The notes: a model not told the origin generated them from the letters alone. DNA of 64,000 nucleotides from an uncultured delta proteobacterium (GCA_963778655.1 CAVZVA010000009.1:906235-970234), one strand, 5' to 3'. Counted from the stretch's first letter, positions 1-64,000 are shown. Made by a program: numbers and translations.

Positions 1-50
1 CCATCGCCAAGCTCGTGCTCGAGAAGCTCGCCTCCGGGGGCGCGGGGTGA
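1..50 (+). CDS. 3' end of an unidentified CDS (5' part lies outside the window)
   Basis: Frame 3 reads ...IAKLVLEKLASGGAG and ends at TGA 48-50. Every codon ends in G or C, as in the real genes here. The product cannot be identified from 15 residues. Confidence 0.3.
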   Translation, partial: IAKLVLEKLASGGAG

Positions 51-130
51 GCTCGGCGCGCGGGCGTCCGTGGCGGACGCCCGCGACCCCCCTTGATCTA
101 CAGCCGCCCAGCCTGGAACATGAGGGGACC

Positions 131-355
131 ATGGAAGAGACATTGAGAGAGATCGTGTCCAGAATCGGCGAGATCGATCCCGACTTCGGCGCCGACGCGC
201 GCCTGACCGACGATCTCAACATCGATTCGTTTCGCGCGGTGGAGATCGTGTTCGAGATCGAGCGCAGCTTCAGCATCAAGGTACCTGATACCCGCTACAG
301 CGAAGTGCAGACGTTTGCCGACATGGTCAAGCTGATCGGCGAGCTCACGGGATGA
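131..355 (+). CDS. acyl carrier protein (stand-alone ACP)
   Basis: ATG 131 is preceded by GAGGGGA. The 74-aa product has the carrier-protein core LTDDLNIDSFRAVEIVFEIE, with the phosphopantetheinyl Ser in the DS motif. The ORF-track start at 47 only adds an Arg/Pro-rich leader. Confidence 0.85.
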   Translation: MEETLREIVSRIGEIDPDFGADARLTDDLNIDSFRAVEIVFEIERSFSIKVPDTRYSEVQTFADMVKLIGELTG

Positions 356-406
356 GGCGATACGACGTGATGCGATGAACGCTTCAGCTCGACAGGGAGG
401 CCCCGC

Positions 407-1627
407 GTGCCGCGACGGGTGGTGATCACCGGCTGCGGGGTGGTCACCGCTGCCGGAACCGAGCTCGACGCGTTCTGGCAAGGGCTGCTCGACGGAACGT
501 GTCGGATCGGGCCATTGCGCGGATTCTCGGCCCCGGGCATGGAAGGGCTGTACGGCGCGGAGGTCGCGCTGCCGGAGGCCGATCGCCTGCCGCCCAGCGT
601 GGACGAGGACCCCCGGCGTGCGCGCTGCCTGGAGCTTGCTCTGGCCGCAGCGCGTCGCGCGCTGCGCGACGCTGGCGCGATCGACCGGCGCGACCTGTTG
701 ACGCCTGCCGGCATGGTGTTCGGGACGACCCTGGGCGAAGAGCGCCAGATCGGTGACCTGACGGAACGCAAGCTGGCCGCCGGCGGGTCTGTTGCCGACG
801 CCGGCTTCTTCACCCGCAGCAACAACCATCGGCTCGCCGCGCTGATCGCGGCACAGCACGGGCTGAGCGGTCCGGTGTTGCTCGCCGCCACGGCGTGCAG
901 CTCTGGCAACACGGCGCTCGCGCTGGCCTACGACGCGCTTGTCGACGGCGAGGCCGAGCTGATGCTGGCCGGGGGCGCCGACACCTTCACGCGCCTGATC
1001 TACTGCGGGTTTCAGCGCATGGGGGCGCTGTCCAAGGCGATCTGCAAGCCGTTCGACAAGAACCGCGACGGGGTCGCGTTCGGCGAAGGCGCCGGCGCGC
1101 TGGTGCTCGAGGAGCTGGAGCACGCCCGCGGCCGCGGCGCGCAGATCTACGCCGAGCTCGCCGGCTACGCCTTCAGTAACGACGCCCACCACATCACCGC
1201 GCCCGGGCCCGAGGGTGAGGGCTTCGTGCGCGCCATGCGCGACGCGCTCGCTCGCACCGGGACCCGCCCGCAGGACGTGAGCTACGTCAGCGCGCACGGT
1301 ACTGGGACGCCCTACAACGATCGCGGTGAGTGCCAGGCGATGCAGGCGGTCTTCGCAGAGCATGCGCCGCGCGTGCCCATCAGCTCGATCAAGTCGATGA
1401 TCGGCCACACCAACGGAGCGGCGAGCGCGATCGAGACGGTCGCGTGCGCGCTCGCGTTGCGTCATCAGGCGGTGCCGCCGACGGCCAATCTGGTCGAGCC
1501 GGAGCCGGGCTTCGATCTCGATTTCGTGCCGGGCAAGGGGCGTTCGACGCCGGTGCACACGTGCCTGAACCTCGCGGCCGGTTTCGGCGGCGCGAACGTG
1601 TGCCTGGTATTGAAGGAGGCGCCGTGA
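407..1627 (+). CDS. beta-ketoacyl-ACP synthase (FabF / type II KS-alpha-like)
   Basis: GTG 407 lies 6 nt after AGGGAGG. KS catalytic motifs are present: ATACSSGN (Cys), SAHGTGTPYND (His) and GHTNGAAS (His). Confidence 0.9.
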   Translation: MPRRVVITGCGVVTAAGTELDAFWQGLLDGTCRIGPLRGFSAPGMEGLYGAEVALPEADRLPPSVDEDPRRARCLELALAAARRALRDAGAIDRRDLLTPAGMVFGTTLGEERQIGDLTERKLAAGGSVADAGFFTRSNNHRLAALIAAQHGLSGPVLLAATACSSGNTALALAYDALVDGEAELMLAGGADTFTRLIYCGFQRMGALSKAICKPFDKNRDGVAFGEGAGALVLEELEHARGRGAQIYAELAGYAFSNDAHHITAPGPEGEGFVRAMRDALARTGTRPQDVSYVSAHGTGTPYNDRGECQAMQAVFAEHAPRVPISSIKSMIGHTNGAASAIETVACALALRHQAVPPTANLVEPEPGFDLDFVPGKGRSTPVHTCLNLAAGFGGANVCLVLKEAP

Positions 1628-2835
1628 GCTGGCCGCGCCCCGACGACCCGGCCGTGGTGGTCACCGGGGTGTCCGTGTTGACGCCGCTGGGCGACGGGTT
1701 GCAGACGCTGGCCGGGGCGCTCGGCGAAGGGCGCGATGCGATCGCGCCGGCCTCCGATCCTGCCGGCGGGGCCGAGACGAGGATCGCGGGCTTCGAGGCC
1801 GCCCGCTATGCCAACGTGCGCGGCATGCGGGTCTATCACCGCACCACGCAGCTCGGGATCTGCGCGACCAAGCTTTCGCTCGATGACGCCGGCCTGAAGC
1901 CCGAACAGCTCGAGCCGGCGCGGTTTGGCGTGATCAATGCTTCGACCTACGCGCACCTGGACACGCTGCTGGCCTACGACGAGGGTCTGGTCACGCTCGG
2001 CATCCAGCGCACCAACCCGACGCTCATGCCGCTGGGCTTGCACAGCGCGCCGGGCGCAGCCGTCGCGCTCGCCTTCGGCGCCAAGGCCTTCTCGGTCACG
2101 CTCAGCGACGGTGGCGCGGCCGGTCTCGCAGCCCTCGGCCTGGGCGCGCGCATGCTGGCGGACCGGCGCGCCGATGTCTGCGTCGTGGTCGGGGCGATGG
2201 GGCCGTGCCGCGAGCTGGCGGCCTCCGCGACGGAGGCGTCTTTCGCGGCGAGCGCGGAGGAGTTCGCGGTGCTCGACGAGCGCGCGTGCGGGCTGGCCTT
2301 CGGCGAGGCCTCGGCCGCGCTGGTGCTGGAGCGGGCCGACAGCGCGCACGCACGCGGCGCGCAGCCGAAGCTCGCAATCGCTGGGCTGGCGAGCGCGTTC
2401 GCGCCCGAGCCTGCGGGGCTGGATCACGCGCTCGGACGAGCCTGTGCGGGCTCCCTGCGCCTGGCGGGAATCGAGCCGGGCCAGCTCGCGCTGGTGAGCA
2501 CGGGCGCCAACGGCCTCCGCGCACACGACGATGCGCACGCTCGCGCGTTGCTCGCGCTGCTGGGACCGGCCGCCGGCTGCACGCCACTGTTGGCTACCAA
2601 GGCCAATCTTGGCGAGACCTTCGACGTCTCGGGGCTGCTGCAGAGCGTCGCGGCCCTGGCCGCGCTGCGCTTGGGCGTTGCGCCCCCGATCGCGCGCCTG
2701 CGCCGCCCGCGCGCGCCGGGCCTGTGCTGCCCGCGCGAGCCCACCGCGCTGGCTCCGGGCCGCGCGCTGGTCACCGCTACCTCGTTCACGGGCGCCTGCT
2801 CCGCGCTGGTGCTAGAGCAGCCCGATGAGCGCTGA
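1624..2835 (+). CDS. non-catalytic KS paralogue (KS-beta / chain-length-factor-like partner)
   Basis: GTG 1624 overlaps the KS stop (GTGA at 1624-1627). The protein is a thiolase-fold paralogue. The Cys position reads SDGGAAG, the HGTGT position reads GANGL, and the GHxxGA position reads NLGETF. The ORF-track start at 1330 lies inside the KS gene. Confidence 0.75.
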   Translation: MSWPRPDDPAVVVTGVSVLTPLGDGLQTLAGALGEGRDAIAPASDPAGGAETRIAGFEAARYANVRGMRVYHRTTQLGICATKLSLDDAGLKPEQLEPARFGVINASTYAHLDTLLAYDEGLVTLGIQRTNPTLMPLGLHSAPGAAVALAFGAKAFSVTLSDGGAAGLAALGLGARMLADRRADVCVVVGAMGPCRELAASATEASFAASAEEFAVLDERACGLAFGEASAALVLERADSAHARGAQPKLAIAGLASAFAPEPAGLDHALGRACAGSLRLAGIEPGQLALVSTGANGLRAHDDAHARALLALLGPAAGCTPLLATKANLGETFDVSGLLQSVAALAALRLGVAPPIARLRRPRAPGLCCPREPTALAPGRALVTATSFTGACSALVLEQPDER

Positions 2836-3583
2836 AGCAACCCCGAGCCAGGATCGCGTCGCGATCGTCACCGGAGGGTCGCGCGGCATCGGCAAGGCGG
2901 TGGTCGAGCGGCTGTGCCGTGCGGGCGTGGAGGTCTGCTTCACCTTCCTCAGCAACGAACAGGCGGCCGACGCGGTCGTGCAGGCGCTGCGCGGCGAAGG
3001 CCACAGGCTGCGCGCCGTGCGCGCGGACTCGCGCGACAAGGCCGCGCTCGCGGCGCTCGTGGAGGGCGTGCTGGCGGAGCGCGGCAAGCTCGACGTCCTG
3101 ATCAACAACGCAGGCGTCACCGCCGATCGACTTCTGCCCATGATGAGCGACGACGAGTGGTCGAACGTGCTCGACACCAGTCTCAATGGGCTGTTCGGCG
3201 CCACGCGGCCGGCAGCGCGCCAGATGATGCGCCAGCGCGCCGGCCGCATCGTCAACCTGACCTCGGTCTCGGGGGTGATCGGCATCGCGGGGCAGACCAA
3301 CTACTGCGCGGCCAAGTCGGCGATCATCGGCTTCACCCGCGCGCTGGCCAAGGAGCTCGCCCCGTGGGGCGTGTGTGCGAACGCCGTCGCGCCGGGCTAC
3401 GTCGACACCGATATGCTGGGCTCGTTCACGCCCGCGCAGCGCAAGGCGGCGCTCGAGCGCGTGCCCATGCGCCGCTTCGCCAGCGCCGACGAGATCGCTG
3501 CGCTGGTCGCCTACGTGGCGTTGGAAGCGCCGTCATTCCTCACCGGACAGACGCTGGTGATCGACGGCGGCATGAGCACGTAG
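2825..3583 (+). CDS. 3-oxoacyl-ACP reductase (FabG-like SDR)
   Basis: ATG 2825 overlaps the upstream stop (2833-2835). Motifs: TGGSRGIGKA (NADP-binding), NNAG, and the S...YCAAKSA catalytic YxxxK. Confidence 0.9.
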   Translation: MSAEATPSQDRVAIVTGGSRGIGKAVVERLCRAGVEVCFTFLSNEQAADAVVQALRGEGHRLRAVRADSRDKAALAALVEGVLAERGKLDVLINNAGVTADRLLPMMSDDEWSNVLDTSLNGLFGATRPAARQMMRQRAGRIVNLTSVSGVIGIAGQTNYCAAKSAIIGFTRALAKELAPWGVCANAVAPGYVDTDMLGSFTPAQRKAALERVPMRRFASADEIAALVAYVALEAPSFLTGQTLVIDGGMST

Positions 3584-3747
3584 ATGTGGTCGCAAGCGAC
3601 CGCTAGCCTGCGCCGCGCCCCGCCTTGTGCGCGACTCGAGGACGCCATACGATCCTGCATCCATGAGTTGGGTCCCCATCGTCGCCAGCACCGATCGCGC
3701 TCGCCCGCCTCGATGCGCGGCGACGGGCGGCAAGCAGAAACGCATCC

Positions 3748-4353
3748 GTGCGGCTCGAAGCTGCTGCCGTTGCACCGGGGGTTGACGCTGTGCGTTTGAT
3801 TTCCACGGCGCTTGAAGGCGTGGTCGTGATCGAGCCGGACGTGTTCGAGGACCCGCGCGGATACTTCTTCGAAAGCTATTCGGCGCGACGCTTTGCGGAG
3901 CGGGGTCTGCCCGCTAGCTTCGTTCAAGACAACGTCTCGCGTTCGTGCCGGCACACGCTGCGCGGTCTTCACCTGCAGTCTCCGCCATTCGCGCAGGGCA
4001 AGCTCGTATACGCGCTCGAGGGCGAGGTGCTCGACGTCGCAGTCGACGTGCGCCCTGGCTCCCCGACCTTCGGCAGCGCCGTGGCCCAAGTGCTTTCAGA
4101 GAAGAATCGCCGGCAGTTCTACGTGCCGCCAGGTCTCGCGCACGGCTTCTGCGTCATCAGTGAGCACGCCGTCGTGGCGTACAAGTGCACCCAGTACTAC
4201 ACGCCGCAAGCCGAGCTATCGGTGTTGTGGAGTGACCCCGACCTCGGCATTGAATGGCCGACGTCGACCCCGCTGCTGTCAGCGAAGGACGCGGCGGCTC
4301 CTCGGCTGCGCGATATTGCCCTAGAGCGCCTGGCGCCAGGGGAGCGGGAGTAG
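3748..4353 (+). CDS. rmlC: dTDP-4-dehydrorhamnose 3,5-epimerase
   Basis: RmlC cupin motifs are present: VVVIEPDVFEDPRGYFFESY, RGLHLQ, QGKLVYALEGEVLDVAVDVR and FYVPPGLAHGF. The true start may be the in-frame GTG at 3790. Confidence 0.9.
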   Translation: MRLEAAAVAPGVDAVRLISTALEGVVVIEPDVFEDPRGYFFESYSARRFAERGLPASFVQDNVSRSCRHTLRGLHLQSPPFAQGKLVYALEGEVLDVAVDVRPGSPTFGSAVAQVLSEKNRRQFYVPPGLAHGFCVISEHAVVAYKCTQYYTPQAELSVLWSDPDLGIEWPTSTPLLSAKDAAAPRLRDIALERLAPGERE

Positions 4354-4355
4354 GC

Positions 4356-5210
4356 GTGCAGAGCACCGAGCTGTCGCCGTTGCTCCTGGTCGGCGCCACG
4401 GGCATGCTGGGTCGCGCGTTCGCCGCGCTGCTCACGCGCGAGAACCTCGCCTTCAAAGTGATGGATCTGCCGGAAATCGATCTCGCTGTTCCGGAGAGCA
4501 TTTGCGCAGCGGTGCAGCTCGGCGTGCGCACCGTGATCAATTGCGCGGCCTTTACCAACGTGGACGCCGCCGAGAGCGACGAGGCCACCGCAACCGCCAT
4601 CAATGGCGAGAGCGTCGGCGTTCTGGCGCGGCGCTGTGCGGAGCTCGGCGCAACGCTGGTGCACTTCAGCACGGACTATGTGTTCGATGGTTACGCAGAT
4701 CGACCCTATCCCGTGGATCACCAGCGTGCGCCGATCAACGCGTACGGTCGCAGCAAGGCACTCGGTGAGCGCTTGCTAGAGCAGAGCACGGCCCGCCACC
4801 TGCTCGTCCGGACCAGCTGGCTGTATGCCCCGTGGGGCAAGAACTTCGTGCTGACAATGCGCGAGCTGATGCGAACACGCGCATCGGTCAAGGTGGTCGG
4901 CGACCAGGTCGGGCGTCCCACCAGCGCCGAGTATCTGGCGGAGCGGTCGTTTGCGTTGCTGCGGCGCGGCTGCACCGGGAGCTTTCACGTGACCGATGGG
5001 GGCCAGTGCTCCTGGTACGGGTTTGCCGCTCGGATCGCGGCCTCCGAGGGGTCGAGCTGCCAGATCGTCCCCTGCACGACCGAGGAGTTTCCACGACCCG
5101 CTTCCAGGCCGCGCTACAGTGTGCTCGATCTGAGCCTCACCGAGGCGGAGATCGGACCGTCGCGCCCGTGGGAGGAGAGCTTGGAGCGCGTCCTGTCGGC
5201 GCTTTCGTGA
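4356..5210 (+). CDS. rmlD: dTDP-4-dehydrorhamnose reductase
   Basis: GTG 4356 lies 2 nt after the rmlC stop. Motifs: LLLVGATGMLGRAF Rossmann start, YGRSKALGE (YxxxK), and a C-terminal RPxYSVLD-type motif (RPRYSVLDL). The ORF-track start at 4254 overlaps rmlC. Confidence 0.9.
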   Translation: MQSTELSPLLLVGATGMLGRAFAALLTRENLAFKVMDLPEIDLAVPESICAAVQLGVRTVINCAAFTNVDAAESDEATATAINGESVGVLARRCAELGATLVHFSTDYVFDGYADRPYPVDHQRAPINAYGRSKALGERLLEQSTARHLLVRTSWLYAPWGKNFVLTMRELMRTRASVKVVGDQVGRPTSAEYLAERSFALLRRGCTGSFHVTDGGQCSWYGFAARIAASEGSSCQIVPCTTEEFPRPASRPRYSVLDLSLTEAEIGPSRPWEESLERVLSALS

Positions 5211-5278
5211 TCGTGGCGGCTGCGATTTGACTTGTCGAGGCTTCAGGGTCACAGCAGACGCGACCGCCATACTCGGGT

Positions 5279-5854
5279 ATGGGCTTCTTCCTCACGCAGA
5301 CTCCGGAAGGCGATTGGGCTCCCGGCATCGGCGACCCTACGCCACTCGGATGGTTCACGGTGTTCGCCTATCTGGTGGCGGCCGTCCTGTGCTTCCGAGC
5401 TTGGCAGAGAGCTCGCCGCGGGGCAACGGCCGAGCCGCGTCTGGCCTTTGCCTGGGGCTGCTTTGCCGTATTGATGTTGGCGTTGGGCATCAACAAGCAG
5501 CTCGATCTGCAGACCTTGCTGACCGTAGTCGGCAGGCGCGTGGCCCAGCGCGACGGCTGGTACGAGCGCCGCCAAGTCGTTCAGCGACTGTTCATCCACG
5601 GGCTCTTGGGGCTGGCTTCTGCGTCCCTCTTGGCTGGCTTCTGGTTCATGCGCAAGCACCTGCGAGAGCTATGGCTTGCGGGCTTCGGGGCGATCTTCAT
5701 CGCCACCTTCGTGTTGATCCGCGCCGCGTCGTTCCACCACGTGGACATCCTGCTCGATCGCACCTACCTAGGGGCTCGCGTCAACTGGATACTCGAGCTC
5801 GGTGGCATTGCCTGCGTAGCAGCGGGCGCGCGCCTGCAGGGGCGCCGCCAGTGA
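5279..5854 (+). CDS. hypothetical integral membrane protein (about 5 predicted TM segments)
   Basis: The 191-aa ORF has several hydrophobic helices (FTVFAYLVAAVLCF, FAWGCFAVLMLALGI, LLGLASASLLAGFWF, AGFGAIFIATFVLI). Third-position GC bias is good. I recognise no family. Confidence 0.55.
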   Translation: MGFFLTQTPEGDWAPGIGDPTPLGWFTVFAYLVAAVLCFRAWQRARRGATAEPRLAFAWGCFAVLMLALGINKQLDLQTLLTVVGRRVAQRDGWYERRQVVQRLFIHGLLGLASASLLAGFWFMRKHLRELWLAGFGAIFIATFVLIRAASFHHVDILLDRTYLGARVNWILELGGIACVAAGARLQGRRQ

Positions 5855-5901
5855 CTTCGCCGCCCCATTGCCGTCGAGCCGCGAGCGGGCGGCCGCGCGC
5901 G

Positions 5902-7545
5902 TCAGGCCCACCAGCGCAAGTGCCCGAATAGCAGGGCATCGGCCGCAAGCAGCAGGTTGGTGACCGCGTGCGCCGCGATCGCGTCGGTCACGCGCCCGCG
6001 CCGCTGTTGCGCCAGGGCGTAAGCCAGACCTGCGCAGGTGCCGGCGAGCCAGTCTGCATGCAGGATGCCGAATCCGAGCGACGATACGACCCATGCTACC
6101 CAGGCGATCCGTCGCGGGTCCGCCTCGGTGAAATCCGCGCGCATGAGCCGTCGCAGCAGGTAGCCCCGAAACGCAAGCTCTTCGGCGATCGGCACCACCA
6201 CGCACGCTCCCAGCGCGCGTCCCGCGAGCCATACGCCAGCACGCACTGGCCCCAACATGCGCAGTCCCTGGCGCAAGTCCCGCACCGCTGCTTCGTCGCC
6301 GCCCGCGGCTAGCAGATACCAGAGCCCGAACACCGCCACGCCGATCCCAACGCTCTGCCAGTGCAACCCCAGCGGCAACTCGCGATAGCGTGAGCGTAGC
6401 GCGAACAGCACCGCGAGCACACATGCCGCGCGCACCGGATAGAGCCAGTCGAACCCGATGTTGAGCAAGCCTGTGGCCAATCCGGTCGCGAGCAGCGTCA
6501 GCAGCGGCAGCAGATAGGCGGTCGCCGAGTTTGTATGCCCCTGGTTCGCGGTGTCGCCTTCGCTGGCAAAATAGCGTGCATTGCGCGCTATCGCGACGAA
6601 GCCCAGCGCAACGGCCGAAAAGAGGAGCCAGCCGGCCTTGGAGTGGAATCCACCGATCGCGAGTTGCGGCGATAGGTAGGTTCCGACGAGGATCAGCGCG
6701 GCGATGCGGACGATGTTCGCCATCCACACAGTGATCACGGCGATTGGAAGCAGCGCCAACGTGCGGGGGAACCGCAAGTGTCGACGTTCGATGAGCATGT
6801 ACCCAGACAGCAAGACCACGATCAGGCCGATGCCCTCGAATCCAGAGCAAATGGGTGCGACCTGCACGGCGAAGTGCGCGGTGCCAATTGTCAACGCGGC
6901 CGGTCGGACGAGGACGTCGTCCACGATCGGTCGCAGCACCGCTGCAACCGCGGAGAGCGTGATCGACGCCATCTTGTGCCAGCCTACCGAGGACAGCTCG
7001 CCGCCAACCCAGGCGGCCATGCCCGCAGCCACCCCTACACCGAGCGCGGCGGCGAACACGCGCCGCAGCTGTGAGAACGCACGCCAGGGCAGCGCGAGCG
7101 GTAGCCACGTGCCGAACACCACCAGGCCCGATAACAGCCAGCCGATTCCCCAACCGAGGCCCGGTCGAACCCCCGGATCGCCAGCGAAGACGTGGCGCGT
7201 GACGAGCAAGAACAGGGAGTAGGCGGCTGCATGCACGGCCGCGAGCGGCCATGGGTTACCCTCGGATCCGGATCTCGGCGAAAGCCCGGACAGCGCGCGC
7301 CGCAGCGTGGGCCCCATCAGCGCGAGGGCCGCCGCGGTCGCGACCAGCGCAATTGAGCCGAGGTCGCCGACGTAGTGCAGGCCCGACAGCAGGTCGCCGT
7401 TTGCTTGCAGCGACTGGGCGTCGAACAGGAAGCTGATCAGCAGGTACTCGCCGAGCAGCAGTGCCCCCGCCGCAAGCAGGCGCCTGACCAGAGGCCTGCC
7501 TTGCGCCGGCGACACTTTGAGGTCTTCGGGCGAAGGAAGGGCCAC
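5902..7545 (-). CDS. exosortase fused to a CPBP (CAAX-type) intramembrane protease domain; matches the 'exosortase E/protease, VPEID-CTERM system' architecture
   Basis: The N-terminal polytopic part carries the exosortase Cys/Arg/His signature: APICSGFEG (Cys codon 6847-6849), ANIVRIAALILVG and GFHSKAGWLLF. The C-terminal part carries CPBP motifs: EELAFRGYLLRRL, FGILHADW and HAVTNLL. The gene starts 21 bp downstream of the substrate gene. Confidence 0.8.
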   Translation of the reverse strand: MALPSPEDLKVSPAQGRPLVRRLLAAGALLLGEYLLISFLFDAQSLQANGDLLSGLHYVGDLGSIALVATAAALALMGPTLRRALSGLSPRSGSEGNPWPLAAVHAAAYSLFLLVTRHVFAGDPGVRPGLGWGIGWLLSGLVVFGTWLPLALPWRAFSQLRRVFAAALGVGVAAGMAAWVGGELSSVGWHKMASITLSAVAAVLRPIVDDVLVRPAALTIGTAHFAVQVAPICSGFEGIGLIVVLLSGYMLIERRHLRFPRTLALLPIAVITVWMANIVRIAALILVGTYLSPQLAIGGFHSKAGWLLFSAVALGFVAIARNARYFASEGDTANQGHTNSATAYLLPLLTLLATGLATGLLNIGFDWLYPVRAACVLAVLFALRSRYRELPLGLHWQSVGIGVAVFGLWYLLAAGGDEAAVRDLRQGLRMLGPVRAGVWLAGRALGACVVVPIAEELAFRGYLLRRLMRADFTEADPRRIAWVAWVVSSLGFGILHADWLAGTCAGLAYALAQQRRGRVTDAIAAHAVTNLLLAADALLFGHLRWWA

Positions 7546-7566
7546 CCGCGCTGCCTCGTTCTCGAG

Positions 7567-7824
7567 CTAGGGCGCGACTCGCCGTCGCCGAGAACGGTCC
7601 ACTGCCAGCGCGATACCCCCGAGGAGCAAGGCCAAAGCCTCTCCCCCCTGGGTGGGGTTGAGCTCCGGTACCGAGGGCACCTGCTCGCCGCGCTGCAAAC
7701 TCCAGCGCCGCCATGTGTGGTGAGCGCGGAGGCTGTGTTGCGGCGGTTCGGCCAGACCGCTAGCTGGCAGCACCATTGAACCCAGGGTCCAGAGAACGAG
7801 TCCTGTGCCGATATACTTTTTCAT
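7567..7824 (-). CDS. small secreted protein with a VPEID-CTERM/PEP-CTERM-type C-terminal sorting signal (putative exosortase substrate)
   Basis: ATG 7824 is preceded by GAGGGGA. The signal peptide is MKKYIGTGLVLWTLGSMVLPASG. The C-terminus reads VPSVPELNPTQGGEALALLLGGIALAVDRSRRRRVAP, that is, a VPE motif, a TM helix and an Arg cluster. The ORF-track start at 7926 adds a non-hydrophobic leader. Confidence 0.75.
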   Translation of the reverse strand: MKKYIGTGLVLWTLGSMVLPASGLAEPPQHSLRAHHTWRRWSLQRGEQVPSVPELNPTQGGEALALLLGGIALAVDRSRRRRVAP

Positions 7825-7880
7825 GATGTGTCCCCTCATTCTAGGAGGTCCGTAGGACTCATGGTCCTCAAAGGGAGATT

Positions 7881-7899
7881 CTTGCACGCTTCGTGCCAA
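7881..7899 (-). promoter_or_regulatory. candidate sigma-54 (-24/-12) promoter for the substrate/exosortase operon
   Basis: The minus strand reads TTGGCACGAAGCGTGCAAG. This is TGGCACG-N4-GTGCA against the consensus TGGCACG-N4-TTGCW, with exact GG-N10-GC spacing. The GC lies 60 nt upstream of ATG 7824. Confidence 0.5.
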
Positions 7900-8146
7900 G
7901 TCGTTCACTGCGCGATCATGCGCCACTCCAAGATACGATCACGCAAGCAAGGGCGACGAATCGCCTCTAGGATCCAGGAGCGACGGTATCACTCTCAACA
8001 CAGGCTCGCAAATCGTTCGCCCAGCTGACGCAGAGCCTGCACAACCCTGTTGAAGTACTGGCCCTTGTGTTTCCGTGCGGAAACCGGCGCTCAGAATCGC
8101 GGCTTGCCTGCCGTCCGACAGGAGATCGAGCCGACCACACATTGGC

Positions 8147-8227
8147 CTGCGCAGTTGGGGGAGCAATCGTCGTGATCAGGCTGCGCCGCTTCTGCGCGGC
8201 TGGCTGCACAGTCTGCGCAGCTGCGCA
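8147..8227. promoter_or_regulatory. cluster of CTGCGC repeats including a perfect 14-bp palindrome (candidate enhancer/UAS)
   Basis: CTGCGC starts at 8147, 8181, 8192, 8213 and 8221. CTGCGCAG (itself palindromic) is at 8147-8154 and 8213-8220. TGCGCAGCTGCGCA at 8214-8227 is a perfect palindrome about 55 bp upstream of the plus-strand -24 element. Confidence 0.35.
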
Positions 8228-8282
8228 CCGACCCGTGGCGAAGGCCAGCATTCAAGCCCCAGCAAAGCCCCTGTGATTTGGG

Positions 8283-8299
8283 TGGCACGGTCCATGCTT
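8283..8299 (+). promoter_or_regulatory. candidate sigma-54 (-24/-12) promoter for the glycosylphosphotransferase/export operon
   Basis: TGGCACGGTCCATGCTT is TGGCACG-N4-ATGCT, with exact GG-N10-GC spacing. The GC lies 55 nt upstream of ATG 8352. Confidence 0.5.
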
Positions 8300-8351
8300 A
8301 TGATTGAAGCCAGTATCTCCTTCAACCCGTTCCTCCTGAGGCTTTGCTGCC

Positions 8352-9761
8352 ATGCGTGACCCCCGCGGTGTGATTCGGCCGTACGAAACGGAAGTCGAGT
8401 TTGCCTCGCGCCTTGCGGACATGGTGTGGATCAGCGTCGCGTTGTTCATCGTGTCGCTGGTCTTCGGTGAGCCGTGGCACAACGGTGAGAGCCTCGCTGC
8501 CGCTGCGGCTTCCATCCTCTTCTACCTGTTCGGCGAGGCTAGCGGGCTCTACCGCCCCCAGCGTGGGGAGCCCGTGCGCGAAGAGCTCATGCACCTGGCG
8601 ACCGCCTGGCTGGGGGTCGTCGCGATGCTCCTGCTCGTGGCGTTCTTGACCAAGACCTCGGCGCACTATTCCCGAAAGATGATGGCCGCGTGGGTGGTCG
8701 TTGCGCCGGGAGCACTTTGGGCTTGGCGCGTCGTCTTGCGCATCATGCTGCAGGAAGCGCGCGTGCGCGGCTACAACAGCCGGGCCGCGGCGATCGTCGG
8801 GGTGTCGGCGGTCGGCGAGCGGTTGGCGCGCCGCATTGCGCTGTCGCCTTGGATGGGCGTCAGGCTGGTCGGGTTCTTCGACGACCGCGGCATCGAACGG
8901 TTGGAGCCGAACAACGAGGTGCAGATCGAAGTGCAGGGCGGCTTCGACGCGCTGGTCGACAAGGCTCGCCGTCGCGAGGTCGACATGGTGTACATCGCGC
9001 TGCCACCTCGCGCCGAGCCGCGCATCAACGCCCTGGTGCGGCGTCTGGCAGATACCACCGCTTCGGTGTACTTGGCGTACGACTTCGGCGGCTATGATCT
9101 CCTCAGCGCGCGCTGGTCCAGCGTGGGCGAGGTGCCGGTCATGAGCGTGGTCGAGGACCCGTTTCACGGCGTCGATGGCCTCGTCAAGCGTCTCGAGGAC
9201 ATCGTGATGGCCGGCATCATCCTCGGCATCATCGCGGTTCCGATGGCGGTGATCGCACTGGCCGTCAAGCTGACCTCTCGCGGTCCAGTGTTCTTCCGCC
9301 AGCGCCGATATGGCCTCAACGGCGAGGAGATCCGCGTGCTCAAGTTCCGCACCATGACCGTGTGCGAGGACGGCAACGAGGTCGTGCAGGCGACGCGCAA
9401 CGACAAGCGGGTCACCCCGATCGGGGCGATCTTGCGGCGCACCTCGCTCGACGAGCTGCCGCAGTTCCTCCAGGTGCTCTCGGGCACCATGTCGATCGTC
9501 GGGCCCCGGCCGCACGCGGTCGCCCACAACGAGCAATACCGCTCGCTCATCCGCGGCTACATGCGGCGGCACAAGGTCAAGCCCGGCATCACTGGTTGGG
9601 CGCAGGTCAACGGCTGGCGGGGTGAGACCGATACCGTCGACAAGATGGAGAAGAGGGTCGAGTTCGACCTCGAGTACATCAATCGCTGGAACCTCGGCCT
9701 CGACCTCAAGATCATCCTCTTGACCGTTTGGACCGTGCTGCGCAACCGCAACGCGTACTGA
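8352..9761 (+). CDS. exopolysaccharide polyprenyl-phosphate glycosylphosphotransferase (WcaJ/EpsZ-type priming sugar transferase)
   Basis: The 469-aa protein has N-terminal TM helices, a central Rossmann-like region (AAIVGVSAVGERLARR) and the C-terminal bacterial sugar-transferase domain. Domain motifs: KRLEDIVMAGIILGI, VFFRQRRYGLNGEEIRVLKFRTM, SLDELPQFLQVLSGTMSIVGPRP and PGITGWAQVNG. Confidence 0.88.
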   Translation: MRDPRGVIRPYETEVEFASRLADMVWISVALFIVSLVFGEPWHNGESLAAAAASILFYLFGEASGLYRPQRGEPVREELMHLATAWLGVVAMLLLVAFLTKTSAHYSRKMMAAWVVVAPGALWAWRVVLRIMLQEARVRGYNSRAAAIVGVSAVGERLARRIALSPWMGVRLVGFFDDRGIERLEPNNEVQIEVQGGFDALVDKARRREVDMVYIALPPRAEPRINALVRRLADTTASVYLAYDFGGYDLLSARWSSVGEVPVMSVVEDPFHGVDGLVKRLEDIVMAGIILGIIAVPMAVIALAVKLTSRGPVFFRQRRYGLNGEEIRVLKFRTMTVCEDGNEVVQATRNDKRVTPIGAILRRTSLDELPQFLQVLSGTMSIVGPRPHAVAHNEQYRSLIRGYMRRHKVKPGITGWAQVNGWRGETDTVDKMEKRVEFDLEYINRWNLGLDLKIILLTVWTVLRNRNAY

Positions 9762-9916
9762 GCATGCGCGTACTGAGCATGCGGGCGGTGCCAGCCGCAA
9801 GCGCGCCCTCATGCGTTTTGGTTTGCCTCCAAATTTGGCGATGCGGCGGTTCGACAACGCAGCTCGCTGATCTACTGTAGACCGGCCGCGCTGCGGCGCC
9901 GGCCGCAGCGGGCCCC

Positions 9917-10987
9917 ATGTACCCATTCCCTCGGGCACGGATTTCGCTCAGCAAGAAGAGCGCGCTGGGATGCCGAGCCACGTCACCGGCGCCGTCGCAT
10001 TGGGCCCTTTCTGCCACGGCACTTGCGGCGATCGTCGCCGCGGGCTGTGCGTCGTTTCCGCCGCCGCCTATTCTGCACTCGGGCATGGGCACCGCCCCAG
10101 GCATCGCCAACGATCGGCCGCCGGATGGCTCCTTGCGCGCGGGGGACCAAGTCTTGATCGATGTCATCAGCGGGGGCCGGGTACGTCAACGCCGAGGCGT
10201 GGTGGATGCGCGGGGCCAGTTGCACGCAGCCTCCGAGCGCGATGTCGCCGTTGCGGGCTTGTCCCTGCCTCAGGCCGAAAGACGGATCGCCGAGGCCGTG
10301 CATACCTCTGACAAGTTTGCCGAAATCGAGTTGCACCTGTCGCCCCGCTCTCCCCGTCGCATGAGCGCATTCGGTGCGTTGACCAGGCCCGGGTACGTCA
10401 CGCTGACTCCGGGAATGCGCGTGGTCGATGCCATCGCGGCCGCGGGCGGGGTGCAGAGGGCGTCGGCGTCCATCCTCGGCGGAGGGCCGTTGCCGGTGCC
10501 GGTAGGCGATCTCGAGGAAGCCGTGTTGATCCGCAACGGCAAGGCCCTGCCCATCAACGTCGATCAGGCGTTGCGTGGGCAGCGTCGCCACAACGTGTAC
10601 CTGCACGCTGGCGACCAACTCTACGTTCCGCCTGCCACGGACAACGGGGTCAGCGTCTTGGGGCAGGTGGGCGCCCCCGGAATCTTTCCCCACCGCCACG
10701 GTCTGCGATTGACCGAAGCGCTCAGCGAAGCCGGCGGCATCACGATCGGCGGCGACAAGGACGACATCCGTCTGATCCGCGGACCGGTCGAGGCGCCCGC
10801 GGTGTACAGGGCGAGCCTGACGGCCATTGCCGAGGGCAAGCGTAGAGACGTGCGGCTACGATCGGGGGACGTGATCTTCGTCACCGACCACCCAATGGAA
10901 GACCTGGGCGAGGTGATGAGGCTCGTCATCCCATTCGTCGCGATCGGCGTGAGCGCGCTGGTCGTCGCCCTGATCGTGTCGCAGTGA
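9917..10987 (+). CDS. polysaccharide export protein (Wza/Poly_export + SLBB-like), lipoprotein, copy 1
   Basis: A lipobox-like AAIVAAGCAS is present. Poly_export/SLBB-type segments: GDQVLIDV, GQLHA...VAVAGLSLPQAERRI, VSVLGQVGAPGIFP and LRLTEALSEAGGIT. It ends in a hydrophobic helix (VIPFVAIGVSALVVALIV). Confidence 0.8.
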   Translation: MYPFPRARISLSKKSALGCRATSPAPSHWALSATALAAIVAAGCASFPPPPILHSGMGTAPGIANDRPPDGSLRAGDQVLIDVISGGRVRQRRGVVDARGQLHAASERDVAVAGLSLPQAERRIAEAVHTSDKFAEIELHLSPRSPRRMSAFGALTRPGYVTLTPGMRVVDAIAAAGGVQRASASILGGGPLPVPVGDLEEAVLIRNGKALPINVDQALRGQRRHNVYLHAGDQLYVPPATDNGVSVLGQVGAPGIFPHRHGLRLTEALSEAGGITIGGDKDDIRLIRGPVEAPAVYRASLTAIAEGKRRDVRLRSGDVIFVTDHPMEDLGEVMRLVIPFVAIGVSALVVALIVSQ

Positions 10988-11053
10988 GCGATTGACCGAG
11001 CGGTTGGGCCTGGCAAGATGCATGGCCGGAGCTCCCGCGGAGGAGATGCAAGC

Positions 11054-12076
11054 ATGTGGCGCCGGATCTGCAGCATCGTGTGCATCTACAGCGTGGTCGC
11101 CAGCTGTGGCGGACTGCCCCAGGCGCCCGCCTACCCGCGCAAGGGAGACGGTTTCTCGGGACCCAATCCTCTGGCCCGCCCCGGGCTTCCCCGGGATCGC
11201 GCTCCGGCGCTCACGCTCCAACCCGGCGACGTGCTGAGCATAGACGTCGCGTCCGAGCAGACCAAGACCTGGACGGGCATCGTGGTCGACGCTACCGGGC
11301 AAGTACATCTGCCGATGGCGGGCGACGTCGAAGTCGGCGGTCGGGGCTTGAGTGAGGCCGAGAGAAGGGTGCAAGAAGCCCTGCGCAAGTTCGACCGCTT
11401 CGTGCAAGTCACGATCGAGCTCACGGACGCCAAGGGGCAGCATGCCACCGTTCTCGGCGCGGTCACCACGCAGGGCTCGGTTCAGCTCATCCCAGGGGCG
11501 CGGGTGGCAGACGTGATTGCGAGCGCCGGGGGACCCCTGACAGCGCCCGCAACTCCGGGCTCCCCGCCGCTATCCATGGCAGACCTGGACGGAGCGGTGC
11601 TGATTCGAGGCGGCAAGCCGCTGCCGATCAGCATCGCCAAAGCGCTACGAGGCGACCCCGCGCACAACGTGTACGTCCACCCCGGAGACCACATCTACGT
11701 GCCGCCCGCGCTGGGCTCGAGCATCAGCGTGCTGGGGCAAGTCGGTACGCCGCGCGTGTTTCCGCACCATGCAGGGCTGCGGCTCACGCAGGCACTCGCG
11801 CTGGCGGGCGGCGTCACCGTGGGCGCCGACAAGAGCGATATCCGCGTGATTCGGGGCACGCTCGAGGCGCCGCGTGTCTACCGCGCCAGCTTGCGTGCCG
11901 TCGTCGACGGCGATTCGCACGACGTGCTGCTGCAGCCGGGCGACATCATCTTCGTGACCGACCACCCGATCGAGGACATTGGAGAGGTCGTCGGGCTGGT
12001 TGCGCCCGTGCTCTCGCTCGGTCTGAGCAGCGCGTTGCTGGCCGTTACGCTCAACCGCACCACCACGAGCCACTGA
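11054..12076 (+). CDS. polysaccharide export protein (Wza/Poly_export + SLBB-like), lipoprotein, copy 2 (tandem paralogue)
   Basis: ATG 11054 lies 9 nt after GGAGGAG. The signal/lipobox is MWRRICSIVCIYSVVASCGG. The protein is colinear with copy 1, for example ISVLGQVGTPRVFPHHAGLRLTQALALAGGVTVGADKSDIRVIRG...GDIIFVTDHPIEDIGEV. The ORF-track start at 11018 is possible but lacks an RBS. Confidence 0.8.
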   Translation: MWRRICSIVCIYSVVASCGGLPQAPAYPRKGDGFSGPNPLARPGLPRDRAPALTLQPGDVLSIDVASEQTKTWTGIVVDATGQVHLPMAGDVEVGGRGLSEAERRVQEALRKFDRFVQVTIELTDAKGQHATVLGAVTTQGSVQLIPGARVADVIASAGGPLTAPATPGSPPLSMADLDGAVLIRGGKPLPISIAKALRGDPAHNVYVHPGDHIYVPPALGSSISVLGQVGTPRVFPHHAGLRLTQALALAGGVTVGADKSDIRVIRGTLEAPRVYRASLRAVVDGDSHDVLLQPGDIIFVTDHPIEDIGEVVGLVAPVLSLGLSSALLAVTLNRTTTSH

Positions 12077-12091
12077 GGCGGTGCGGCGGCT

Positions 12092-14128
12092 TCAGGGCGG
12101 GGTTCCTTCCGCCGCCGGCGCCTGCCGTTTCAGCAGCCGCCGGTATTCGACCGCATGCGATCCGGCCGGATAACTCTCGAGGTAGCGATTCATGGCTCGT
12201 TCGGCCCTGGGCTGCTCGCCCATCGCGCGGTAGGTCGCGATCAGCAGCTCCAGCTCGCGGGCGCTGCTCGCTTTGTCCTTGAGCACGCGCACCACGCAGT
12301 CGTTGTCACCGCGTGACAGACAGTCGAGCGCCTGTTGCAGCCGAGCTTGAGGTGCGTCGGCAGCAGCTGGCGCCGGCCGCGCGGCGGGTGGCGCCTGGGG
12401 CGGGGCGGACGGTTGTATGGCCGGCGCGGGTGTGGGGCTCGGCTCTGGCGGCGCGGGGCTCGGGGCGCTGGCTCTCGGCGGTTGGCTCGGCTCCACCCCC
12501 GAGAGCGCCGTGGTTTGAGCGGCTCGCGCCGGTCCGTGGCTCGAGGTGTGCGGCACGCCGCTCGGCGGCGCGTGCGGCGCCTCGTGTGTCGAGGAGGAGC
12601 CCGCGGAGGAACCTCTGGGCGGTTCGTTGTTGGGCGGTGCCAGCGCCTGGGATGACCCGCTGCCCAGCGTCGGTGCGCTGGCAGCCGGCTGGCCGGCGTG
12701 AGCCGCGTGCGTGGGGGCTGCCGAGGCCGGCGCTGCCGCCGCCGGAGCAGGTAACGGTGCTGGAGGAGCCTTTGGCGCGGACGCTGCAGGGCTCGGGGCG
12801 GGCTCGGGATGACTGACGACCTCTTGCCCCGCGCCGACCGTGCCTCCGCCGAACACGCGGGCCAGCCCTGCCGCCGCGGCTAGCCCCGTACCGAGAATCA
12901 CCCACAGCATCCAGCGCGATCCCTCTGAGTGGCGATCGACATCCGGGAGCATGAACGGGGTTTCGTCGAGCGCGTGCTCATCGTCGCCTGAGGGCAGGGT
13001 CACGCGGGAAGCAGCCTCGCGCACGGTGGTGGCACTCGGCGCGCGCTCCCCAGGGTCGCTGCCGGGGGCCACGGGTCTTGCCGCCTGTGCCCGCAGATCA
13101 TCGGTGCGCCCCGGACCAGGAGGTCGATCGCTGGTCACACGCGACGGCCGATCGCTGTCGCCCGCGCCGGGGTGGCCGGTTCGCGCGGAGAGGCTTTCGG
13201 GTGGGGGCCGGCTGCTGTCTCCCGTCGGGCTGAGCGGGACGGACCGTTCCGGCGCCGCGGGGCCATTGCTCCCAAGCGAGGCGCCACGCCGGGTTCGATC
13301 CAGCCGCTCCCGCAGCGTGCCGGTCGCCGCGCCCGGCGACAACGATCGGGGCAGCAAGGGCGAGGGGCCGGCGTTCCTACGGGTCGCGGCCGCCGGCCGC
13401 GGCGGCAGGGGCGACCGCGGTGGGGGCCGTGGGGAAGGCCAAGGGCTGGGGTCGGCCGGGGCGCGCGAGGCGCGCGCCGGGGGCGAGGACGAAATAGGCT
13501 TGTTGGCGGCGACCTCTACAGTCGGGCTGGCGGGCAAGGGGGAGGGAGGCAGCGGCGAACGCGGGGCGGCTTTGGGCTGCGGAGGCGAGGACTCGGGTCG
13601 CGTGGCCGCGACCCCGCGCAGGGTCGGAGAGCGGCGCATCAGGGCGCTATCGATGATCTGGCGCGTCCCGGGGCTCGGCTCGCCCGGAGTGGCCAGGATT
13701 GCGAACGGCTGGGCGGCCGTGTCCGATGCCCGCACCCGCGGTGGTGGCCCGCTGCTGGTGCGGCGGTCCGAATCGGTCCGATTACGCTGGCGCTCGATCA
13801 GGGCGCGTTCGACGATGCGCTCCACGGCCTCGCGTCCGTCCGCCTCCAGGCGCACAAAGCGCACGCCCATGCCGGCAGGGCCACGGGGATCGCTCTTGTT
13901 TCGCTGCCAGACCACGCGGCCGGTTCCGCGGAAGTAATCGTCGGCCACGTCCGCCGCGCATTCGAAGCGGATCAGGGCGCCGCGCGGGGACGGGCGAGGG
14001 GTGAGGATGAACATCCCGCCCGGGGAAATGTCCCGGCACTCGCCTTCGCGTGGCTCGGTCATCGTCGGCTCGCGGTACCGAGCCACGAGCGATACCTGCA
14101 GGCGGCCTTCTTTTCGGGTGTCGTTCAC
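12092..14128 (-). CDS. PilZ-domain (c-di-GMP receptor-type) single-pass membrane protein with Pro/Ala-rich linkers and a TPR-like C-terminus
   Basis: GTG 14128 overlaps the rmlA stop (GTGA at 14128-14125). Both PilZ motifs are intact: RKEGR (RxxxR) and DISPGG (DxSxxG). About 330 aa of Pro/Ser/Ala-rich low complexity follows, then a TM helix ([21 protein letters not shown]), more Pro/Ala-rich sequence, and a helical C-terminus ([30 protein letters not shown]). The ORF-track start at 14227 would overlap rmlA by about 100 bp. Confidence 0.7.
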
Positions 14129-15009
14129 GCGTTGGGGAGGTCGTCGAGCAGGGACATCAGGTACTGCCCGTACGCGGTCTTGCTCAAGGCAGTGCCCAGT
14201 TGCTCCAGCTGGGCAGTCGTGATCCAACCATTGCGGAAGGCGATTTCTTCAGGGCAGGCGAGCTGCAGGCCCTGGCGCACCTCGATCGTATGAACGAATT
14301 GGGCCGCGTGCAGCAGGGCGTCCGGGGTGCCGGTGTCGAGCCAGGCAAAGCCGCGCCCGAGCCTCTCCAGGTGGAGCGCTCGGCGCTCGAGGTAGAGCCG
14401 GTTCAAGTCGGTGATCTCGAGCTCTCCGCGGGCGGAAGGTCGCAACGAAGCCGCCAAGTCGCTGGCTTGGCCGTCGTAGAAGTACAGGCCGGTGACAGCG
14501 TAGTGCGACTTCGGCTTGGCCGGCTTCTCCTCGAGGCTGATCACGCGGTCCTGCGCGTCGAGCTCGGCCACGCCGTAGGCCTCGGGGTCTTTGACCCAGT
14601 AGCCGAATACCGTGGCCCCGGTCTCGCGCTTGGCCGCGCGCTCCAGCACGCCGCTAAGCCCGCCCCCGTAGAAGATGTTGTCGCCCAAGACCAGGGCGCA
14701 CGGTCGGCCGCCCAGAAACTCGCGCCCGATCAGGAACGCTTGAGCCAGGCCGTCCGGGCTGGGTTGGACCGCGTACGAGAGGTCGAGCCCCCACTGGCTG
14801 CCGTCCTGGAGTAAGGCACGGAACGCGCTCTGTTCGTGGGGCGTGGTGATGACCAGGATGCGCCGGATCCCCGACAGCATCAGCGTGGTGAGCGGGTAGT
14901 AGATCATCGGCTTGTCGTAGACCGGCATGAGCTGCTTGCTCACGCCACGAGTCAGCGGGTGCAGCCTCGTGCCTGTGCCTCCCGCCAAGATGATCCCCTG
15001 TTCAATCAT
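14125..15009 (-). CDS. rmlA: glucose-1-phosphate thymidylyltransferase
   Basis: [40 protein letters not shown] is the canonical RmlA N-terminus. The protein is full length at 294 aa. Confidence 0.95.
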
Positions 15010-15248
15010 TGAGTCTCTCCTGGTGTTCCCGCCGTTCGGCTAGCGGAACCTGCCGCTCGGCGCAAGGGGCCGCCATTCGAGGTGCGACCCGTGCTCGAGA
15101 GCCTAGCGGGCCACCCCGGGACCGGCCACAGGATACCGCAGCAATGTGCTGGCAACGGAATAACGCGCGCCAGGACGAGCTGGTCTGGGCACCCACTTGT
15201 GCGATACTCCTCCGATCCGCAAGGCCGACGGCAAGGGACCGCGCGCAC

Positions 15249-16313
15249 ATGAGCTCAGGCAACATCCTCGTTACCGGCGGAGCCGGCTTCATCGGCTCGA
15301 ACTTCCTCAACCTGTGGGTGCCGCGCCAGCCCGATCGGCTGTTCGTCAACGTCGACAAGCTCACCTATGCCGCCAACCTCGGCAACCTGCGCGCGATCGA
15401 TGCACGCGACAACTACCGCCTCGAGCGCATCGACATCGCGGACCGCGACCAGGTCGCGGACGTGTTCGAGCGGCACCAGCCCGAGCTGGTCGTGCACTTC
15501 GCCGCGGAGAGCCACGTGGACCGCAGCATCGAGGAGCCGGACGCGTTCATCCGCACCAACATCGATGGCACCTTCAACCTGCTCGAGGCATTCCGCCGCC
15601 TGCACGCGCGCCGGCCGAGCGCACTGTTCCACCACGTCAGCACCGACGAGGTGTACGGCTCGCTGGGCGATCAAGGGTATTTCACCGAGAGCACGCCCTA
15701 TGATCCCTCGAGCCCGTATTCGGCATCCAAGGCCTCGAGCGATCTGCTGGTGCGCGCGTATGCCCGCACCTACGGCTTGTCGGTCAAGATCACCAACTGC
15801 TCGAACAACTACGGCCCGTACCAATTTCCCGAGAAGCTGATCCCGTTGATGATCCTCAACGCGCTCGAGCGCAAGCCGCTGCCGGTCTACGGCGAGGGCA
15901 AGAACGTGCGCGATTGGCTCCACGTGGAGGACCACTGCGAGGCGATCTGGGCGGTGATCGAGCGCGGCCGCATCGGCGCGACCTACAACGTGGGCGGTCG
16001 CAGCGAGCGCCGCAACCTCGACGTGGTCCAGGAGATCTGCCGGCTGGTCGCGGAGGAGACCTCCGCGCCGAGCGCGGAGTTGCTCGGTCTGATCACCTAC
16101 GTGCGCGACCGGCCCGGCCACGACCTGCGCTACGCGATCGACGCCTCCAAGATCGAGCGCGAGTGCGGCTGGCGCCCGCGGCACACCTTCGCTACCGGCC
16201 TGCGCGGCACCGTGCGCTGGTACCTCGAGAACCGCGCATGGGTCGACGAGGTTCGCACCGGCGACTACCAGCGCTGGATCGACGCCAACTACGGGCGGCG
16301 CTCCCCGGCTTGA
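15249..16313 (+). CDS. rmlB: dTDP-glucose 4,6-dehydratase
   Basis: ATG 15249 gives [19 protein letters not shown]. Further motifs: [21 protein letters not shown] (YxxxK) and [17 protein letters not shown]. The ORF-track start at 15009 adds an implausible 80-aa leader across the divergent intergenic region. Confidence 0.95.
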
Positions 16314-16367
16314 GCCTCGCTTGCGTCGCGCGTTCGGCGCTGCAAGCGGGAACGCGGGAGCCCCCGG

Positions 16368-17624
16368 TCAGGCAGGCTCCTGCACGCGCAGCAGCACCGC
16401 GCCACCGGCGGCCAGCAGCAGCGTGAGCGAGAGGATCGACAGCCGCGGATTTCCGGTGAGCAGGCTGGTCAGTCCCATCAGCGCCGGTCCGATGATGGCC
16501 GCGGACTTGCTCAGCATGTTGTAGAAACCGAAGAACTCACCGGCTTCGGCCTCGGGGATGAGCCGGCTGTAGAGCGCGCGGCTCAGCGATTGCACACCGC
16601 CCTGCACCAGCCCGATGACCACTGCCAGCGCGTAGAACTCTCGCTCGGTGCGCATGCCGTAGCCGTAGAGCGTGACGCCCACGTATACGACCAGCCCGAG
16701 CAGCACCGCGCGCTTGCTGCCGATCGCGGTGCCGAGCCGGCCGAAAGCGAGCGCCGCGGGGAAGCCGACGAATTGCGCGATCAGCAGCGCGATCGTCAAG
16801 CTGCTGGCCTTCAGCTTGAGCGAGAGCCCATAGTCCATGGCCATCGTGATCACGGTGTCGACCCCGTCGATGTACAGCCAGTACGCCAGCAGAAACATCC
16901 ACACCACGCGCATCGAGCGCACGCGCAGCAGCGTGGCCCGCAGCTGACGCAGCGCGCCGGCGATCGCCTGCAGCGGTGGCACGGGCGTGCCGTCGGCATC
17001 CGGCTCGGGCACGTAGCGCAGCAAGGGCAGCGTGAACGCCACCCACCAGAGCGCAACCGTAACGAACGACAGGCGCACTCCAGCCTCGACGCCGGAGAGC
17101 CCGAAGCGCGCAGGCTGCAGCGCCATCAGCGTGTTGAGCGCGAACAGCGAGCCCCCGCCGAGGTAGCCCAGCGCGTAGCCGAGCGCCGAGGCGCGATCGG
17201 TCTGTTCGGGCCGGGCGACCGCCAGCAGTAAGCTGTCGTAGAACACCAGGCTGGCGAAGAAGCCGATGCTGGCCGCCGCGTAGACCCACGCGGCGGTCTG
17301 CCAGTCGCCTTTGGAGACGAGGCACAGCGCGCCGGTCATGCTCGCCCCGAGCACGGCGAAGAAGGCGAGCATGCGCTTCTTGGCGCGGCCCTTGTCGGCG
17401 ATCGCGCCGAGCAAGGGCGCGCTCAACGCGACCACCAGGCTCGCGCTGGAGTTGGCCATGCCGAGATGGAACGTGCTGGTCGTGACGTCGGCGCCTGCGC
17501 TCCAGTACTTCTTGAAGAAGAGCGGAAAGAAGCCGGCCATCACCGTGGTGGTGAAGGCCGAGTTGCCCCAGTCGTAGAAAGCCCAAGCCCAGAGCGCGCG
17601 CGTTGCCGGAGGCTCTCGCGACAT
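16368..17624 (-). CDS. MFS transporter (UMF1/Atg22-like family)
   Basis: The 418-aa polytopic protein has about 12 hydrophobic segments. The N-terminus WAFYDWGNSAFTTTVMAGFFPLFFKKYW is typical of the UMF1 MFS family as I remember it. Confidence 0.75.
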   Translation of the reverse strand: MSREPPATRALWAWAFYDWGNSAFTTTVMAGFFPLFFKKYWSAGADVTTSTFHLGMANSSASLVVALSAPLLGAIADKGRAKKRMLAFFAVLGASMTGALCLVSKGDWQTAAWVYAAASIGFFASLVFYDSLLLAVARPEQTDRASALGYALGYLGGGSLFALNTLMALQPARFGLSGVEAGVRLSFVTVALWWVAFTLPLLRYVPEPDADGTPVPPLQAIAGALRQLRATLLRVRSMRVVWMFLLAYWLYIDGVDTVITMAMDYGLSLKLKASSLTIALLIAQFVGFPAALAFGRLGTAIGSKRAVLLGLVVYVGVTLYGYGMRTEREFYALAVVIGLVQGGVQSLSRALYSRLIPEAEAGEFFGFYNMLSKSAAIIGPALMGLTSLLTGNPRLSILSLTLLLAAGGAVLLRVQEPA

Positions 17625-17700
17625 GGCGCGATGTGATCACAGCTGCGCGCCCGCGGCAAGCACGAGGGCACCCGCACCCGGCGGACCTCGACACGGCGAG

Positions 17701-18144
17701 TCAGTCGGTGCGAACGGTTCGCACCAGCAGCCCGGCTTCGTCGAGCATCGCAGCGCTCAGGTCGAAGTCCTCCCGCCAGCGCTCCGGGATCTCGAGGCCG
17801 GCCGGGTACGCGATTTCGGCGATGCCGGCTTGTATCAGCGAGCGCGCGCAACGCGTACAGGGCGGCCAGGTCACGTACGCGATGCAGCCCTTGAGCGAGA
17901 CGCCGATGCGCGCGGCGTGCATGATCGCGTTCTCCTCGGCATGGCACGCCAGTGGGTATTTCTTCTCCCGGTCTTGGAGGCGTTCGGCGTTGTCCTCGAT
18001 GCCGCGGGGAAAGCCGTTGAAGCCGGTGCTGCGGATCTCGCGGTCGGGGCCCACGACCACGCAACCGACCTGCGTCGACGGGTCCTTGCTCCACTGCGCA
18101 ATATGCTTCGCAAGAGCTACGAAACGCGCGTCCCAGTTCGCCAT
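17701..18144 (-). CDS. deoxycytidylate (dCMP) deaminase / ComEB-like cytidine-deoxycytidylate deaminase
   Basis: ATG 18144 gives MANWDARFVALAKHIAQWSKDPSTQVGCVVVG. Zinc motifs CHAEENAI and PCTRCA are present. The ORF-track start at 18642 adds a non-homologous leader. Confidence 0.88.
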   Translation of the reverse strand: MANWDARFVALAKHIAQWSKDPSTQVGCVVVGPDREIRSTGFNGFPRGIEDNAERLQDREKKYPLACHAEENAIMHAARIGVSLKGCIAYVTWPPCTRCARSLIQAGIAEIAYPAGLEIPERWREDFDLSAAMLDEAGLLVRTVRTD

Positions 18145-18439
18145 CGAGCGGCCGCTCCGGATCGGGTCCAAAAGGGCGGCGCGGCTGTCTCGCGGGCGCC
18201 CGGAAGCTCGCTCATACCGCGTCGCGGGATTCGCAGCCAGCTCAAATCTCGGGCCTACGCACATGTGGGACAGGGTCAGCGCGCTTTTCTGCGTTTGCCG
18301 CGAGCCGACCGCTGGACATCGCGCACACTCCGGATACGAGATAGGCTGTAGCACGGACGCGGTTCGCTTAGGATTGGGTGAGGGTGACGGTGCGAGGTCG
18401 GTCCAGGTGGCGAAGGCGTTGTCTGTCGAAGTAGCCGAG

Positions 18440-20002
18440 ATGACCAGGTGGTTGGCTGGCGCACCGTGGGTGCTCGCGGCGGTCATTTTCGGCACGGGCT
18501 GCGGGCTCGCGCGAAGCCCCGAGCTTTCCGGCGACTCGCGCGCGCCACAGGCGACGGTGGCCGTGCCCACGCGCAATACCGTTACCAACAACAACGGCAA
18601 CGACACCACCCAGAGCTTCGGCCCCATGGCCGTGCCCACCACGCCGGTGATGCCGATGCAGACCGGCGGCCTGCAGTGCGGTGGAGTGTTTTGCCCCTTT
18701 GCCGCCGATCCGATTCAGCCGTGCTGCACGTCCGAAGCCGATGTCACGGCAGGCGCGGCGCGGACGGCGGGCCAGTGCGGCCTCGACTTCAGCCAAACCG
18801 CCGCCACCTACTACGGCGGCTCGTGCTGGCAGCGCGATCAGCTCGGCGTGGTCGATGACCGCTGTCCTGCGGTCATGGTGGCCGGCGGGCTGCAGGAGCC
18901 AGGCTGCTGCAGTGACCAGGGCAAGTGCGGGGGGCTGAACACGACCGAGATGCTCGGCTGTCATTACGCGGCCGGCGAGACGCCCAAGCCGTGCGGCATG
19001 ATGGACGTCGAAAAGGACAAGACCTGCGAGCCGCTCGGCATTTTCGGCATTCGCTCGCTGGTCGACGTGTCTTGGGGCGGGCGTTCCGGCGGATTGGTCG
19101 GCTTGACCGACGACGGCCGGGCAATGATGACCTTCCACTTGAAGGTCACCGTCAGCAGCATCGATCCCAACACCAACGAGGTGCACGGCGAGGTCCAGCC
19201 GTGCAACGTGGTGCTGCCGCCGTTCTACAGCACCACGCTGTGCGAGTCGTACTTCCCCGAGTTCCCGGTTTCGATCTGGGAGAGCCCGAAGCTGCCCAAG
19301 ATCGAGCTGAGCGGCCGCTACCAATGCCTCAATCCCGGCTGCATCATGACGATCGACGCCAAGACTGCGCTGCTCGGCATCGATCTGACCAATCCCGAAG
19401 CGCCGTGGCCATCACCCACGGATACGCCCTCGCTGAGCTGCCCTGCCGGAAGTGGTGCGCAATGCTTCCCCGATCAGGACAACGACAAGCTGCCTGGGAT
19501 GACGGTCAAGCTGCGCACGATGGGCATGGCGCCGCCCGGCGTCGGCTGTGCGAATACCGGATACGCCTTTCAAGGCGCGCCGCTCAGCTCGAGCCCGGCC
19601 GCGATCTTCGGCGGCGTGCGGCGCGCCGACCGTGTGCTGCTGGGAACGCGGACCAAGCTCGGCGGCTCGGGCAAGATCTCCGACGACTGCAACAGCGGAA
19701 GCGGTACCGGCATTGCCGAGTTCGTGCAGTCGCGGGCCTGGGGCTGCCTGGTGCAACCGGGCACCGCGGACTTTCCCGGGCCGGCGGCGGGGCCGAACGA
19801 GGCCTGCGGCGCGGCTCAGGCCCAGTTCCTCGATGAGAACATGCCGATCTACAACATCCTCGCCGTGGGACAGGCACCCGACCCGATGCTCAACGTGGTC
19901 GACAAGTCGGTCAGCGAGGGTTCCAAGTTCAGCATGGTGCGTCTGGGCAAGCTCGGCGACACCGTGACCTGCGCGGACGTGCGCAACGCGACTTATCCCT
20001 GA
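18440..20002 (+). CDS. secreted Cys-rich lipoprotein, unknown function (module A + module B)
   Basis: ATG 18440 gives MTRWLAGAPWVLAAVIFGTGCGLA (lipobox). The N-terminal Cys-rich module reads QCGGVFCP...CCTS...QCG...PGCC...CGG...GC. It also has a roughly 400-aa C-terminal domain shared with the next gene. The ORF-track start at 17603 runs antisense through the dCMP deaminase gene. Confidence 0.75.
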   Translation: MTRWLAGAPWVLAAVIFGTGCGLARSPELSGDSRAPQATVAVPTRNTVTNNNGNDTTQSFGPMAVPTTPVMPMQTGGLQCGGVFCPFAADPIQPCCTSEADVTAGAARTAGQCGLDFSQTAATYYGGSCWQRDQLGVVDDRCPAVMVAGGLQEPGCCSDQGKCGGLNTTEMLGCHYAAGETPKPCGMMDVEKDKTCEPLGIFGIRSLVDVSWGGRSGGLVGLTDDGRAMMTFHLKVTVSSIDPNTNEVHGEVQPCNVVLPPFYSTTLCESYFPEFPVSIWESPKLPKIELSGRYQCLNPGCIMTIDAKTALLGIDLTNPEAPWPSPTDTPSLSCPAGSGAQCFPDQDNDKLPGMTVKLRTMGMAPPGVGCANTGYAFQGAPLSSSPAAIFGGVRRADRVLLGTRTKLGGSGKISDDCNSGSGTGIAEFVQSRAWGCLVQPGTADFPGPAAGPNEACGAAQAQFLDENMPIYNILAVGQAPDPMLNVVDKSVSEGSKFSMVRLGKLGDTVTCADVRNATYP

Positions 20003-20122
20003 ACCAGCTGCGCGTTCCTGCGGCGCTCCCCCACGGCACTGTGCAAAACAGGCCACCGTTGTGTTCCGCAGGTAACCGCCTAGACTCCGCCTAGGGGAAA
20101 GCTTGCGAGGGTGCTGCCTGTG

Positions 20123-22981
20123 ATGCGGATTGATCGACTCGTCTCAACCGTCCCACTCGTGTTGTTGATGGCCGCCGGCTGTTCGGGCTCGCACAACGCG
20201 GACAAAGTCGACGGCGGCGCGATGCAAGATGCCGGCGGCGGGGGGAGCACCAAGAACGACGCCGGCAAGGACGGGTCGGTCAAGCCCGGCACCGGGGGAA
20301 AGGGCAGCGGCGGGACAGGCGGCAGCGGCGGGACAGGCGGCAGCGGCGGTGGCGGCGATGCCGGGTCGATGAGCTGCGGCAAGCAGACCTGCATGGCGCC
20401 CTCGACCTGCGACACCAGCGGAAGCACGCCGGTCTGCACCTGTCCCCCGCACTACCGGCTGACAACCTCGGGCACCACCTCGAGTTGTACGGATATCGAC
20501 GAGTGCGCCACTGCAGCGCTCAACGACTGCGACAGCCACGCGACCTGCACCAACACGCCCGGCGGCTATGACTGCGCCTGCAACGAGCCGGCCTGGAGCG
20601 GCGACGGCAAGAGCTGCGCCTGCGCCAGCGGCTACAGCGACAGCTCGGGCGACTGCAAGGCCGACGACGGCACCGCTTGCGGCTCTGACGACGACTGCAC
20701 CAACGGTCACTGCGTGGCTTCGGTGTGCTGCGCCAGCGCCTGCGATGGCCCCGGCGCGTGCCAAGTCGCCGACGGCGCCACCTGCGCGGATGGCTCGACC
20801 TGCGTGTATGCGGCGGCAGACGACGGCACCGCCTGCGACGACGGCGACGGCTGCACCATGACCGACACCTGCAGCGGTGGCGCCTGTACGGGCAGCGGCA
20901 CGCCGGATTGCAACGACGACAACCCATGCACGGCCGACAGCTGCGTGTCGCCGGGCGGCTGCACCCACGACGGCACTGGCATCACAGACGCCTGCATGGT
21001 CGGTGTCGCAGACGTGTGCAACACCTACCAGTGCCGTGGCGACGCCGCAGGCCATTGCGACAGCACCCCGACCGCGACGGCGATGAGCTGCACGAGCCTC
21101 AACAGCCAGTGTACGACCGGCATCTGCGATCCCACTGCCGGCTGCATGGCGATGGCGACCCGCGAAGGCATGGACTGCGACGACGGCGATCCCTGCACGG
21201 ACGGCGAGGTTTGCACCTCGGGCACGTGCACGGGTGGCACTGCGCAGAGCTGCAACGATGGCAATCCGTGCACCGACGATCTTTGTGCGGCGGGGGTGGG
21301 TTGTCAGTACAACGTCAACGCTGCGTCTTGCGACGACGGCAATCCGTGCACCCAGAACGACCAGTGCTCAAACGGTGCCTGCCAGCCCGGTGCTTTGAAG
21401 AGCTGCCCTGGGGACACCTGCAACGATGGCGTTTGCAACACGTCGAACGGTAACTGCGAGAAGACCCCGAAGTCGGGTACGATCTCCTGCGATGACAACA
21501 ATTCCTGCAGCGCCAGCAGCACCTGCTCGAACGGGACTTGCCCGTACAACGGCAGCACCGACGCATGTGGCGCCGGCGCCACGGACTGCAACGGGTCGGG
21601 CGCATCGCCCGACTGCACGTGCGACACGGCCAACGGCTACACCAAAGTCAACGGCGTGTGCGTGCCCACGGTCAACGAGTGCGACAGCAATCCCTGCGTG
21701 AACATTGCGAGCTGCACGGATCCTTCAGGCAACAGCGGAGACTTCAGCTGCCAATGCCCTGATGGCTACAGCGGCGACGGCAAGGTGTCCGGGACCGGCT
21801 GCACCAATATCAACGAGTGCGCCGGCGATCCATGCGGCACCGATTCCGGCACTCAGTGTGTCGAGAACTCGCCTGGGCAAGGCTACCATTGCAACTGCGG
21901 CTCGGGCTTGGTCTCCATCGATCCGACCGCAGACGGCGTCAACAACCCGACCTGCGCCTGCAACATGACCGGTACATTTGCGGTGCGCCTCGCCACGCCC
22001 CTCAGCTGGCCGCCGGTCACCAATTCGTTGACCGGAACCCAGGTCATCGACGGCGGCTCGGAGACCACCTATTCGTGGGCGATTCGGCGGATGACCTACG
22101 ATTCCAGCGGCAATCTGTCGGGCACCGTTATTCTCTGCGGCGCGACCACTCCCGATCTCTGCGGTGATGGGGTCACCGGGTTCATCGCGCCCGAGGCCTA
22201 CGCGCAGTTCGTGTCCAATCAGGCGTGGGGCACGGGGAACGCATGCCAGTGCGAGGGCACCTGCCAATGCTCGAGCTGTCCCAGCAAGGCGACCACGAGC
22301 ATTGCATCGTTCGCCCTGCCCAACGCGCGCAAGGATCAGCCGTATCAGGAGCCGCTTACCGCGCAGCTGTTCGGTATCTCTCTGACCGATCCGTTCGGCG
22401 CCTGGCCCGCGAGCCGCTCGAACGTTGGCGCCGCCGGATCGAGCGGCGGGACCAACGGGGCCGTCTGGGTCGACCACGACGGGGATTGCAACCCTGGCGT
22501 GACCAGCTACGCCGTGCCTTCGGGCGGCATCGGCATCGACAACGCGATCCCCGATCCTCCGTTCGCCTATCCAGCCAATTCCGCGGCGTGTCCGCGGGGC
22601 GCCAGCCATCAAAATGATCCACGCTTGCCGTACGCGTACGTTCCACAGAGCGAATTCGGGGCCGTTCGACGCGTCAACGAAGTCTACAGCGCACAACGTG
22701 TCATCAGTCAGCTCAAGGGCACCTTCGCCGACTGCGACAACATCTCCGGAGACGTGGTGGGCCCCAACAATGGGCCGATCCAGAGCGATTCCCGAATCCA
22801 GGGTTGCACCGACGACTCGTCTGACGGCGTGTGCGGCAGCAGTATCGTGAGCAGCCTCGACACCACGCCGCAGAGCCAAACCATCAGCAACGCGACGTTC
22901 GTGATGAAGCGCCTGTCCAACGACAGCAACTTCACGGTCAGCTGCGACCACATCCGGAACACCGACTTGCCCAAGCCGTAG
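20123..22981 (+). CDS. large secreted lipoprotein with cbEGF-like modules and Myxococcus-type cysteine-rich repeats (module B at C-terminus)
   Basis: The signal/lipobox is MRIDRLVSTVPLVLLMAAGCSG (GTG 20111 is an alternative start). A Gly/Ser/Thr spacer follows. EGF-like units are present: DIDECATAALNDCDSHATCTNTPGGYDCAC, VNECDSNPC...FSCQCPDGYSGDG and NINECAGDPCG...YHCNC. Repeats of the CxDGNPCTxDxC type occur many times. The C-terminal domain is homologous to that of 18440-20002. Confidence 0.85.
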   Translation: MRIDRLVSTVPLVLLMAAGCSGSHNADKVDGGAMQDAGGGGSTKNDAGKDGSVKPGTGGKGSGGTGGSGGTGGSGGGGDAGSMSCGKQTCMAPSTCDTSGSTPVCTCPPHYRLTTSGTTSSCTDIDECATAALNDCDSHATCTNTPGGYDCACNEPAWSGDGKSCACASGYSDSSGDCKADDGTACGSDDDCTNGHCVASVCCASACDGPGACQVADGATCADGSTCVYAAADDGTACDDGDGCTMTDTCSGGACTGSGTPDCNDDNPCTADSCVSPGGCTHDGTGITDACMVGVADVCNTYQCRGDAAGHCDSTPTATAMSCTSLNSQCTTGICDPTAGCMAMATREGMDCDDGDPCTDGEVCTSGTCTGGTAQSCNDGNPCTDDLCAAGVGCQYNVNAASCDDGNPCTQNDQCSNGACQPGALKSCPGDTCNDGVCNTSNGNCEKTPKSGTISCDDNNSCSASSTCSNGTCPYNGSTDACGAGATDCNGSGASPDCTCDTANGYTKVNGVCVPTVNECDSNPCVNIASCTDPSGNSGDFSCQCPDGYSGDGKVSGTGCTNINECAGDPCGTDSGTQCVENSPGQGYHCNCGSGLVSIDPTADGVNNPTCACNMTGTFAVRLATPLSWPPVTNSLTGTQVIDGGSETTYSWAIRRMTYDSSGNLSGTVILCGATTPDLCGDGVTGFIAPEAYAQFVSNQAWGTGNACQCEGTCQCSSCPSKATTSIASFALPNARKDQPYQEPLTAQLFGISLTDPFGAWPASRSNVGAAGSSGGTNGAVWVDHDGDCNPGVTSYAVPSGGIGIDNAIPDPPFAYPANSAACPRGASHQNDPRLPYAYVPQSEFGAVRRVNEVYSAQRVISQLKGTFADCDNISGDVVGPNNGPIQSDSRIQGCTDDSSDGVCGSSIVSSLDTTPQSQTISNATFVMKRLSNDSNFTVSCDHIRNTDLPKP

Positions 22982-23071
22982 ATCGGCCTCGCTCAAGGCG
23001 CGGCGCGCTGCTCGCGCCTGCGCCCCGCCCGACCGGCAGCGCTGGCGCTCGATGGCGCGCCTGGCACGAAG

Positions 23072-23374
23072 TCACTGGTTGAGCAGCCAGACCCACAGGC
23101 CGATCACAGAGGCTCCGACCCCGGCCATGCCGACGTAGACGAGCCAGTCCATGCTCAGCTGACTTGCGATGTAGGCCACGGCCCACGAGAGCAAGAACGG
23201 CACCATGAAGATGCGCACCGCGCGGAACAGCCCCTCAATCGGTCCGTCGGGCACGGGCTCGTCGTCGTCGTCCTCGAGCTCATCCTCCGCTCCGGGCGGC
23301 TCCTCCGGCCCGGAAGCCTCGGCGGCTTGCGGCTCGACCTCGGGCTCTTGCGGGTCCTGATCGGAGTGATCCAC
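23072..23374 (-). CDS. small membrane protein with an acidic N-terminus, unknown function
   Basis: The 100-aa product has an Asp/Glu/Pro-rich first half (EDELEDDDDEPVPDG). Two hydrophobic helices follow (IFMVPFLLSWAVAYIA, VYVGMAGVGASVIGLWVWLL). I recognise no family. Confidence 0.5.
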   Translation of the reverse strand: MDHSDQDPQEPEVEPQAAEASGPEEPPGAEDELEDDDDEPVPDGPIEGLFRAVRIFMVPFLLSWAVAYIASQLSMDWLVYVGMAGVGASVIGLWVWLLNQ

Positions 23375-23469
23375 GTCCTGCTCGCGGGGCGCAGCCTAGC
23401 CGCCGTCTCGCGGCAGCACCAGCCCCGAAAGCGAGGCCTCGGGAGCGGGGCAGGATCCGCCGTGCCGGC

Positions 23470-24195
23470 TCAGTGGCCGCCGGTGCCCATGCCGCCGGTG
23501 CCCATGCCGCCGGTGCCCATGCCGCCGGTGCCCATGCCACCGGTGCCCATGCCACCGGTGCCCATGCCGCCGGTGCCCATGCCGCCGGTGCCCATGCCGC
23601 CGGTGCCCATGCCGCCGGTGCCCATGCCGCCGGTGCCCATGCCGCCGGTCCCCGCGCCGGCCGCGCCCATCGGCGGAGCAGTGCCGTCGCAGTTCTTGGG
23701 TTGCAGGCCGGGCGCGATCAGCGCCAGGAGCATGCTGTTGCGCGGAATGCAGCCCATGCCGGTGAGCAGATCTTGGATGCCGCAGGTGTTCGTGTTGGGC
23801 ACGCAACAGCCCGGCACGTTGTTACCCATGATGGTTTCATCCGGGCACAGCGACGAATTCTGCATCGGCGCCATGCACTGCGCGTTCGAGGTGTCGAGCG
23901 CAGCGTTGTGCGTGCCGCACTGGTTGGCGCTGGTGCAGCAGATCTGCACGCACGCGGCCGCGAGGCCGGCTGACACCGCAGGGCACGCGACACCGCCGCA
24001 GCTCGTGATCGGCGTGGCCGGCATCGGGCACAAGCTCGCGGGCATACCGCCGGTCCCCGGCGCCGTGCTACCGCCCGTGCCGACCACGGTCGTGCCGCCG
24101 GTGCCTGCGGCCCCGGCTGCGTCGTTGTTCTTCTTGCTGCTGCAGCCTAGAGCCGTCACACAGCACACCCAAACCATCGTTGTTCTCCACCACAT
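23470..24195 (-). CDS. secreted Cys-rich lipoprotein (module A) with a C-terminal (GTGGM)n repeat tail
   Basis: The signal/lipobox is MVWVCCVTALGCSS. The Cys-rich module reads SCGGVACP...CCTSANQCG...PGCC...CG...GC. The C-terminus consists of 11 GTGGM pentapeptides and ends in GTGGH. Confidence 0.7.
   Translation of the reverse strand: MWWRTTMVWVCCVTALGCSSKKNNDAAGAAGTGGTTVVGTGGSTAPGTGGMPASLCPMPATPITSCGGVACPAVSAGLAAACVQICCTSANQCGTHNAALDTSNAQCMAPMQNSSLCPDETIMGNNVPGCCVPNTNTCGIQDLLTGMGCIPRNSMLLALIAPGLQPKNCDGTAPPMGAAGAGTGGMGTGGMGTGGMGTGGMGTGGMGTGGMGTGGMGTGGMGTGGMGTGGMGTGGMGTGGH
23476..23650 (-). repeat. 15-bp tandem repeat, about 11.7 copies (coding: GTGGM pentapeptide)
   Basis: The plus-strand unit is gccRccggtgcccat, repeated head-to-tail from 23476 to 23640 (11 full units), followed by a partial unit. 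The only variation is G/A at unit position 4 (A in the units starting 23536 and 23551). Confidence 0.95.
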
Positions 24196-24504
24196 GGCTT
24201 CGGGACGTTAGGCATTCTTTCGCGCTCAGGCAATGGGCTCCAGGGCGACATCCCACGTTGAGGACGCGCCACCAGTTGCTCGCAAGCGCCCGCACGCGAT
24301 CGCCGCGAGGTCCCTCGCCGCGGACGCGTCTCGAGCCCGTCGCGGGGTATCGACCTCCCCTCAGAAGTGGGGCGCGCGCACGTCCAGACCTACATGCGCG
24401 CGTCGCAGCGTCCACCTGGGCCGGCCGGACACACGTTCCCCGCGCCGTGCCGATCACATCGCGGCGTCGCAGTGCGTGCTGTAGAATTGAAGCCGAGTCC
24501 GCGG

Positions 24505-27500
24505 ATGGCCAACAGCCAGGTTCTAGCCAGCATCATACCCGGCAGCCTGATTGCCGGACGCTACACAGTGGAACACGCCCTGGGCAAAGGGGGTATGGGC
24601 ACGGTCTACGCCGTGCGCGACGCCTCGTCCGGGCGCTCGCTGGCGCTCAAGTACCTCCAGCGCGAAGCCGCCGTGGAGAAGGGGCCGGCGGCCGCGCTGT
24701 TCCAGCGCGAGTATCACACGCTCGCGCACCTGCGGCATCCGCGCGTGATCCAGGTGTACGACTACGGCGTCGACCACGGCCGGCCGTTCTACACGATGGA
24801 GCTGCTCGACGGCAGCGATCTGCGCGAGCTCGCGCCGGTGCAGTGGCCCCGCGCCTGTCGCTTGCTGCGCGACGTGGCGTCGTCGCTGGCGCTGCTGCAC
24901 TCGCGCCGCTTGCTCCATCGCGACCTCAGCCCACGCAACGTGCGCTGCACGCGAGACGGGCAGGCCAAGCTGATCGACTTCGGCACGATGGCGCCGATGG
25001 GTCTGGCCAAGGACGTGGCGGGCACGCCGCCGTACATGGCGCCTGAAGCGATCCACGGCCAGGTGCTGGACGCGCGCACGGACCTGTACGCGCTGGGCGC
25101 GCTGGCGTACTGGACGCTGACCGGGTACGACGCCTATCCGGCGCGCGACGCGCGCGAGCTGCGCCAGCTGTGGCCGCGCGCCATCCTGCCCCCGTCGGCA
25201 TTCGCCAAAGGCGTGCCCGAAGCGCTCGACGCGCTGGTGATGTCCCTGCTCAGCCTCGACCCCCAGGCGCGACCCAGCCACGCCGCCGAGGTGATCGAGC
25301 GCCTGACCGCGGTAGCGGCGCTTCCGCCCCTGGACCAACCCGAGGTCGCGCGCGCCTATCTGACTTCCCCGACGCTAGTCGGGCACACCGAGACCCTGAA
25401 CAGTTTCCACAGGCGTCTGGTGCGCGCCGTGCGTGGTCGCGGCAGCTCGGTGCTGGTGCGGGGCAGCGCGGGCAGCGGCCGCAGCCGCCTGCTGCAAGCC
25501 CTGGTGCTCGAGGCCAAGCTCAACGGCGTGCTGGTGCTCGCGGCGGACGCGGAGGACGCGCAGCGCGGCGAGCTGGGCGTGCTGCGCGCGCTGATCGAGC
25601 GCTTGGTCGAGGCGGCTCCCGATCTTGCGGCGAGCAGCTTCGAGCCCTACGCCGCCGTGCTGGGCGGGCTCTTTCGCGCGCTTCACGCGCGGCTTCCCAA
25701 CGCCCGGCCGACCAGCCTGCTGGCCGACCGGCGGGCACAGCTCGCGCGCGAGCTGCAAGCCGTGCGCGAGTGGCTGCTCGCGGTGTCGCGCGAGCGTGCG
25801 TTGATGGTGGCCATCGACGATGCGGACCATGCAGACGAAGCCTCCCGCGCGTGTCTGACGCTGCTGGCCGGAGACGCGCCGCATGCGTGTCTGGTAGTCG
25901 CGGCGGCGCTCGAGAGCGAGCAGGGCCACGAGGCGCTGGAGCTGCTGGCGGCCGGCGCCGTGCACGTCGCGCTGCGGCCGCTCGACGCGGAGCAATCGCT
26001 GCGGCTGCTGCGTTCCGTGTTCGGCGACGTACCGCAGCTGCAGGTGGTCGCGGACTTCATCCACACGCTCGCCCAGGGCAATCCGCGCACGATCATGGAG
26101 CTCGCGCAGTATCTGGTCGACCGCAGCATCGCACGCTACGAGCGCGGCACCTTTACCTTACCCGAAACGCTGCGCGATCAGGCCTTACCCAAAAGCATCG
26201 AGCAGGCGCTGTCCACGCGGATCGCGTCGCTCAGTCCTCCGGCGCGCGCGCTGGCCGAGGCGCTCTCGCTGGTGACCGATCACGGCCATCTCGAGCTCGA
26301 CGAGGTGGTCGAGCTCTCGGGTCCCCAGGGCCCGAAGCAGGCCTATGGCGCCGTCGACGAACTGGTCGCCTCGCAGGTGCTGGTCGCCGCAGGCAGCAAG
26401 CACCACCTCAGCCACCGAGGCCTGGCCCAGGCGCTGCAACGCAAGCTGCTGCCCGAGCGCCGGCGTCTGCTGCACCTGCGCTTGGCGGCCGTGTACGAGG
26501 ATCGCGCCATGCGCGCGCACGGGGCGGACGCCCGGCTGCTGGGCGCGTATCACCGCTACCTGGGCGGCGACATGGACGCCTGCCTGGCGGCAATCGCCAG
26601 CGAGAGGCTGATCGCCGATTCGGCGTTTCGACGCACGGCCGAGGCGGCCCAGATGTACGACGCTTGCGTCACGCACTTCGAGGCCGCCGGCTTGCCGCCC
26701 TCGCGGCTGTATCCGCTGCGCAAGGCGCTGCTGTGGCTCTCCTCGAGCACGGATCCCACGATGATCAAGCACGCCGGGCCCGCGCTGGCCCAGCTCTGTC
26801 ACGACTCGGGTCGGATCTACGTGGAAGAGATCACCGACGAGCCCGATCCGGTGGCACGGATCCGCCGCTGCATCGACCGCGCCCGCAGCACGTACGAACG
26901 CGCCGACCCCTCGCAGCGCGGGCTTACGCCGGTCGAGGCGATCCGTGAGCTCGGGACGTGCACGCTGATGCTGACCGAGACGTATGTGCTCAACAACGAC
27001 GCCGCGGCGCTCGCGCGCTTGCCCGACGCGATCGATCCCTTCCGGCCGCTCTCCGCCGTGCTTGGCCTGCTGCGCGAGCTGGCGAGCCAGGCGCTCGAGG
27101 CGCTGCGCGGCAAAGACGTCGCCCAGCGCCGTCTGGCCTTGCTCGAGCGGCTCGATCTCCCCCTCGAGGGCCTCGAGCCCAGGTCCCAGCATGCGATTCG
27201 GTGCAGCTTGATCTACTGGCACGCCATGGACGAGGCCGCGCTCGGCAAGCCCGCGGTGCTGGAGCGCGCCGCGGAGCTCGAGCGGCATCCGCTCTACGCG
27301 CCGCTGGGCGCCCAGGTGCGCAGCGTGTTCCATCTGTTCTCCGGCAACGAGGAGGAAGCCGAGCGCTGGCAGCGGCGCCGCGAGCGGCTGTCGTTGCAGA
27401 CCCCGTTCTCGAACTTCGCGAGCACCCGCGGGATCATTCACGAGGCCTTCGGCTACTACCTGTGCGGCAGCGTGCTCGGGATGCGGCGCACGCTGCAGGC

Positions 27501-28560
27501 TGCCAGCAAGCTGGCGGCGCGCCATCCCGGCTGGAAGCCGCTGTTGCGCACGGTCGAGGGGATGTACGCCCTGCTGCGCGGGGAGCCGGCAAACGCGCTC
27601 GTGCTTCTCGACGCCGAGCGCGCGCTATCGGGGCGCGTGCGCGCGTTACTTGCGCTGGGGCGCGCCGAAGAGGCGCATGCGCTGGCGCAGCGAGGGCTCA
27701 ACGATCCGGGTCGGGAGGGCGATCACCCGTTGTGGTTGCACCGCCTGCGCGCGGCCGCGGCGCTGGCACGCTCGGCGGCGGGCGACCCGGCCGGCGCGGC
27801 GCACGCGCTCGATGGCGACATCGAGCGTGCGGAGGCCGCGGGAGTCGGCGGCATGCTGCTCTGCGGCATGCACGAGGCGCGCGCCCGAATCGCGATCCAG
27901 ATGGACGATCGCAGTGCCTTTCGGCGGCACGTGCGCAAGCTCGGCGCGACCTACGGCCGTGGCACCTCCGCGCTGCGCGCGCGCTACGAGCAGCTCGGCG
28001 TGGCCGCGCGCCAGGCGCTGCTCTCCATGCCTCCGCCGCGCTCCGTGCCGGCGCCGAGCTCGCACTTTTCCGGCGCCTCGTCGGTGCGCTCGCTGCTCGA
28101 CTCGGCGATGACCCCCTCACAGCGCTTGCAGCTGGCGCTGCAAATCCTGGCCGACCAGGCGAGCTCGGCGCGCGGCTTTCTGTTCGCCATGCACGGCTCC
28201 GGTATGCGCGTGGCAGCCACGTTGGGCGGAGGGCCGCCCCCGGAGGGTCTGGACGACATGCTGGCCTTCTATCTCAGCGCAGAGCTGGACTCGGGTCCGG
28301 CAGCGCCCAGCGCCGCCGCGAGCATCACCGGCACCTTCGCGAGCGCGCCCGACATGGTGGCGTGGATCAACGACGGCCACAGCCTCTACTACCCGGTGCT
28401 GCTGAGCTGCGTGCGGGGCGAGCGCCGCGTGATCAGCGGCGTTGCCGTGCTCGCGCTGCCGGTCCAGCGCGACCCCAAGCTGCCGCCGGAGCTCGTCTCC
28501 GAGCTGAGCGGCGCGCTGCTCGATGCCGGCGACGTAGTGGGCGTGCAGGCGGCCGACTGA
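24505..28560 (+). CDS. Ser/Thr protein kinase fused to an AAA/STAND NTPase-like region and a long helical (TPR-like) C-terminus, paralogue 1
   Basis: ATG 24505 gives MANSQVLASIIPGSLIAGRYTVEHALGKGGMGTVYAV. Kinase motifs: LALKYL, HRDLSPRNV, DFG and PPYMAPE. The P-loop-like segment is GSAGSGRSRLL. About 900 aa of helical repeats follow. Confidence 0.88.
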   Translation: MANSQVLASIIPGSLIAGRYTVEHALGKGGMGTVYAVRDASSGRSLALKYLQREAAVEKGPAAALFQREYHTLAHLRHPRVIQVYDYGVDHGRPFYTMELLDGSDLRELAPVQWPRACRLLRDVASSLALLHSRRLLHRDLSPRNVRCTRDGQAKLIDFGTMAPMGLAKDVAGTPPYMAPEAIHGQVLDARTDLYALGALAYWTLTGYDAYPARDARELRQLWPRAILPPSAFAKGVPEALDALVMSLLSLDPQARPSHAAEVIERLTAVAALPPLDQPEVARAYLTSPTLVGHTETLNSFHRRLVRAVRGRGSSVLVRGSAGSGRSRLLQALVLEAKLNGVLVLAADAEDAQRGELGVLRALIERLVEAAPDLAASSFEPYAAVLGGLFRALHARLPNARPTSLLADRRAQLARELQAVREWLLAVSRERALMVAIDDADHADEASRACLTLLAGDAPHACLVVAAALESEQGHEALELLAAGAVHVALRPLDAEQSLRLLRSVFGDVPQLQVVADFIHTLAQGNPRTIMELAQYLVDRSIARYERGTFTLPETLRDQALPKSIEQALSTRIASLSPPARALAEALSLVTDHGHLELDEVVELSGPQGPKQAYGAVDELVASQVLVAAGSKHHLSHRGLAQALQRKLLPERRRLLHLRLAAVYEDRAMRAHGADARLLGAYHRYLGGDMDACLAAIASERLIADSAFRRTAEAAQMYDACVTHFEAAGLPPSRLYPLRKALLWLSSSTDPTMIKHAGPALAQLCHDSGRIYVEEITDEPDPVARIRRCIDRARSTYERADPSQRGLTPVEAIRELGTCTLMLTETYVLNNDAAALARLPDAIDPFRPLSAVLGLLRELASQALEALRGKDVAQRRLALLERLDLPLEGLEPRSQHAIRCSLIYWHAMDEAALGKPAVLERAAELERHPLYAPLGAQVRSVFHLFSGNEEEAERWQRRRERLSLQTPFSNFASTRGIIHEAFGYYLCGSVLGMRRTLQAASKLAARHPGWKPLLRTVEGMYALLRGEPANALVLLDAERALSGRVRALLALGRAEEAHALAQRGLNDPGREGDHPLWLHRLRAAAALARSAAGDPAGAAHALDGDIERAEAAGVGGMLLCGMHEARARIAIQMDDRSAFRRHVRKLGATYGRGTSALRARYEQLGVAARQALLSMPPPRSVPAPSSHFSGASSVRSLLDSAMTPSQRLQLALQILADQASSARGFLFAMHGSGMRVAATLGGGPPPEGLDDMLAFYLSAELDSGPAAPSAAASITGTFASAPDMVAWINDGHSLYYPVLLSCVRGERRVISGVAVLALPVQRDPKLPPELVSELSGALLDAGDVVGVQAAD

Positions 28561-28579
28561 GCGCGGCCGCCTGACGCCG

Positions 28580-29182
28580 CTATTTGCGCTTGTACGCGAG
28601 CTTGTAGCGGATCGCCTTGCTCAGGCGATCGCTCTTGAAGGTCACGCTGCGCTGCAGGGTCTTGCCGTCGGAGGACAGCGAGTACACGGTCGTCGTCGTG
28701 CCCTCGTCCCCGGACGAGACCTCGATCAAGCGCGATCCGTCGAAACGATGGGTGACCTTGATCGTGTACTTGCCATCCGGGCTCTTGACGTTCTCCGTCT
28801 TGCCGTCCTCGGTGGTGACGTTGGGCAGCTCGCCGGTCTTGATGCCGATTTGGCTGCCCTTGACGTCGATCACGATCACGTCGAAGAAGTGGTCCTCCAT
28901 CGCCTTCTTGATCATGAAACGCATCACCATGTTGAGGTCGGACAGCCCTTCATCGAGGGCCTTGTCCACGATGGCGATGCCTTGATCCTTGCTCCCGGCG
29001 TACTTGTACTTGCCCGAGAACTTGGCCAGAGCCGGCGGCGACTCGGCGTGGACGAGCGCCACGCCGCAAATCAAGGTCAGCCCGGCGCTCAGCGCGCACA
29101 GCGCGTGGCGCAACCGCCCCCGGCTCGTCATCCCTGCTCGCGTTTGCTCCTGCGTCGTTGTCTGCACGGCTCGACTCCTCAC
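28580..29182 (-). CDS. secreted hypothetical protein (beta-rich, Lys-rich)
   Basis: A signal-like segment LRHALCALSAGLTLICGVALVHAES is present. The mature part has alternating beta-type patterns (KYTIKVTHRFDGSRLIEVSS, TTTTVYSLSSDGKTLQRSVTF). The start is more likely ATG 29131. I recognise no family. Confidence 0.6.
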   Translation of the reverse strand: MRSRAVQTTTQEQTRAGMTSRGRLRHALCALSAGLTLICGVALVHAESPPALAKFSGKYKYAGSKDQGIAIVDKALDEGLSDLNMVMRFMIKKAMEDHFFDVIVIDVKGSQIGIKTGELPNVTTEDGKTENVKSPDGKYTIKVTHRFDGSRLIEVSSGDEGTTTTVYSLSSDGKTLQRSVTFKSDRLSKAIRYKLAYKRK

Positions 29183-29290
29183 GTGGGCTTTCGACGGCGC
29201 GGCCCCCGTTCTTGTTCAATCGCGACTGGTTTCAGGTGGTTCCAAAGCTTGCGACATCCTCGAAGCGAAGCGCATCGGCGCCGGCCCGGC

Positions 29291-30550
29291 CTACGGCGCG
29301 CCCCCTAGGGAGCACGCAGGCGAGACGGCCGAATGACTGCTCTTGACCGCCTTGATCCACTCGTCGGCACACTGGGCGCTGGCCTTGTCCTTCTTGGCCT
29401 CGCCCAGCGAGGCCAGTGCGGCGTCCTTGCGCTTGGTCTTGTAGTGGGCGATGCCGAGCAGCAGGTGGGCCTCGCCGGCCGCCTTCAGGCCGCCAAGCTG
29501 GAAGGCCTTGCTTAGCGCGTCGCGCGCCTTCGTCCACTTGCCGCGGACCAATTCGAGCCGCCCAATCTCCTGATACAGGTTGCCCGAGCCGACACCGTCG
29601 CCGGCGCGGGCCAGCACGGCCTCGGCGTGTTCCACGTCCTTGCCGGCCACCCAGCAGGTGGCGAGCAGATCGAGGTTCTCCGGCGACTTGCTGACCTTGC
29701 CGGCGCTCATCTGCTTGTCGAGCAGCGCCGCGCCCTTCAGCGCGGCGCCCGCTCGCAGGTACATCCGCGCGAGATTGACCAGGTCCTTCTCCTCGGTCAG
29801 CAGACCCTTGCCGTTCGCGGTCTCGAGCGTGGCCAGCGCCTTGTCTTCCTTGCCCATCGCTTCGTAGGTGGCGGAGAGCTGGAGCCAGTACTCCTTCTTG
29901 GGGAAGCTCGCGACCAGGCGCTCGAGCACCGCGGCCACCTGCGGATCCTGCTTGAGCTCGTAGTGCAGCGAGAGCAGCAGCTGCAGCCAGGGCTCCTTGG
30001 GCTCCTTCATGCCGGCGACGGCCTTCTTGGCGTAGGGCAGGCCCTCGGCAAAACGGTGTGCTTGGGCGAAGGCGCTCGCGATCAGGTAGTAGTTGTCTGG
30101 CGTGGGGCTCTTGGCCCGCTTCTCCCACTTCGCGAAGGCGTCCGCCGACTCGGAAAAGCGCTCGGCCGTAAAATAGGCCTCGGCCAGGTTGAACTCGGCG
30201 TCGAGCTGCTGGGCCTCGGGCATGGCATGGGGCGCGACCGCCTGCTCCATGTCCTTGACCACCTCGTCTGTCTTGTTCATTGCGAAGTGAATGCCGGCCC
30301 GCGCCGACCACAGCATCGCCCGCTCGTAGGGGTTGAGGTACTTGTGCTCGGCGATGCGATCGAGCGCCGCCAGCGCTTCGGCCCACTTCTTGTCCTGCGC
30401 GAGCTCGCCGACCTTCTTGAGCTGCTCGGCGACCTTCAGCGTGATCGTGTACTGCGGTTTCTCACTGTCGCTGCCCTTGCCGCTGTGCGCGCAACCGAGC
30501 AAGCACGCGGCGGTCAGACCCAAGCAGACGAGCTGGCGAAGTAGCGGCAT
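29291..30550 (-). CDS. TPR-repeat lipoprotein
   Basis: The signal/lipobox is MPLLRQLVCLGLTAACLLGCAHSG. Repeated 34-aa TPR-like units follow (W..A......A......P.. pattern, for example KKWAEALAALDRIAEHKYLNPYERAMLWSARAGIHF). Confidence 0.8.
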   Translation of the reverse strand: MPLLRQLVCLGLTAACLLGCAHSGKGSDSEKPQYTITLKVAEQLKKVGELAQDKKWAEALAALDRIAEHKYLNPYERAMLWSARAGIHFAMNKTDEVVKDMEQAVAPHAMPEAQQLDAEFNLAEAYFTAERFSESADAFAKWEKRAKSPTPDNYYLIASAFAQAHRFAEGLPYAKKAVAGMKEPKEPWLQLLLSLHYELKQDPQVAAVLERLVASFPKKEYWLQLSATYEAMGKEDKALATLETANGKGLLTEEKDLVNLARMYLRAGAALKGAALLDKQMSAGKVSKSPENLDLLATCWVAGKDVEHAEAVLARAGDGVGSGNLYQEIGRLELVRGKWTKARDALSKAFQLGGLKAAGEAHLLLGIAHYKTKRKDAALASLGEAKKDKASAQCADEWIKAVKSSHSAVSPACSLGGAP

Positions 30551-30947
30551 GGCTCTCCTCGAACCCAGGGTGACGCGCAGCGTGGGCCCGACGTCGTGGC
30601 CGGCGCGAGCACGCCCGGCGCCGTGTCTGGCTCCACGTATGCGCGTGATGTGGGGAAGGGTAGTGGACGCGCGCGCCGTGGATCAAGGACGCGCGCGAGC
30701 AGGCGCGTTCGAAATTTAATTCAAAATTCGGCGCGGGCCGGCGCCCGCCCTTCGGGCGCCCTCGGGCGCCCTCCGCCGCAGCCTCGTGGCGATCGTCTAA
30801 CTCAATGAGATCGCACTCGTTTTTTCTCTTCGCCGGGTCCGCGAGATTCTGCTAAGGTACGCGCGATTGAAGCCGGGGCCGACCTGCACCGCAGGGGCGG
30901 CGCGGGCCCCCGGCGTGCTGCAGCGAGACGAGGTCGTGCCTCACACG

Positions 30948-31667
30948 ATGTTCACAGACGGGTTTCTGGAGACCGTGCGCCGCTGGGACGGCACCCTGCT
31001 CGGCCCGAGCGCCGAGAACCGGCGGCTCGAGGGCGTTCGCGTGTTCAAGAGCGACTGGTTCGAGCGCTACTTCGCGCAAGCCCACCCGATCATGCCCGGC
31101 GTGTTCTGGGGGCCGATCATCGCGACCTGCATCTATGCGACCGCGGCCGATCCGCGCTTCGAGGTGCTCACGGCGCTCTCGGGCTTCGTGCTCGGTCTGC
31201 TGGCGTGGACGCTGCTCGAGTACTTGCTGCACCGCTACGTCTTCCACCTCAGTCCCGACAACAGCTTCGAGAGCAAGCTGCGCCAGTTCATGGTCCACGG
31301 CTACCATCACGAGTTTCCCAACGACCGCATGCGCCTGGTCGCGCCGCTGCTGCTCAGCCTGCCGATCGCGGTGGTGATCTTGCTGCTCTACGTGATGGTG
31401 CTCGGCCGCTACCACTTCATGATGTGCTTCGCCGGGACCGCGGCCGGATACGTCGCCTACGACTGGACGCACTACTACACCCACCACTTCCGCCCGACCA
31501 CGCGGGTCGGTCGCTTCCTGCGGCGCTACCATATGGAGCACCACTACAAGGACAGCGAGTCGCACTTCGGCATCAGCTCGCCGCTCTGGGATTGGGTGTT
31601 TGGAACGGCCAAGGGCCGTAGCGACGCCTCAGGTCCCGATCAAACGATCGCCACGACCGACGCGTAG
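30948..31667 (+). CDS. fatty acid hydroxylase superfamily protein (di-iron His-box membrane hydroxylase/desaturase)
   Basis: His boxes are present: HRYVFH, HGYHHEF, HYYTHH and HMEHHY. There are four hydrophobic segments. The ORF-track start (TTG 30867) is possible; I prefer ATG 30948. Confidence 0.8.
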   Translation: MFTDGFLETVRRWDGTLLGPSAENRRLEGVRVFKSDWFERYFAQAHPIMPGVFWGPIIATCIYATAADPRFEVLTALSGFVLGLLAWTLLEYLLHRYVFHLSPDNSFESKLRQFMVHGYHHEFPNDRMRLVAPLLLSLPIAVVILLLYVMVLGRYHFMMCFAGTAAGYVAYDWTHYYTHHFRPTTRVGRFLRRYHMEHHYKDSESHFGISSPLWDWVFGTAKGRSDASGPDQTIATTDA

Positions 31668-31791
31668 CTGCCCGCCGCGCGGAGCCGGTGCCGCACGGGC
31701 GGCGTGCTTGACGGCCCGCGTCCAGCGTGGAAATGAGCGGGCGGGAGGGCCGCGTGACCCTGGCGGTCCCAAGAGCTTGGAGAGCAGGACG

Positions 31792-32910
31792 ATGAGAGTC
31801 GGGTTCATTGGCTGGCGCGGCATGGTCGGATCAGTGTTGATGCAGCGCATGCGCGAGCAGGGCGACTTTGCCGGGCTCGAGCCCAGTTTCTTTTCGACCT
31901 CCGCGGCGGGCGGGGAGGGCCCCCGCATCGACGGCCGCAGCCACGCGCTGCTCGACGCCTATGACCTCGCTGCCTTGCACAAGCTGCCGGTGCTGGTGAG
32001 CTGTCAGGGCAGCGAGCACACCCAGGAGGTCTACCCGCGCCTGCGCGCCGAGGGCTGGGACGGGTACTTCATCGATGCTGCCAGGGCGCTGCGCATGAAC
32101 GACGACGCGGTGCTGGTCCTCGACCCGGTCAACCGCAAGGTGATCGACGCCGGGCTGGCGCGTGGGATCAAGACGTTCTGCGGCCCCAACTGCACCGTCA
32201 GCCTGATGTTGATGGCGATCGACGGGCTGCTCAAGGCCGGGCTGGTCGAGTGGGTGAGCAGCATGACCTACCAGGCCGCCTCCGGGGCCGGGGCGCAGAC
32301 CATGCGCGAGCTGATCGCGCAGATGGCGATGGTCGGCGAGGCGGCGCGCCCGCTGCTGGAGGATCCCGCGATCGGGGCGCTCGAGATCGACGCGCGCGTG
32401 CTGCAGACCATCCGCAGCCCGGAGCTGCCGATCGAGCACTGCGGCGCGCCGCTGGCCGCGAGCCTGATTCCGTGGATCGACAAGGCCGTCGAAGGCGGGC
32501 AGACGCTGGAGGAGTGGAAGGCGCACGCCGAGGGCAACAAGATCCTGGGCGCGTCGCCGGAGATCCCGTTCGACGGCGCGTGCGTGCGGGTCGGCGCGAT
32601 GCGCTGTCACTCGCAGGGCCTGACCATCAAGCTCAAGCGCGACGTGCCGCTGCCGGACGTGACGGCACAGCTGGCCGCGGGCAATCCCTGGGTCCGGGTG
32701 GTGCAAAACGAGCGCGCCGAGACGCTGCAGCAGCTCACCCCGGCGGCCGTGAGCGGCCGGCTCGAGGTGGCGATCGGCCGCATTCGCAAGCTGCGCATGG
32801 GGCCCGAGTACCTGACCGCGTTCACGGTGGGTGACCAGCTGTTGTGGGGTGCCGCGGAGCCTCTGCGGCGTATGCTCGGGATCCTGCGCGAGCACCTCGG
32901 CAGCGCTTGA
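31792..32910 (+). CDS. asd: aspartate-semialdehyde dehydrogenase
   Basis: ATG 31792 gives MRVGFIGWRGMVGSVLMQRMREQGDF. The active-site region GPNCTVSLMLMAI and the segment VRVGAMRCHSQ are present. The ORF-track start at 31600 adds a spurious leader. Confidence 0.93.
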   Translation: MRVGFIGWRGMVGSVLMQRMREQGDFAGLEPSFFSTSAAGGEGPRIDGRSHALLDAYDLAALHKLPVLVSCQGSEHTQEVYPRLRAEGWDGYFIDAARALRMNDDAVLVLDPVNRKVIDAGLARGIKTFCGPNCTVSLMLMAIDGLLKAGLVEWVSSMTYQAASGAGAQTMRELIAQMAMVGEAARPLLEDPAIGALEIDARVLQTIRSPELPIEHCGAPLAASLIPWIDKAVEGGQTLEEWKAHAEGNKILGASPEIPFDGACVRVGAMRCHSQGLTIKLKRDVPLPDVTAQLAAGNPWVRVVQNERAETLQQLTPAAVSGRLEVAIGRIRKLRMGPEYLTAFTVGDQLLWGAAEPLRRMLGILREHLGSA

Positions 32911-33087
32911 GCCGAGGCCGGCCCGGGCCCGCGCGAGCCGATCAGGCGCGCTAATCGCACGAAACTACTGGCTGATCCTTGCAAAGTCGGGCCCGGGTCC
33001 GTGCCGCTGCAAGGGAGCACGGGGAGCAGCCCAAGTCTTCCGGGGATACTGGACAAGTCTTCCGCAGCCTGGCTAGGATGTCCTCAT

Positions 33088-33492
33088 ATGGGGACACGAG
33101 ACGACGGCGGGCGGTTGAAGTCGGGCTCAGATGCGCCGGGGGGATTCGAGGAGCGCGGCACGGACGCCGGAGCCCTGCCCTCGTATTGGCCCAAGCGCAT
33201 GACCGAGGCGGTGCTGGCCGAGTCCGCCAGTCCCAGCTGGAGCAACGCCGCGGAGCCCGAGGAGCCGCTCTGGGAGCGTTGGTTCGAACGCGCGCTCGAG
33301 GAAGGGGTCGACGAGGAGCTGGCGAGCCTGGGCCGCAGGTTGATGCGGCAGGCCCGCCGGCAGCGCTGGGACCGCGAGCGCCGCGCCGAGTGCGGCTGGC
33401 TCGACCAGGGCGATGCCATGCTCGAGCTCGCCCTGCTCGACAGCGAGCGCGCGCGCGCCCGCTGGCAAGCCTTACTCGACGGCGAGCAGTGA
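33088..33492 (+). CDS. hypothetical protein (acidic/Arg-rich, helical)
   Basis: The frame has strong GC3 bias. The 134-aa product has no recognisable motifs. The start is uncertain (ATG 33088 or a later Met). Its stop lies 1 nt from the convergent thiolase stop. Confidence 0.4.
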   Translation: MGTRDDGGRLKSGSDAPGGFEERGTDAGALPSYWPKRMTEAVLAESASPSWSNAAEPEEPLWERWFERALEEGVDEELASLGRRLMRQARRQRWDRERRAECGWLDQGDAMLELALLDSERARARWQALLDGEQ

Positions 33493-33493
33493 C

Positions 33494-34699
<1,206 letters not shown>

Positions 34700-34811
34700 G
34701 GTCTTCTCCGAAAAGGGCACCGGCCGCGCCGGCCCGGGGGCCCGACTTTCCAAGCTCTAGCACACGGGGGCCCCGGCGCGGAGGCCTGCGCGGCCTGACG
34801 GGCGGGCGGCT

Positions 34812-37800
34812 ATGCCCTATCATGGGACGAACCAGATCGGCTGGCTCATGAGCACCCTGCCGCGCACCGTTCCGAGCCCCAGCACGATGTCGTTCGTCAG
34901 CGGCCGCTTCGAGATCAAGCGCCGGCTGGGCGAGGGCAGCATGGGGGCGGTCTACCTGGCCTTCGACCGCGAGCGAGGCGCGGACGTGGCGCTCAAGACC
35001 TTGCGGCGCGTGGACGCGGTAGGCATCTACCGCTTCAAGCGCGAGTTCCGCGCGCTCTCCGATGTGATCCACCCCAACCTGGTCGCGCTCTACGACCTGT
35101 TTCAGGAGGGCGACCTCTGGTACTTCACCATGGAGCACGTGCAGGGAGTCGACTTCCTGCGCTACGTGCACGGCGCTTCGCACAGTCAAGGCGCATGGCA
35201 AACGCCGCGCTCGACCCCGGAGGGCGCCGCCTTCGTGGCGCCGGTGCAGGGCGGCCCGCGCGAGCCGCAGACCCGCGGGCTCGAGCTGCTCTTTCCTTCA
35301 CCGCTGCAAGACGAGGACCGGCTGCGAGAGGTGCTGATCCAGATCGCGCGCGGCCTGCTCGCGATCCACGCCGCAGGCAAGCTCCACCGCGACCTCAAGT
35401 CCGACAACGTGATCGTCAGCAGCGATGGACGCGCCAAGGTGCTCGACTTCGGCATCGTGATCGATCGCGCGCCTGGGCCGCACGGCACGCTCGAGCTCGG
35501 GGTGATGGGCACGCCGGCGTACATGTCGCCCGAGCAGGCCGCGGGGCGGCCCGTCGACGAGTCGACCGACTGGTACGCGTTCGGGGTGATGTTGTACGAG
35601 GCGCTCACCGGCAACGTGCCCTTCGACGGCAGCTACCTCGACGTGATGAGCCAGAAGCAGCACATCGATCCCACGCCGCCGTCGCAGGTGGTGAGCTCGG
35701 TGCCGCACGACCTCGACGACTTGTGCCTGCGGCTGCTGCTGCGTGACCCCAGCGCGCGCCCGCAGGGGCTTGCGGTGCTGCGAGCGCTCGAGCACCGGCG
35801 TCCGCCGTCCCTGCGGCCGCCGGCGGCCGCGGTCCCCTCCAGCTCGAGCGTGCCGGCCGAGCCCGACGCGCCGTTCGTGGGTCGTGCCGACGAGCTGGTC
35901 GCGCTGCGACGTCATCTCGGCGAGACCGATCGCGGCCGGCCCGTGGTCACGTTGGTGCAAGGGCCGTCGGGCATCGGCAAGACCACGCTGGTCGAGCGCT
36001 TCATCGCCGAGGTGCGGGCGGACCGCGACGCGGTCGTGCTCAAGGGCCGCTGCTACGAGCGCGAGGCGGTGCCGTTCAAGGCGTTCGACAGTCTGATCGA
36101 CGCGCTGAGCCGGCACTTGCGGCGGCTGCCGGGCGTGGAGGCGGCTGAGATCCTGCCGCGCGACATCCTGGCCTTGGCGCACCTGTTTCCGGTGCTCAAG
36201 CGCGTGGACGTGGTGGCTGCCGCGCGCCGCCGCGCGGGCTTGCCGCTGGATCGGCAGGAGATTCGGCGCCGCGCCTTTTCGGCGCTCAAGGAGCTGCTCT
36301 GCCGGCTGGCGGATCGCGCGCCGCTGCTGCTGTTCATCGACGACCTGCAGTGGGGCGACATGGACAGCGCACAGCTGATTAGCGAGCTGATCGCGGGCGC
36401 CGACGCGCCGGCGATGCTGCTGCTGCTGGCGCACCGCAGCAGCGAGACCACCGAGAGCCCGTGCCTGCAGGCGCTGTCCGAGCACGTCCGCGACAGCGAG
36501 GAGCTGGAGGTCCACGATCTCCAGCTGCGGCCGCTCAGCGAGCAGGAGAGTGTCGAGCTCGCCCGGCAGCTTTTGGGACCGGCCGTCGCCGGCGCCGCCA
36601 GCGGGGTCGGGCTGGAATCGCGCGGCAGCCCGCACCTGCTCACCGAGCTGGCGCGCCACGTGCTGCTGCGGCGCAGCGCCGGCACCGCCTCGCCCGACAC
36701 CCAGCGCGGGCTGGTCACCTTCGAGCGCGCGTTGATGAAGCGCGTCGCAGAGCTCAGCCCGGGGGCGCGCACCTTGCTCGAGCTGCTGTCGGTCGCGGGC
36801 CGGCCGGTGCTCGAGGAGAGCCTGCAGCTGGTCTCGAGCTTCGACATCGACCTGCAGCAGGCGGTGACCGAGCTGCGCGGGGCGAAGCTGGTGCGCGGAG
36901 TCGGCACCCACGCACAGCGCGCGATCGAGACCTACCACGACCGCATTCGCGAGGCCGTGGTGGCCGCGCTCGAGCCCGTGCAGCTCGAGCTATGGCACAA
37001 GCGCCTGGCCAGCACGCTGGAGGCGACCGGCTCGGGCGACCTCGAGGCGATCGTCGAGCACCTGCTCGGCGGCGGTGACAGCAAGCGCGCGCAGATCTAC
37101 GCCATCCGCGCGGCCACCCAGGCGGCCGAGGCTCTCGCGTTCGAGAAGGCGGCGCGATTGTTCGCGATTGCGGTCGAAAACCAGGACGATCAGGGCTGGA
37201 GCCACGAGCTGCTGGTGCGTTGGGCCGATTCGCTGGTCAACGCCGGCCACGCGCGGCGCGCCGCAGCGGTGTATTTCGACGCGGCCCATTCGGCGCCGGA
37301 GCCCGAGGCCAAGGTGTTGCGGCGCAAGGCCGGGCTGCAGCTGCTGGCCAGCGGCCACGAGGAAGAGGCGCTCGAGCTGCTCGGCGGCACGCTGCAGCAG
37401 CTGGGCGTGGACATTCCCGCAAGCGCGGAGGCAGGCGCGGCCCAGCTCTTGGTGCTGCGGGCGCGGATCGGCGAGCGCGGCTTCGGGCTCGGCGCCGCGC
37501 GCGCGGAGCGCTCCGCGGCCGATCTCGAGCGGGTCGACATGCTGTGGACGCTCACCCTCAGCATGACGCAGACCGATCCGGATCGTGCCCTGCAGCTGGT
37601 CGCGCGCCACCTGCTCGAGGCGCTGGAGCTCGGCGACCCGGCGCGCGCGGTGCGCGCCCTGTGCCTGTATCACAACGCGATCGACGCGCCGCTGAGCGCG
37701 CTCGAGGGGCGTGCGCCGCAGGGCGCGCTCGCGGCTGCCGAGGCGCTCGAGCGGAGTCTCGGCCTGCCCGATGCCCAAGCACGGGTGCAGCTCGCTCACG

Positions 37801-38669
37801 GTTTGGAGGTGATGCGCAGCGGGCAGCTCAAACCGGCGCTGCGCGCGCTGGTGCGCGCCGAGGAGCTGCTGCGGACCCGCTGCCCGGGGAGCGGCGCGGA
37901 CATGCGCATGTGCCGCGTGGCCATGGCCTATCTGTTCGTCGCGTTCAACCAGCTCGAGCGCGTGGCCGCGATTGCCCAGTGGGCGGAGGAGGCCGAGGAG
38001 CACGAGGACCTGCTCGCCTTGACCCGGCTGCGCGTGCTGCAGACCTTCGGCTCGCTGGTCGCAGGCGACCCGGAGCGGGCCGCGCGTGAGCTATCCCGCG
38101 CCGCCGCGCGCTGGGGCCGCGAGCGGCGGGACCTCACCAGCATGCTGCACGCAATGGCGCGCGGTAATCTGGTGCTGTACCGCGGCGACGCAGCCGGGTG
38201 TCGCTCGTTGCTGGGCGACTACGAGTGGTTCTTTCGTTCCACGCTCGGGGCGATGGCGCTGCTGCGCGGCAAGGCCCTGCTGCTGCGCGCTCGGCTCGCC
38301 CTCAGCGCGAGCTTGCAAGGCGACGACACCGACGCGCAGCTGCAGCGCGCGGAGGAGGACGCGCGCGCGGCTGCGGCGCTCGGGCTGGCCTGCTTCGAGC
38401 ATTCGATCCGGCTGGTGCGCGCCGGCGTGGCGGCGCGGCGCGGGGATGCCGATACCGCGCTGACCATGCTCTCAGCCGTGCTGGCCGATCGCGGCGAGCA
38501 CCCCGATGCGGCTTTGACCGTGGCCGCGGCCGGGCGACGCATGGGCGAGCTGCAGGGCGGCGGGGAGGGCCGCCTGCGCATCGAGAACGCCGACGATACG
38601 CTGCGCGCCCACGGGATCGAGGACCCGGAGGCGTTCTTCCGCCTGCTCGCGCCGGGCTTTTCCGGCTAG
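34812..38669 (+). CDS. Ser/Thr protein kinase fused to AAA/STAND NTPase and TPR-like region, paralogue 2
   Basis: Kinase motifs: GEGSMGAVYLA, VALKTL, HRDLKSDNV, DFG and TPAYMSPEQ. The Walker A is canonical (QGPSGIGKTTLV) and the Walker B-like segment is LLLFIDDLQWGD. A long helical C-terminus follows. The start could also be ATG 34848. Confidence 0.88.
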   Translation: MPYHGTNQIGWLMSTLPRTVPSPSTMSFVSGRFEIKRRLGEGSMGAVYLAFDRERGADVALKTLRRVDAVGIYRFKREFRALSDVIHPNLVALYDLFQEGDLWYFTMEHVQGVDFLRYVHGASHSQGAWQTPRSTPEGAAFVAPVQGGPREPQTRGLELLFPSPLQDEDRLREVLIQIARGLLAIHAAGKLHRDLKSDNVIVSSDGRAKVLDFGIVIDRAPGPHGTLELGVMGTPAYMSPEQAAGRPVDESTDWYAFGVMLYEALTGNVPFDGSYLDVMSQKQHIDPTPPSQVVSSVPHDLDDLCLRLLLRDPSARPQGLAVLRALEHRRPPSLRPPAAAVPSSSSVPAEPDAPFVGRADELVALRRHLGETDRGRPVVTLVQGPSGIGKTTLVERFIAEVRADRDAVVLKGRCYEREAVPFKAFDSLIDALSRHLRRLPGVEAAEILPRDILALAHLFPVLKRVDVVAAARRRAGLPLDRQEIRRRAFSALKELLCRLADRAPLLLFIDDLQWGDMDSAQLISELIAGADAPAMLLLLAHRSSETTESPCLQALSEHVRDSEELEVHDLQLRPLSEQESVELARQLLGPAVAGAASGVGLESRGSPHLLTELARHVLLRRSAGTASPDTQRGLVTFERALMKRVAELSPGARTLLELLSVAGRPVLEESLQLVSSFDIDLQQAVTELRGAKLVRGVGTHAQRAIETYHDRIREAVVAALEPVQLELWHKRLASTLEATGSGDLEAIVEHLLGGGDSKRAQIYAIRAATQAAEALAFEKAARLFAIAVENQDDQGWSHELLVRWADSLVNAGHARRAAAVYFDAAHSAPEPEAKVLRRKAGLQLLASGHEEEALELLGGTLQQLGVDIPASAEAGAAQLLVLRARIGERGFGLGAARAERSAADLERVDMLWTLTLSMTQTDPDRALQLVARHLLEALELGDPARAVRALCLYHNAIDAPLSALEGRAPQGALAAAEALERSLGLPDAQARVQLAHGLEVMRSGQLKPALRALVRAEELLRTRCPGSGADMRMCRVAMAYLFVAFNQLERVAAIAQWAEEAEEHEDLLALTRLRVLQTFGSLVAGDPERAARELSRAAARWGRERRDLTSMLHAMARGNLVLYRGDAAGCRSLLGDYEWFFRSTLGAMALLRGKALLLRARLALSASLQGDDTDAQLQRAEEDARAAAALGLACFEHSIRLVRAGVAARRGDADTALTMLSAVLADRGEHPDAALTVAAAGRRMGELQGGGEGRLRIENADDTLRAHGIEDPEAFFRLLAPGFSG

Positions 38670-38845
38670 CGACCTCCCTCCCGCGGTCTCACATGAGTCA
38701 TGGACCGCCGCGCCGCCCGGCTGCGTCCATCTCAGGGCACGCGCACGACTGCGACTATGACTACGACCAAGCACGAGTTCGAGGACGAGTACGAGGACGA
38801 CTCTGGGACGAGGACGTCGGTCAGAGCATCGCTGGCGGCTCGGGC

Positions 38846-39820
38846 TCAGCGTGGGGCACGGCGCGGACCATGGATCTGGGCGCGCAGGCTTTCGGCCAGC
38901 TCCAGCATGGGTAGGCCGGGGTCGTCGGCCAGATCAGGGTCGAGCTCGGCGATCCGGCCCTGGCCGTGACACGGGCGCAGCTGCGAAAGCCCGGGCGCGT
39001 TGCAGATCGACTGCGCCATGCCGCGCCGCGTGACCAGCACGTCAGGATCCAGGCTCAATACCTGTTCGGCGTCGAGCGCAGGCCAGCCGTGGTAGCGCTC
39101 GGCCGCGTCGATGAGACCCGCGTAGTGCAACACGTCATGGTAGCTGGTACCGCGCGCGCCGCCGAACAGTTGCTTGCCGTAGAGCGCGAGGTAGAGCCCG
39201 CGCGGTCGGGCCGCGCGCGGCACGTCGCTTGCGACCGCCTTCAGCCGCTGTACGAAGTGGGTAGCCAGCGCGGCAGCGCGCTGCGGCTCGCCGACCAGCA
39301 CGCCGATCACGCCGATGGTGGGCAGCAGGGTGTCGAGGCCACCCATCTCGCCCAGGTCGAACACCACCACGCCCTGCGCGCGCAGGCGGGCCGCGTAGCG
39401 AGGGTCGCCGAAGTGGTTGATGAGCAGCAGGTCGGGGTGCAGGCTGAGGATCGGCTCGAGGTCGGCGGGCGAGTCGATGCCGGCGCGGCCGCGGTAGCGG
39501 TAGCCGAGCAGCGGGTTGTCCTTGCTGTAGCGCGACACCGCGACGATACGCTCGGGCGCGCACAGCTCCCACAGCACCGAATCGGCAACCAGGCTCGCCG
39601 ATGCGATGCGCCGATAGCGGCGAAGCGGTGCGATCGCGCTGGAGGCGTCGCGAATGCCGCGGCCGCCGCCCGGCAGCACGACCTCCGCGACCTTTGCCGC
39701 GCGCGGCTCGATCTGCTCGACCCGCACCTGGGGCTCGCGGCGGGCGCCCGCGGCGCCGAGCAAGCTCGCGGAGAGCGCCAGCAGCACGGCCACACCGTTG
39801 TGCAGGTCGACGCGGGTCAT
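38846..39820 (-). CDS. ABC transporter periplasmic substrate-binding protein (iron-siderophore/haem/cobalamin FecB-BtuF-type)
   Basis: ATG 39820 overlaps the ATPase stop (ATGA). The signal-like N-terminus is VAVLLALSASLLGAAG. The layout is typical of this binding-protein class (RIVAVS..., LEPILSLHPDLLLINHFG, GVVVFDLGE). The gene is in an operon with FecCD-type permease and ATPase genes. The ORF-track start at 40444 lies inside the ATPase gene. Confidence 0.72.
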   Translation of the reverse strand: MTRVDLHNGVAVLLALSASLLGAAGARREPQVRVEQIEPRAAKVAEVVLPGGGRGIRDASSAIAPLRRYRRIASASLVADSVLWELCAPERIVAVSRYSKDNPLLGYRYRGRAGIDSPADLEPILSLHPDLLLINHFGDPRYAARLRAQGVVVFDLGEMGGLDTLLPTIGVIGVLVGEPQRAAALATHFVQRLKAVASDVPRAARPRGLYLALYGKQLFGGARGTSYHDVLHYAGLIDAAERYHGWPALDAEQVLSLDPDVLVTRRGMAQSICNAPGLSQLRPCHGQGRIAELDPDLADDPGLPMLELAESLRAQIHGPRRAPR

Positions 39821-40602
39821 GGTTTGTGCGCGCCCCCGACCAGCCGAAACCCGAGCGCGCCGCCCGCGATCGGCTCCACACCGTACACGCGCCGCACGTT
39901 GTCCGCGGTGAGCACGGCGCTGCTGGCGTCCAGCGCCACGCTGTGGCCGTGGTCCAGCAGCAGCGCGCGGTCGGTGAAGTGCAGCGCGTCGTCGAGCTGG
40001 TGCAGAACCGCCACCACGCAGTGGCCGTCCTTGGCAAGCGCGCGCAGTGTGGCGAACAGCGACAGCGCGTGCGAGACGTCGAGCGCCGCGGTGGGCTCGT
40101 CGAGCAGCAGCACGCGCGCCTCGGTGGCCAGCGCGCGCGCCAGCAGCACGCGGCGCTGCTCGCCGGCCGAGAGCTCCGGTAGCATGCGGCTCGCCAGGTG
40201 CGTCACGTCCGCGCGTTCCATCGCGGCCTCGATCGCGAGCCGGTCGCGCGCGGACAGGCCGGCGAGCGCGCCCCTGTGCGCGTAGCGGCCGTGGCCGACC
40301 ACGGCGTAGACCGAGAGCCGGGAGGTGAGCTGCGAGCGCTGCGGGACCAGCGAAAGGCGCCGGCCCAGCTCGCGCCGGGTTAGCCGCGCGCCGTCGACGC
40401 CCGACAGCTCGATGCAGCCGCCGTGCTCGATCAGCCCGGCGCACGCGCGCAGCAGCGTGCTCTTGCCCGCGCCGTTGGGACCGAGCACGGCCAGCAGCGA
40501 GCCGAAGTCGGCGTCGAACGACACGTCGTGCAGCACCGGCGCGCGGCCGAGCGCGACGCTGACGCCGCGGGCGCGCAGCGCGGGCGGCTCAGCCATAGCC
40601 AC
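39817..40602 (-). CDS. ABC transporter ATP-binding protein (FecE/BtuD/HmuV-type)
   Basis: Motifs: Walker A GPNGAGKSTLLRA, signature LSAGEQRRVLLARAL, Walker B LLLDEPTAALD and the H-loop LHQL. The start is GTG 40602 or ATG 40596; both overlap the permease 3' end. Confidence 0.92.
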   Translation of the reverse strand: MAMAEPPALRARGVSVALGRAPVLHDVSFDADFGSLLAVLGPNGAGKSTLLRACAGLIEHGGCIELSGVDGARLTRRELGRRLSLVPQRSQLTSRLSVYAVVGHGRYAHRGALAGLSARDRLAIEAAMERADVTHLASRMLPELSAGEQRRVLLARALATEARVLLLDEPTAALDVSHALSLFATLRALAKDGHCVVAVLHQLDDALHFTDRALLLDHGHSVALDASSAVLTADNVRRVYGVEPIAGGALGFRLVGGAHKP

Positions 40603-41674
40603 CCCGGCGCCAGGTGCGCAGCAGCAGCACGAGGAAGAGCGGCGCGCCGAACAGGCCGGTGATCACGCCCAGCGGCAGCTCGGTTTGCGAGGGCACTACG
40701 CGCGCGAGCGCGTCGCAGCCGATCACGAATGCGCCGCCGCCGAGCGCCGCGGCGGGCACCAGCCGCCGGTGCTCCGCGCCGAGCACGCTGCGCAGGCCGT
40801 GGGGCACGATCAGTCCCACGAAGCCGATGTTGCCGCCGAGCGAGACCGCCGCTCCTGTCAAGGTCGCGCTCCACACCACGATCCAGCGCCGTACCGCCGC
40901 GACGTCGACGCCGAGCGAGGCCGATTCGTCCTCGCCGCTGAGCAGCAGGTCGAGCGGGCGGCCCCACAGCCAGGCAGCGATCACGCCCGGCAGCACCAGC
41001 GGCCAGGCCATCGCCACCTGCGCGCCGGAGGTGCCCGAGAGCCCGCCCAGCACGAACGCCACCATCGCGCGCGCAAGGTCCCACTTCTCCTGCGCCAGGC
41101 TCATGATGAAGTTGCCGAGGCCCAGGAACAGCGACGACAGGATGAAGCCGGTGAGCAGCAGCAACACGAGGTCGCCGTGCTGGCGCGCGATCACCAGCAG
41201 GATCCCGAGCGCGAGCAAGGCGCCGAGCAGGCAGCCCACGGGCAGGAAGAGCTGCGCGGGTAGGACCGCGCCGAGCGCACCCGCAGGCAGCGCCTGATAC
41301 AGCATCATCGTGGCCTGGCCGCCGAAGCTCGCGCCCGCGGTGGCGCCGAGCAGCGAGGGGTCGGCCAGCGGATTGCGGAACAGGCCCTGCACCACCACGC
41401 CCGCCACGGCCAGCGCGGCCCCGGTCAGGAAGGCCGCCAGCAGGCGGTAGCCGCGCAACTGCAGTAGCGTGTCGCGCAGCCGCGGGTCGTGCAGGTCGCC
41501 GTGGCCGGCCAGCAAGCCCGCAACGCACGCGGCTGCGAGCGCGAACAGCAACGCCGCGTATACGCGCGCGGTGCGCGAGCTCTGCGCTGGCGCCAGAGCC
41601 GCAGCCTCCGAGCCCGCGCTGGCCGTGCCTTCCAAGATGGGCCGCAAAATGGTGCGAGCCTGCAAGCCTGTCAA
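40589..41674 (-). CDS. ABC transporter permease (FecCD/BtuC family)
   Basis: The 361-aa polytopic protein has FecCD-family hallmarks as remembered: LLLTGFILSSLF, GNIGFVGLIVPHGLR and ELPLGVITGLFGAPLFLVLL. Confidence 0.88.
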   Translation of the reverse strand: MTGLQARTILRPILEGTASAGSEAAALAPAQSSRTARVYAALLFALAAACVAGLLAGHGDLHDPRLRDTLLQLRGYRLLAAFLTGAALAVAGVVVQGLFRNPLADPSLLGATAGASFGGQATMMLYQALPAGALGAVLPAQLFLPVGCLLGALLALGILLVIARQHGDLVLLLLTGFILSSLFLGLGNFIMSLAQEKWDLARAMVAFVLGGLSGTSGAQVAMAWPLVLPGVIAAWLWGRPLDLLLSGEDESASLGVDVAAVRRWIVVWSATLTGAAVSLGGNIGFVGLIVPHGLRSVLGAEHRRLVPAAALGGGAFVIGCDALARVVPSQTELPLGVITGLFGAPLFLVLLLRTWRRGGYG

Positions 41675-41699
41675 GCGGCCGCAGCCCGCGCGGGCAGCA

Positions 41700-41742
41700 G
41701 GCCACGGCGCCGCAGCCCGCGCACGGGCGGGGCGCCGTGGCC
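41700..41742 (-). terminator. strong GC stem-loop between the DUF2330-like gene and the ABC importer operon
   Basis: A perfect 12-bp inverted repeat pairs ggccacggcgcc (41700-41711) with ggcgccgtggcc (41731-41742). The 19-nt loop can itself form a 5-bp inner stem (gcccg/cgggc). On the minus strand it lies about 30 nt after the stop at 41774. No U-tract follows, so its function (terminator or processing site) is uncertain. Confidence 0.3.
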
Positions 41743-41773
41743 TGCGCCCTCGCAGGCCGTCAGAACCAGTGCG

Positions 41774-43615
41774 TCAGAACCGTCGCCGCCGGATCAGCGC
41801 CGCCAGGGCGAGCAGCAGCAGCGAGCCGCTGCCACCTGCCTCCGGTAAGCCGCCGCCGACGTTGCAGCCGCCGCTGTGCGCGACGCTGCTGCCGCTCTTG
41901 CCGCCGTCGTCCACGCCGGCATCGCTGGTGCCACCGCTCGAGCCACCGGAGCCGGCGCTGCCGCCGCCGCCGCTCTTACCGCCCGTGCTGCCGCCGCTCG
42001 TGCCGCCCGTGCCGCTGTCGGCTGTGCCGCCATCGCTGGTGCCGGCGCCGTTCTGCTTGAGCATCGCGACGATCATGTCCGTGCGATCGTCGATCACCTT
42101 GCCCTGACCCTGCTTGCCGTACTGCAGGATCTTGAGCGCCGCGGGCTGACTGTCGATCATGATCGGCCAGGTCCCGATGGTCGTGCCGTGCACCTCGCCG
42201 CCCTGCGGCAGCACGAGCCGCCACGGGCTGTTGGATGTGCCGCCGCCATTCCCGCACTCGATGTAGAAGTCGGCGGTGTGGATGTTGCTGACGTCGCCGA
42301 GGTCGGAGTTGAAGTCGAAGGCGGGATCGAGGGTCATCTCGGCCGCGCTCATCGTGGTGTACAGGCGCGTGATGTAGGGGCGCGAGTCGAGCAGCGCCTG
42401 GGTATCGGCCAGCGGCTTGATCACCATCTCGTAGAGCTTGGTCAGGAAGGTCTGGGTGTCGAAGGTCACGCCCGCCGCGTTGATGTAGCAGGATAGACAG
42501 CGCTGGAAATCCGAGAACGCGATGTTGCTGGGCAGCGTGACCGAGGCCTGCAGTGCGTCGTTGAAGCCGTCGTAGTTGCCAAACATGTTGGTGGCGTCGC
42601 GGACCATCGAGGCCGCGTCGGTGTAGCTCGTCGCCTGGAACTGATTCCACTGCTGCTGCTGGTAGCCGGCGAAGATCTGGACGCCCGTGTTGTTCACCAG
42701 ATCAGAGACCTTGCCCGCATACTCGGTCACGAAGCCCTGGCCCATGGCCTCGTCGGCAGCCTTGCTCACGACCTCGTTGTAGTTGTTGTTGGGATTGAAC
42801 CAGTCGATCAGCGCCTCGTTGAGCTCGAGCGCCTTGTAGTTCTCCGGAATCGCGCGCGCGTCCGACAGCACCCACACCAGCACGCCCATGTCGTCGTTGG
42901 CCGCGACCGCGGTGGGCCTGATCGGAATCGACGGCAGCGCCGAGTCATAGGTGATCATGACCGGGCGGATCGAGCCGGTCATGTTGCCCTTGCTCAGCTT
43001 GAACGCGAGCAGGTTGAGCCCGTCTTCGAGATAGGGGCGCAGCACCACGTCGCCCATCGGGCCCACGTCGTAGCTGTGCGCGGTGAGCCAATCGACCGCG
43101 ACCTGGGCCGCGTCGCTCGCTCCGGGGTCGACCATGATGACGTCGTAGTCATAGGGACCGACCGCACCGGAAGCCACCACCGTCACTGCGGGCGCAGACG
43201 CGGCCCCCCCCGTGCCCGAGGCGTTGCCAAATCCGACCGCACCGGTTGCCATCGGCACCGCGCAGCTGCCATCGAACATGGTCTGCCGGGTGTACTGGGG
43301 GTTGGTCGCCTGCTTGAGCGCCTGGAAGGCCGAGTCCGAGGAAACCGCGACCGTCGGGTTGCCGGGCACCGGCAGCACCCAGGCGAACTTCTGCGACGGC
43401 CCGTCGTACATGATCTGGATCACCGCGGTCACCGTGCCGTCCGCGTTCTTCGAGAACACAATCTGTTCGGCGGCCTGGTTGACCGGATTGGCCGCGGAGC
43501 AGAAGAAGCCGCCGCAGGCCTTGGCCGGGCTCGGCGCCATCGCAATTGCAGCCGCGGTCAGGCCGGCCAATGCCGCGCCCACCCATGCGAACCCCTGTGG
43601 TCGTTCGAAGCGCAT
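41774..43615 (-). CDS. DUF2330-like secreted protein with a MYXO-CTERM-like C-terminal sorting tail
   Basis: ATG 43615 lies 7 nt after GGGAGAG. The signal peptide is followed directly by the ACGGFFC motif that I associate with DUF2330. The C-terminus has a Gly/Ser-rich spacer and then HSGGCNVGGGLPEAGGSGSLLLLALAALIRRRRF, that is, Cys, a hydrophobic helix and an Arg cluster. The 1114-aa ORF-track version adds 500 aa of Arg-rich shadow sequence antisense to 43862-45235. Confidence 0.75.
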   Translation of the reverse strand: MRFERPQGFAWVGAALAGLTAAAIAMAPSPAKACGGFFCSAANPVNQAAEQIVFSKNADGTVTAVIQIMYDGPSQKFAWVLPVPGNPTVAVSSDSAFQALKQATNPQYTRQTMFDGSCAVPMATGAVGFGNASGTGGAASAPAVTVVASGAVGPYDYDVIMVDPGASDAAQVAVDWLTAHSYDVGPMGDVVLRPYLEDGLNLLAFKLSKGNMTGSIRPVMITYDSALPSIPIRPTAVAANDDMGVLVWVLSDARAIPENYKALELNEALIDWFNPNNNYNEVVSKAADEAMGQGFVTEYAGKVSDLVNNTGVQIFAGYQQQQWNQFQATSYTDAASMVRDATNMFGNYDGFNDALQASVTLPSNIAFSDFQRCLSCYINAAGVTFDTQTFLTKLYEMVIKPLADTQALLDSRPYITRLYTTMSAAEMTLDPAFDFNSDLGDVSNIHTADFYIECGNGGGTSNSPWRLVLPQGGEVHGTTIGTWPIMIDSQPAALKILQYGKQGQGKVIDDRTDMIVAMLKQNGAGTSDGGTADSGTGGTSGGSTGGKSGGGGSAGSGGSSGGTSDAGVDDGGKSGSSVAHSGGCNVGGGLPEAGGSGSLLLLALAALIRRRRF

Positions 43616-43861
43616 TCGTGCTCTCCCTTGCATCCCGGTGTACCCGGGGCTGGGCCACGCCCTGTGGCACAGCCTGGCACAGCCCGCACCCAATCCTCCA
43701 AGCATACTGCAACCCCCATGCCAGCGCCCCGGCCGGCCTGAACCGCCCTGAGACAGGCGAACATACCGAAACAGTTCCGGGTTTCGCGCCTCGCAGCCGA
43801 TTGTCATCATCCGGCAACGGGCCGGTTTGGGGTCCGAGCCGCGCCGGCGCGGGAGGCGTTC

Positions 43862-45235
43862 ATGGAGGGAACCCAGAAGCTCCGCCCAGTGGGCGTGTCC
43901 GTTTCGGGACGCCTCACCGGGCCCCTGGTGATCGCCGGGTTTGTGCTCGCCGCAACCTGCGCCTACGTCGCGCTGGCGCTGCGGCCGCAATGGGCGGCTG
44001 CGCTGCGCGCCGCGTGGGACGGCGTGCTGCAAGCCGGCCGCGGCGGCGTCTGGATCCTGCCGCTGCTGGCCGCTGTCGCGGCAGTGCTCGGCGTGGTGCT
44101 GGCCGCGTTCCTGCTGTCGGCGTTCGTGCGCGGCGTGCAAGCGGCGCCCTATGCGTGGCTGGCGCCGGTGCTGGTCGGCTTCTCCAGCTTCGTGCTGGCG
44201 CGCATGCGCATCGACCTGCCGCTGGGCCCCGTTCCGGCGCCGCTGTTCGCGACGCTGAGCGGGTTGCTGCTGCTCGGCGGCGGTGCGCTGGCGCAAGTGC
44301 GCGGCTGGCCTGCCAAGCTCTCGGGAGCGCTTGCGCTCGGCTTGCCCCTGCTGCTGCTGGGCTGCGCCTACGCGCGCGCGGGCGGCGGCCTGCTGCCGGC
44401 CTGGCGCGCGCTCGACCCGACCGCGGGTCTGTTTCTGTTCGTGCTCGGCTTGACCAGCGTCGGCGTGGCGCTGGTGGCGGCGGTGGCCCGTCCTGCCGGC
44501 CCGATCGGCGAGGCGGCCCAGCGCGCGCGCAGCTGGCGCGAGCACAGGCAGCAGCTGGCGCAGGCGCTGAACCACGCGCGCGAGAGCGAGCTGCGCGCGG
44601 CCGAAGCCGAGCGCCGCGCCGAGCTCGCCGAGCACGCGTTGCAGGCGGCGCATGCGGTGGCGGCTCGCGCGCCCGCGTTCGGGCACGGGGAAGACACCGG
44701 GCGATTCATGGCGCTCGCGCGGCCGCCGCTCTTGAGCCGCACCGCCCGGCTGTGGATCGGTGCGCCGCTGCTGCTGGTCACGGCCTTGCTCGTCGCGTAC
44801 CTGGCGGCCTATAGACCGCTCGCCCGGCGCGCGGCCGCGCAGCAGGTGTTCTCGACCGAGAGCGCCAAGGAGCACGCCGAAGAGATCGACGCGCTGCGCA
44901 AGCGCTTCGCAACGGAGCGCCAGCACCTGTACGAGGCGCTGGCCGCCGAGCGCGCCCACAGCGAGCAGCTGCTGCAGCAAGCGCGCGAACAGGCGGCGAC
45001 GCAGCCGGCGCCGAGCGCGGAGCGGACCCCTGCGGCGGTAGCGCCGGAAGTGGCGAGGCCCGTGGCCAGGGCTGTCAGGCACGCGACCAGGGCGAATGGC
45101 CGGCACGCGCGCCGCCATGCGGCCAGGAGCCGAGCGCGCACGCGCACGCAGCCCGCGAAGCGCGAAGCGGCCCAGCCGCGCGAGTCGGGCGAGACCCTCG
45201 ACGACGATCCGATCGGCGGCCTCGAGGGCATGTAG
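43862..45235 (+). CDS. hypothetical membrane protein with a coiled-coil/charged C-terminal half
   Basis: ATG 43862 lies 5 nt after GGAGG. About six hydrophobic helices occupy the first 210 aa. Next come Ala/Glu/Arg-rich helical segments (ESELRAAEAERRAELAEHALQAAH), one more TM helix and a basic tail. I recognise no family. Confidence 0.6.
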   Translation: MEGTQKLRPVGVSVSGRLTGPLVIAGFVLAATCAYVALALRPQWAAALRAAWDGVLQAGRGGVWILPLLAAVAAVLGVVLAAFLLSAFVRGVQAAPYAWLAPVLVGFSSFVLARMRIDLPLGPVPAPLFATLSGLLLLGGGALAQVRGWPAKLSGALALGLPLLLLGCAYARAGGGLLPAWRALDPTAGLFLFVLGLTSVGVALVAAVARPAGPIGEAAQRARSWREHRQQLAQALNHARESELRAAEAERRAELAEHALQAAHAVAARAPAFGHGEDTGRFMALARPPLLSRTARLWIGAPLLLVTALLVAYLAAYRPLARRAAAQQVFSTESAKEHAEEIDALRKRFATERQHLYEALAAERAHSEQLLQQAREQAATQPAPSAERTPAAVAPEVARPVARAVRHATRANGRHARRHAARSRARTRTQPAKREAAQPRESGETLDDDPIGGLEGM

Positions 45236-45253
45236 CGCGGGGGCGTTCCGAGG

Positions 45254-48200
45254 CTACTCGGCCGCGCTTTCGCCCTCTTCGGCGATCCGCTCGTCGTGCT
45301 CGGCCGCGGGCTCGCCGTGCACGGCCACGCCGCTCTCCGCCCTGCGCGCGAACCCACTGCGCCCAGGCACGTGGATGCGCACTCGGCTGATCAGCGGGTG
45401 CGAGGAAGGGCGCTCGATCACGGCGGGCTCGGCGCGCTCGAGCTTGCGCTTCGGGAAGTCCAGCCAGTGGCGCTCGCGTTGGAAGGGATAGCTCGGCAGC
45501 GTGAGCTTGGCGCGCGGGTAGGGCGCGTCGAACGCGCGCCAGTCGATCTCGGCGCCGCGCGCGTAGAGCTGAGCTAGCGTGCCGAGCAGCGCGGCCCAGT
45601 CGTCGCCGCTTGCGCAGAGGGAGGGCAGGGCGAGCTCTGCAGGCCCCGGATCCGCGGCCGCCGCGGGGCCGAGCTCGAGGCAAATGTCCGCGTGCTCGCC
45701 GATCAGCGCCGGCACGCCGCCGGCTGCGGTGGGCTCGTGGTAGAGCTGGCGCGCCCAGTGCTCGGTGTTCGGCAGCTCGCCCGGCGCGAGCCAACCCCCG
45801 CGCCACGCGCTGGCCAGCGGGAGCTCGGGCGCTGCGTACTGAGCGGCGTCCAATGCGACGCGCAGCCCATGTACGGTCAGGCGCTGCGTGGCGCCCGGCG
45901 CCAGCCCTTCGAGCACGACCCCGCGGCGGGTCGCGAGCACCAGCGCCTGCTCCCACGACATCGCGCCTGCGGCGGCAGCGGCCGCGTATTCGCCCGCGCC
46001 CGAGCCGTAGACCGCGCTCGGCTCGAGCCCCCAGCTGCGCCACAGCGCGTGCAGCGCGTAGTGCAGCGCCAGAAGCGCGGCGTGGCCGTAGCTCGGACGG
46101 CAGAGCAACGCCGCGCGCTCGCTCTGGGGCGCGTGGTAGAGCGCGTCGAGCAGCGGGTGTTCCAGCTCCTGGGCAAGCACACGGTTGCAGTGCTCCAGGC
46201 TCTGGCGCAGCCGAGGGTGGGCCTGCCACAGCGCCAGGGCGGCACCGGGCGACACCACGCGCTGTGGAAAAGCGAACGCGACGCGCAGGCGCGCGCCCGG
46301 CTTGAGCACGCCGGCGTGCACGCCCGGGGCAGGCGCGCCGCCGGCGAAACGCTGCAGCGCTTCGCGCGCGTCGGCGGCATCGGCCGCGCTCACCCCCAGG
46401 CGGTGCGCGAAGTGGCTGCGGCCCACGCCCGCGGTGAAGCAGTAGTCTGCGAATAGCTCGGGCGGCGCGTGGGCCAGCGCGTGCCGCGTGCGCGCCGCGA
46501 GCTGGGACAGGGCTGCGGGCGTGCGCGCCGACAACACCAGCAAGTGGCGCGGCCGCTCGTGGTCGCAAGGGTGCACGCGCGCCGCGGGCGCCTCGCGCAG
46601 CACCACGTGTGCGTTGGTGCCGCCGAAGCCGAACGCGCTCAGCCCGGCGAAGCGCGGGCGCTCGCCGCGCCGCCAGGGCACGGCCAGAGTGGGGATCTCG
46701 AGCGGCAGCGCGTCGATGCCGATGTCGGGGTGCACGTCCCGCAGGTGCAAGTGAGGCGGGATCTCGGCGTGGTGCAGCGCCAGGGCGACCTTGATCAACG
46801 CGACCATACCGGAGGCGGCTTCGAGATGCCCGACGTTGGTCTTGGCCGAGCCCACCAGCAGCGGACGGCCCGGCGGGCGCCCCGCCATCACCTCGCCGAG
46901 CGCGCGCAGCTCGACCGCGTCGGCCACCGGGGTGCCCACGCCGTGACACTCGACGTAGTCGATCTCGTCCGCGCTGACCTCGGCCGAGCGGAGCGCCTGC
47001 TGCAGCAGCGCCTGCTGCGAGCGGCCGTTCGGCGCCAGCAGGCCGTTGCTGCGGCCGTCGTGGTTGACCGCGCCCCCCGCGAGCAGCGCGTAGACGCGGT
47101 CGCCGTCCGCCAGCGCGGCCGACAGCGGCTTGAGCACCACCACTCCGGCGCCCTCGCTGCGCACGAATCCATCCGCCCGGCTGTCGAAGCTCTTGCAGCG
47201 GCCGTCGCGGGATAGGGCGCGCGCGTGCGAGAAGTACACGCTCGCCTCCGGCGCGAGCACCACGTTGACGCCGCCCACGATGGCAAGCTCGCAGTCTAGC
47301 TCGCGCAGGCTGCGGCAGGCGTGCTGCAGCGCGACCAGCGAGGACGAGCAGGCGCTGTCGACGGTCTCGCTCGGACCCTTGAGGTCGAGGAAGTACGAGA
47401 GCCGGTTGGCGACGATGCTGGGCGCGTTGCCGGTGCCGTAGTCGGCGTCGATCATCTGCAGGTCGCCGCCATACAGCAGGCTGTACTCGCTGCCGCACAC
47501 GCCCGCGAACACACCGGTGGCGCTGCCCGCGAGCGCGGTGGGCGCCTGGCCCGCGTCCTCGAGCGCCTCCCACGCGACCTCCAGGAACATGCGCTGCTGC
47601 GGATCCAGGCGCGCCGCCTCGTGCGTGGAGATGCCGAAGAAGGCGGCGTCGAACGCATCCACTCCCTCGACGAAGCCGCCCCACTTGCTGCACATCTTGC
47701 CGCGGGCGCCGGGCTCGGGATCGTAGAGCGCGTCCGCGTCCCAACGCTCCGGCGGCACCTCGCTGATCGCATCGACCCCGTTGCGCAGCAGCTGCCAGAA
47801 GCCCTTGAGGTTGGGTGCGCCGGGGAAGCGACAGGCCATGCCCACGATCGCGATCGGCTCCTGTGCCCGCGCGCGCGCCCGCTGGCGCGGCGCGCGCACG
47901 GCCGGCGCGGAGGGCCGCGTGGCGGCGTCGCCGCCCGACAGAGCGCGCGCGAGATCGGCGATGGTCGGGTTGTCGTACGAGATGGTCGCGGGCAGCTGCG
48001 TGCCGAGCCACTGCTGCAGCTCCTCGGTCAGCTCGGCGGCGAGCAGCGAGTCCACGCCGTAGCGCGCGAGCGGCTCGCGCGGGTCGATCTCGCCGGCGTC
48101 GCGCTCGAGCTTCTCGGCCAGGCGCTCGCGCAGCCACTGGACGATGCGCTGCTCGCGCTGAAGCGCGGTCGGCCGGGTGAGCGTGCGAAACGGGGGCGCA

Positions 48201-50071
48201 TCGTCGCCGCCTTGGCTCTGTTCGACGGTTCGAGGCGGCGGTGCGTCGGCGCTGCGCTGCGGCCGTTCGCTCCAGCGAGGCGACGGCAGAGAGCCCGCTG
48301 AAGGCGCGGAGCTCTGGTCGCGCCCCCGGTCGGCACCCGCGAGCTGCCACGACGCCACCACCTGCAGGTCGCCGGCGAGGTAGGCCTGCCTGGTCGCGCG
48401 CCGCTGCACCTTGCCGCTCGAGGTTTTCAGCATGCTGCCGCGCTTGATCAGCACCAGTGCGGCCGGCGCCAGGTCGTGCGCCTCGCGGATCGCCTGCGCC
48501 GCGCCCCGCAGCAGCGCGTCCTGATCGGCGCCCAGCCGCTTGTCGAGCTCCTGCACCACCACCAGCTGCTCGCCCAGCTCGCCGTCGACGGAGAACGCCG
48601 CGCCGGCGTCCGCCACCAACGCCGCGTGCATGTCCTGCACCGTGCGCTCGATGTCCTGGGGGTAGTGGTTGCGCCCGCGCACGATGATCAGGTCCTTGAG
48701 CCGGCCAGTGATGAACAGCTCGCCCTCGTCGAAGAACCCGAGGTCGCCGGTGCGCAGAAAAGGCCCCTCGTGCGTATCCGCGGTGTGCGCGCGAAAGGTC
48801 CGCTCCGTCTCCTCGGGTCGATTCCAATACCCGAGCGCCACGGACCGGCTCTGCACCCAGATCTCCCCGACCCGCCCTTCCGGCAGCGTGCACAGCGTGT
48901 ACGGGTCGACGATCAAAATGCGCTCGTCGAGCAACGCATGCCCGCACCCGACCAGCGTGCGGGTCCGTGGCGCGGATTCGGACGGGCCGGCGACGCGCGC
49001 CGCGTGCCCCTGCTCCAGCTCGCCGGCATCATATGCGCGCACCAGAGGAGGCGACGCCGGATCGCCGCCCGAGATCATCAGGGTCGCTTCCGCCATGCCA
49101 TAGCAGGGGTACATGGCTTCGCGCCGCAGCCCGTGCGCGGCGAAGGCATGCGCGAAGCTCGCGATGGTCGAGGGTTTGATCGGCTCGGCGCCATTGCAGA
49201 CCACGCGCACCGAGGTGAGGTCGAGACCGACGCGGTCCCTGGCATCGATGCGGCGTAGGCACAGGTCGAAGGCGAAATTGGGAGCCATCAAGACGCTGGC
49301 CCGGTGGTGTTGGGCAGCGACAAGCCAGCGCTTGGGGCGGCGCACGAACGCCTGGGACGGCATCAACACGGCTCTGCCACCGACGTACAGCGCTTGGAAG
49401 ATGCCGCCCATCAGCCCCATGTCGTGGAACGGTGGCAACCAGCTGAGAAAGACGTCGTCCGCGGTCGTGGTGCTGCCGGCCCGGATGATCTCCTGGCCAG
49501 CGAGCAGCTGAGCGTTCGTCAGCAGCACACCCTTGGGCTCGGAGGTGGATCCCGACGTGTACTGGAGAATGGCGGGCCGCTCCGGCGCGGCGCCCACCAC
49601 GACGCCGCCCAAGGCGTCGCCCTGGACCGCGCTGGAGACGTCGACCAACGCGATCTCGCCGAGCGGGCGCTCCGCGTCTGCCGCCCAGCGCGCGCGCAAC
49701 TCACCGGTAGTCAGCGCGCTCTGCGCGCCCGAGTCCTGCGCGATCGCCCGAATCCGTTGCCAAGCCCGAGCCACGCCGCCTTTCCCCGGTGGGTATGCAG
49801 GCACCGCGATCGCGCCGGCGTACAGGCAGCCGAGCAGGGCGACGACGTAATCGAGGCCCTCCGGGCAGAGCACTAGCACGGCGCGGCCTTCTGCACCCAG
49901 CGAGATCAGGGCGGCACCTGCGGCCCGCGCACGCCGGTCCAGCGAGGCGTAGGTCAGCTCGACCGCCGCCGTAGCGGCTGAGTCGAGAAACGTATACGCC
50001 ACGCGATTGGGGTGCTGGCCGCTGTGCCGCTGCAATACGTCCAGCAGGGATTCATCAACAGCGACAGCCAT
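45254..50071 (-). CDS. hybrid loading/PKS module: fatty acyl-AMP ligase (FAAL) - ACP - KS - acyltransferase-like domain lacking the catalytic Ser
   Basis: FAAL motifs: ILQYTSGSTSEPKGVLLT, WLPPFHDMGL and LRTGDLGF. ACP: ARYGVDSLLAAELTEEL. KS: IAIVGMACRFPGA, DSACSSSLVAL (Cys codon 47348-47350), ECHGVGTPVADAVE and NVGHLEAASG. The AT-like region reads ...HAALLALHYALHALWRSWGLEPSAVYGSGAGEYAAAAAAG, with GSGAGE (45989-46006) where GHSxGE is expected. No carrier domain follows the AT-like region. Confidence 0.88.
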   Translation of the reverse strand: MAVAVDESLLDVLQRHSGQHPNRVAYTFLDSAATAAVELTYASLDRRARAAGAALISLGAEGRAVLVLCPEGLDYVVALLGCLYAGAIAVPAYPPGKGGVARAWQRIRAIAQDSGAQSALTTGELRARWAADAERPLGEIALVDVSSAVQGDALGGVVVGAAPERPAILQYTSGSTSEPKGVLLTNAQLLAGQEIIRAGSTTTADDVFLSWLPPFHDMGLMGGIFQALYVGGRAVLMPSQAFVRRPKRWLVAAQHHRASVLMAPNFAFDLCLRRIDARDRVGLDLTSVRVVCNGAEPIKPSTIASFAHAFAAHGLRREAMYPCYGMAEATLMISGGDPASPPLVRAYDAGELEQGHAARVAGPSESAPRTRTLVGCGHALLDERILIVDPYTLCTLPEGRVGEIWVQSRSVALGYWNRPEETERTFRAHTADTHEGPFLRTGDLGFFDEGELFITGRLKDLIIVRGRNHYPQDIERTVQDMHAALVADAGAAFSVDGELGEQLVVVQELDKRLGADQDALLRGAAQAIREAHDLAPAALVLIKRGSMLKTSSGKVQRRATRQAYLAGDLQVVASWQLAGADRGRDQSSAPSAGSLPSPRWSERPQRSADAPPPRTVEQSQGGDDAPPFRTLTRPTALQREQRIVQWLRERLAEKLERDAGEIDPREPLARYGVDSLLAAELTEELQQWLGTQLPATISYDNPTIADLARALSGGDAATRPSAPAVRAPRQRARARAQEPIAIVGMACRFPGAPNLKGFWQLLRNGVDAISEVPPERWDADALYDPEPGARGKMCSKWGGFVEGVDAFDAAFFGISTHEAARLDPQQRMFLEVAWEALEDAGQAPTALAGSATGVFAGVCGSEYSLLYGGDLQMIDADYGTGNAPSIVANRLSYFLDLKGPSETVDSACSSSLVALQHACRSLRELDCELAIVGGVNVVLAPEASVYFSHARALSRDGRCKSFDSRADGFVRSEGAGVVVLKPLSAALADGDRVYALLAGGAVNHDGRSNGLLAPNGRSQQALLQQALRSAEVSADEIDYVECHGVGTPVADAVELRALGEVMAGRPPGRPLLVGSAKTNVGHLEAASGMVALIKVALALHHAEIPPHLHLRDVHPDIGIDALPLEIPTLAVPWRRGERPRFAGLSAFGFGGTNAHVVLREAPAARVHPCDHERPRHLLVLSARTPAALSQLAARTRHALAHAPPELFADYCFTAGVGRSHFAHRLGVSAADAADAREALQRFAGGAPAPGVHAGVLKPGARLRVAFAFPQRVVSPGAALALWQAHPRLRQSLEHCNRVLAQELEHPLLDALYHAPQSERAALLCRPSYGHAALLALHYALHALWRSWGLEPSAVYGSGAGEYAAAAAAGAMSWEQALVLATRRGVVLEGLAPGATQRLTVHGLRVALDAAQYAAPELPLASAWRGGWLAPGELPNTEHWARQLYHEPTAAGGVPALIGEHADICLELGPAAAADPGPAELALPSLCASGDDWAALLGTLAQLYARGAEIDWRAFDAPYPRAKLTLPSYPFQRERHWLDFPKRKLERAEPAVIERPSSHPLISRVRIHVPGRSGFARRAESGVAVHGEPAAEHDERIAEEGESAAE

Positions 50072-50465
50072 AGACGCAGCCCGGCGAAGAAGCGCAGCCT
50101 AGCCTATCCGAAAGCTTGTTCGGAAAATGTTTCGATTTCGATTCTGGCTCGATGCTGACGGCGATCAGCCCCAGGTTGCAGACTAATTGCGTCGGCTCCG
50201 GAGCGCGTGAGCTCCGGCCGCCGCCCACTGACAGCGCCGAGTATCGGATCACAAGGGCCAGTTGGGACTCGAACATGTGTATAGCGAGGAGCTGAACGCG
50301 CGTGCGGGCTTCCGACTCTTGGCTAAAGAAGTTACGGGATTGGAGTGCCAAGCCCGGAGTCAAAGAGAGAGCTGGCAGCACCCCGGTGCGCGGGGAGTTG
50401 CGTACTCCATGACCGACCCGCGGCGGTTGTCCGTTGCGGGTCAGCGGCTACGTTGACCTAAGAAT

Positions 50466-53400
50466 ATGTCCGAGGATCGAGACCGACCTGCAGGCGCGCC
50501 GCCCCCGCGCAAACACCGGCACGACGCGGACGCGCCGTCGTTCATAGAGCTGGAGTGCGACGTAGCCCGCGCTGCCCTCGCCCTTCCCTCCGATGCACAC
50601 GGGCTGCTGGCGCTCGCAATCGCGCTCGATGCCGTGGCGGCCGGGGTGGCCGAAGTGCTCGGTATGCCCAAGGACTTGGCTTGCATCGACGTGGCGCCAG
50701 CTCTGTTCGAGCCGGGTGTGGTGACATTGAATGTCGGCGTCGACGTTCTCGAGTCCACCTTTCTCGTCAAGGCGAGTCGCGCTGGCGCGGGAGGGGAGCA
50801 ACTCACGATCGCCGCAATGGGCCGGCTCGAGGATCCTCGCGCCGCAGGCATCCCGCGCTTATCCATGATCCTGTCCCGCACCGGCGGGACGGTCGCGATC
50901 GAGCTCGACGCCGTCAGCAACGAGGGCCCCGGCGCCGAGCTCATCGCGCTGGAGCGAGCGTTGAGGCTCGCCGGAGAAGCCGCCGGATCCACGACGCGCC
51001 CGTGGGCACGGCCCGCGCACATCGCGCGGTTTTCGCAGGCGCCCAACCGGGCCGCGGTGGTCAGCATCCGCGCCGTGGCCGTCGAGCCCAACATGGCGTG
51101 GGTCACGTTGTTGGACGCGGAAGGAGCGCCGGCCGCTACCCTCGAAGGAGTCGACTTTGGCGATTCAGCAAGCGGGCGACAGGCCCTGCCGGCCCTGGTG
51201 ATGGAAGTCGCGCGCGCGACGCTCGGTGAGGCATTCGGCCCGAACGACAATTTGGTGCGCGCGGGCCTGGGGTCATTGGACATCCTGCGTCTGCTCGACG
51301 CGATCGAACACGCCTTCCACAGGCGCATCGGTCGTAACGCGTTCCTGCGTGACCCCACGCTCGCCGGTCTCGCGGCGTTGTGCGAGCTGGAAGCCTGCGC
51401 CGATCCCGCGTTCGACGCGCGGCTTTCCGAGGGGGAGCCGCGTCCGGCCCGCGCTGTCCCACTCACCACGGCCGAACGCCATCTGTGGCTGTTGGAGCAG
51501 AGCGGCACCCTCGCTGGAACCTACAACGAGCTGATCGTCTTTCGACTCGACGGCCGTCTCGACCGCGATGCTCTTTCAGCCGCGATGGCACAGGTCGTCC
51601 ACCGGCACCCTGGACTTCGCTCCGGGTTCCACGCGGAGGGCGCAGAGTTGCTGCGCAACGCGCTCATCCGGGCGATTCCCGACAGCCGGTTCCATGACTT
51701 CGCCTCGCTCGACCCGGAGGCCGCGCAACGCGCGGCGACCTCAGCCATCGCGGCCCACGCGTGTGAGCCGTTCGACCTGCACCGCGGTCCCCTGCTGCGC
51801 TGGATCAGCGTCAGGATGCCTGACGCCACGGATCTGCTCGCGCTGGTCGCTCATCATCTGGTGATCGACGAGTGGTCTCTCGGGAGGGTGCTGCTACCCG
51901 AGCTGTGCGACTTCTATCGTTTGCCCGCCGACGTACGACCGGAGCCCTCGCCAGCGCCGGCGAGCCTGCCCGACCGGGCGGCGCGCGAGGAAGCGTCCCG
52001 GACCGGATCGGCCTACGCGGCCTCGCTGGCTTGGTGGACGCGGTACCTGGACCAGGCGGTACAGCCTCTGCAGCTGTCGGCGGCTGCAGCGGCCGATGAG
52101 GGCGCCGGCTACGACGGGCACGTGGAGACATTTCCTCTGGACCCAGCTGCCATACAGCGGCTCGGTGCGCTTGCGAGGTCGGCGGGCGCAACACCGGCAT
52201 CCGGCGTCATGGCTGCATTGCAGCTCGTGCTCAATCGGCTGTGCGAGGAGGAGGTCTTCTGCATCGGCGTCTTCTGCGCCGGGCGAGATCTCGTCGCCGA
52301 CGCCGGCGAGGTGGGGTATTACGCCAACCTACTTCCCGTCCGCGCTGATCTGAGGGGCGAGCCGAGCGTCGCGGAGCTCATCGCGCGCGTGCACGAGAAT
52401 ATGAGCGGCGTGCTCGCCCATTCGAGGGTGCCCTTTGCCGAGATTGCGCAAGCGGCGCGCCGCGCTGGTGGGTCGTCTTCTGCCGCGGGGCTGGTGCAGG
52501 TGGTCTTCGCCCAGGACGATCTCCCCGACCGGTTGGAGCTAGGCTCTCTGCGGGCGACGCGAATCGGCCTGGACAAGGGGCGTGCCAAGTTCGAGCTCAC
52601 CGTCACCACGCGGCTCGGCGGTGCCGCCCGGGCGCCGACCATGACGTGGGAATACCGCACCGGCATCCTCGACGGCGACAGCGTACGGAGGCTCGCCCAG
52701 TTGCTGGGGGCCTCCATCGATTGGATGTCCAAGAACCCGGAAAGCTCGATCTCGAACGTCGAGCTGCTCAGCTCCCGACAAGCCTCGGCCGTGATCGCGC
52801 GCGGTTCGGGACCGCAGAGCGCCCTTCCGCTCAAGCGTGTGTCGCAGATGATTGTCGAACAGGCAGCCTGCACCCCCGACGAGATTGCGGCCGTCTCGCA
52901 CGCGAAGAGCCTTTCGTACCGAGACATTGAGAGGGGCAGTCGGGCGCTTGCGGCTGCTGTCCATCGAGCCGGCGTGCGGCCGGGCAGCTTCGTGGGCGTT
53001 GCGTTGGAGCGTGGGGTCGAGCTGCCGATGGCGCTTCTCGCCGTCCTGCGCGCGGGTTGTGCCTATGTTCCACTCGACCTGGACCAACCGCCCGATCGTT
53101 TGCGGTGGATCGTTCGGGATGCAGGCGTCAGCGCCGTGCTTTCGTCTGGTGGCAGCGCGCGGCGGACGCTCTCGGAGCTGATCCACGTGGATGTCCCCGC
53201 CGGCGTTGTCGAGGAAGAGTTGCTTCCTCTCGACGAGGGGCAACTCTCGATCGAGGACGTTGCGTATGCGATCTACACCTCGGGTTCCACCGGACAACCA
53301 AAGGGGGTGCTGGTCAGACACGCGGGAGTTTCGAACGTGTTTCACGGTGTCGCGGAGCGCTTGGGGCGGCACGAGTCCAGCGTTTGGCTCGCGGTCACGA

Positions 53401-55784
53401 GCCTTGCGTTCGACATCGCTGCTCTCGAGCTGCTGTGGCCGCTGTGTTTCGGAGGGGTCGTCGCTGTCGATCCGGGACTCGCCGCCGACCAGCCGGACGC
53501 GCAGGATTGGCCCGGCCGGCTCGCGGAGGTGGGCCTTCCGCAAGGAGTCACGCACCTGCAGTGCACTCCGACCGGCCTCGCAATGTTGCTTCGCACGGCC
53601 GAGGGCCGTGCGCTGTTGCGCGGCGTGCGCGAGCTCATGATCGGCGGTGAGGTCCTTTCTCCGGCGCTCGTCGGGCGAGCGCGCTCCGCCGGCAGCGCCC
53701 GGATCTGGAACATGTACGGGCCCACGGAGACGACCATCTGGTCCTCGATGCACGAGGTGGGTCGGGTGGAAGGCCCGGTTCCCATCGGGCTTCCGCTGCG
53801 CAACACGCGGTTCTACGTGCTCGATCGCCGCGGCCGCCTAGCGCCCGACGGGCTGCCTGGAGAGCTCTGCATCGCAGGCAGAGGCGTGGCCAAGGGCTAC
53901 GTCGGGCAGCGGCCCGAGGGCGATTCGGTCTTCGTCCGAGATCCGTTTCAGCCAGGCGCGAGCGGGCCGATGTACCGAACCGGCGATCGAGTCCGATGGA
54001 ATGCGGACGGCGAGCTGGAGTTCCTCGGTCGCTACGACGGCCAGATCAAGATGCGCGGGTTTCGAATTGAGCCCGCCGAGATCGAGGAGGTTTTGCTCCG
54101 GCACCCGTGCGTGAGGCTGTGCGCGGTGGTCGTCCACCGACTTGCTGGCCGTGACCAGTTGGTCGCGTTCGTCGAGTTGCAGCAACCAGGCGTCGAGCTC
54201 GGCGAGCTGCGCCGGCATGCGGAGGGGTTTCTGCCTCGCTACATGGTCCCTCATGCATTCGTGGTTCGCGATGCGTTGCCGACACTTTCGAGCGGCAAGA
54301 TCGATCGCAAGAGCCTGGCGCTCGCAGCCCCAGATGCGACGCGATCCATCGTCCACCGGGAGCCGGCCACGGCACTCGAGGCGGCGCTGCTGCGGATTTG
54401 GAGAGAGGAGCTCGTTGCGCCGGCGGTCGGCGTCGACGAGGACTTTGCAGACGCAGGAGGCGACTCGCTGCTCGCGCTACCGTTGCTCGCCCGTCTGCGC
54501 AGCGAGCTCGGACAAGCAGTCACATTGCCACTCCTTCTGGAGAACCCGACGGTGGCGAAGCTCGCGATGGCTCTGGAACGAAGTGCTCGTATCGGGCCTG
54601 AAGCATCGTCTATGGCCCCCGGCGATGCGGTGGGAACGAGGAGCAATGCGAAGATTCTCGACAGGGCGCTTGACCAAGGGCTAGACGGGCCGGTGATTGC
54701 CGCCGCCTTGGCCACGGTTCCGGACGCAATGCTTCCTCACGTCGCGGACGCGAGCTGGAGAGGTTCTCCGATGTGGGTCGCATCCCTGCACACGGATTGG
54801 GGAACGCTGGCGCTCCTGACCCTGCCTGTCGCTGACTCCGAGGTCTACGACGAGCGCGGGCGGCTCCAGGCGCGATGCCAGGATGCGCTCGTGCTGGCTT
54901 CGGAGCTCGGGGCCAAGACGGTGTCGCTCACCGGGCTCACGGCCTCTGCCACGGGTTACGGCCGTTTGCTCAGTGTGCCCGACGAGCGCATCAAGATCAC
55001 GACTGGGCACGCGACCACCTGCGGTGCGGTGGTTCTCACCCTCGCTGGACTGCTGCGAGAGACGGGTCGCCGCATCGACGAGGAGAGGCTCGCCATCGTC
55101 GGTTTGGGCTCCATGGGGCATGGTGTCATGCGCCTGCTACTCGCGCTGGGAATGCATCCCAAATCGCTGGTGCTGGCGGATACGCCGGCGCGAGCATCCC
55201 GTCTGCTGAGAATCGAAGCGGAAGCCAGAAGCCTGGGCTACCTCGGCGAAGCGATGTGCTGCTCGGCCGGAGCGCACGCCAGCCACAAGATATATGCGGC
55301 GACCGCGGTCGTCGGAGCAACGAACGTCGGCGGAGTCCTCGATGTTGCCCGCTTGCCAGCGGGTTGCCTGGTCGTAGACGACTCCGCACCTCACTGCTTT
55401 TCGGTCACGGCCGCGTTCGAGCGCATGAGAGTGCAGAGGGACGTTCTGTTTACGGGCGCAGGCGTGTTGCGCTGCCCGGAGCGCGTCGGGATCAAGGTGA
55501 GCCCGAGCTGGCCCGACCGCTCAGGGCACTCGATCGTCGCCGCCTTCGGTCCGGCCGCCGAAGAGATTCCGGCTTGCATGTTGTCGAGCCTGATGACGAC
55601 GGTGGCGCCTTCGGAGGCGGTGGCCACCGTCGGCGAGGCGCAACTCGAAGCCTTGCTGGGCCATTACCGATGGCTGACTGCGCATCACGTCGGGCACGCC
55701 TCGTTTCACCTTCAGAGCCAGGCTATCGCAACCGCGGACCTCGTCGAGTTCGCCCGCAGATTCGGACACCGGCTGGTCCTCTGA
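50466..55784 (+). CDS. NRPS module with an N-terminal unknown domain and carrier protein: X - ACP - C - A - PCP - acyl-ACP-reductase-like terminal domain
   Basis: Carrier 1: LVRAGLGSLDILRLLDAIE (Ser codon 51273-51275). C domain: HHLVIDEWS (51852-). A domain: YAIYTSGSTGQPKGV, NMYGPTETT, YRTGDRVRW and GRYDGQIKMRGFRIE. PCP: DAGGDSLLALPLLARL (Ser codon 54465-54467). The C-terminal ~400 aa has ITTGHATTCG, the Rossmann segment IVGLGSMGHGV, and IPACMLSS (Cys codon 55575-55577). Confidence 0.88.
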   Translation: MSEDRDRPAGAPPPRKHRHDADAPSFIELECDVARAALALPSDAHGLLALAIALDAVAAGVAEVLGMPKDLACIDVAPALFEPGVVTLNVGVDVLESTFLVKASRAGAGGEQLTIAAMGRLEDPRAAGIPRLSMILSRTGGTVAIELDAVSNEGPGAELIALERALRLAGEAAGSTTRPWARPAHIARFSQAPNRAAVVSIRAVAVEPNMAWVTLLDAEGAPAATLEGVDFGDSASGRQALPALVMEVARATLGEAFGPNDNLVRAGLGSLDILRLLDAIEHAFHRRIGRNAFLRDPTLAGLAALCELEACADPAFDARLSEGEPRPARAVPLTTAERHLWLLEQSGTLAGTYNELIVFRLDGRLDRDALSAAMAQVVHRHPGLRSGFHAEGAELLRNALIRAIPDSRFHDFASLDPEAAQRAATSAIAAHACEPFDLHRGPLLRWISVRMPDATDLLALVAHHLVIDEWSLGRVLLPELCDFYRLPADVRPEPSPAPASLPDRAAREEASRTGSAYAASLAWWTRYLDQAVQPLQLSAAAAADEGAGYDGHVETFPLDPAAIQRLGALARSAGATPASGVMAALQLVLNRLCEEEVFCIGVFCAGRDLVADAGEVGYYANLLPVRADLRGEPSVAELIARVHENMSGVLAHSRVPFAEIAQAARRAGGSSSAAGLVQVVFAQDDLPDRLELGSLRATRIGLDKGRAKFELTVTTRLGGAARAPTMTWEYRTGILDGDSVRRLAQLLGASIDWMSKNPESSISNVELLSSRQASAVIARGSGPQSALPLKRVSQMIVEQAACTPDEIAAVSHAKSLSYRDIERGSRALAAAVHRAGVRPGSFVGVALERGVELPMALLAVLRAGCAYVPLDLDQPPDRLRWIVRDAGVSAVLSSGGSARRTLSELIHVDVPAGVVEEELLPLDEGQLSIEDVAYAIYTSGSTGQPKGVLVRHAGVSNVFHGVAERLGRHESSVWLAVTSLAFDIAALELLWPLCFGGVVAVDPGLAADQPDAQDWPGRLAEVGLPQGVTHLQCTPTGLAMLLRTAEGRALLRGVRELMIGGEVLSPALVGRARSAGSARIWNMYGPTETTIWSSMHEVGRVEGPVPIGLPLRNTRFYVLDRRGRLAPDGLPGELCIAGRGVAKGYVGQRPEGDSVFVRDPFQPGASGPMYRTGDRVRWNADGELEFLGRYDGQIKMRGFRIEPAEIEEVLLRHPCVRLCAVVVHRLAGRDQLVAFVELQQPGVELGELRRHAEGFLPRYMVPHAFVVRDALPTLSSGKIDRKSLALAAPDATRSIVHREPATALEAALLRIWREELVAPAVGVDEDFADAGGDSLLALPLLARLRSELGQAVTLPLLLENPTVAKLAMALERSARIGPEASSMAPGDAVGTRSNAKILDRALDQGLDGPVIAAALATVPDAMLPHVADASWRGSPMWVASLHTDWGTLALLTLPVADSEVYDERGRLQARCQDALVLASELGAKTVSLTGLTASATGYGRLLSVPDERIKITTGHATTCGAVVLTLAGLLRETGRRIDEERLAIVGLGSMGHGVMRLLLALGMHPKSLVLADTPARASRLLRIEAEARSLGYLGEAMCCSAGAHASHKIYAATAVVGATNVGGVLDVARLPAGCLVVDDSAPHCFSVTAAFERMRVQRDVLFTGAGVLRCPERVGIKVSPSWPDRSGHSIVAAFGPAAEEIPACMLSSLMTTVAPSEAVATVGEAQLEALLGHYRWLTAHHVGHASFHLQSQAIATADLVEFARRFGHRLVL

Positions 55785-55861
55785 AGCAACTTCCAGGGCG
55801 GACCAGAGCCAGTGGCGTTTCCCCTGCGATCGGCGATTCGAATCGCCTCACCAGCAGCGGC

Positions 55862-58800
55862 TCAGGACCGATCTTGCGTGGGGTGGGCAAATCCAGGTGC
55901 GTAGGTGGCGACCCACCGCTCCGGGTGCTTGACCCCCTGCGCCCTCAGGGCCGCATCCACGGCGTCGATCTCTCGTGTCCCATCGAGGCCGCCTCTCATC
56001 GCTCCGCGGTTCCGCCGAGCGTACAAGGTGAAGAGCGGCATCTGGCTGCGGTCGCAAGTCGCTACTGCCTCGTCGAGAAGCTGGAGCGCGTGCTCCTTCC
56101 GGCCCTCGATCCGAGCGATCCCCGCACGCGCAATCAGCGACCAGGCCTTCGCGTCCGTCCGGCCCATGTGTTGCAGCGTGGTGGCCTGCTCGCGGGCGAC
56201 GCGAAGCGCCTTCAAGACGTCCCCGCCCCCTTGAGCGGCGCCGAGGGCGGCGCGCGCCAGAAACCAGTGTCCGAGCACCCGGATCGGCAGCGCCCGAAAC
56301 AGGAGACTGTGTTGGAACGCCTCCCAATGCGAAAGGTGATGGGCCAGCGCATCGGAGCCGCGACCGCAGTACAGGTGGACGTCGACGGTGCGGTGGACTC
56401 CCCACAGTCGCAGCGTCGTGAACTCGCCGGTCGCCAGGTCGCGTTGCTCCCGCAGGATTTCTAGCGCTGAGGAAGGGTCGTCGGCCATCAGCCGCGATGC
56501 GGGCACCGCCAACGCCAGGAAACCTCGCGAGAAGTGATCATCGCGCTCCAGCGCTTGGCGGGCCAGATCAGGCGCCTCGCGTGCCACCTCGAGCAAGCTG
56601 CCGGTCTGCTCGATCGCCCCCAGACGGAAGGTCGTGAGTAGATTCTGTTCCCAGGAGGTGCCCGGGCAGTAATTGCGAAAGGTCTCCAGCGCTTCCGAAG
56701 CAGGCGCCAAGGCGTCGGCGAAACGAGCGAAGAAGAACTCGCAGCCGGCTCGTGCCATTTGCGCGGTGGCGTGTGCGTAAGGTGTGCCGACCGTGGACGC
56801 GACCTCCTCCGTGCGCGCCAGTAGCGCTCGAGTACGGGCCTCGTTTCGGGAGCCGCCGATCAGGGCGGCGTCGAATGCTTCCCATGCCAAACCGAGCAGC
56901 AGCCGGTTCGGCTCGCCAGCGCGCAGCACCTCGCTCAGATAGCGCCGCTGGAGCGCGGCCCCGCGAAGCGCATCGATCGCGGAAAGCTCGCGAAACACTG
57001 AGCCGAGCACGTCGACTCGCTCGACAATGAAAGGCGGAACATCGCGGGCGTTGCGCAGGCCCGTATCGAGCCCACGCACGGCGATCGACAACTTGCTCCA
57101 CATCAGCGTGCCGAGCACCGCTGCCGTGCTGCGAGGCCAGGCGACGCCGACGCCCCTCAGAAGCTCTTTGGTGAGGGCCACGCCCTCCTCGATTCTCCCG
57201 CTGCGCAGGTACTGCTGGGCGGCCATCCGCTGCAGAGCTCGCGCTTCCGCCCCTTCGAGCCCCTCCGCCGCCTGCAGGTACGCTTCCGCCGCTTGTGCGC
57301 CGCGGCCGGCGTTGGCGAGGGCGTCACCCAGGTGCTTGTGCAGCTCGCGCCCGGTCGCGTCATCGGGCGGGACGAGGTCGATCGCCTTGCGGAACAGGTC
57401 CGCAGCGCGGTTGAAGGCGAGCTTGGCCGCCGCGGCGTGGGCCGCTTGCATGGCGGTCTCGCCAGCACGGCCGCCGTCGCCGGCCCCGCTGTAATGCACG
57501 ACCAGACGTTCGGGGTCGCCCACGTCGTGGTGCTCCATCGCGTCCGCGATGTGAGCGTGGATGTTGCGCACCACGTCCGGATGCAAGTTGCGCACGACGG
57601 TTTCGCGCACGCGGTCGTGGTAGGTCTCTGCGCGGTCGGTCTGACGCGTGCCGCGGGTCCGAATCAGCCGGGCCGCCCGCAGCGCCAGCAGGGCCGAGCG
57701 GTCGCCGGTCTGTAGCGCCGCCGCCTCGATCGCGACGCCCTGCTCGAGCGGTCCCGCGGCCACGCTGAGCACGCGCAACAGGCGCTGCGCGTCTTCGGGC
57801 ATGCCGGCGATGCGCTCGAGGATGACCTGGTCGAGCGAGACCGGCTGGGCGGCCAGCGCGAAGTGACCCTGCTCGGAATGGGTCTTGAGGTGATGGACCA
57901 GCTCGGCGATGAAGAATGGGACGCCCTCGGCCTCGGCGGCGACGGTCTCGGCGAGCAGCCCACCGGCCTCGCCCAGCTCGCGCAGCAGCGCGGATGCCAG
58001 CTGTCGGGCCTCGTCCTCGCCGAGCGCGTCGACCGCCAGCTCGCGCACCTCGGCCGAGCCCTCGCGCAAGCTGCGCTCGCCGACGATGTGCTGCAGAAAT
58101 GGGCTGTTGTCGGCCTCGTCCCGGCGGTAGGTGCCGACCAGGAGCAAGGGCGGCGGCTCCGGCGGTCCCATCAAGAAGGCCATCAATCGGGCGCTGTCCA
58201 TATCCGCCCACTGCAGGTCGTCGATGTTCAGCACTAGCGGCTGGTAGTCGGTGATGCGCAGCAACAGATCTTTGAGCGCGGCAAACGCCTGGTTGCGCAG
58301 CTCGCGCGCGTCGGTGGTCTGCTTCTGCGAGCGGCGGGCATGGGCGACGGCCTTGACGCGCTTGAGCACCGGAAACAGCAGCGCCAGCGAGTGCACATTG
58401 CGCGGCAAGAGCTCGGCAGCCTGCTCGGCCGGCAAGCGCATCATGTAGCGGCTGAGCGCGTCGATGATGTTGTCGAAGGCTTTGTAGGGCACGTTTTCGC
58501 GCTCGTAGCAGCGACCGCGCAGCACCACCGCCTCGTCGGAGCGGATCAGCTCGTTGGCGAAGCAGCGGACCAGCGCGCTCTTGCCCATGCCCGACAGGCC
58601 GTGCACGAACACCGTGACCGGCTTGCGATTGCGGCTGACCTCGAAGGCGTCGCGCAGCTCCGTCAGGTGCTGCTCGCGTCCGACGAACAGCTCTCCCTGT
58701 TTGCGGATTACGGCCGACGCCTGAGCGTCGAAGACTGGGGGCGGCACCGAGTGACCGGTCAGGTAGCGCAGGATCTCGCTGCCACTCGGGCGCTGCGTGG

Positions 58801-59698
58801 GATCGCGGTGCAGCAGGTCGCGGCAGAGCTGATCGAGATCATCCGGCACACCCTTGACCAGGTCGCTCGGCGGCACCGGCTCGGCTTCGTTCTTGAGTCG
58901 CAGGATCTCCAGCACCGTGCCGTCGAACGGCAGCTGGCCCGTGAGCGCCTCGTACAGCATGCAGCCGACCGCGTACCAGTCGCTGGCTGTGGAGATGGCG
59001 TCGCCCGCGGCCTGCTCGGGTGACATGTACGCGGGCGTTCCGAACACGCAGCCTCCGACCGAGCGCTCGGCGTCCTGAGCTTCCACCTCGACCAGCGTGC
59101 TGCTGCTGACCAGCCCGAAGTCGAGCACGACCACGCGTCCTTCGGGCGTCACCAGCACGTTGCTCGGCTTGAGATCGCGGTGCAGCTTGCCCGCGTCGTG
59201 CAAGGCCGCGACCGCTTCCACCAGCTGGCGCAGCGCGTGGCGCAGGCGCTTGACGTTCGCCGTCACGTGCGGCAGCGGGAACTCGCTGCCGATGGCGCGC
59301 TGGCTGAGCGTGATCGAGACGTCGCGCATGAAGCGCCCGGCGAGCGTCGGCGCCTTCCAGCGCTCGGGCGGATCGCTGCCGCCGCGCGACTCGGTCACGT
59401 ATGCGTCGAAGCTCTGTCCCTCCACCAGCTCCATGGTGAAGAACCACAGCCCGCCCTCGTTGCACAGCTCGTGCAGCGTCACGAGGTTGGGGTGGCTCAG
59501 GTCGGCGAGCTGGCGGAACTCGTTCTTGAGCCGGTAGATGTTGATGGCGTCGCGCTGGCTCAACGCCTTGAGCGCGACCCGCGCGTTGCGCTCGAGATCG
59601 AGCGCCTGGTAGACCACGCCCATACCGCCTTGTCCGAGCTGGCGCTCGATTACGAAGCGCTTGGTGCTCAGGAAGCTGTGGGCGGCTTGGGGCTGCAT
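55862..59698 (-). CDS. Ser/Thr protein kinase fused to AAA/STAND NTPase and TPR-like region, paralogue 3
   Basis: Kinase motifs: GQGGMGVVYQA, VALKAL, HRDLKPSNV, DFG and TPAYMSPEQ. The Walker A is canonical (HGLSGMGKSALV) and the Walker B-like segment is LVLNIDDLQWAD. A long helical C-terminus follows. Confidence 0.9.
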   Translation of the reverse strand: MQPQAAHSFLSTKRFVIERQLGQGGMGVVYQALDLERNARVALKALSQRDAINIYRLKNEFRQLADLSHPNLVTLHELCNEGGLWFFTMELVEGQSFDAYVTESRGGSDPPERWKAPTLAGRFMRDVSITLSQRAIGSEFPLPHVTANVKRLRHALRQLVEAVAALHDAGKLHRDLKPSNVLVTPEGRVVVLDFGLVSSSTLVEVEAQDAERSVGGCVFGTPAYMSPEQAAGDAISTASDWYAVGCMLYEALTGQLPFDGTVLEILRLKNEAEPVPPSDLVKGVPDDLDQLCRDLLHRDPTQRPSGSEILRYLTGHSVPPPVFDAQASAVIRKQGELFVGREQHLTELRDAFEVSRNRKPVTVFVHGLSGMGKSALVRCFANELIRSDEAVVLRGRCYERENVPYKAFDNIIDALSRYMMRLPAEQAAELLPRNVHSLALLFPVLKRVKAVAHARRSQKQTTDARELRNQAFAALKDLLLRITDYQPLVLNIDDLQWADMDSARLMAFLMGPPEPPPLLLVGTYRRDEADNSPFLQHIVGERSLREGSAEVRELAVDALGEDEARQLASALLRELGEAGGLLAETVAAEAEGVPFFIAELVHHLKTHSEQGHFALAAQPVSLDQVILERIAGMPEDAQRLLRVLSVAAGPLEQGVAIEAAALQTGDRSALLALRAARLIRTRGTRQTDRAETYHDRVRETVVRNLHPDVVRNIHAHIADAMEHHDVGDPERLVVHYSGAGDGGRAGETAMQAAHAAAAKLAFNRAADLFRKAIDLVPPDDATGRELHKHLGDALANAGRGAQAAEAYLQAAEGLEGAEARALQRMAAQQYLRSGRIEEGVALTKELLRGVGVAWPRSTAAVLGTLMWSKLSIAVRGLDTGLRNARDVPPFIVERVDVLGSVFRELSAIDALRGAALQRRYLSEVLRAGEPNRLLLGLAWEAFDAALIGGSRNEARTRALLARTEEVASTVGTPYAHATAQMARAGCEFFFARFADALAPASEALETFRNYCPGTSWEQNLLTTFRLGAIEQTGSLLEVAREAPDLARQALERDDHFSRGFLALAVPASRLMADDPSSALEILREQRDLATGEFTTLRLWGVHRTVDVHLYCGRGSDALAHHLSHWEAFQHSLLFRALPIRVLGHWFLARAALGAAQGGGDVLKALRVAREQATTLQHMGRTDAKAWSLIARAGIARIEGRKEHALQLLDEAVATCDRSQMPLFTLYARRNRGAMRGGLDGTREIDAVDAALRAQGVKHPERWVATYAPGFAHPTQDRS

Positions 59699-60069
59699 GC
59701 GATCGTCCCAGATCGGCAGTGGGCGCCAAATTGTTCTGCAGCGCGCCTCCCGAGATCAATGACGGCACCAGTATTTTTTTTCGACTCAGATGTATGCACG
59801 TGTAGGGTCATCGACCATTAGATAAATCATTCTCATTAGATACGTGGCGTGCGCCGCATGTGAATTTCTTCGTGAATAACGCGTGTAATGCGGTGGATAG
59901 GCGGTGGACAGGGAGTGAGCAGCTGCGCGCCTCGGTGACCTGGCAGGAATCTCGAGAAGCGCGAGTTGGTGTGTGAAAGGCGTCACGGGCGGGCGCGTGC
60001 GAACGTCGTAAGCTTTGCACTTCCGCGCGAGGGAGCGGACGCGGTGCGCGGGGCGTACATGAGTCGGAC

Positions 60070-61341
60070 ATGATGACCGGAGAGAACCAGCCGCAACCGA
60101 TCGCCACCGGAGACCTAGGCAAGACCCCGTTCGCCCACCTGGTGCTCTATCTCAACCGCGAGGGTCTGAGCGGGACCCTGGTGGTCGATCGCAGCGGCTT
60201 CGAAACGAAGATTCTGTTTCGCGCCGGCAAGGCCGTGGCGGCTCGCCCGCTGCCGAGAGGAACCGCGCTGCAGGAAGGGCTGCTCGAGCTGTGCGCGCTG
60301 GCCGACTCGCCTTATGCGTTCTGGGAAGGCGACCTGCTGGGCGACTCGCCGGGCGTGGTCAAGGGCACCGTCAATCCGCTGACCTTCGTGGCGGACTCGT
60401 TGCGCGGCCACGTGCGTGAGGCCGTGGTTGTGTCGGTGCTGCAACGCTACCGCGGGGTCCGACTCGTGCTCGCCGCCAACGCCGACGTGCGCCGGCTGGG
60501 CCTGCACGGCCAGGCCGTGCGGCTGCTCGAGCGGCTGCGCGCCGTGCCAACCGCGCCCGAAGAGCTCGTCACGCGTCCTGAGCTGCCCACCGACGAAGCA
60601 CGGCGCTTGTTGTACGTTGGGCTGGTCACCGGGCTGGTGGTCCCCGCCCAGGGCGCGCCGAGCAACCGCTCCGGCGTACGCACGGCGGTGAGCTCGGCCC
60701 CGCCGCCCCCGTCCGAGCGAGTCTCCTCGCAGCCCGCGCGCTCGCCCTCGACGCCCTCGGCTCGCGCGCCGGGGTCGCTTTCGTCGCGCCCGAGCGCCTC
60801 CTCGCTGCCGGCCGCCGACCCGCGCGTTTCGTCGGCGCCGCGCCCTTCGCGCAGCTCGCTGCCCGCGTGGCAGCAACTCGCGTCGCTGCGGGCCGCCGCC
60901 CAAGGCAGCAGCATCCCGCCGGCGCGCGCGCCTACTCCGTCGATGGCGCCGCCGCCGCTCGAGGCGCTCGACGACGCGGGCAAGCTCAGGCGCGCCGAGC
61001 AATGGGTCGAGCGCCGCAACTACGCCGAGGCGATGCGGATCGCCGAGGAGCTGATTCAGCACGACGCGACCAATGCCGATCACGAAGCGCTGCGGGCGTG
61101 GATCCTGTACGCGCAGCTCACCGGCAACAAGCCGTCGCGTCTGCTGATCGAGGCCATCGACGCAGCCCTGCGGCTCGACCCCGAGCACCCGCGGGCGCTC
61201 TACATCAAGGGCATGGTGCTCAAGCGTCTGGGGCGACACCCCGAAGCGATACGGGCGTTTCAGCGCACGCTCGAGGCAGACCCCAAGCACCTGGAGGCGC
61301 AGCGCGAGCTGCGCCTGGCCAAGATGCGACGCGAAAAGTAG
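60070..61341 (+). CDS. DUF4388-type N-terminal domain protein with a Ser/Pro-rich linker and C-terminal TPR repeats
   Basis: The N-terminus is GDLGKTPFAHLVLYLNREGLSGTLVV, the DUF4388-like start as I remember it. The central region is SxP-rich low complexity. The C-terminus is TPR-like (AEQWVERRNYAEAMRIAEELIQHD...ALYIKGMVLKRLGRHPEAIRAFQRTLEADPKHLEA). Confidence 0.65.
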   Translation: MMTGENQPQPIATGDLGKTPFAHLVLYLNREGLSGTLVVDRSGFETKILFRAGKAVAARPLPRGTALQEGLLELCALADSPYAFWEGDLLGDSPGVVKGTVNPLTFVADSLRGHVREAVVVSVLQRYRGVRLVLAANADVRRLGLHGQAVRLLERLRAVPTAPEELVTRPELPTDEARRLLYVGLVTGLVVPAQGAPSNRSGVRTAVSSAPPPPSERVSSQPARSPSTPSARAPGSLSSRPSASSLPAADPRVSSAPRPSRSSLPAWQQLASLRAAAQGSSIPPARAPTPSMAPPPLEALDDAGKLRRAEQWVERRNYAEAMRIAEELIQHDATNADHEALRAWILYAQLTGNKPSRLLIEAIDAALRLDPEHPRALYIKGMVLKRLGRHPEAIRAFQRTLEADPKHLEAQRELRLAKMRREK

Positions 61342-61372
61342 GCGGCCGGGCGGACACCCGGCCCTCCCGCGC

Positions 61373-62557
61373 TCAACAGATTTCGAACAGCCCGGCGGCA
61401 CCCATACCGCCGCCGATGCACATGGTGACGACCGCGTATTTGGCCTTGCGCCGCTGGCCCTCGATCAACGCGTGGCCGGTCATGCGCGAGCCGCTCATGC
61501 CGTAGGGGTGGCCGATCGCGATCGCGCCGCCGTTGACGTTCAGGCGCTCCATCGGGATGCCGAGCTTGTCGCGGCAGTAGATCACCTGCACCGCAAACGC
61601 CTCGTTGAGCTCCCACAGGTCGATGTCGTCGACCTTCAAGCCGTTGCGCTTGAGCAACTTGGGGATCGCGAATACCGGTCCGATGCCCATCTCGTCGGGC
61701 TCGCAGCCGGCCACTGCCAGCCCGCGGTACAGCCCCAGCGGCGAAAGCCCGCGCTTGGCGGCCAGCGAGCGCTCCATCAGCACGCAGGCCGAAGCCCCGT
61801 CCGAGAGCTGGCTGGCGTTGCCGGCGGTGATGAAGCCACCTTCGCCGCGCACCGGCTTGAGGCTCGCCAGCCCCTTCAGGCTGGTGTCGGGCCGGTTGCC
61901 CTCGTCGCGGGTCAGCGTGACCTGCTCGTAGCTGACCGCCTTGGTCTCCTTGTTCACGTTCGCGCGCGTGGTCGCAAGCGGCACGATCTCGGCGTCGAGC
62001 TTTCCTTCGCGCTGCGCGGCCGCGATGCGCATCTGGCTCTGGTAGGAGTACTCGTCCTGCGGCTCGCGCCCGATCTTGTAGCGCTTGGAGACGATCTCGG
62101 CGGTGTCGATCATCGGCAGGTAGAGCTCGGGCTTGGTCTTCAGCAGCTGCGGGTCCTGCGCCCGGTAGCGGTTCTGGTGCTCGTTCTGCACCAGGCTGAT
62201 CGAGTCGATTCCGCCTCCCACCATCACGTCGACGCCGTCGCACACGATGGTCTTGGCTGCGGTCGCGATCGCCATCAGCCCCGAGGAGCACTGGCGATCG
62301 ACGCTCATGCCTGCGGTGGTCACGGGCAGCCCTGCAGCCAGCGCGCACTGGCGCGCGACGTTGAAACCCTGCGTGCCCTGTTGCAGCGCGGCTCCCATGA
62401 TCACGTCCTCGACTTCCTGCGGATCGAGGCGGGCGCGCTTGACCGCCTCGCGGATCACGTGCCCGCCGAGGCTGGGCGATTCAGTGTTGTTGAAGGCGCC
62501 GCGAAACGCCTTGCCGATCGGCGTGCGGGCGGTGGACACGATCACGGCTTCTCTCAT
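61373..62557 (-). CDS. acetyl-CoA acetyltransferase (thiolase II-like)
   Basis: ATG 62557 gives [22 protein letters not shown]. Thiolase motifs: [12 protein letters not shown] (Cys), [18 protein letters not shown] (His) and CIGGGMG (Cys). The ORF-track start at 62776 adds a spurious leader. Confidence 0.92.
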
Positions 62558-62929
62558 CGTGGGCTCCAATCTTTCGAGACGTTCGGGTGCTCGGCGGTCG
62601 AGCTTCGCGAACGTAGCGAGTCGTCCGCGATTCGCAACAAGGACGCGGCACGGCGCGGTCGCCGGGACCCGGGGCACACCCGGCCATTTTGAAATTTTCC
62701 ATGTAGGGAGCACGGCAGCAGGCATCCGCTGGCCCCGGAGTCGATCGTCCTTGCGCGCCTGCCGGCCCGGGGCCAATTGCGAGCGGACTCACCGCCGAGC
62801 GCAAAAGTCATTTCCTTCGTCCCCGCGGCTCCCTATGCTGGGCGACCCTGTCTTCGGGGGGGGCCTCGGAGCGGCCGCGTTGTGCGCTCCGATCCGAATC
62901 AACCGCACGCCGCGATTGTCTGTGGCTCG

Positions 62930-64000
62930 ATGACTCAGACCCCGCAATTCGAGACGCTCGTGGCCATGTTCGAGCACGCAGTCGCCGAGCACGGTAGCCG
63001 GCCGGCGTACGGCAGTCTGCGCGGCGGCCAGTGGGAGTGGGCGAGCTATGCGCAGCTCGGAGAGCTGGTCGCGCGCTGCCGCGGGGGGCTGGCTGCGCTG
63101 GGCCTCGGACGCGGCGACCGCGTCGCCATCATCACCGGCAACCGCCTCGAGTGGGTGGTCGTGGCGCACGCCTGCTACCAGCGGCGCGCGATCTTCGTGC
63201 CGATGTCAGAGGTGCAGGCCGAGTCCGAGTGGCGCTACATCCTGGCCGACTCCGGCGCGCGCATGTGCTTCGCCGCCACAGCAGCGATTGCGAGCCGGGT
63301 CAGCGCGCTGCGCGAGGACCTGCTCGACCTGCAGTACATCATCAACCTGGAGGCGCCGGAGCACGACGAGAGCTCGTTTGCGCGCCTGCTCAAGCTCGGG
63401 GCCGAGCGCCCGATCAAGACCCGCGAGCCGCTGCCAGGCGACTGCGCCACCGTGGTCTACACCTCCGGTACCACCGGTGAGCCCAAAGGCGTGCGCCTCA
63501 CTCACGCCAACCTCGCGGTCAACGCCTGCGCCCGTGCGGAGGCACGCGATTATGGCAGCGATCCGCTCTCGATGTCGTTTCTGCCCTGGGCGCACGTGTT
63601 CGGCGGCCACGTCGAGCTCAACGTGATGCTGGCGGTCGGCGGCGCGGTCGCGATCTGCGCCAGCGCCGACGAGCTGTTCGCGCAGATGCCGCAGGTCAAG
63701 CCCACCGTGCTGTACGCGGTGCCGCGGATCTGGACCCAGATCTATCACGAGATCCAGCGCGATCTGGCGGCCGAACCCGATATGAGCCGGCACATGTTCG
63801 ACGACGGCATCCGCCTGCTGCAGCGCCAGCGCCGCGGTGAGAGCCTCAAGCTGACCGAGCGCATCTTCCTCAACATGGCCGACAAGCTCGTGATCTCGAA
63901 GCTCAAGGCGCGCTTTGGCGGCAAGCTGCGACTGGCGCTGTCCGGCGCCGCGGCGCTGCCGATCGAAGTGGCCGAGCTGCTGCACAACATGGGGGTGACC
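62930..64000 (+). CDS. long-chain acyl-CoA synthetase / AMP-dependent ligase (3' end outside the window)
   Basis: This gene is not in the ORF track because no stop is reached. My own translation from ATG 62930 gives MTQTPQFETLVAMFEHAVAEHGSRPAYG...VVYTSGTTGEPKGVRLTHANL (AMP-binding core motif). The frame stays open to position 64000 and shows strong GC3 bias. Confidence 0.85.
   Translation, partial: MTQTPQFETLVAMFEHAVAEHGSRPAYGSLRGGQWEWASYAQLGELVARCRGGLAALGLGRGDRVAIITGNRLEWVVVAHACYQRRAIFVPMSEVQAESEWRYILADSGARMCFAATAAIASRVSALREDLLDLQYIINLEAPEHDESSFARLLKLGAERPIKTREPLPGDCATVVYTSGTTGEPKGVRLTHANLAVNACARAEARDYGSDPLSMSFLPWAHVFGGHVELNVMLAVGGAVAICASADELFAQMPQVKPTVLYAVPRIWTQIYHEIQRDLAAEPDMSRHMFDDGIRLLQRQRRGESLKLTERIFLNMADKLVISKLKARFGGKLRLALSGAAALPIEVAELLHNMGVT

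Follow-up and report, generated by a model that had tools for sequence, protein, structure and literature searches.

The closest described systems are the C-terminal "terminal amidation domains" (TADs) of CarI (carmabin), VatR (vatiamide E/F) and HcaD (hectoramide B), reported by Rankin et al. (bioRxiv 10.1101/2024.10.28.620694). In these three assembly lines the TAD stands at the end, the products are primary amides, and the amino acid that the TAD module loads stays in the product; the authors propose that the products are released as primary amides via a Cys thioester. Crystal structures are available for the CarI TAD (PDB 9E4S, 9E4U, 9E4X, 9E50, 9E56). This domain binds NAD(H) and not NADP(H), with a Kd of 3.5 uM for NADH against 11.6 uM for NAD+. 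The segment Thr2042-Thr-Gly2044 positions the catalytic Cys; Asp2102 binds to the hydroxyl groups of the adenosine ribose and discriminates in favour of NAD(H) against NADP(H) and CoA; Asp2170 stacks on the nicotinamide and, according to the authors, an Asp at this position favours NAD+ (10.1101/2024.10.28.620694). The invariant Cys2238 is found at the start of a helix facing the nicotinamide and is spatially equivalent to Cys294 of the cyanobacterial acyl-ACP reductase, AAR (10.1101/2024.10.28.620694); it is crosslinked by the PCP Ppant and forms a disulfide with dPCoA. In vitro, NAD(H), metals, ammonia and the 20 amino acids all failed to bring about offloading from the loaded PCPs of CarI and VatR, release activity in vitro has been shown for no TAD (10.1101/2024.10.28.620694), and a nitrogen donor has been identified for none. 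Because the three TADs are 85-95% identical to one another, the correlation between TAD and amide is effectively one data point.

We consider an NRPS gene (50466..55784, plus strand; 1772 codons and TGA) in a 64,000-nucleotide stretch of DNA from an uncultured delta proteobacterium, the whole of which is referred to below as the window. An identical protein is present in a public collection (P0102). Its translation and the Pfam/NCBIfam matches give the order orphan N-terminus, carrier, C, A(Gly), PCP, TAD; all the features of this gene are on the plus strand. No family was detected for the N-terminal region (aa 1-242, 50466..51191): Pfam, PDB and homologue searches returned zero matches, and the single-sequence AF2 model (pLDDT 41) is unusable. 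The GC3 of this region, 0.80, is consistent with coding sequence. The equivalent region of the relatives sharing the architecture (L050/P0171 and P0230) matches PS-DH/PKS_DH_N and does not align to aa 1-242, which may be what is left of a PKS dehydratase-like (double hot-dog) domain after degeneration.

The first carrier (ACP/PCP; aa 247-305, 51204..51380; Pfam PP-binding, E = 4.5e-8) probably bears its phosphopantetheine serine at Ser270, in the motif GLGSLD. It is followed by a condensation domain (aa 330-774, 51453..52787; PF00668, E = 4.5e-50; HHLVIDE at 463-469), an adenylation domain (aa 798-1278, 52857..54299; AMP-binding and AMP-binding_C in Pfam; NCBIfam) and the terminal PCP (aa 1307-1367, 54384..54566; PF00550, E = 5e-21; Ser1334 in GGDSLL). 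The 10-residue specificity code of the A domain is DILQMGMIWK, and DILQLGLIWK is presumably the Gly code of A domains. The closest solved relative of this domain is the second module of LgrA (residues 1224-1712, E = 5e-162; the next is at 3e-103), which we take to be Gly-activating. The A domain is predicted to be glycine-specific.

A terminal A domain of the Gly type is also a feature of the glycine-extension/cleavage route by which amides are known to arise. If the C-alpha-N bond of the terminal Gly were cleaved oxidatively with NAD+, subsequent hydrolysis would give an acyl primary amide and glyoxylyl-S-PCP, i.e., the MtaG (myxothiazol) outcome without an oxygenase; an NAD-selective domain with an Asp expected to favour the oxidised cofactor would suit such a reaction. 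We believe this to be very improbable, considering that the residue of the TAD module is retained in the carmabin, vatiamide and hectoramide products, that only ~8 of ~100 TAD-terminated modules are Gly-type, that the invariant Cys would be left without an obvious role, and that the SbnB-family matches, a potential hint of C-N oxidation, are confined to the Rossmann region at 18-19 bits. Modules that end in a TAD have a variety of A-domain codes (Asp, Ser, Thr, Tyr, Pro, Cys, Orn, Gly), which fits chemistry at the thioester carbonyl and not at the side chain.

The linker behind the terminal PCP (aa 1368-1392, 54567..54641) is predicted to be disordered (AF2 pLDDT < 50, model residues 1-17); CarI has a 26-residue linker at the matching position. 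The rest of the protein, aa 1393-1772 (54642..55781), up to the stop codon, is a TAD-family (AAR-like) domain according to phmmer, AF2 and Foldseek, and no TE or R domain is present. An earlier sequence-only reading started this domain at 54600; the domain is real, but its ordered part begins at about aa 1393 (nt 54642), and 54600 is within the linker. The same reading was right in excluding a TE and an SDR-type R domain and in assigning the domain to the release-domain position, directly after the last PCP. Pfam assigns aa ~1368-1772 to none of its families (Rossmann matches at ~1532-1564 stay below the threshold), and a regex search of the last 397 aa (aa 1376-1772) found GxSxG, TGxxGxxG and YxxxK all absent, with a single GxGxxG, GLGSMG at 1546-1551. 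The SDR-type R domain (PF07993) and the type I TE (PF00975) were rejected for the lack of a Pfam match and of these motifs in aa 1376-1772.

Comparison of the terminal domain with the CarI TAD (9e4s_A) gave a phmmer E of 8e-52 over 341 residues (query 52-392, chain 70-417); the TAD-family profile scores 563 bits on the CarI TAD chains. The AF2 model (pLDDT 89.7, pTM 0.90) matches the two-lobed fold, a macrodomain-like N-lobe and a Rossmann C-lobe, and is aligned by Foldseek to 9e4s_A with E = 6e-38 (TM 0.87/0.82, rmsd 2.8, 390 columns). The N-lobe spans ~1393-1513 and the C-lobe ~1514-1671 and 1700-1772, with an excursion into the N-lobe at ~1672-1699; these limits are approximate, being carried over from CarI via the alignment. 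The AlphaFold/Foldseek check proposed earlier did find an AAR-type fold, with the CarI chains closer: each of the ten top PDB matches is a chain entitled "TAD from Carmabin Biosynthetic Pathway", with TM 0.82-0.89, AAR comes next (TM 0.61-0.75), and all others are at or below TMq 0.4 / TMt 0.5. The family search gave 786 representative clusters with a TAD-family domain, 328 of them at E <= 1e-30, and in most of the 786 it is found directly after a PCP at the NRPS end, as here. By sequence and predicted structure, the C-terminal ~380 residues of the NRPS are a divergent new member of the published TAD family, with an identity of at most 40% to any relative. The identity to the three amide-pathway TADs is just 32-35%, an observation that counts against amidation.

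A covalently fused AAR-like release domain had been put forward as an unusual chemistry. The fusion is not new: such domains, those of CarI, VatR and HcaD, form a published family, described and crystallised as TAD in 2024-25. The homology to AAR is well founded at the level of the fold (Foldseek against 6JZU, E = 3e-15, TM 0.61-0.75; 0.61/0.70 for chain 6jzu_A). The peptides GAKTVSLTGLTASA, ITTGHATTCGAV, LAIVGLGSMGHGV and EIPACMLSSLM, on which that comparison was based, are all found in the NRPS translation, and their four correspondences with AAR were reproduced: the TAD-family HMM aligns AAR 77-175 over the first three, and MAFFT aligns the Cys. Membership in the AAR family could not be upheld. 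The TIGR04058 model has no match at E <= 10 (its equivalog cutoff is 449.7 bits), two of eight TADs match it at E = 0.014 (~15 bits), and a profile search of the whole PDB gives a weak link at the sequence level (E = 0.03). This assignment was rejected for the lack of a model match, the NRPS fusion and TTGH/D-D-S in the active site, although the fold and the Cys equivalent are present. Kinship with GluTR and Shikimate_DH was also abandoned, as the Pfam families GlutR_N and Shikimate_DH have no match at E <= 1, the GluTR HMMs have none, and the Foldseek match to 5che_A covers the Rossmann part only (164 columns, TMq 0.28).

The closest family with demonstrated activity is that of the PigE model (NCBIfam E = 2.7e-12; PDB 4ppm, E = 2e-5). 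The terminal domain scores 45.9 bits against this model, compared with 27.8-32.8 bits for the three other individually tabulated TADs. A PigE/TamH-type fusion (NF053554) was rejected: the equivalog cutoff is 850 bits, and the match extends over no more than positions 66-276 of the 837 in the profile. Of the biochemically characterised homologues, the closest ones (AAR, the PigE N-domain and PtTamH TR) are all thioester reductases, which is a further point against amidation.

The terminal domain has all the published TAD signatures, namely the motifs TTG and GxGxxG, an NAD-selecting Asp, Asp1639 in a DDSxP loop and the invariant Cys. The counts out of 221 refer to a MAFFT alignment of 221 family members and AAR. 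The motif TTGH (aa 1512-1515, 54999..55010), at the lobe junction, corresponds to CarI Thr2042-Thr-Gly2044; its Gly and His1515 are kept in 221/221 relatives, and AAR has Asn at the His position. The dinucleotide-binding P-loop GxGxxG is GLGSMG (aa 1546-1551, 55101..55118; CarI 2076-2081). Asp1572 (55179..55181) aligns with CarI Asp2102 (D in 218/221, E in 3/221), and the terminal domain is predicted to bind NAD(H). Within the VDDSAPHCF loop (aa 1637-1645, 55374..55400), DDSAP at 1638-1642 corresponds to the Asp-Asp-Ser-Gly-cisPro loop of TADs. Asp1639 is the equivalent of CarI Asp2170 (D in 219/221 relatives, E in 2/221; Gly in AAR, Val in PigE), and Ala1641 replaces CarI Gly2172, Ala being the majority residue at this position (51/80 relatives). 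The putative acyl-accepting catalytic residue is Cys1704 (55575..55577), encoded by TGC at exactly the codon named in the earlier reading; it corresponds to CarI Cys2238 and is aligned by MAFFT with AAR Cys294. Loss of this Cys in orthologues was looked for, and the position is Cys in 221/221 relatives. His1515 and Asp1639 mark the domain, as far as its sequence goes, as TAD-type and not reductase-type.

The release of an aldehyde, also suggested earlier, was overstated, since the three characterised TAD pathways lead to primary amides and the TAD-specific His1515 and Asp1639, absent from reductases, are present here. The acyl-glycyl group would in that case be transferred to Cys1704, and NADH would reduce the thioester to N-acyl-aminoacetaldehyde, as in AAR, PigE-N and TamH-TR; a 3-oxo group on the chain, if there is one, could also allow Knoevenagel cyclisation of this aldehyde to a pyrrolinone. 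The fold and the position of the catalytic Cys are shared with AAR, and the homology to the N-terminal thioester-reductase domain of PigE is significant (see the E-values above). The NAD selectivity associated with Asp1572 is no argument against reduction, because PtTamH has an AAR-like reductase domain with specificity for NADH; this domain is dependent on the carrier protein and acts only on carrier-bound acyl chains. The slight preference of the CarI TAD for NADH and the missing nitrogen donor of TADs agree with reduction as well, and a route by reduction, addition of nitrogen and re-oxidation is listed by the TAD authors (10.1101/2024.10.28.620694). However, the pathways with known products give amides and not aldehydes, alcohols or amines; loaded substrate mimics are not freed by NADH in vitro; the nicotinamide-stacking residue is Asp in TADs and here, instead of the Gly of AAR or the Val of PigE; His1515 stands in place of the Asn of AAR and PigE; and the scanned ORFs of the window include no partner aminotransferase or aldehyde-processing enzyme nearby. 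We consider reductive release unlikely, albeit deserving attention.

Upstream, on the minus strand, a divergently transcribed partner of 1605 aa (45254..50071; Pfam, motifs) has the organisation FAAL-ACP-KS-AT-like. Its KS retains Cys/His/His; the AT-like region lacks the serine nucleophile, because GSGAGE replaces GHSxGE. The syntenic counterpart in L050 is 50% identical and has GQGVGE at this position. The product of this gene probably supplies the acyl chain for condensation with Gly. Downstream, convergent with the NRPS, is a Ser/Thr kinase gene with AAA_16 (1278 aa, 55862..59698, minus strand; Pfam), 61% identical over 1270 aa to its L050 neighbour, which adjoins the NRPS-TAD gene as well. 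Judging by this synteny, the FAAL-PKS / NRPS-TAD / kinase cassette is conserved. The window ORFs scanned with Pfam contain no TE, SDR R domain or aminotransferase, and a search among them for genes that could supply nitrogen (glutaminase, NAD synthetase, aminotransferase) was negative.

The L050 orthologue of the NRPS keeps every TAD signature at an overall identity of 36%. The NRPS is thus much more diverged than the flanking PKS (50%) and kinase (61%), and its GC3 (0.79) is lower than that of the neighbouring genes (0.86-0.90). Together with the fact that no TAD has been shown to be active, this could be taken to mean that the terminal domain is a degenerate or structural remnant, with release being spontaneous or performed by an enzyme encoded elsewhere. 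Yet the 1772-codon ORF is intact, the core motifs of C, A and PCP are all present, and every TAD signature residue is kept at <= 40% identity to any relative, which argues for purifying selection on the active site. We give very little credence to the remnant.

We presume that the TAD replaces a TE as the chain-release domain of a one-module NRPS. The FAAL-ACP-KS protein would deliver a fatty/polyketide acyl chain to the first NRPS carrier, and the C domain would couple it to Gly, placed on the terminal PCP by the Gly-type A domain (the domains and the specificity are read from the sequence, and the chemistry is presumed). The phosphopantetheine arm of the PCP would bring the N-acyl-glycyl thioester down the nucleotide tunnel, where the acyl group would pass to Cys1704, as in AAR; this transfer is suggested by homology and by the CarI crosslinking and dPCoA structures. 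Attack of nitrogen on the Cys1704 thioester would then give a primary amide, N-acyl-glycinamide, and His1515, Asp1639 and the bound NAD would participate in some manner; the evidence for the amide step is the TAD/amide-terminus correlation in three closely related cyanobacterial pathways. We are rather confident of TAD-family membership taken together with Cys-dependent release. The explanation as a whole, a two-lobed NAD(H)-binding release domain, seems likely to us, and amidation as its chemistry, proposed by analogy, has in our opinion an even chance of being correct.

Among the known systems, R and TE domains occupy the corresponding position in the assembly line and likewise off-load the finished chain from the last carrier protein, but their folds and motifs are unrelated to those of the terminal domain; an R domain acts on the Ppant thioester itself, which it reduces with no covalent Cys intermediate. 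The MtaG route (myxothiazol; sarpeptin, zwittermicin) also yields primary amides from a terminal Gly-loading NRPS module, as here; however, it requires an embedded monooxygenase domain, which Pfam does not find in this NRPS, and in TAD pathways, unlike this glycine-extension route, the last residue is kept in the product.

Cyanobacterial AAR (TIGR04058; PDB 6JZU/6JZQ/6JZY) is a homologue with the same fold, colinear motifs, the equivalent catalytic Cys and presumably the same first half-reaction, the transfer of the acyl group from a phosphopantetheine thioester to Cys. It differs in being a stand-alone NADPH-using protein of ~340 aa with the partner ADO, whereas the terminal domain is fused to an NRPS; the identity is ~15%, and the active site has TTGN and D-G-G instead of TTGH and D-D-S. 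In AAR the N-lobe has neither the first strand and helix nor the dimer interface, and the C-lobe excursion is likewise missing from it (Rankin et al., 10.1101/2024.10.28.620694). The PigE N-domain (prodigiosin), the PtTamH C-domain (tambjamine) and KecF-type fusions are likewise AAR-like and act on carrier-bound thioesters in secondary metabolism, but each of them is joined to an aminotransferase of class III, and the aldehydes that they make are subsequently aminated; the NRPS ORF has no aminotransferase. PigE has Asn and Val where the terminal domain has His1515 and Asp1639.

The TADs of CarI, VatR and HcaD remain the nearest systems. Their hosts are marine cyanobacteria, whereas the host here is high-GC and probably myxobacterial; at the ~65% network threshold of Rankin et al. 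(10.1101/2024.10.28.620694) the terminal domain would be a singleton. Unlike them, it follows a Gly-loading terminal module in a minimal system of an FAAL-PKS and a one-module NRPS, and beside the conserved residues it has minor substitutions by Ala, of Cys at 1571, of Gly at 1703 and of the CarI Gly at 1641. In all of them the domain makes up the C-terminal ~400 aa of the terminal NRPS module, behind the PCP and without a TE, and the CarI TAD and the terminal domain have in common the two-lobed fold, TTG(H), GxGxxG, the NAD-selecting Asp, DDSxP and the invariant Cys.

The NRPS open reading frame (50466-55784, +; 1772 codons, ATG to TGA) holds at its 3' end the domain discussed here (aa 1393-1772). 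Pfam and NCBIfam place before it a first carrier domain (aa 247-305), a condensation domain (aa 330-774), an adenylation (A) domain (aa 798-1278) and a second carrier domain (PCP, aa 1307-1367); in the last ~400 aa no Pfam family was recognised, with just sub-threshold Rossmann matches at ~1532-1564. The sequence-only reading described this tail as devoid of the motifs of a thioesterase (TE) or an SDR-type reductase (R), which is indeed the case: regular expressions for GxSxG, TGxxGxxG and YxxxK found nothing in the last 397 aa, where the one GxGxxG is GLGSMG (1546-1551). The four peptides it quoted are all present in the translation, and the cysteine codon at 55575-55577 is TGC. GC3 of the gene is 0.79, below the 0.86-0.90 of its neighbours; GC of the window is ~69%.

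The specificity code of the terminal A domain is DILQMGMIWK. Among its solved relatives the second module of LgrA (residues 1224-1712) scores best, at E = 5e-162, and leads by ~60 orders of magnitude. This LgrA module activates glycine, for which DILQLGLIWK is the code. At the other end of the protein, aa 1-242 (50466-51191, +) form an orphan region that has no match in Pfam, in the PDB or among database homologues. The relatives that share the architecture (L050/P0171 and P0230) carry a PS-DH-like N-terminal region, and no alignment was obtained between aa 1-242 and this region in L050, a locus from our genome scan. A single-sequence AlphaFold2 (AF2) model of the region is unusable (pLDDT 41); its low-confidence secondary structure, twice a helix followed by a beta-sheet, would fit a double hot-dog fold that has degenerated.

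A PDB-wide sequence search with the terminal domain returned two near-identical best matches (E = 8e-52 and 1e-51, 341 residues aligned) spanning entries 9E4S, 9E4U, 9E4X, 9E50 and 9E56. The AlphaFold2 model built with 80 homologues is confident (pLDDT 89.7, pTM 0.90), and the top ten Foldseek matches to it in the PDB are "TAD from Carmabin Biosynthetic Pathway" entries (E down to 6e-38, TM 0.82-0.89). These structures, released in February 2025, belong to the preprint of Rankin et al. (bioRxiv 10.1101/2024.10.28.620694). According to its account, the last NRPS modules of the carmabin (CarI), vatiamide E/F (VatR) and hectoramide B (HcaD) pathways end in an uncharacterised 400-aa domain; a terminal primary amide is common to all these products, hence the authors' name, putative terminal amidation domain (TAD). 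As described there, the domain consists of a macrodomain-like N-lobe and a Rossmann C-lobe, and binds NAD(H) and not NADP(H), with the invariant Cys2238 adjoining the nicotinamide; the phosphopantetheine of the PCP can reach Cys2238, as reported from BMOE crosslinking and a disulfide with dephospho-CoA (10.1101/2024.10.28.620694).

When aligned to CarI and to sets of 80 to 221 relatives, the window domain shows all the published TAD signatures: Thr-Thr-Gly (aa 1512-1514), GLGSMG (aa 1546-1551), Asp1572 (CarI Asp2102, the NAD-versus-NADP selector), Asp-Asp-Ser-Ala-Pro (aa 1638-1642, where Asp1639 is CarI Asp2170 and the Ala is shared with most of the family) and Cys1704 (CarI Cys2238). We conclude that the terminal domain is a divergent member of the TAD family, i.e., of a published kind and not of a new domain class. 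SbnB-family matches (an NAD+-dependent C-N cleaving dehydrogenase) were obtained for 7 of 8 TADs and not for the window domain; they were dismissed as generic since they cover the Rossmann region only and score 18-19 bits where the cutoff is 327.

Cys1704, Gly1514 and His1515 are invariant in the 221-member alignment, and at the Asp1639 position 219 sequences have D and 2 have E; in the 80-sequence alignment the cysteine is found in 78, the two exceptions being unalignable there and seemingly garbled or truncated. Thus, the cysteine proposed as catalytic in the sequence-only reading is kept in relatives. That the domain is dead is very improbable in view of this strictly conserved active site. 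A second well-conserved cysteine, Cys1644, lies in the PHCF motif just past the DDSxP loop (C in 195 of the 221 relatives).

The same reading proposed colinearity with the cyanobacterial acyl-ACP reductase (AAR), and this was a correct recognition from raw sequence. The TAD-family HMM aligns AAR 77-175 over the pairs GIDISALGGFTS / GAKTVSLTGL, FTTGN / ITTGH and VAVVGATGDIGSAV / LAIVGLGSMGHGV, and MAFFT sets QMFAC(294)FAEAML of AAR against EIPAC(1704)MLSSLM of the window. (The AAR sequence used in one HMM run agrees with the PDB chain in length, coordinates and bit score.) In Foldseek, AAR is second only to the TAD entries, with seven chains (6JZU, 6JZY, 6JZQ, 6JZZ; E = 3e-15 to 1e-12, TM 0.61-0.75), followed by generic Rossmann dehydrogenases (TMq <0.4, TMt <=0.5). 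The preprint likewise finds no known structure closer than AAR, whose Cys294 takes the same place in space as Cys2238 (10.1101/2024.10.28.620694). The kinship of the window domain with AAR is seen only at the profile (E = 0.03) and fold levels, at ~15% identity; TIGR04058, the AAR model, gave no match at E <= 10, and neither did the Pfam Shikimate_DH/GluTR families match, so the HMM check suggested earlier came out negative. By these profiles, the low identity and the two residues that set TADs apart from AAR (His1515 and Asp1639), the domain is not a member of the AAR family. Of the "AAR/GluTR-like" label, the AAR fold stands; glutamyl-tRNA reductase is matched over 164 columns only and falls in the generic Rossmann group.

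Exhaustive HMMER searching through the representatives of 1.84 billion clusters (at 50% identity) gave 786 TAD clusters at E <= 1e-3, of which 328 reach E <= 1e-30; in the majority the TAD sits at the C-terminus of proteins of 1000-4000 aa; the preprint gives 757 homologues over bacterial phyla, mainly at NRPS C-termini (10.1101/2024.10.28.620694). Besides itself, the window TAD has a nearest relative of 40% identity, and would be a singleton at the ~65% network threshold of Rankin et al. In an AAR-rooted neighbour-joining tree it is nested within the family and forms a small clade together with P0001, P0126, P0171 and P0230 (TAD relatives among the cluster representatives); full-length P0171 and P0230 share the [PS-DH-like]-carrier-C-A-PCP-TAD architecture. 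A scan of GTDB species representatives yielded 156 TAD loci, in cyanobacteria, Chloroflexota, Clostridia, Archangium, Streptomyces, Planctomycetota, Akkermansia, Entotheonella and others. The A-domain codes of TAD-terminated modules are diverse (Asp/Asn-like, Ser, Thr, Tyr, Pro, Cys, Orn, Gly), which argues that the TAD acts on the thioester carbonyl regardless of the residue.

Concerning the release chemistry, sequence and structure prediction show that the last PCP is followed by a TAD-family domain whose nucleotide site and active-site cysteine are intact; by analogy with the homologues, the PCP arm would enter the nucleotide tunnel and pass the N-acyl-glycyl chain to Cys1704, as in the first half-reaction of AAR. 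Jointly, these two points appear highly probable. The Cys thioester would then be resolved to a primary amide, here N-acyl-glycinamide; this step is extrapolated solely from the products of three cyanobacterial pathways that are closely related to one another, and we give amidation an even chance of being the release chemistry of the window TAD. The preprint reports no offloading activity of the TAD under any of the conditions tried (10.1101/2024.10.28.620694). Oxidative cleavage of the terminal glycine seems to us most improbable.

The proposal of the sequence-only reading, an NADH-dependent reduction of the thioester to an aldehyde, is in our view unlikely but deserves consideration: every characterised homologue has reductase activity, and no nitrogen donor was found among the window ORFs scanned. 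PtTamH is NADH-specific and takes only a carrier-bound substrate, so that the NAD selectivity implied by Asp1572 leaves room for reduction. Where the window TAD has His1515, both AAR and PigE have Asn; in place of Asp1639, AAR has Gly and PigE has Val. It is tempting, and somewhat less likely still, to extend the idea to the whole [DH-like]-carrier-C-A-PCP-TAD clade, which is divergent and non-cyanobacterial and whose NRPS is accompanied by a FAAL-KS protein and by a kinase that is conserved: its members might perform Cys-mediated reductive release with NADH and not amidation, or TADs generally might act by way of an aldehyde (reduction, addition of nitrogen, re-oxidation). The reductive product would be an N-acyl-aminoacetaldehyde, possibly cyclising to a pyrrolinone. 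If either were true, the reductive off-loading domains of NRPSs would comprise two classes, the SDR-type R and an AAR-type one.

Divergent from the NRPS lies a 1605-aa FAAL-ACP-KS-AT-like protein (45254-50071, -). Its KS retains Cys/His/His; its AT-like region (aa ~1265-1605; 45254-46300, -) has GSGAGE at the GHSxGE position, and the L050 counterpart has GQGVGE. With the serine nucleophile absent in both orthologues, the AT is probably inactive, and malonyl loading in trans would then be needed. The protein ends just past YPFQRERHW...HPLISRV, which resembles the start of a DH domain. Directly downstream on the same strand, a DUF2330 protein (1159 aa), a FecCD-family permease and an ABC ATPase (39817-45253, -) hint at a metallophore-type import system tied to the cluster. 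A Ser/Thr kinase with an AAA_16 domain (55862-59698, -) is convergent to the NRPS; counting those at 24262-28560 (+) and 34761-38669 (+), the window has three large Ser/Thr kinases whose ATPase domains are of the AAA_16/STAND type. These kinases, the GC content of ~69% and the relatives in Archangium and "Proteobacteria" suggest a genome of myxobacterial type.

The three-gene arrangement of 45254-59698 recurs in L050 (59-14033; a permafrost "Proteobacteria" MAG), with very uneven divergence: identity is 61% for the kinase, 50% for the PKS and 36% for the NRPS. Every signature is intact in the L050 TAD, including the unusual Ala-Cys for Gly-Cys. Among the scanned window ORFs (those outside 3.6-8.3 and 9.8-14.1 kb), there is no TE, SDR reductase, aminotransferase, nitrogen donor (glutaminase) or NAD synthetase. 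Elsewhere in the window are a discrete set of type II FAS/PKS-like genes at the left edge (371-3583, +), in which a KS / KS-like (chain-length-factor-like) pair is followed by an SDR ketoreductase; a protein of the fatty-acid hydroxylase family beside an unusually long (495 aa stop-to-stop) aspartate-semialdehyde-dehydrogenase-like ORF (30801-32910, +); and thiolases at 33494-34756 and 61373-62788.

A covalently fused AAR-like NRPS release domain was earlier considered unusual; the same had already been presented, wide distribution included, in the 2024 preprint and the PDB entries. In the literature searched, the term TAD is confined to that preprint and no further AAR-like NRPS release domains were found. 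What is new here is a divergent member, found in a new host lineage and in a compact cluster; the domain itself is a published type rediscovered from raw sequence. We therefore see the value of the locus in a tractable system for TAD chemistry and not in a new domain class: it is a small test system with only two megasynthase genes, one Gly-loading module, which makes the acyl-glycyl thioester substrate simple to synthesise, and a syntenic orthologue for comparison. Its product would tell amide formation by the TAD (and the nitrogen source) from thioester reduction; for the engineering of peptides with C-terminal amides, an amidating release domain that is well defined would be of use.

TADs occur widely in place of thioesterases. 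[quoted passage not shown] In Archangium gephyra (L053, 6650-11131), a ~1500-aa protein consists of a FAAL, an ACP, ~450 aa with no Pfam match and then a TAD, with no NRPS module; similar ORFs occur in L037, L041, L056, L072 and L074. TADs can thus follow a plain acyl-ACP, as SDR reductases do in FAAL-ACP-R proteins.
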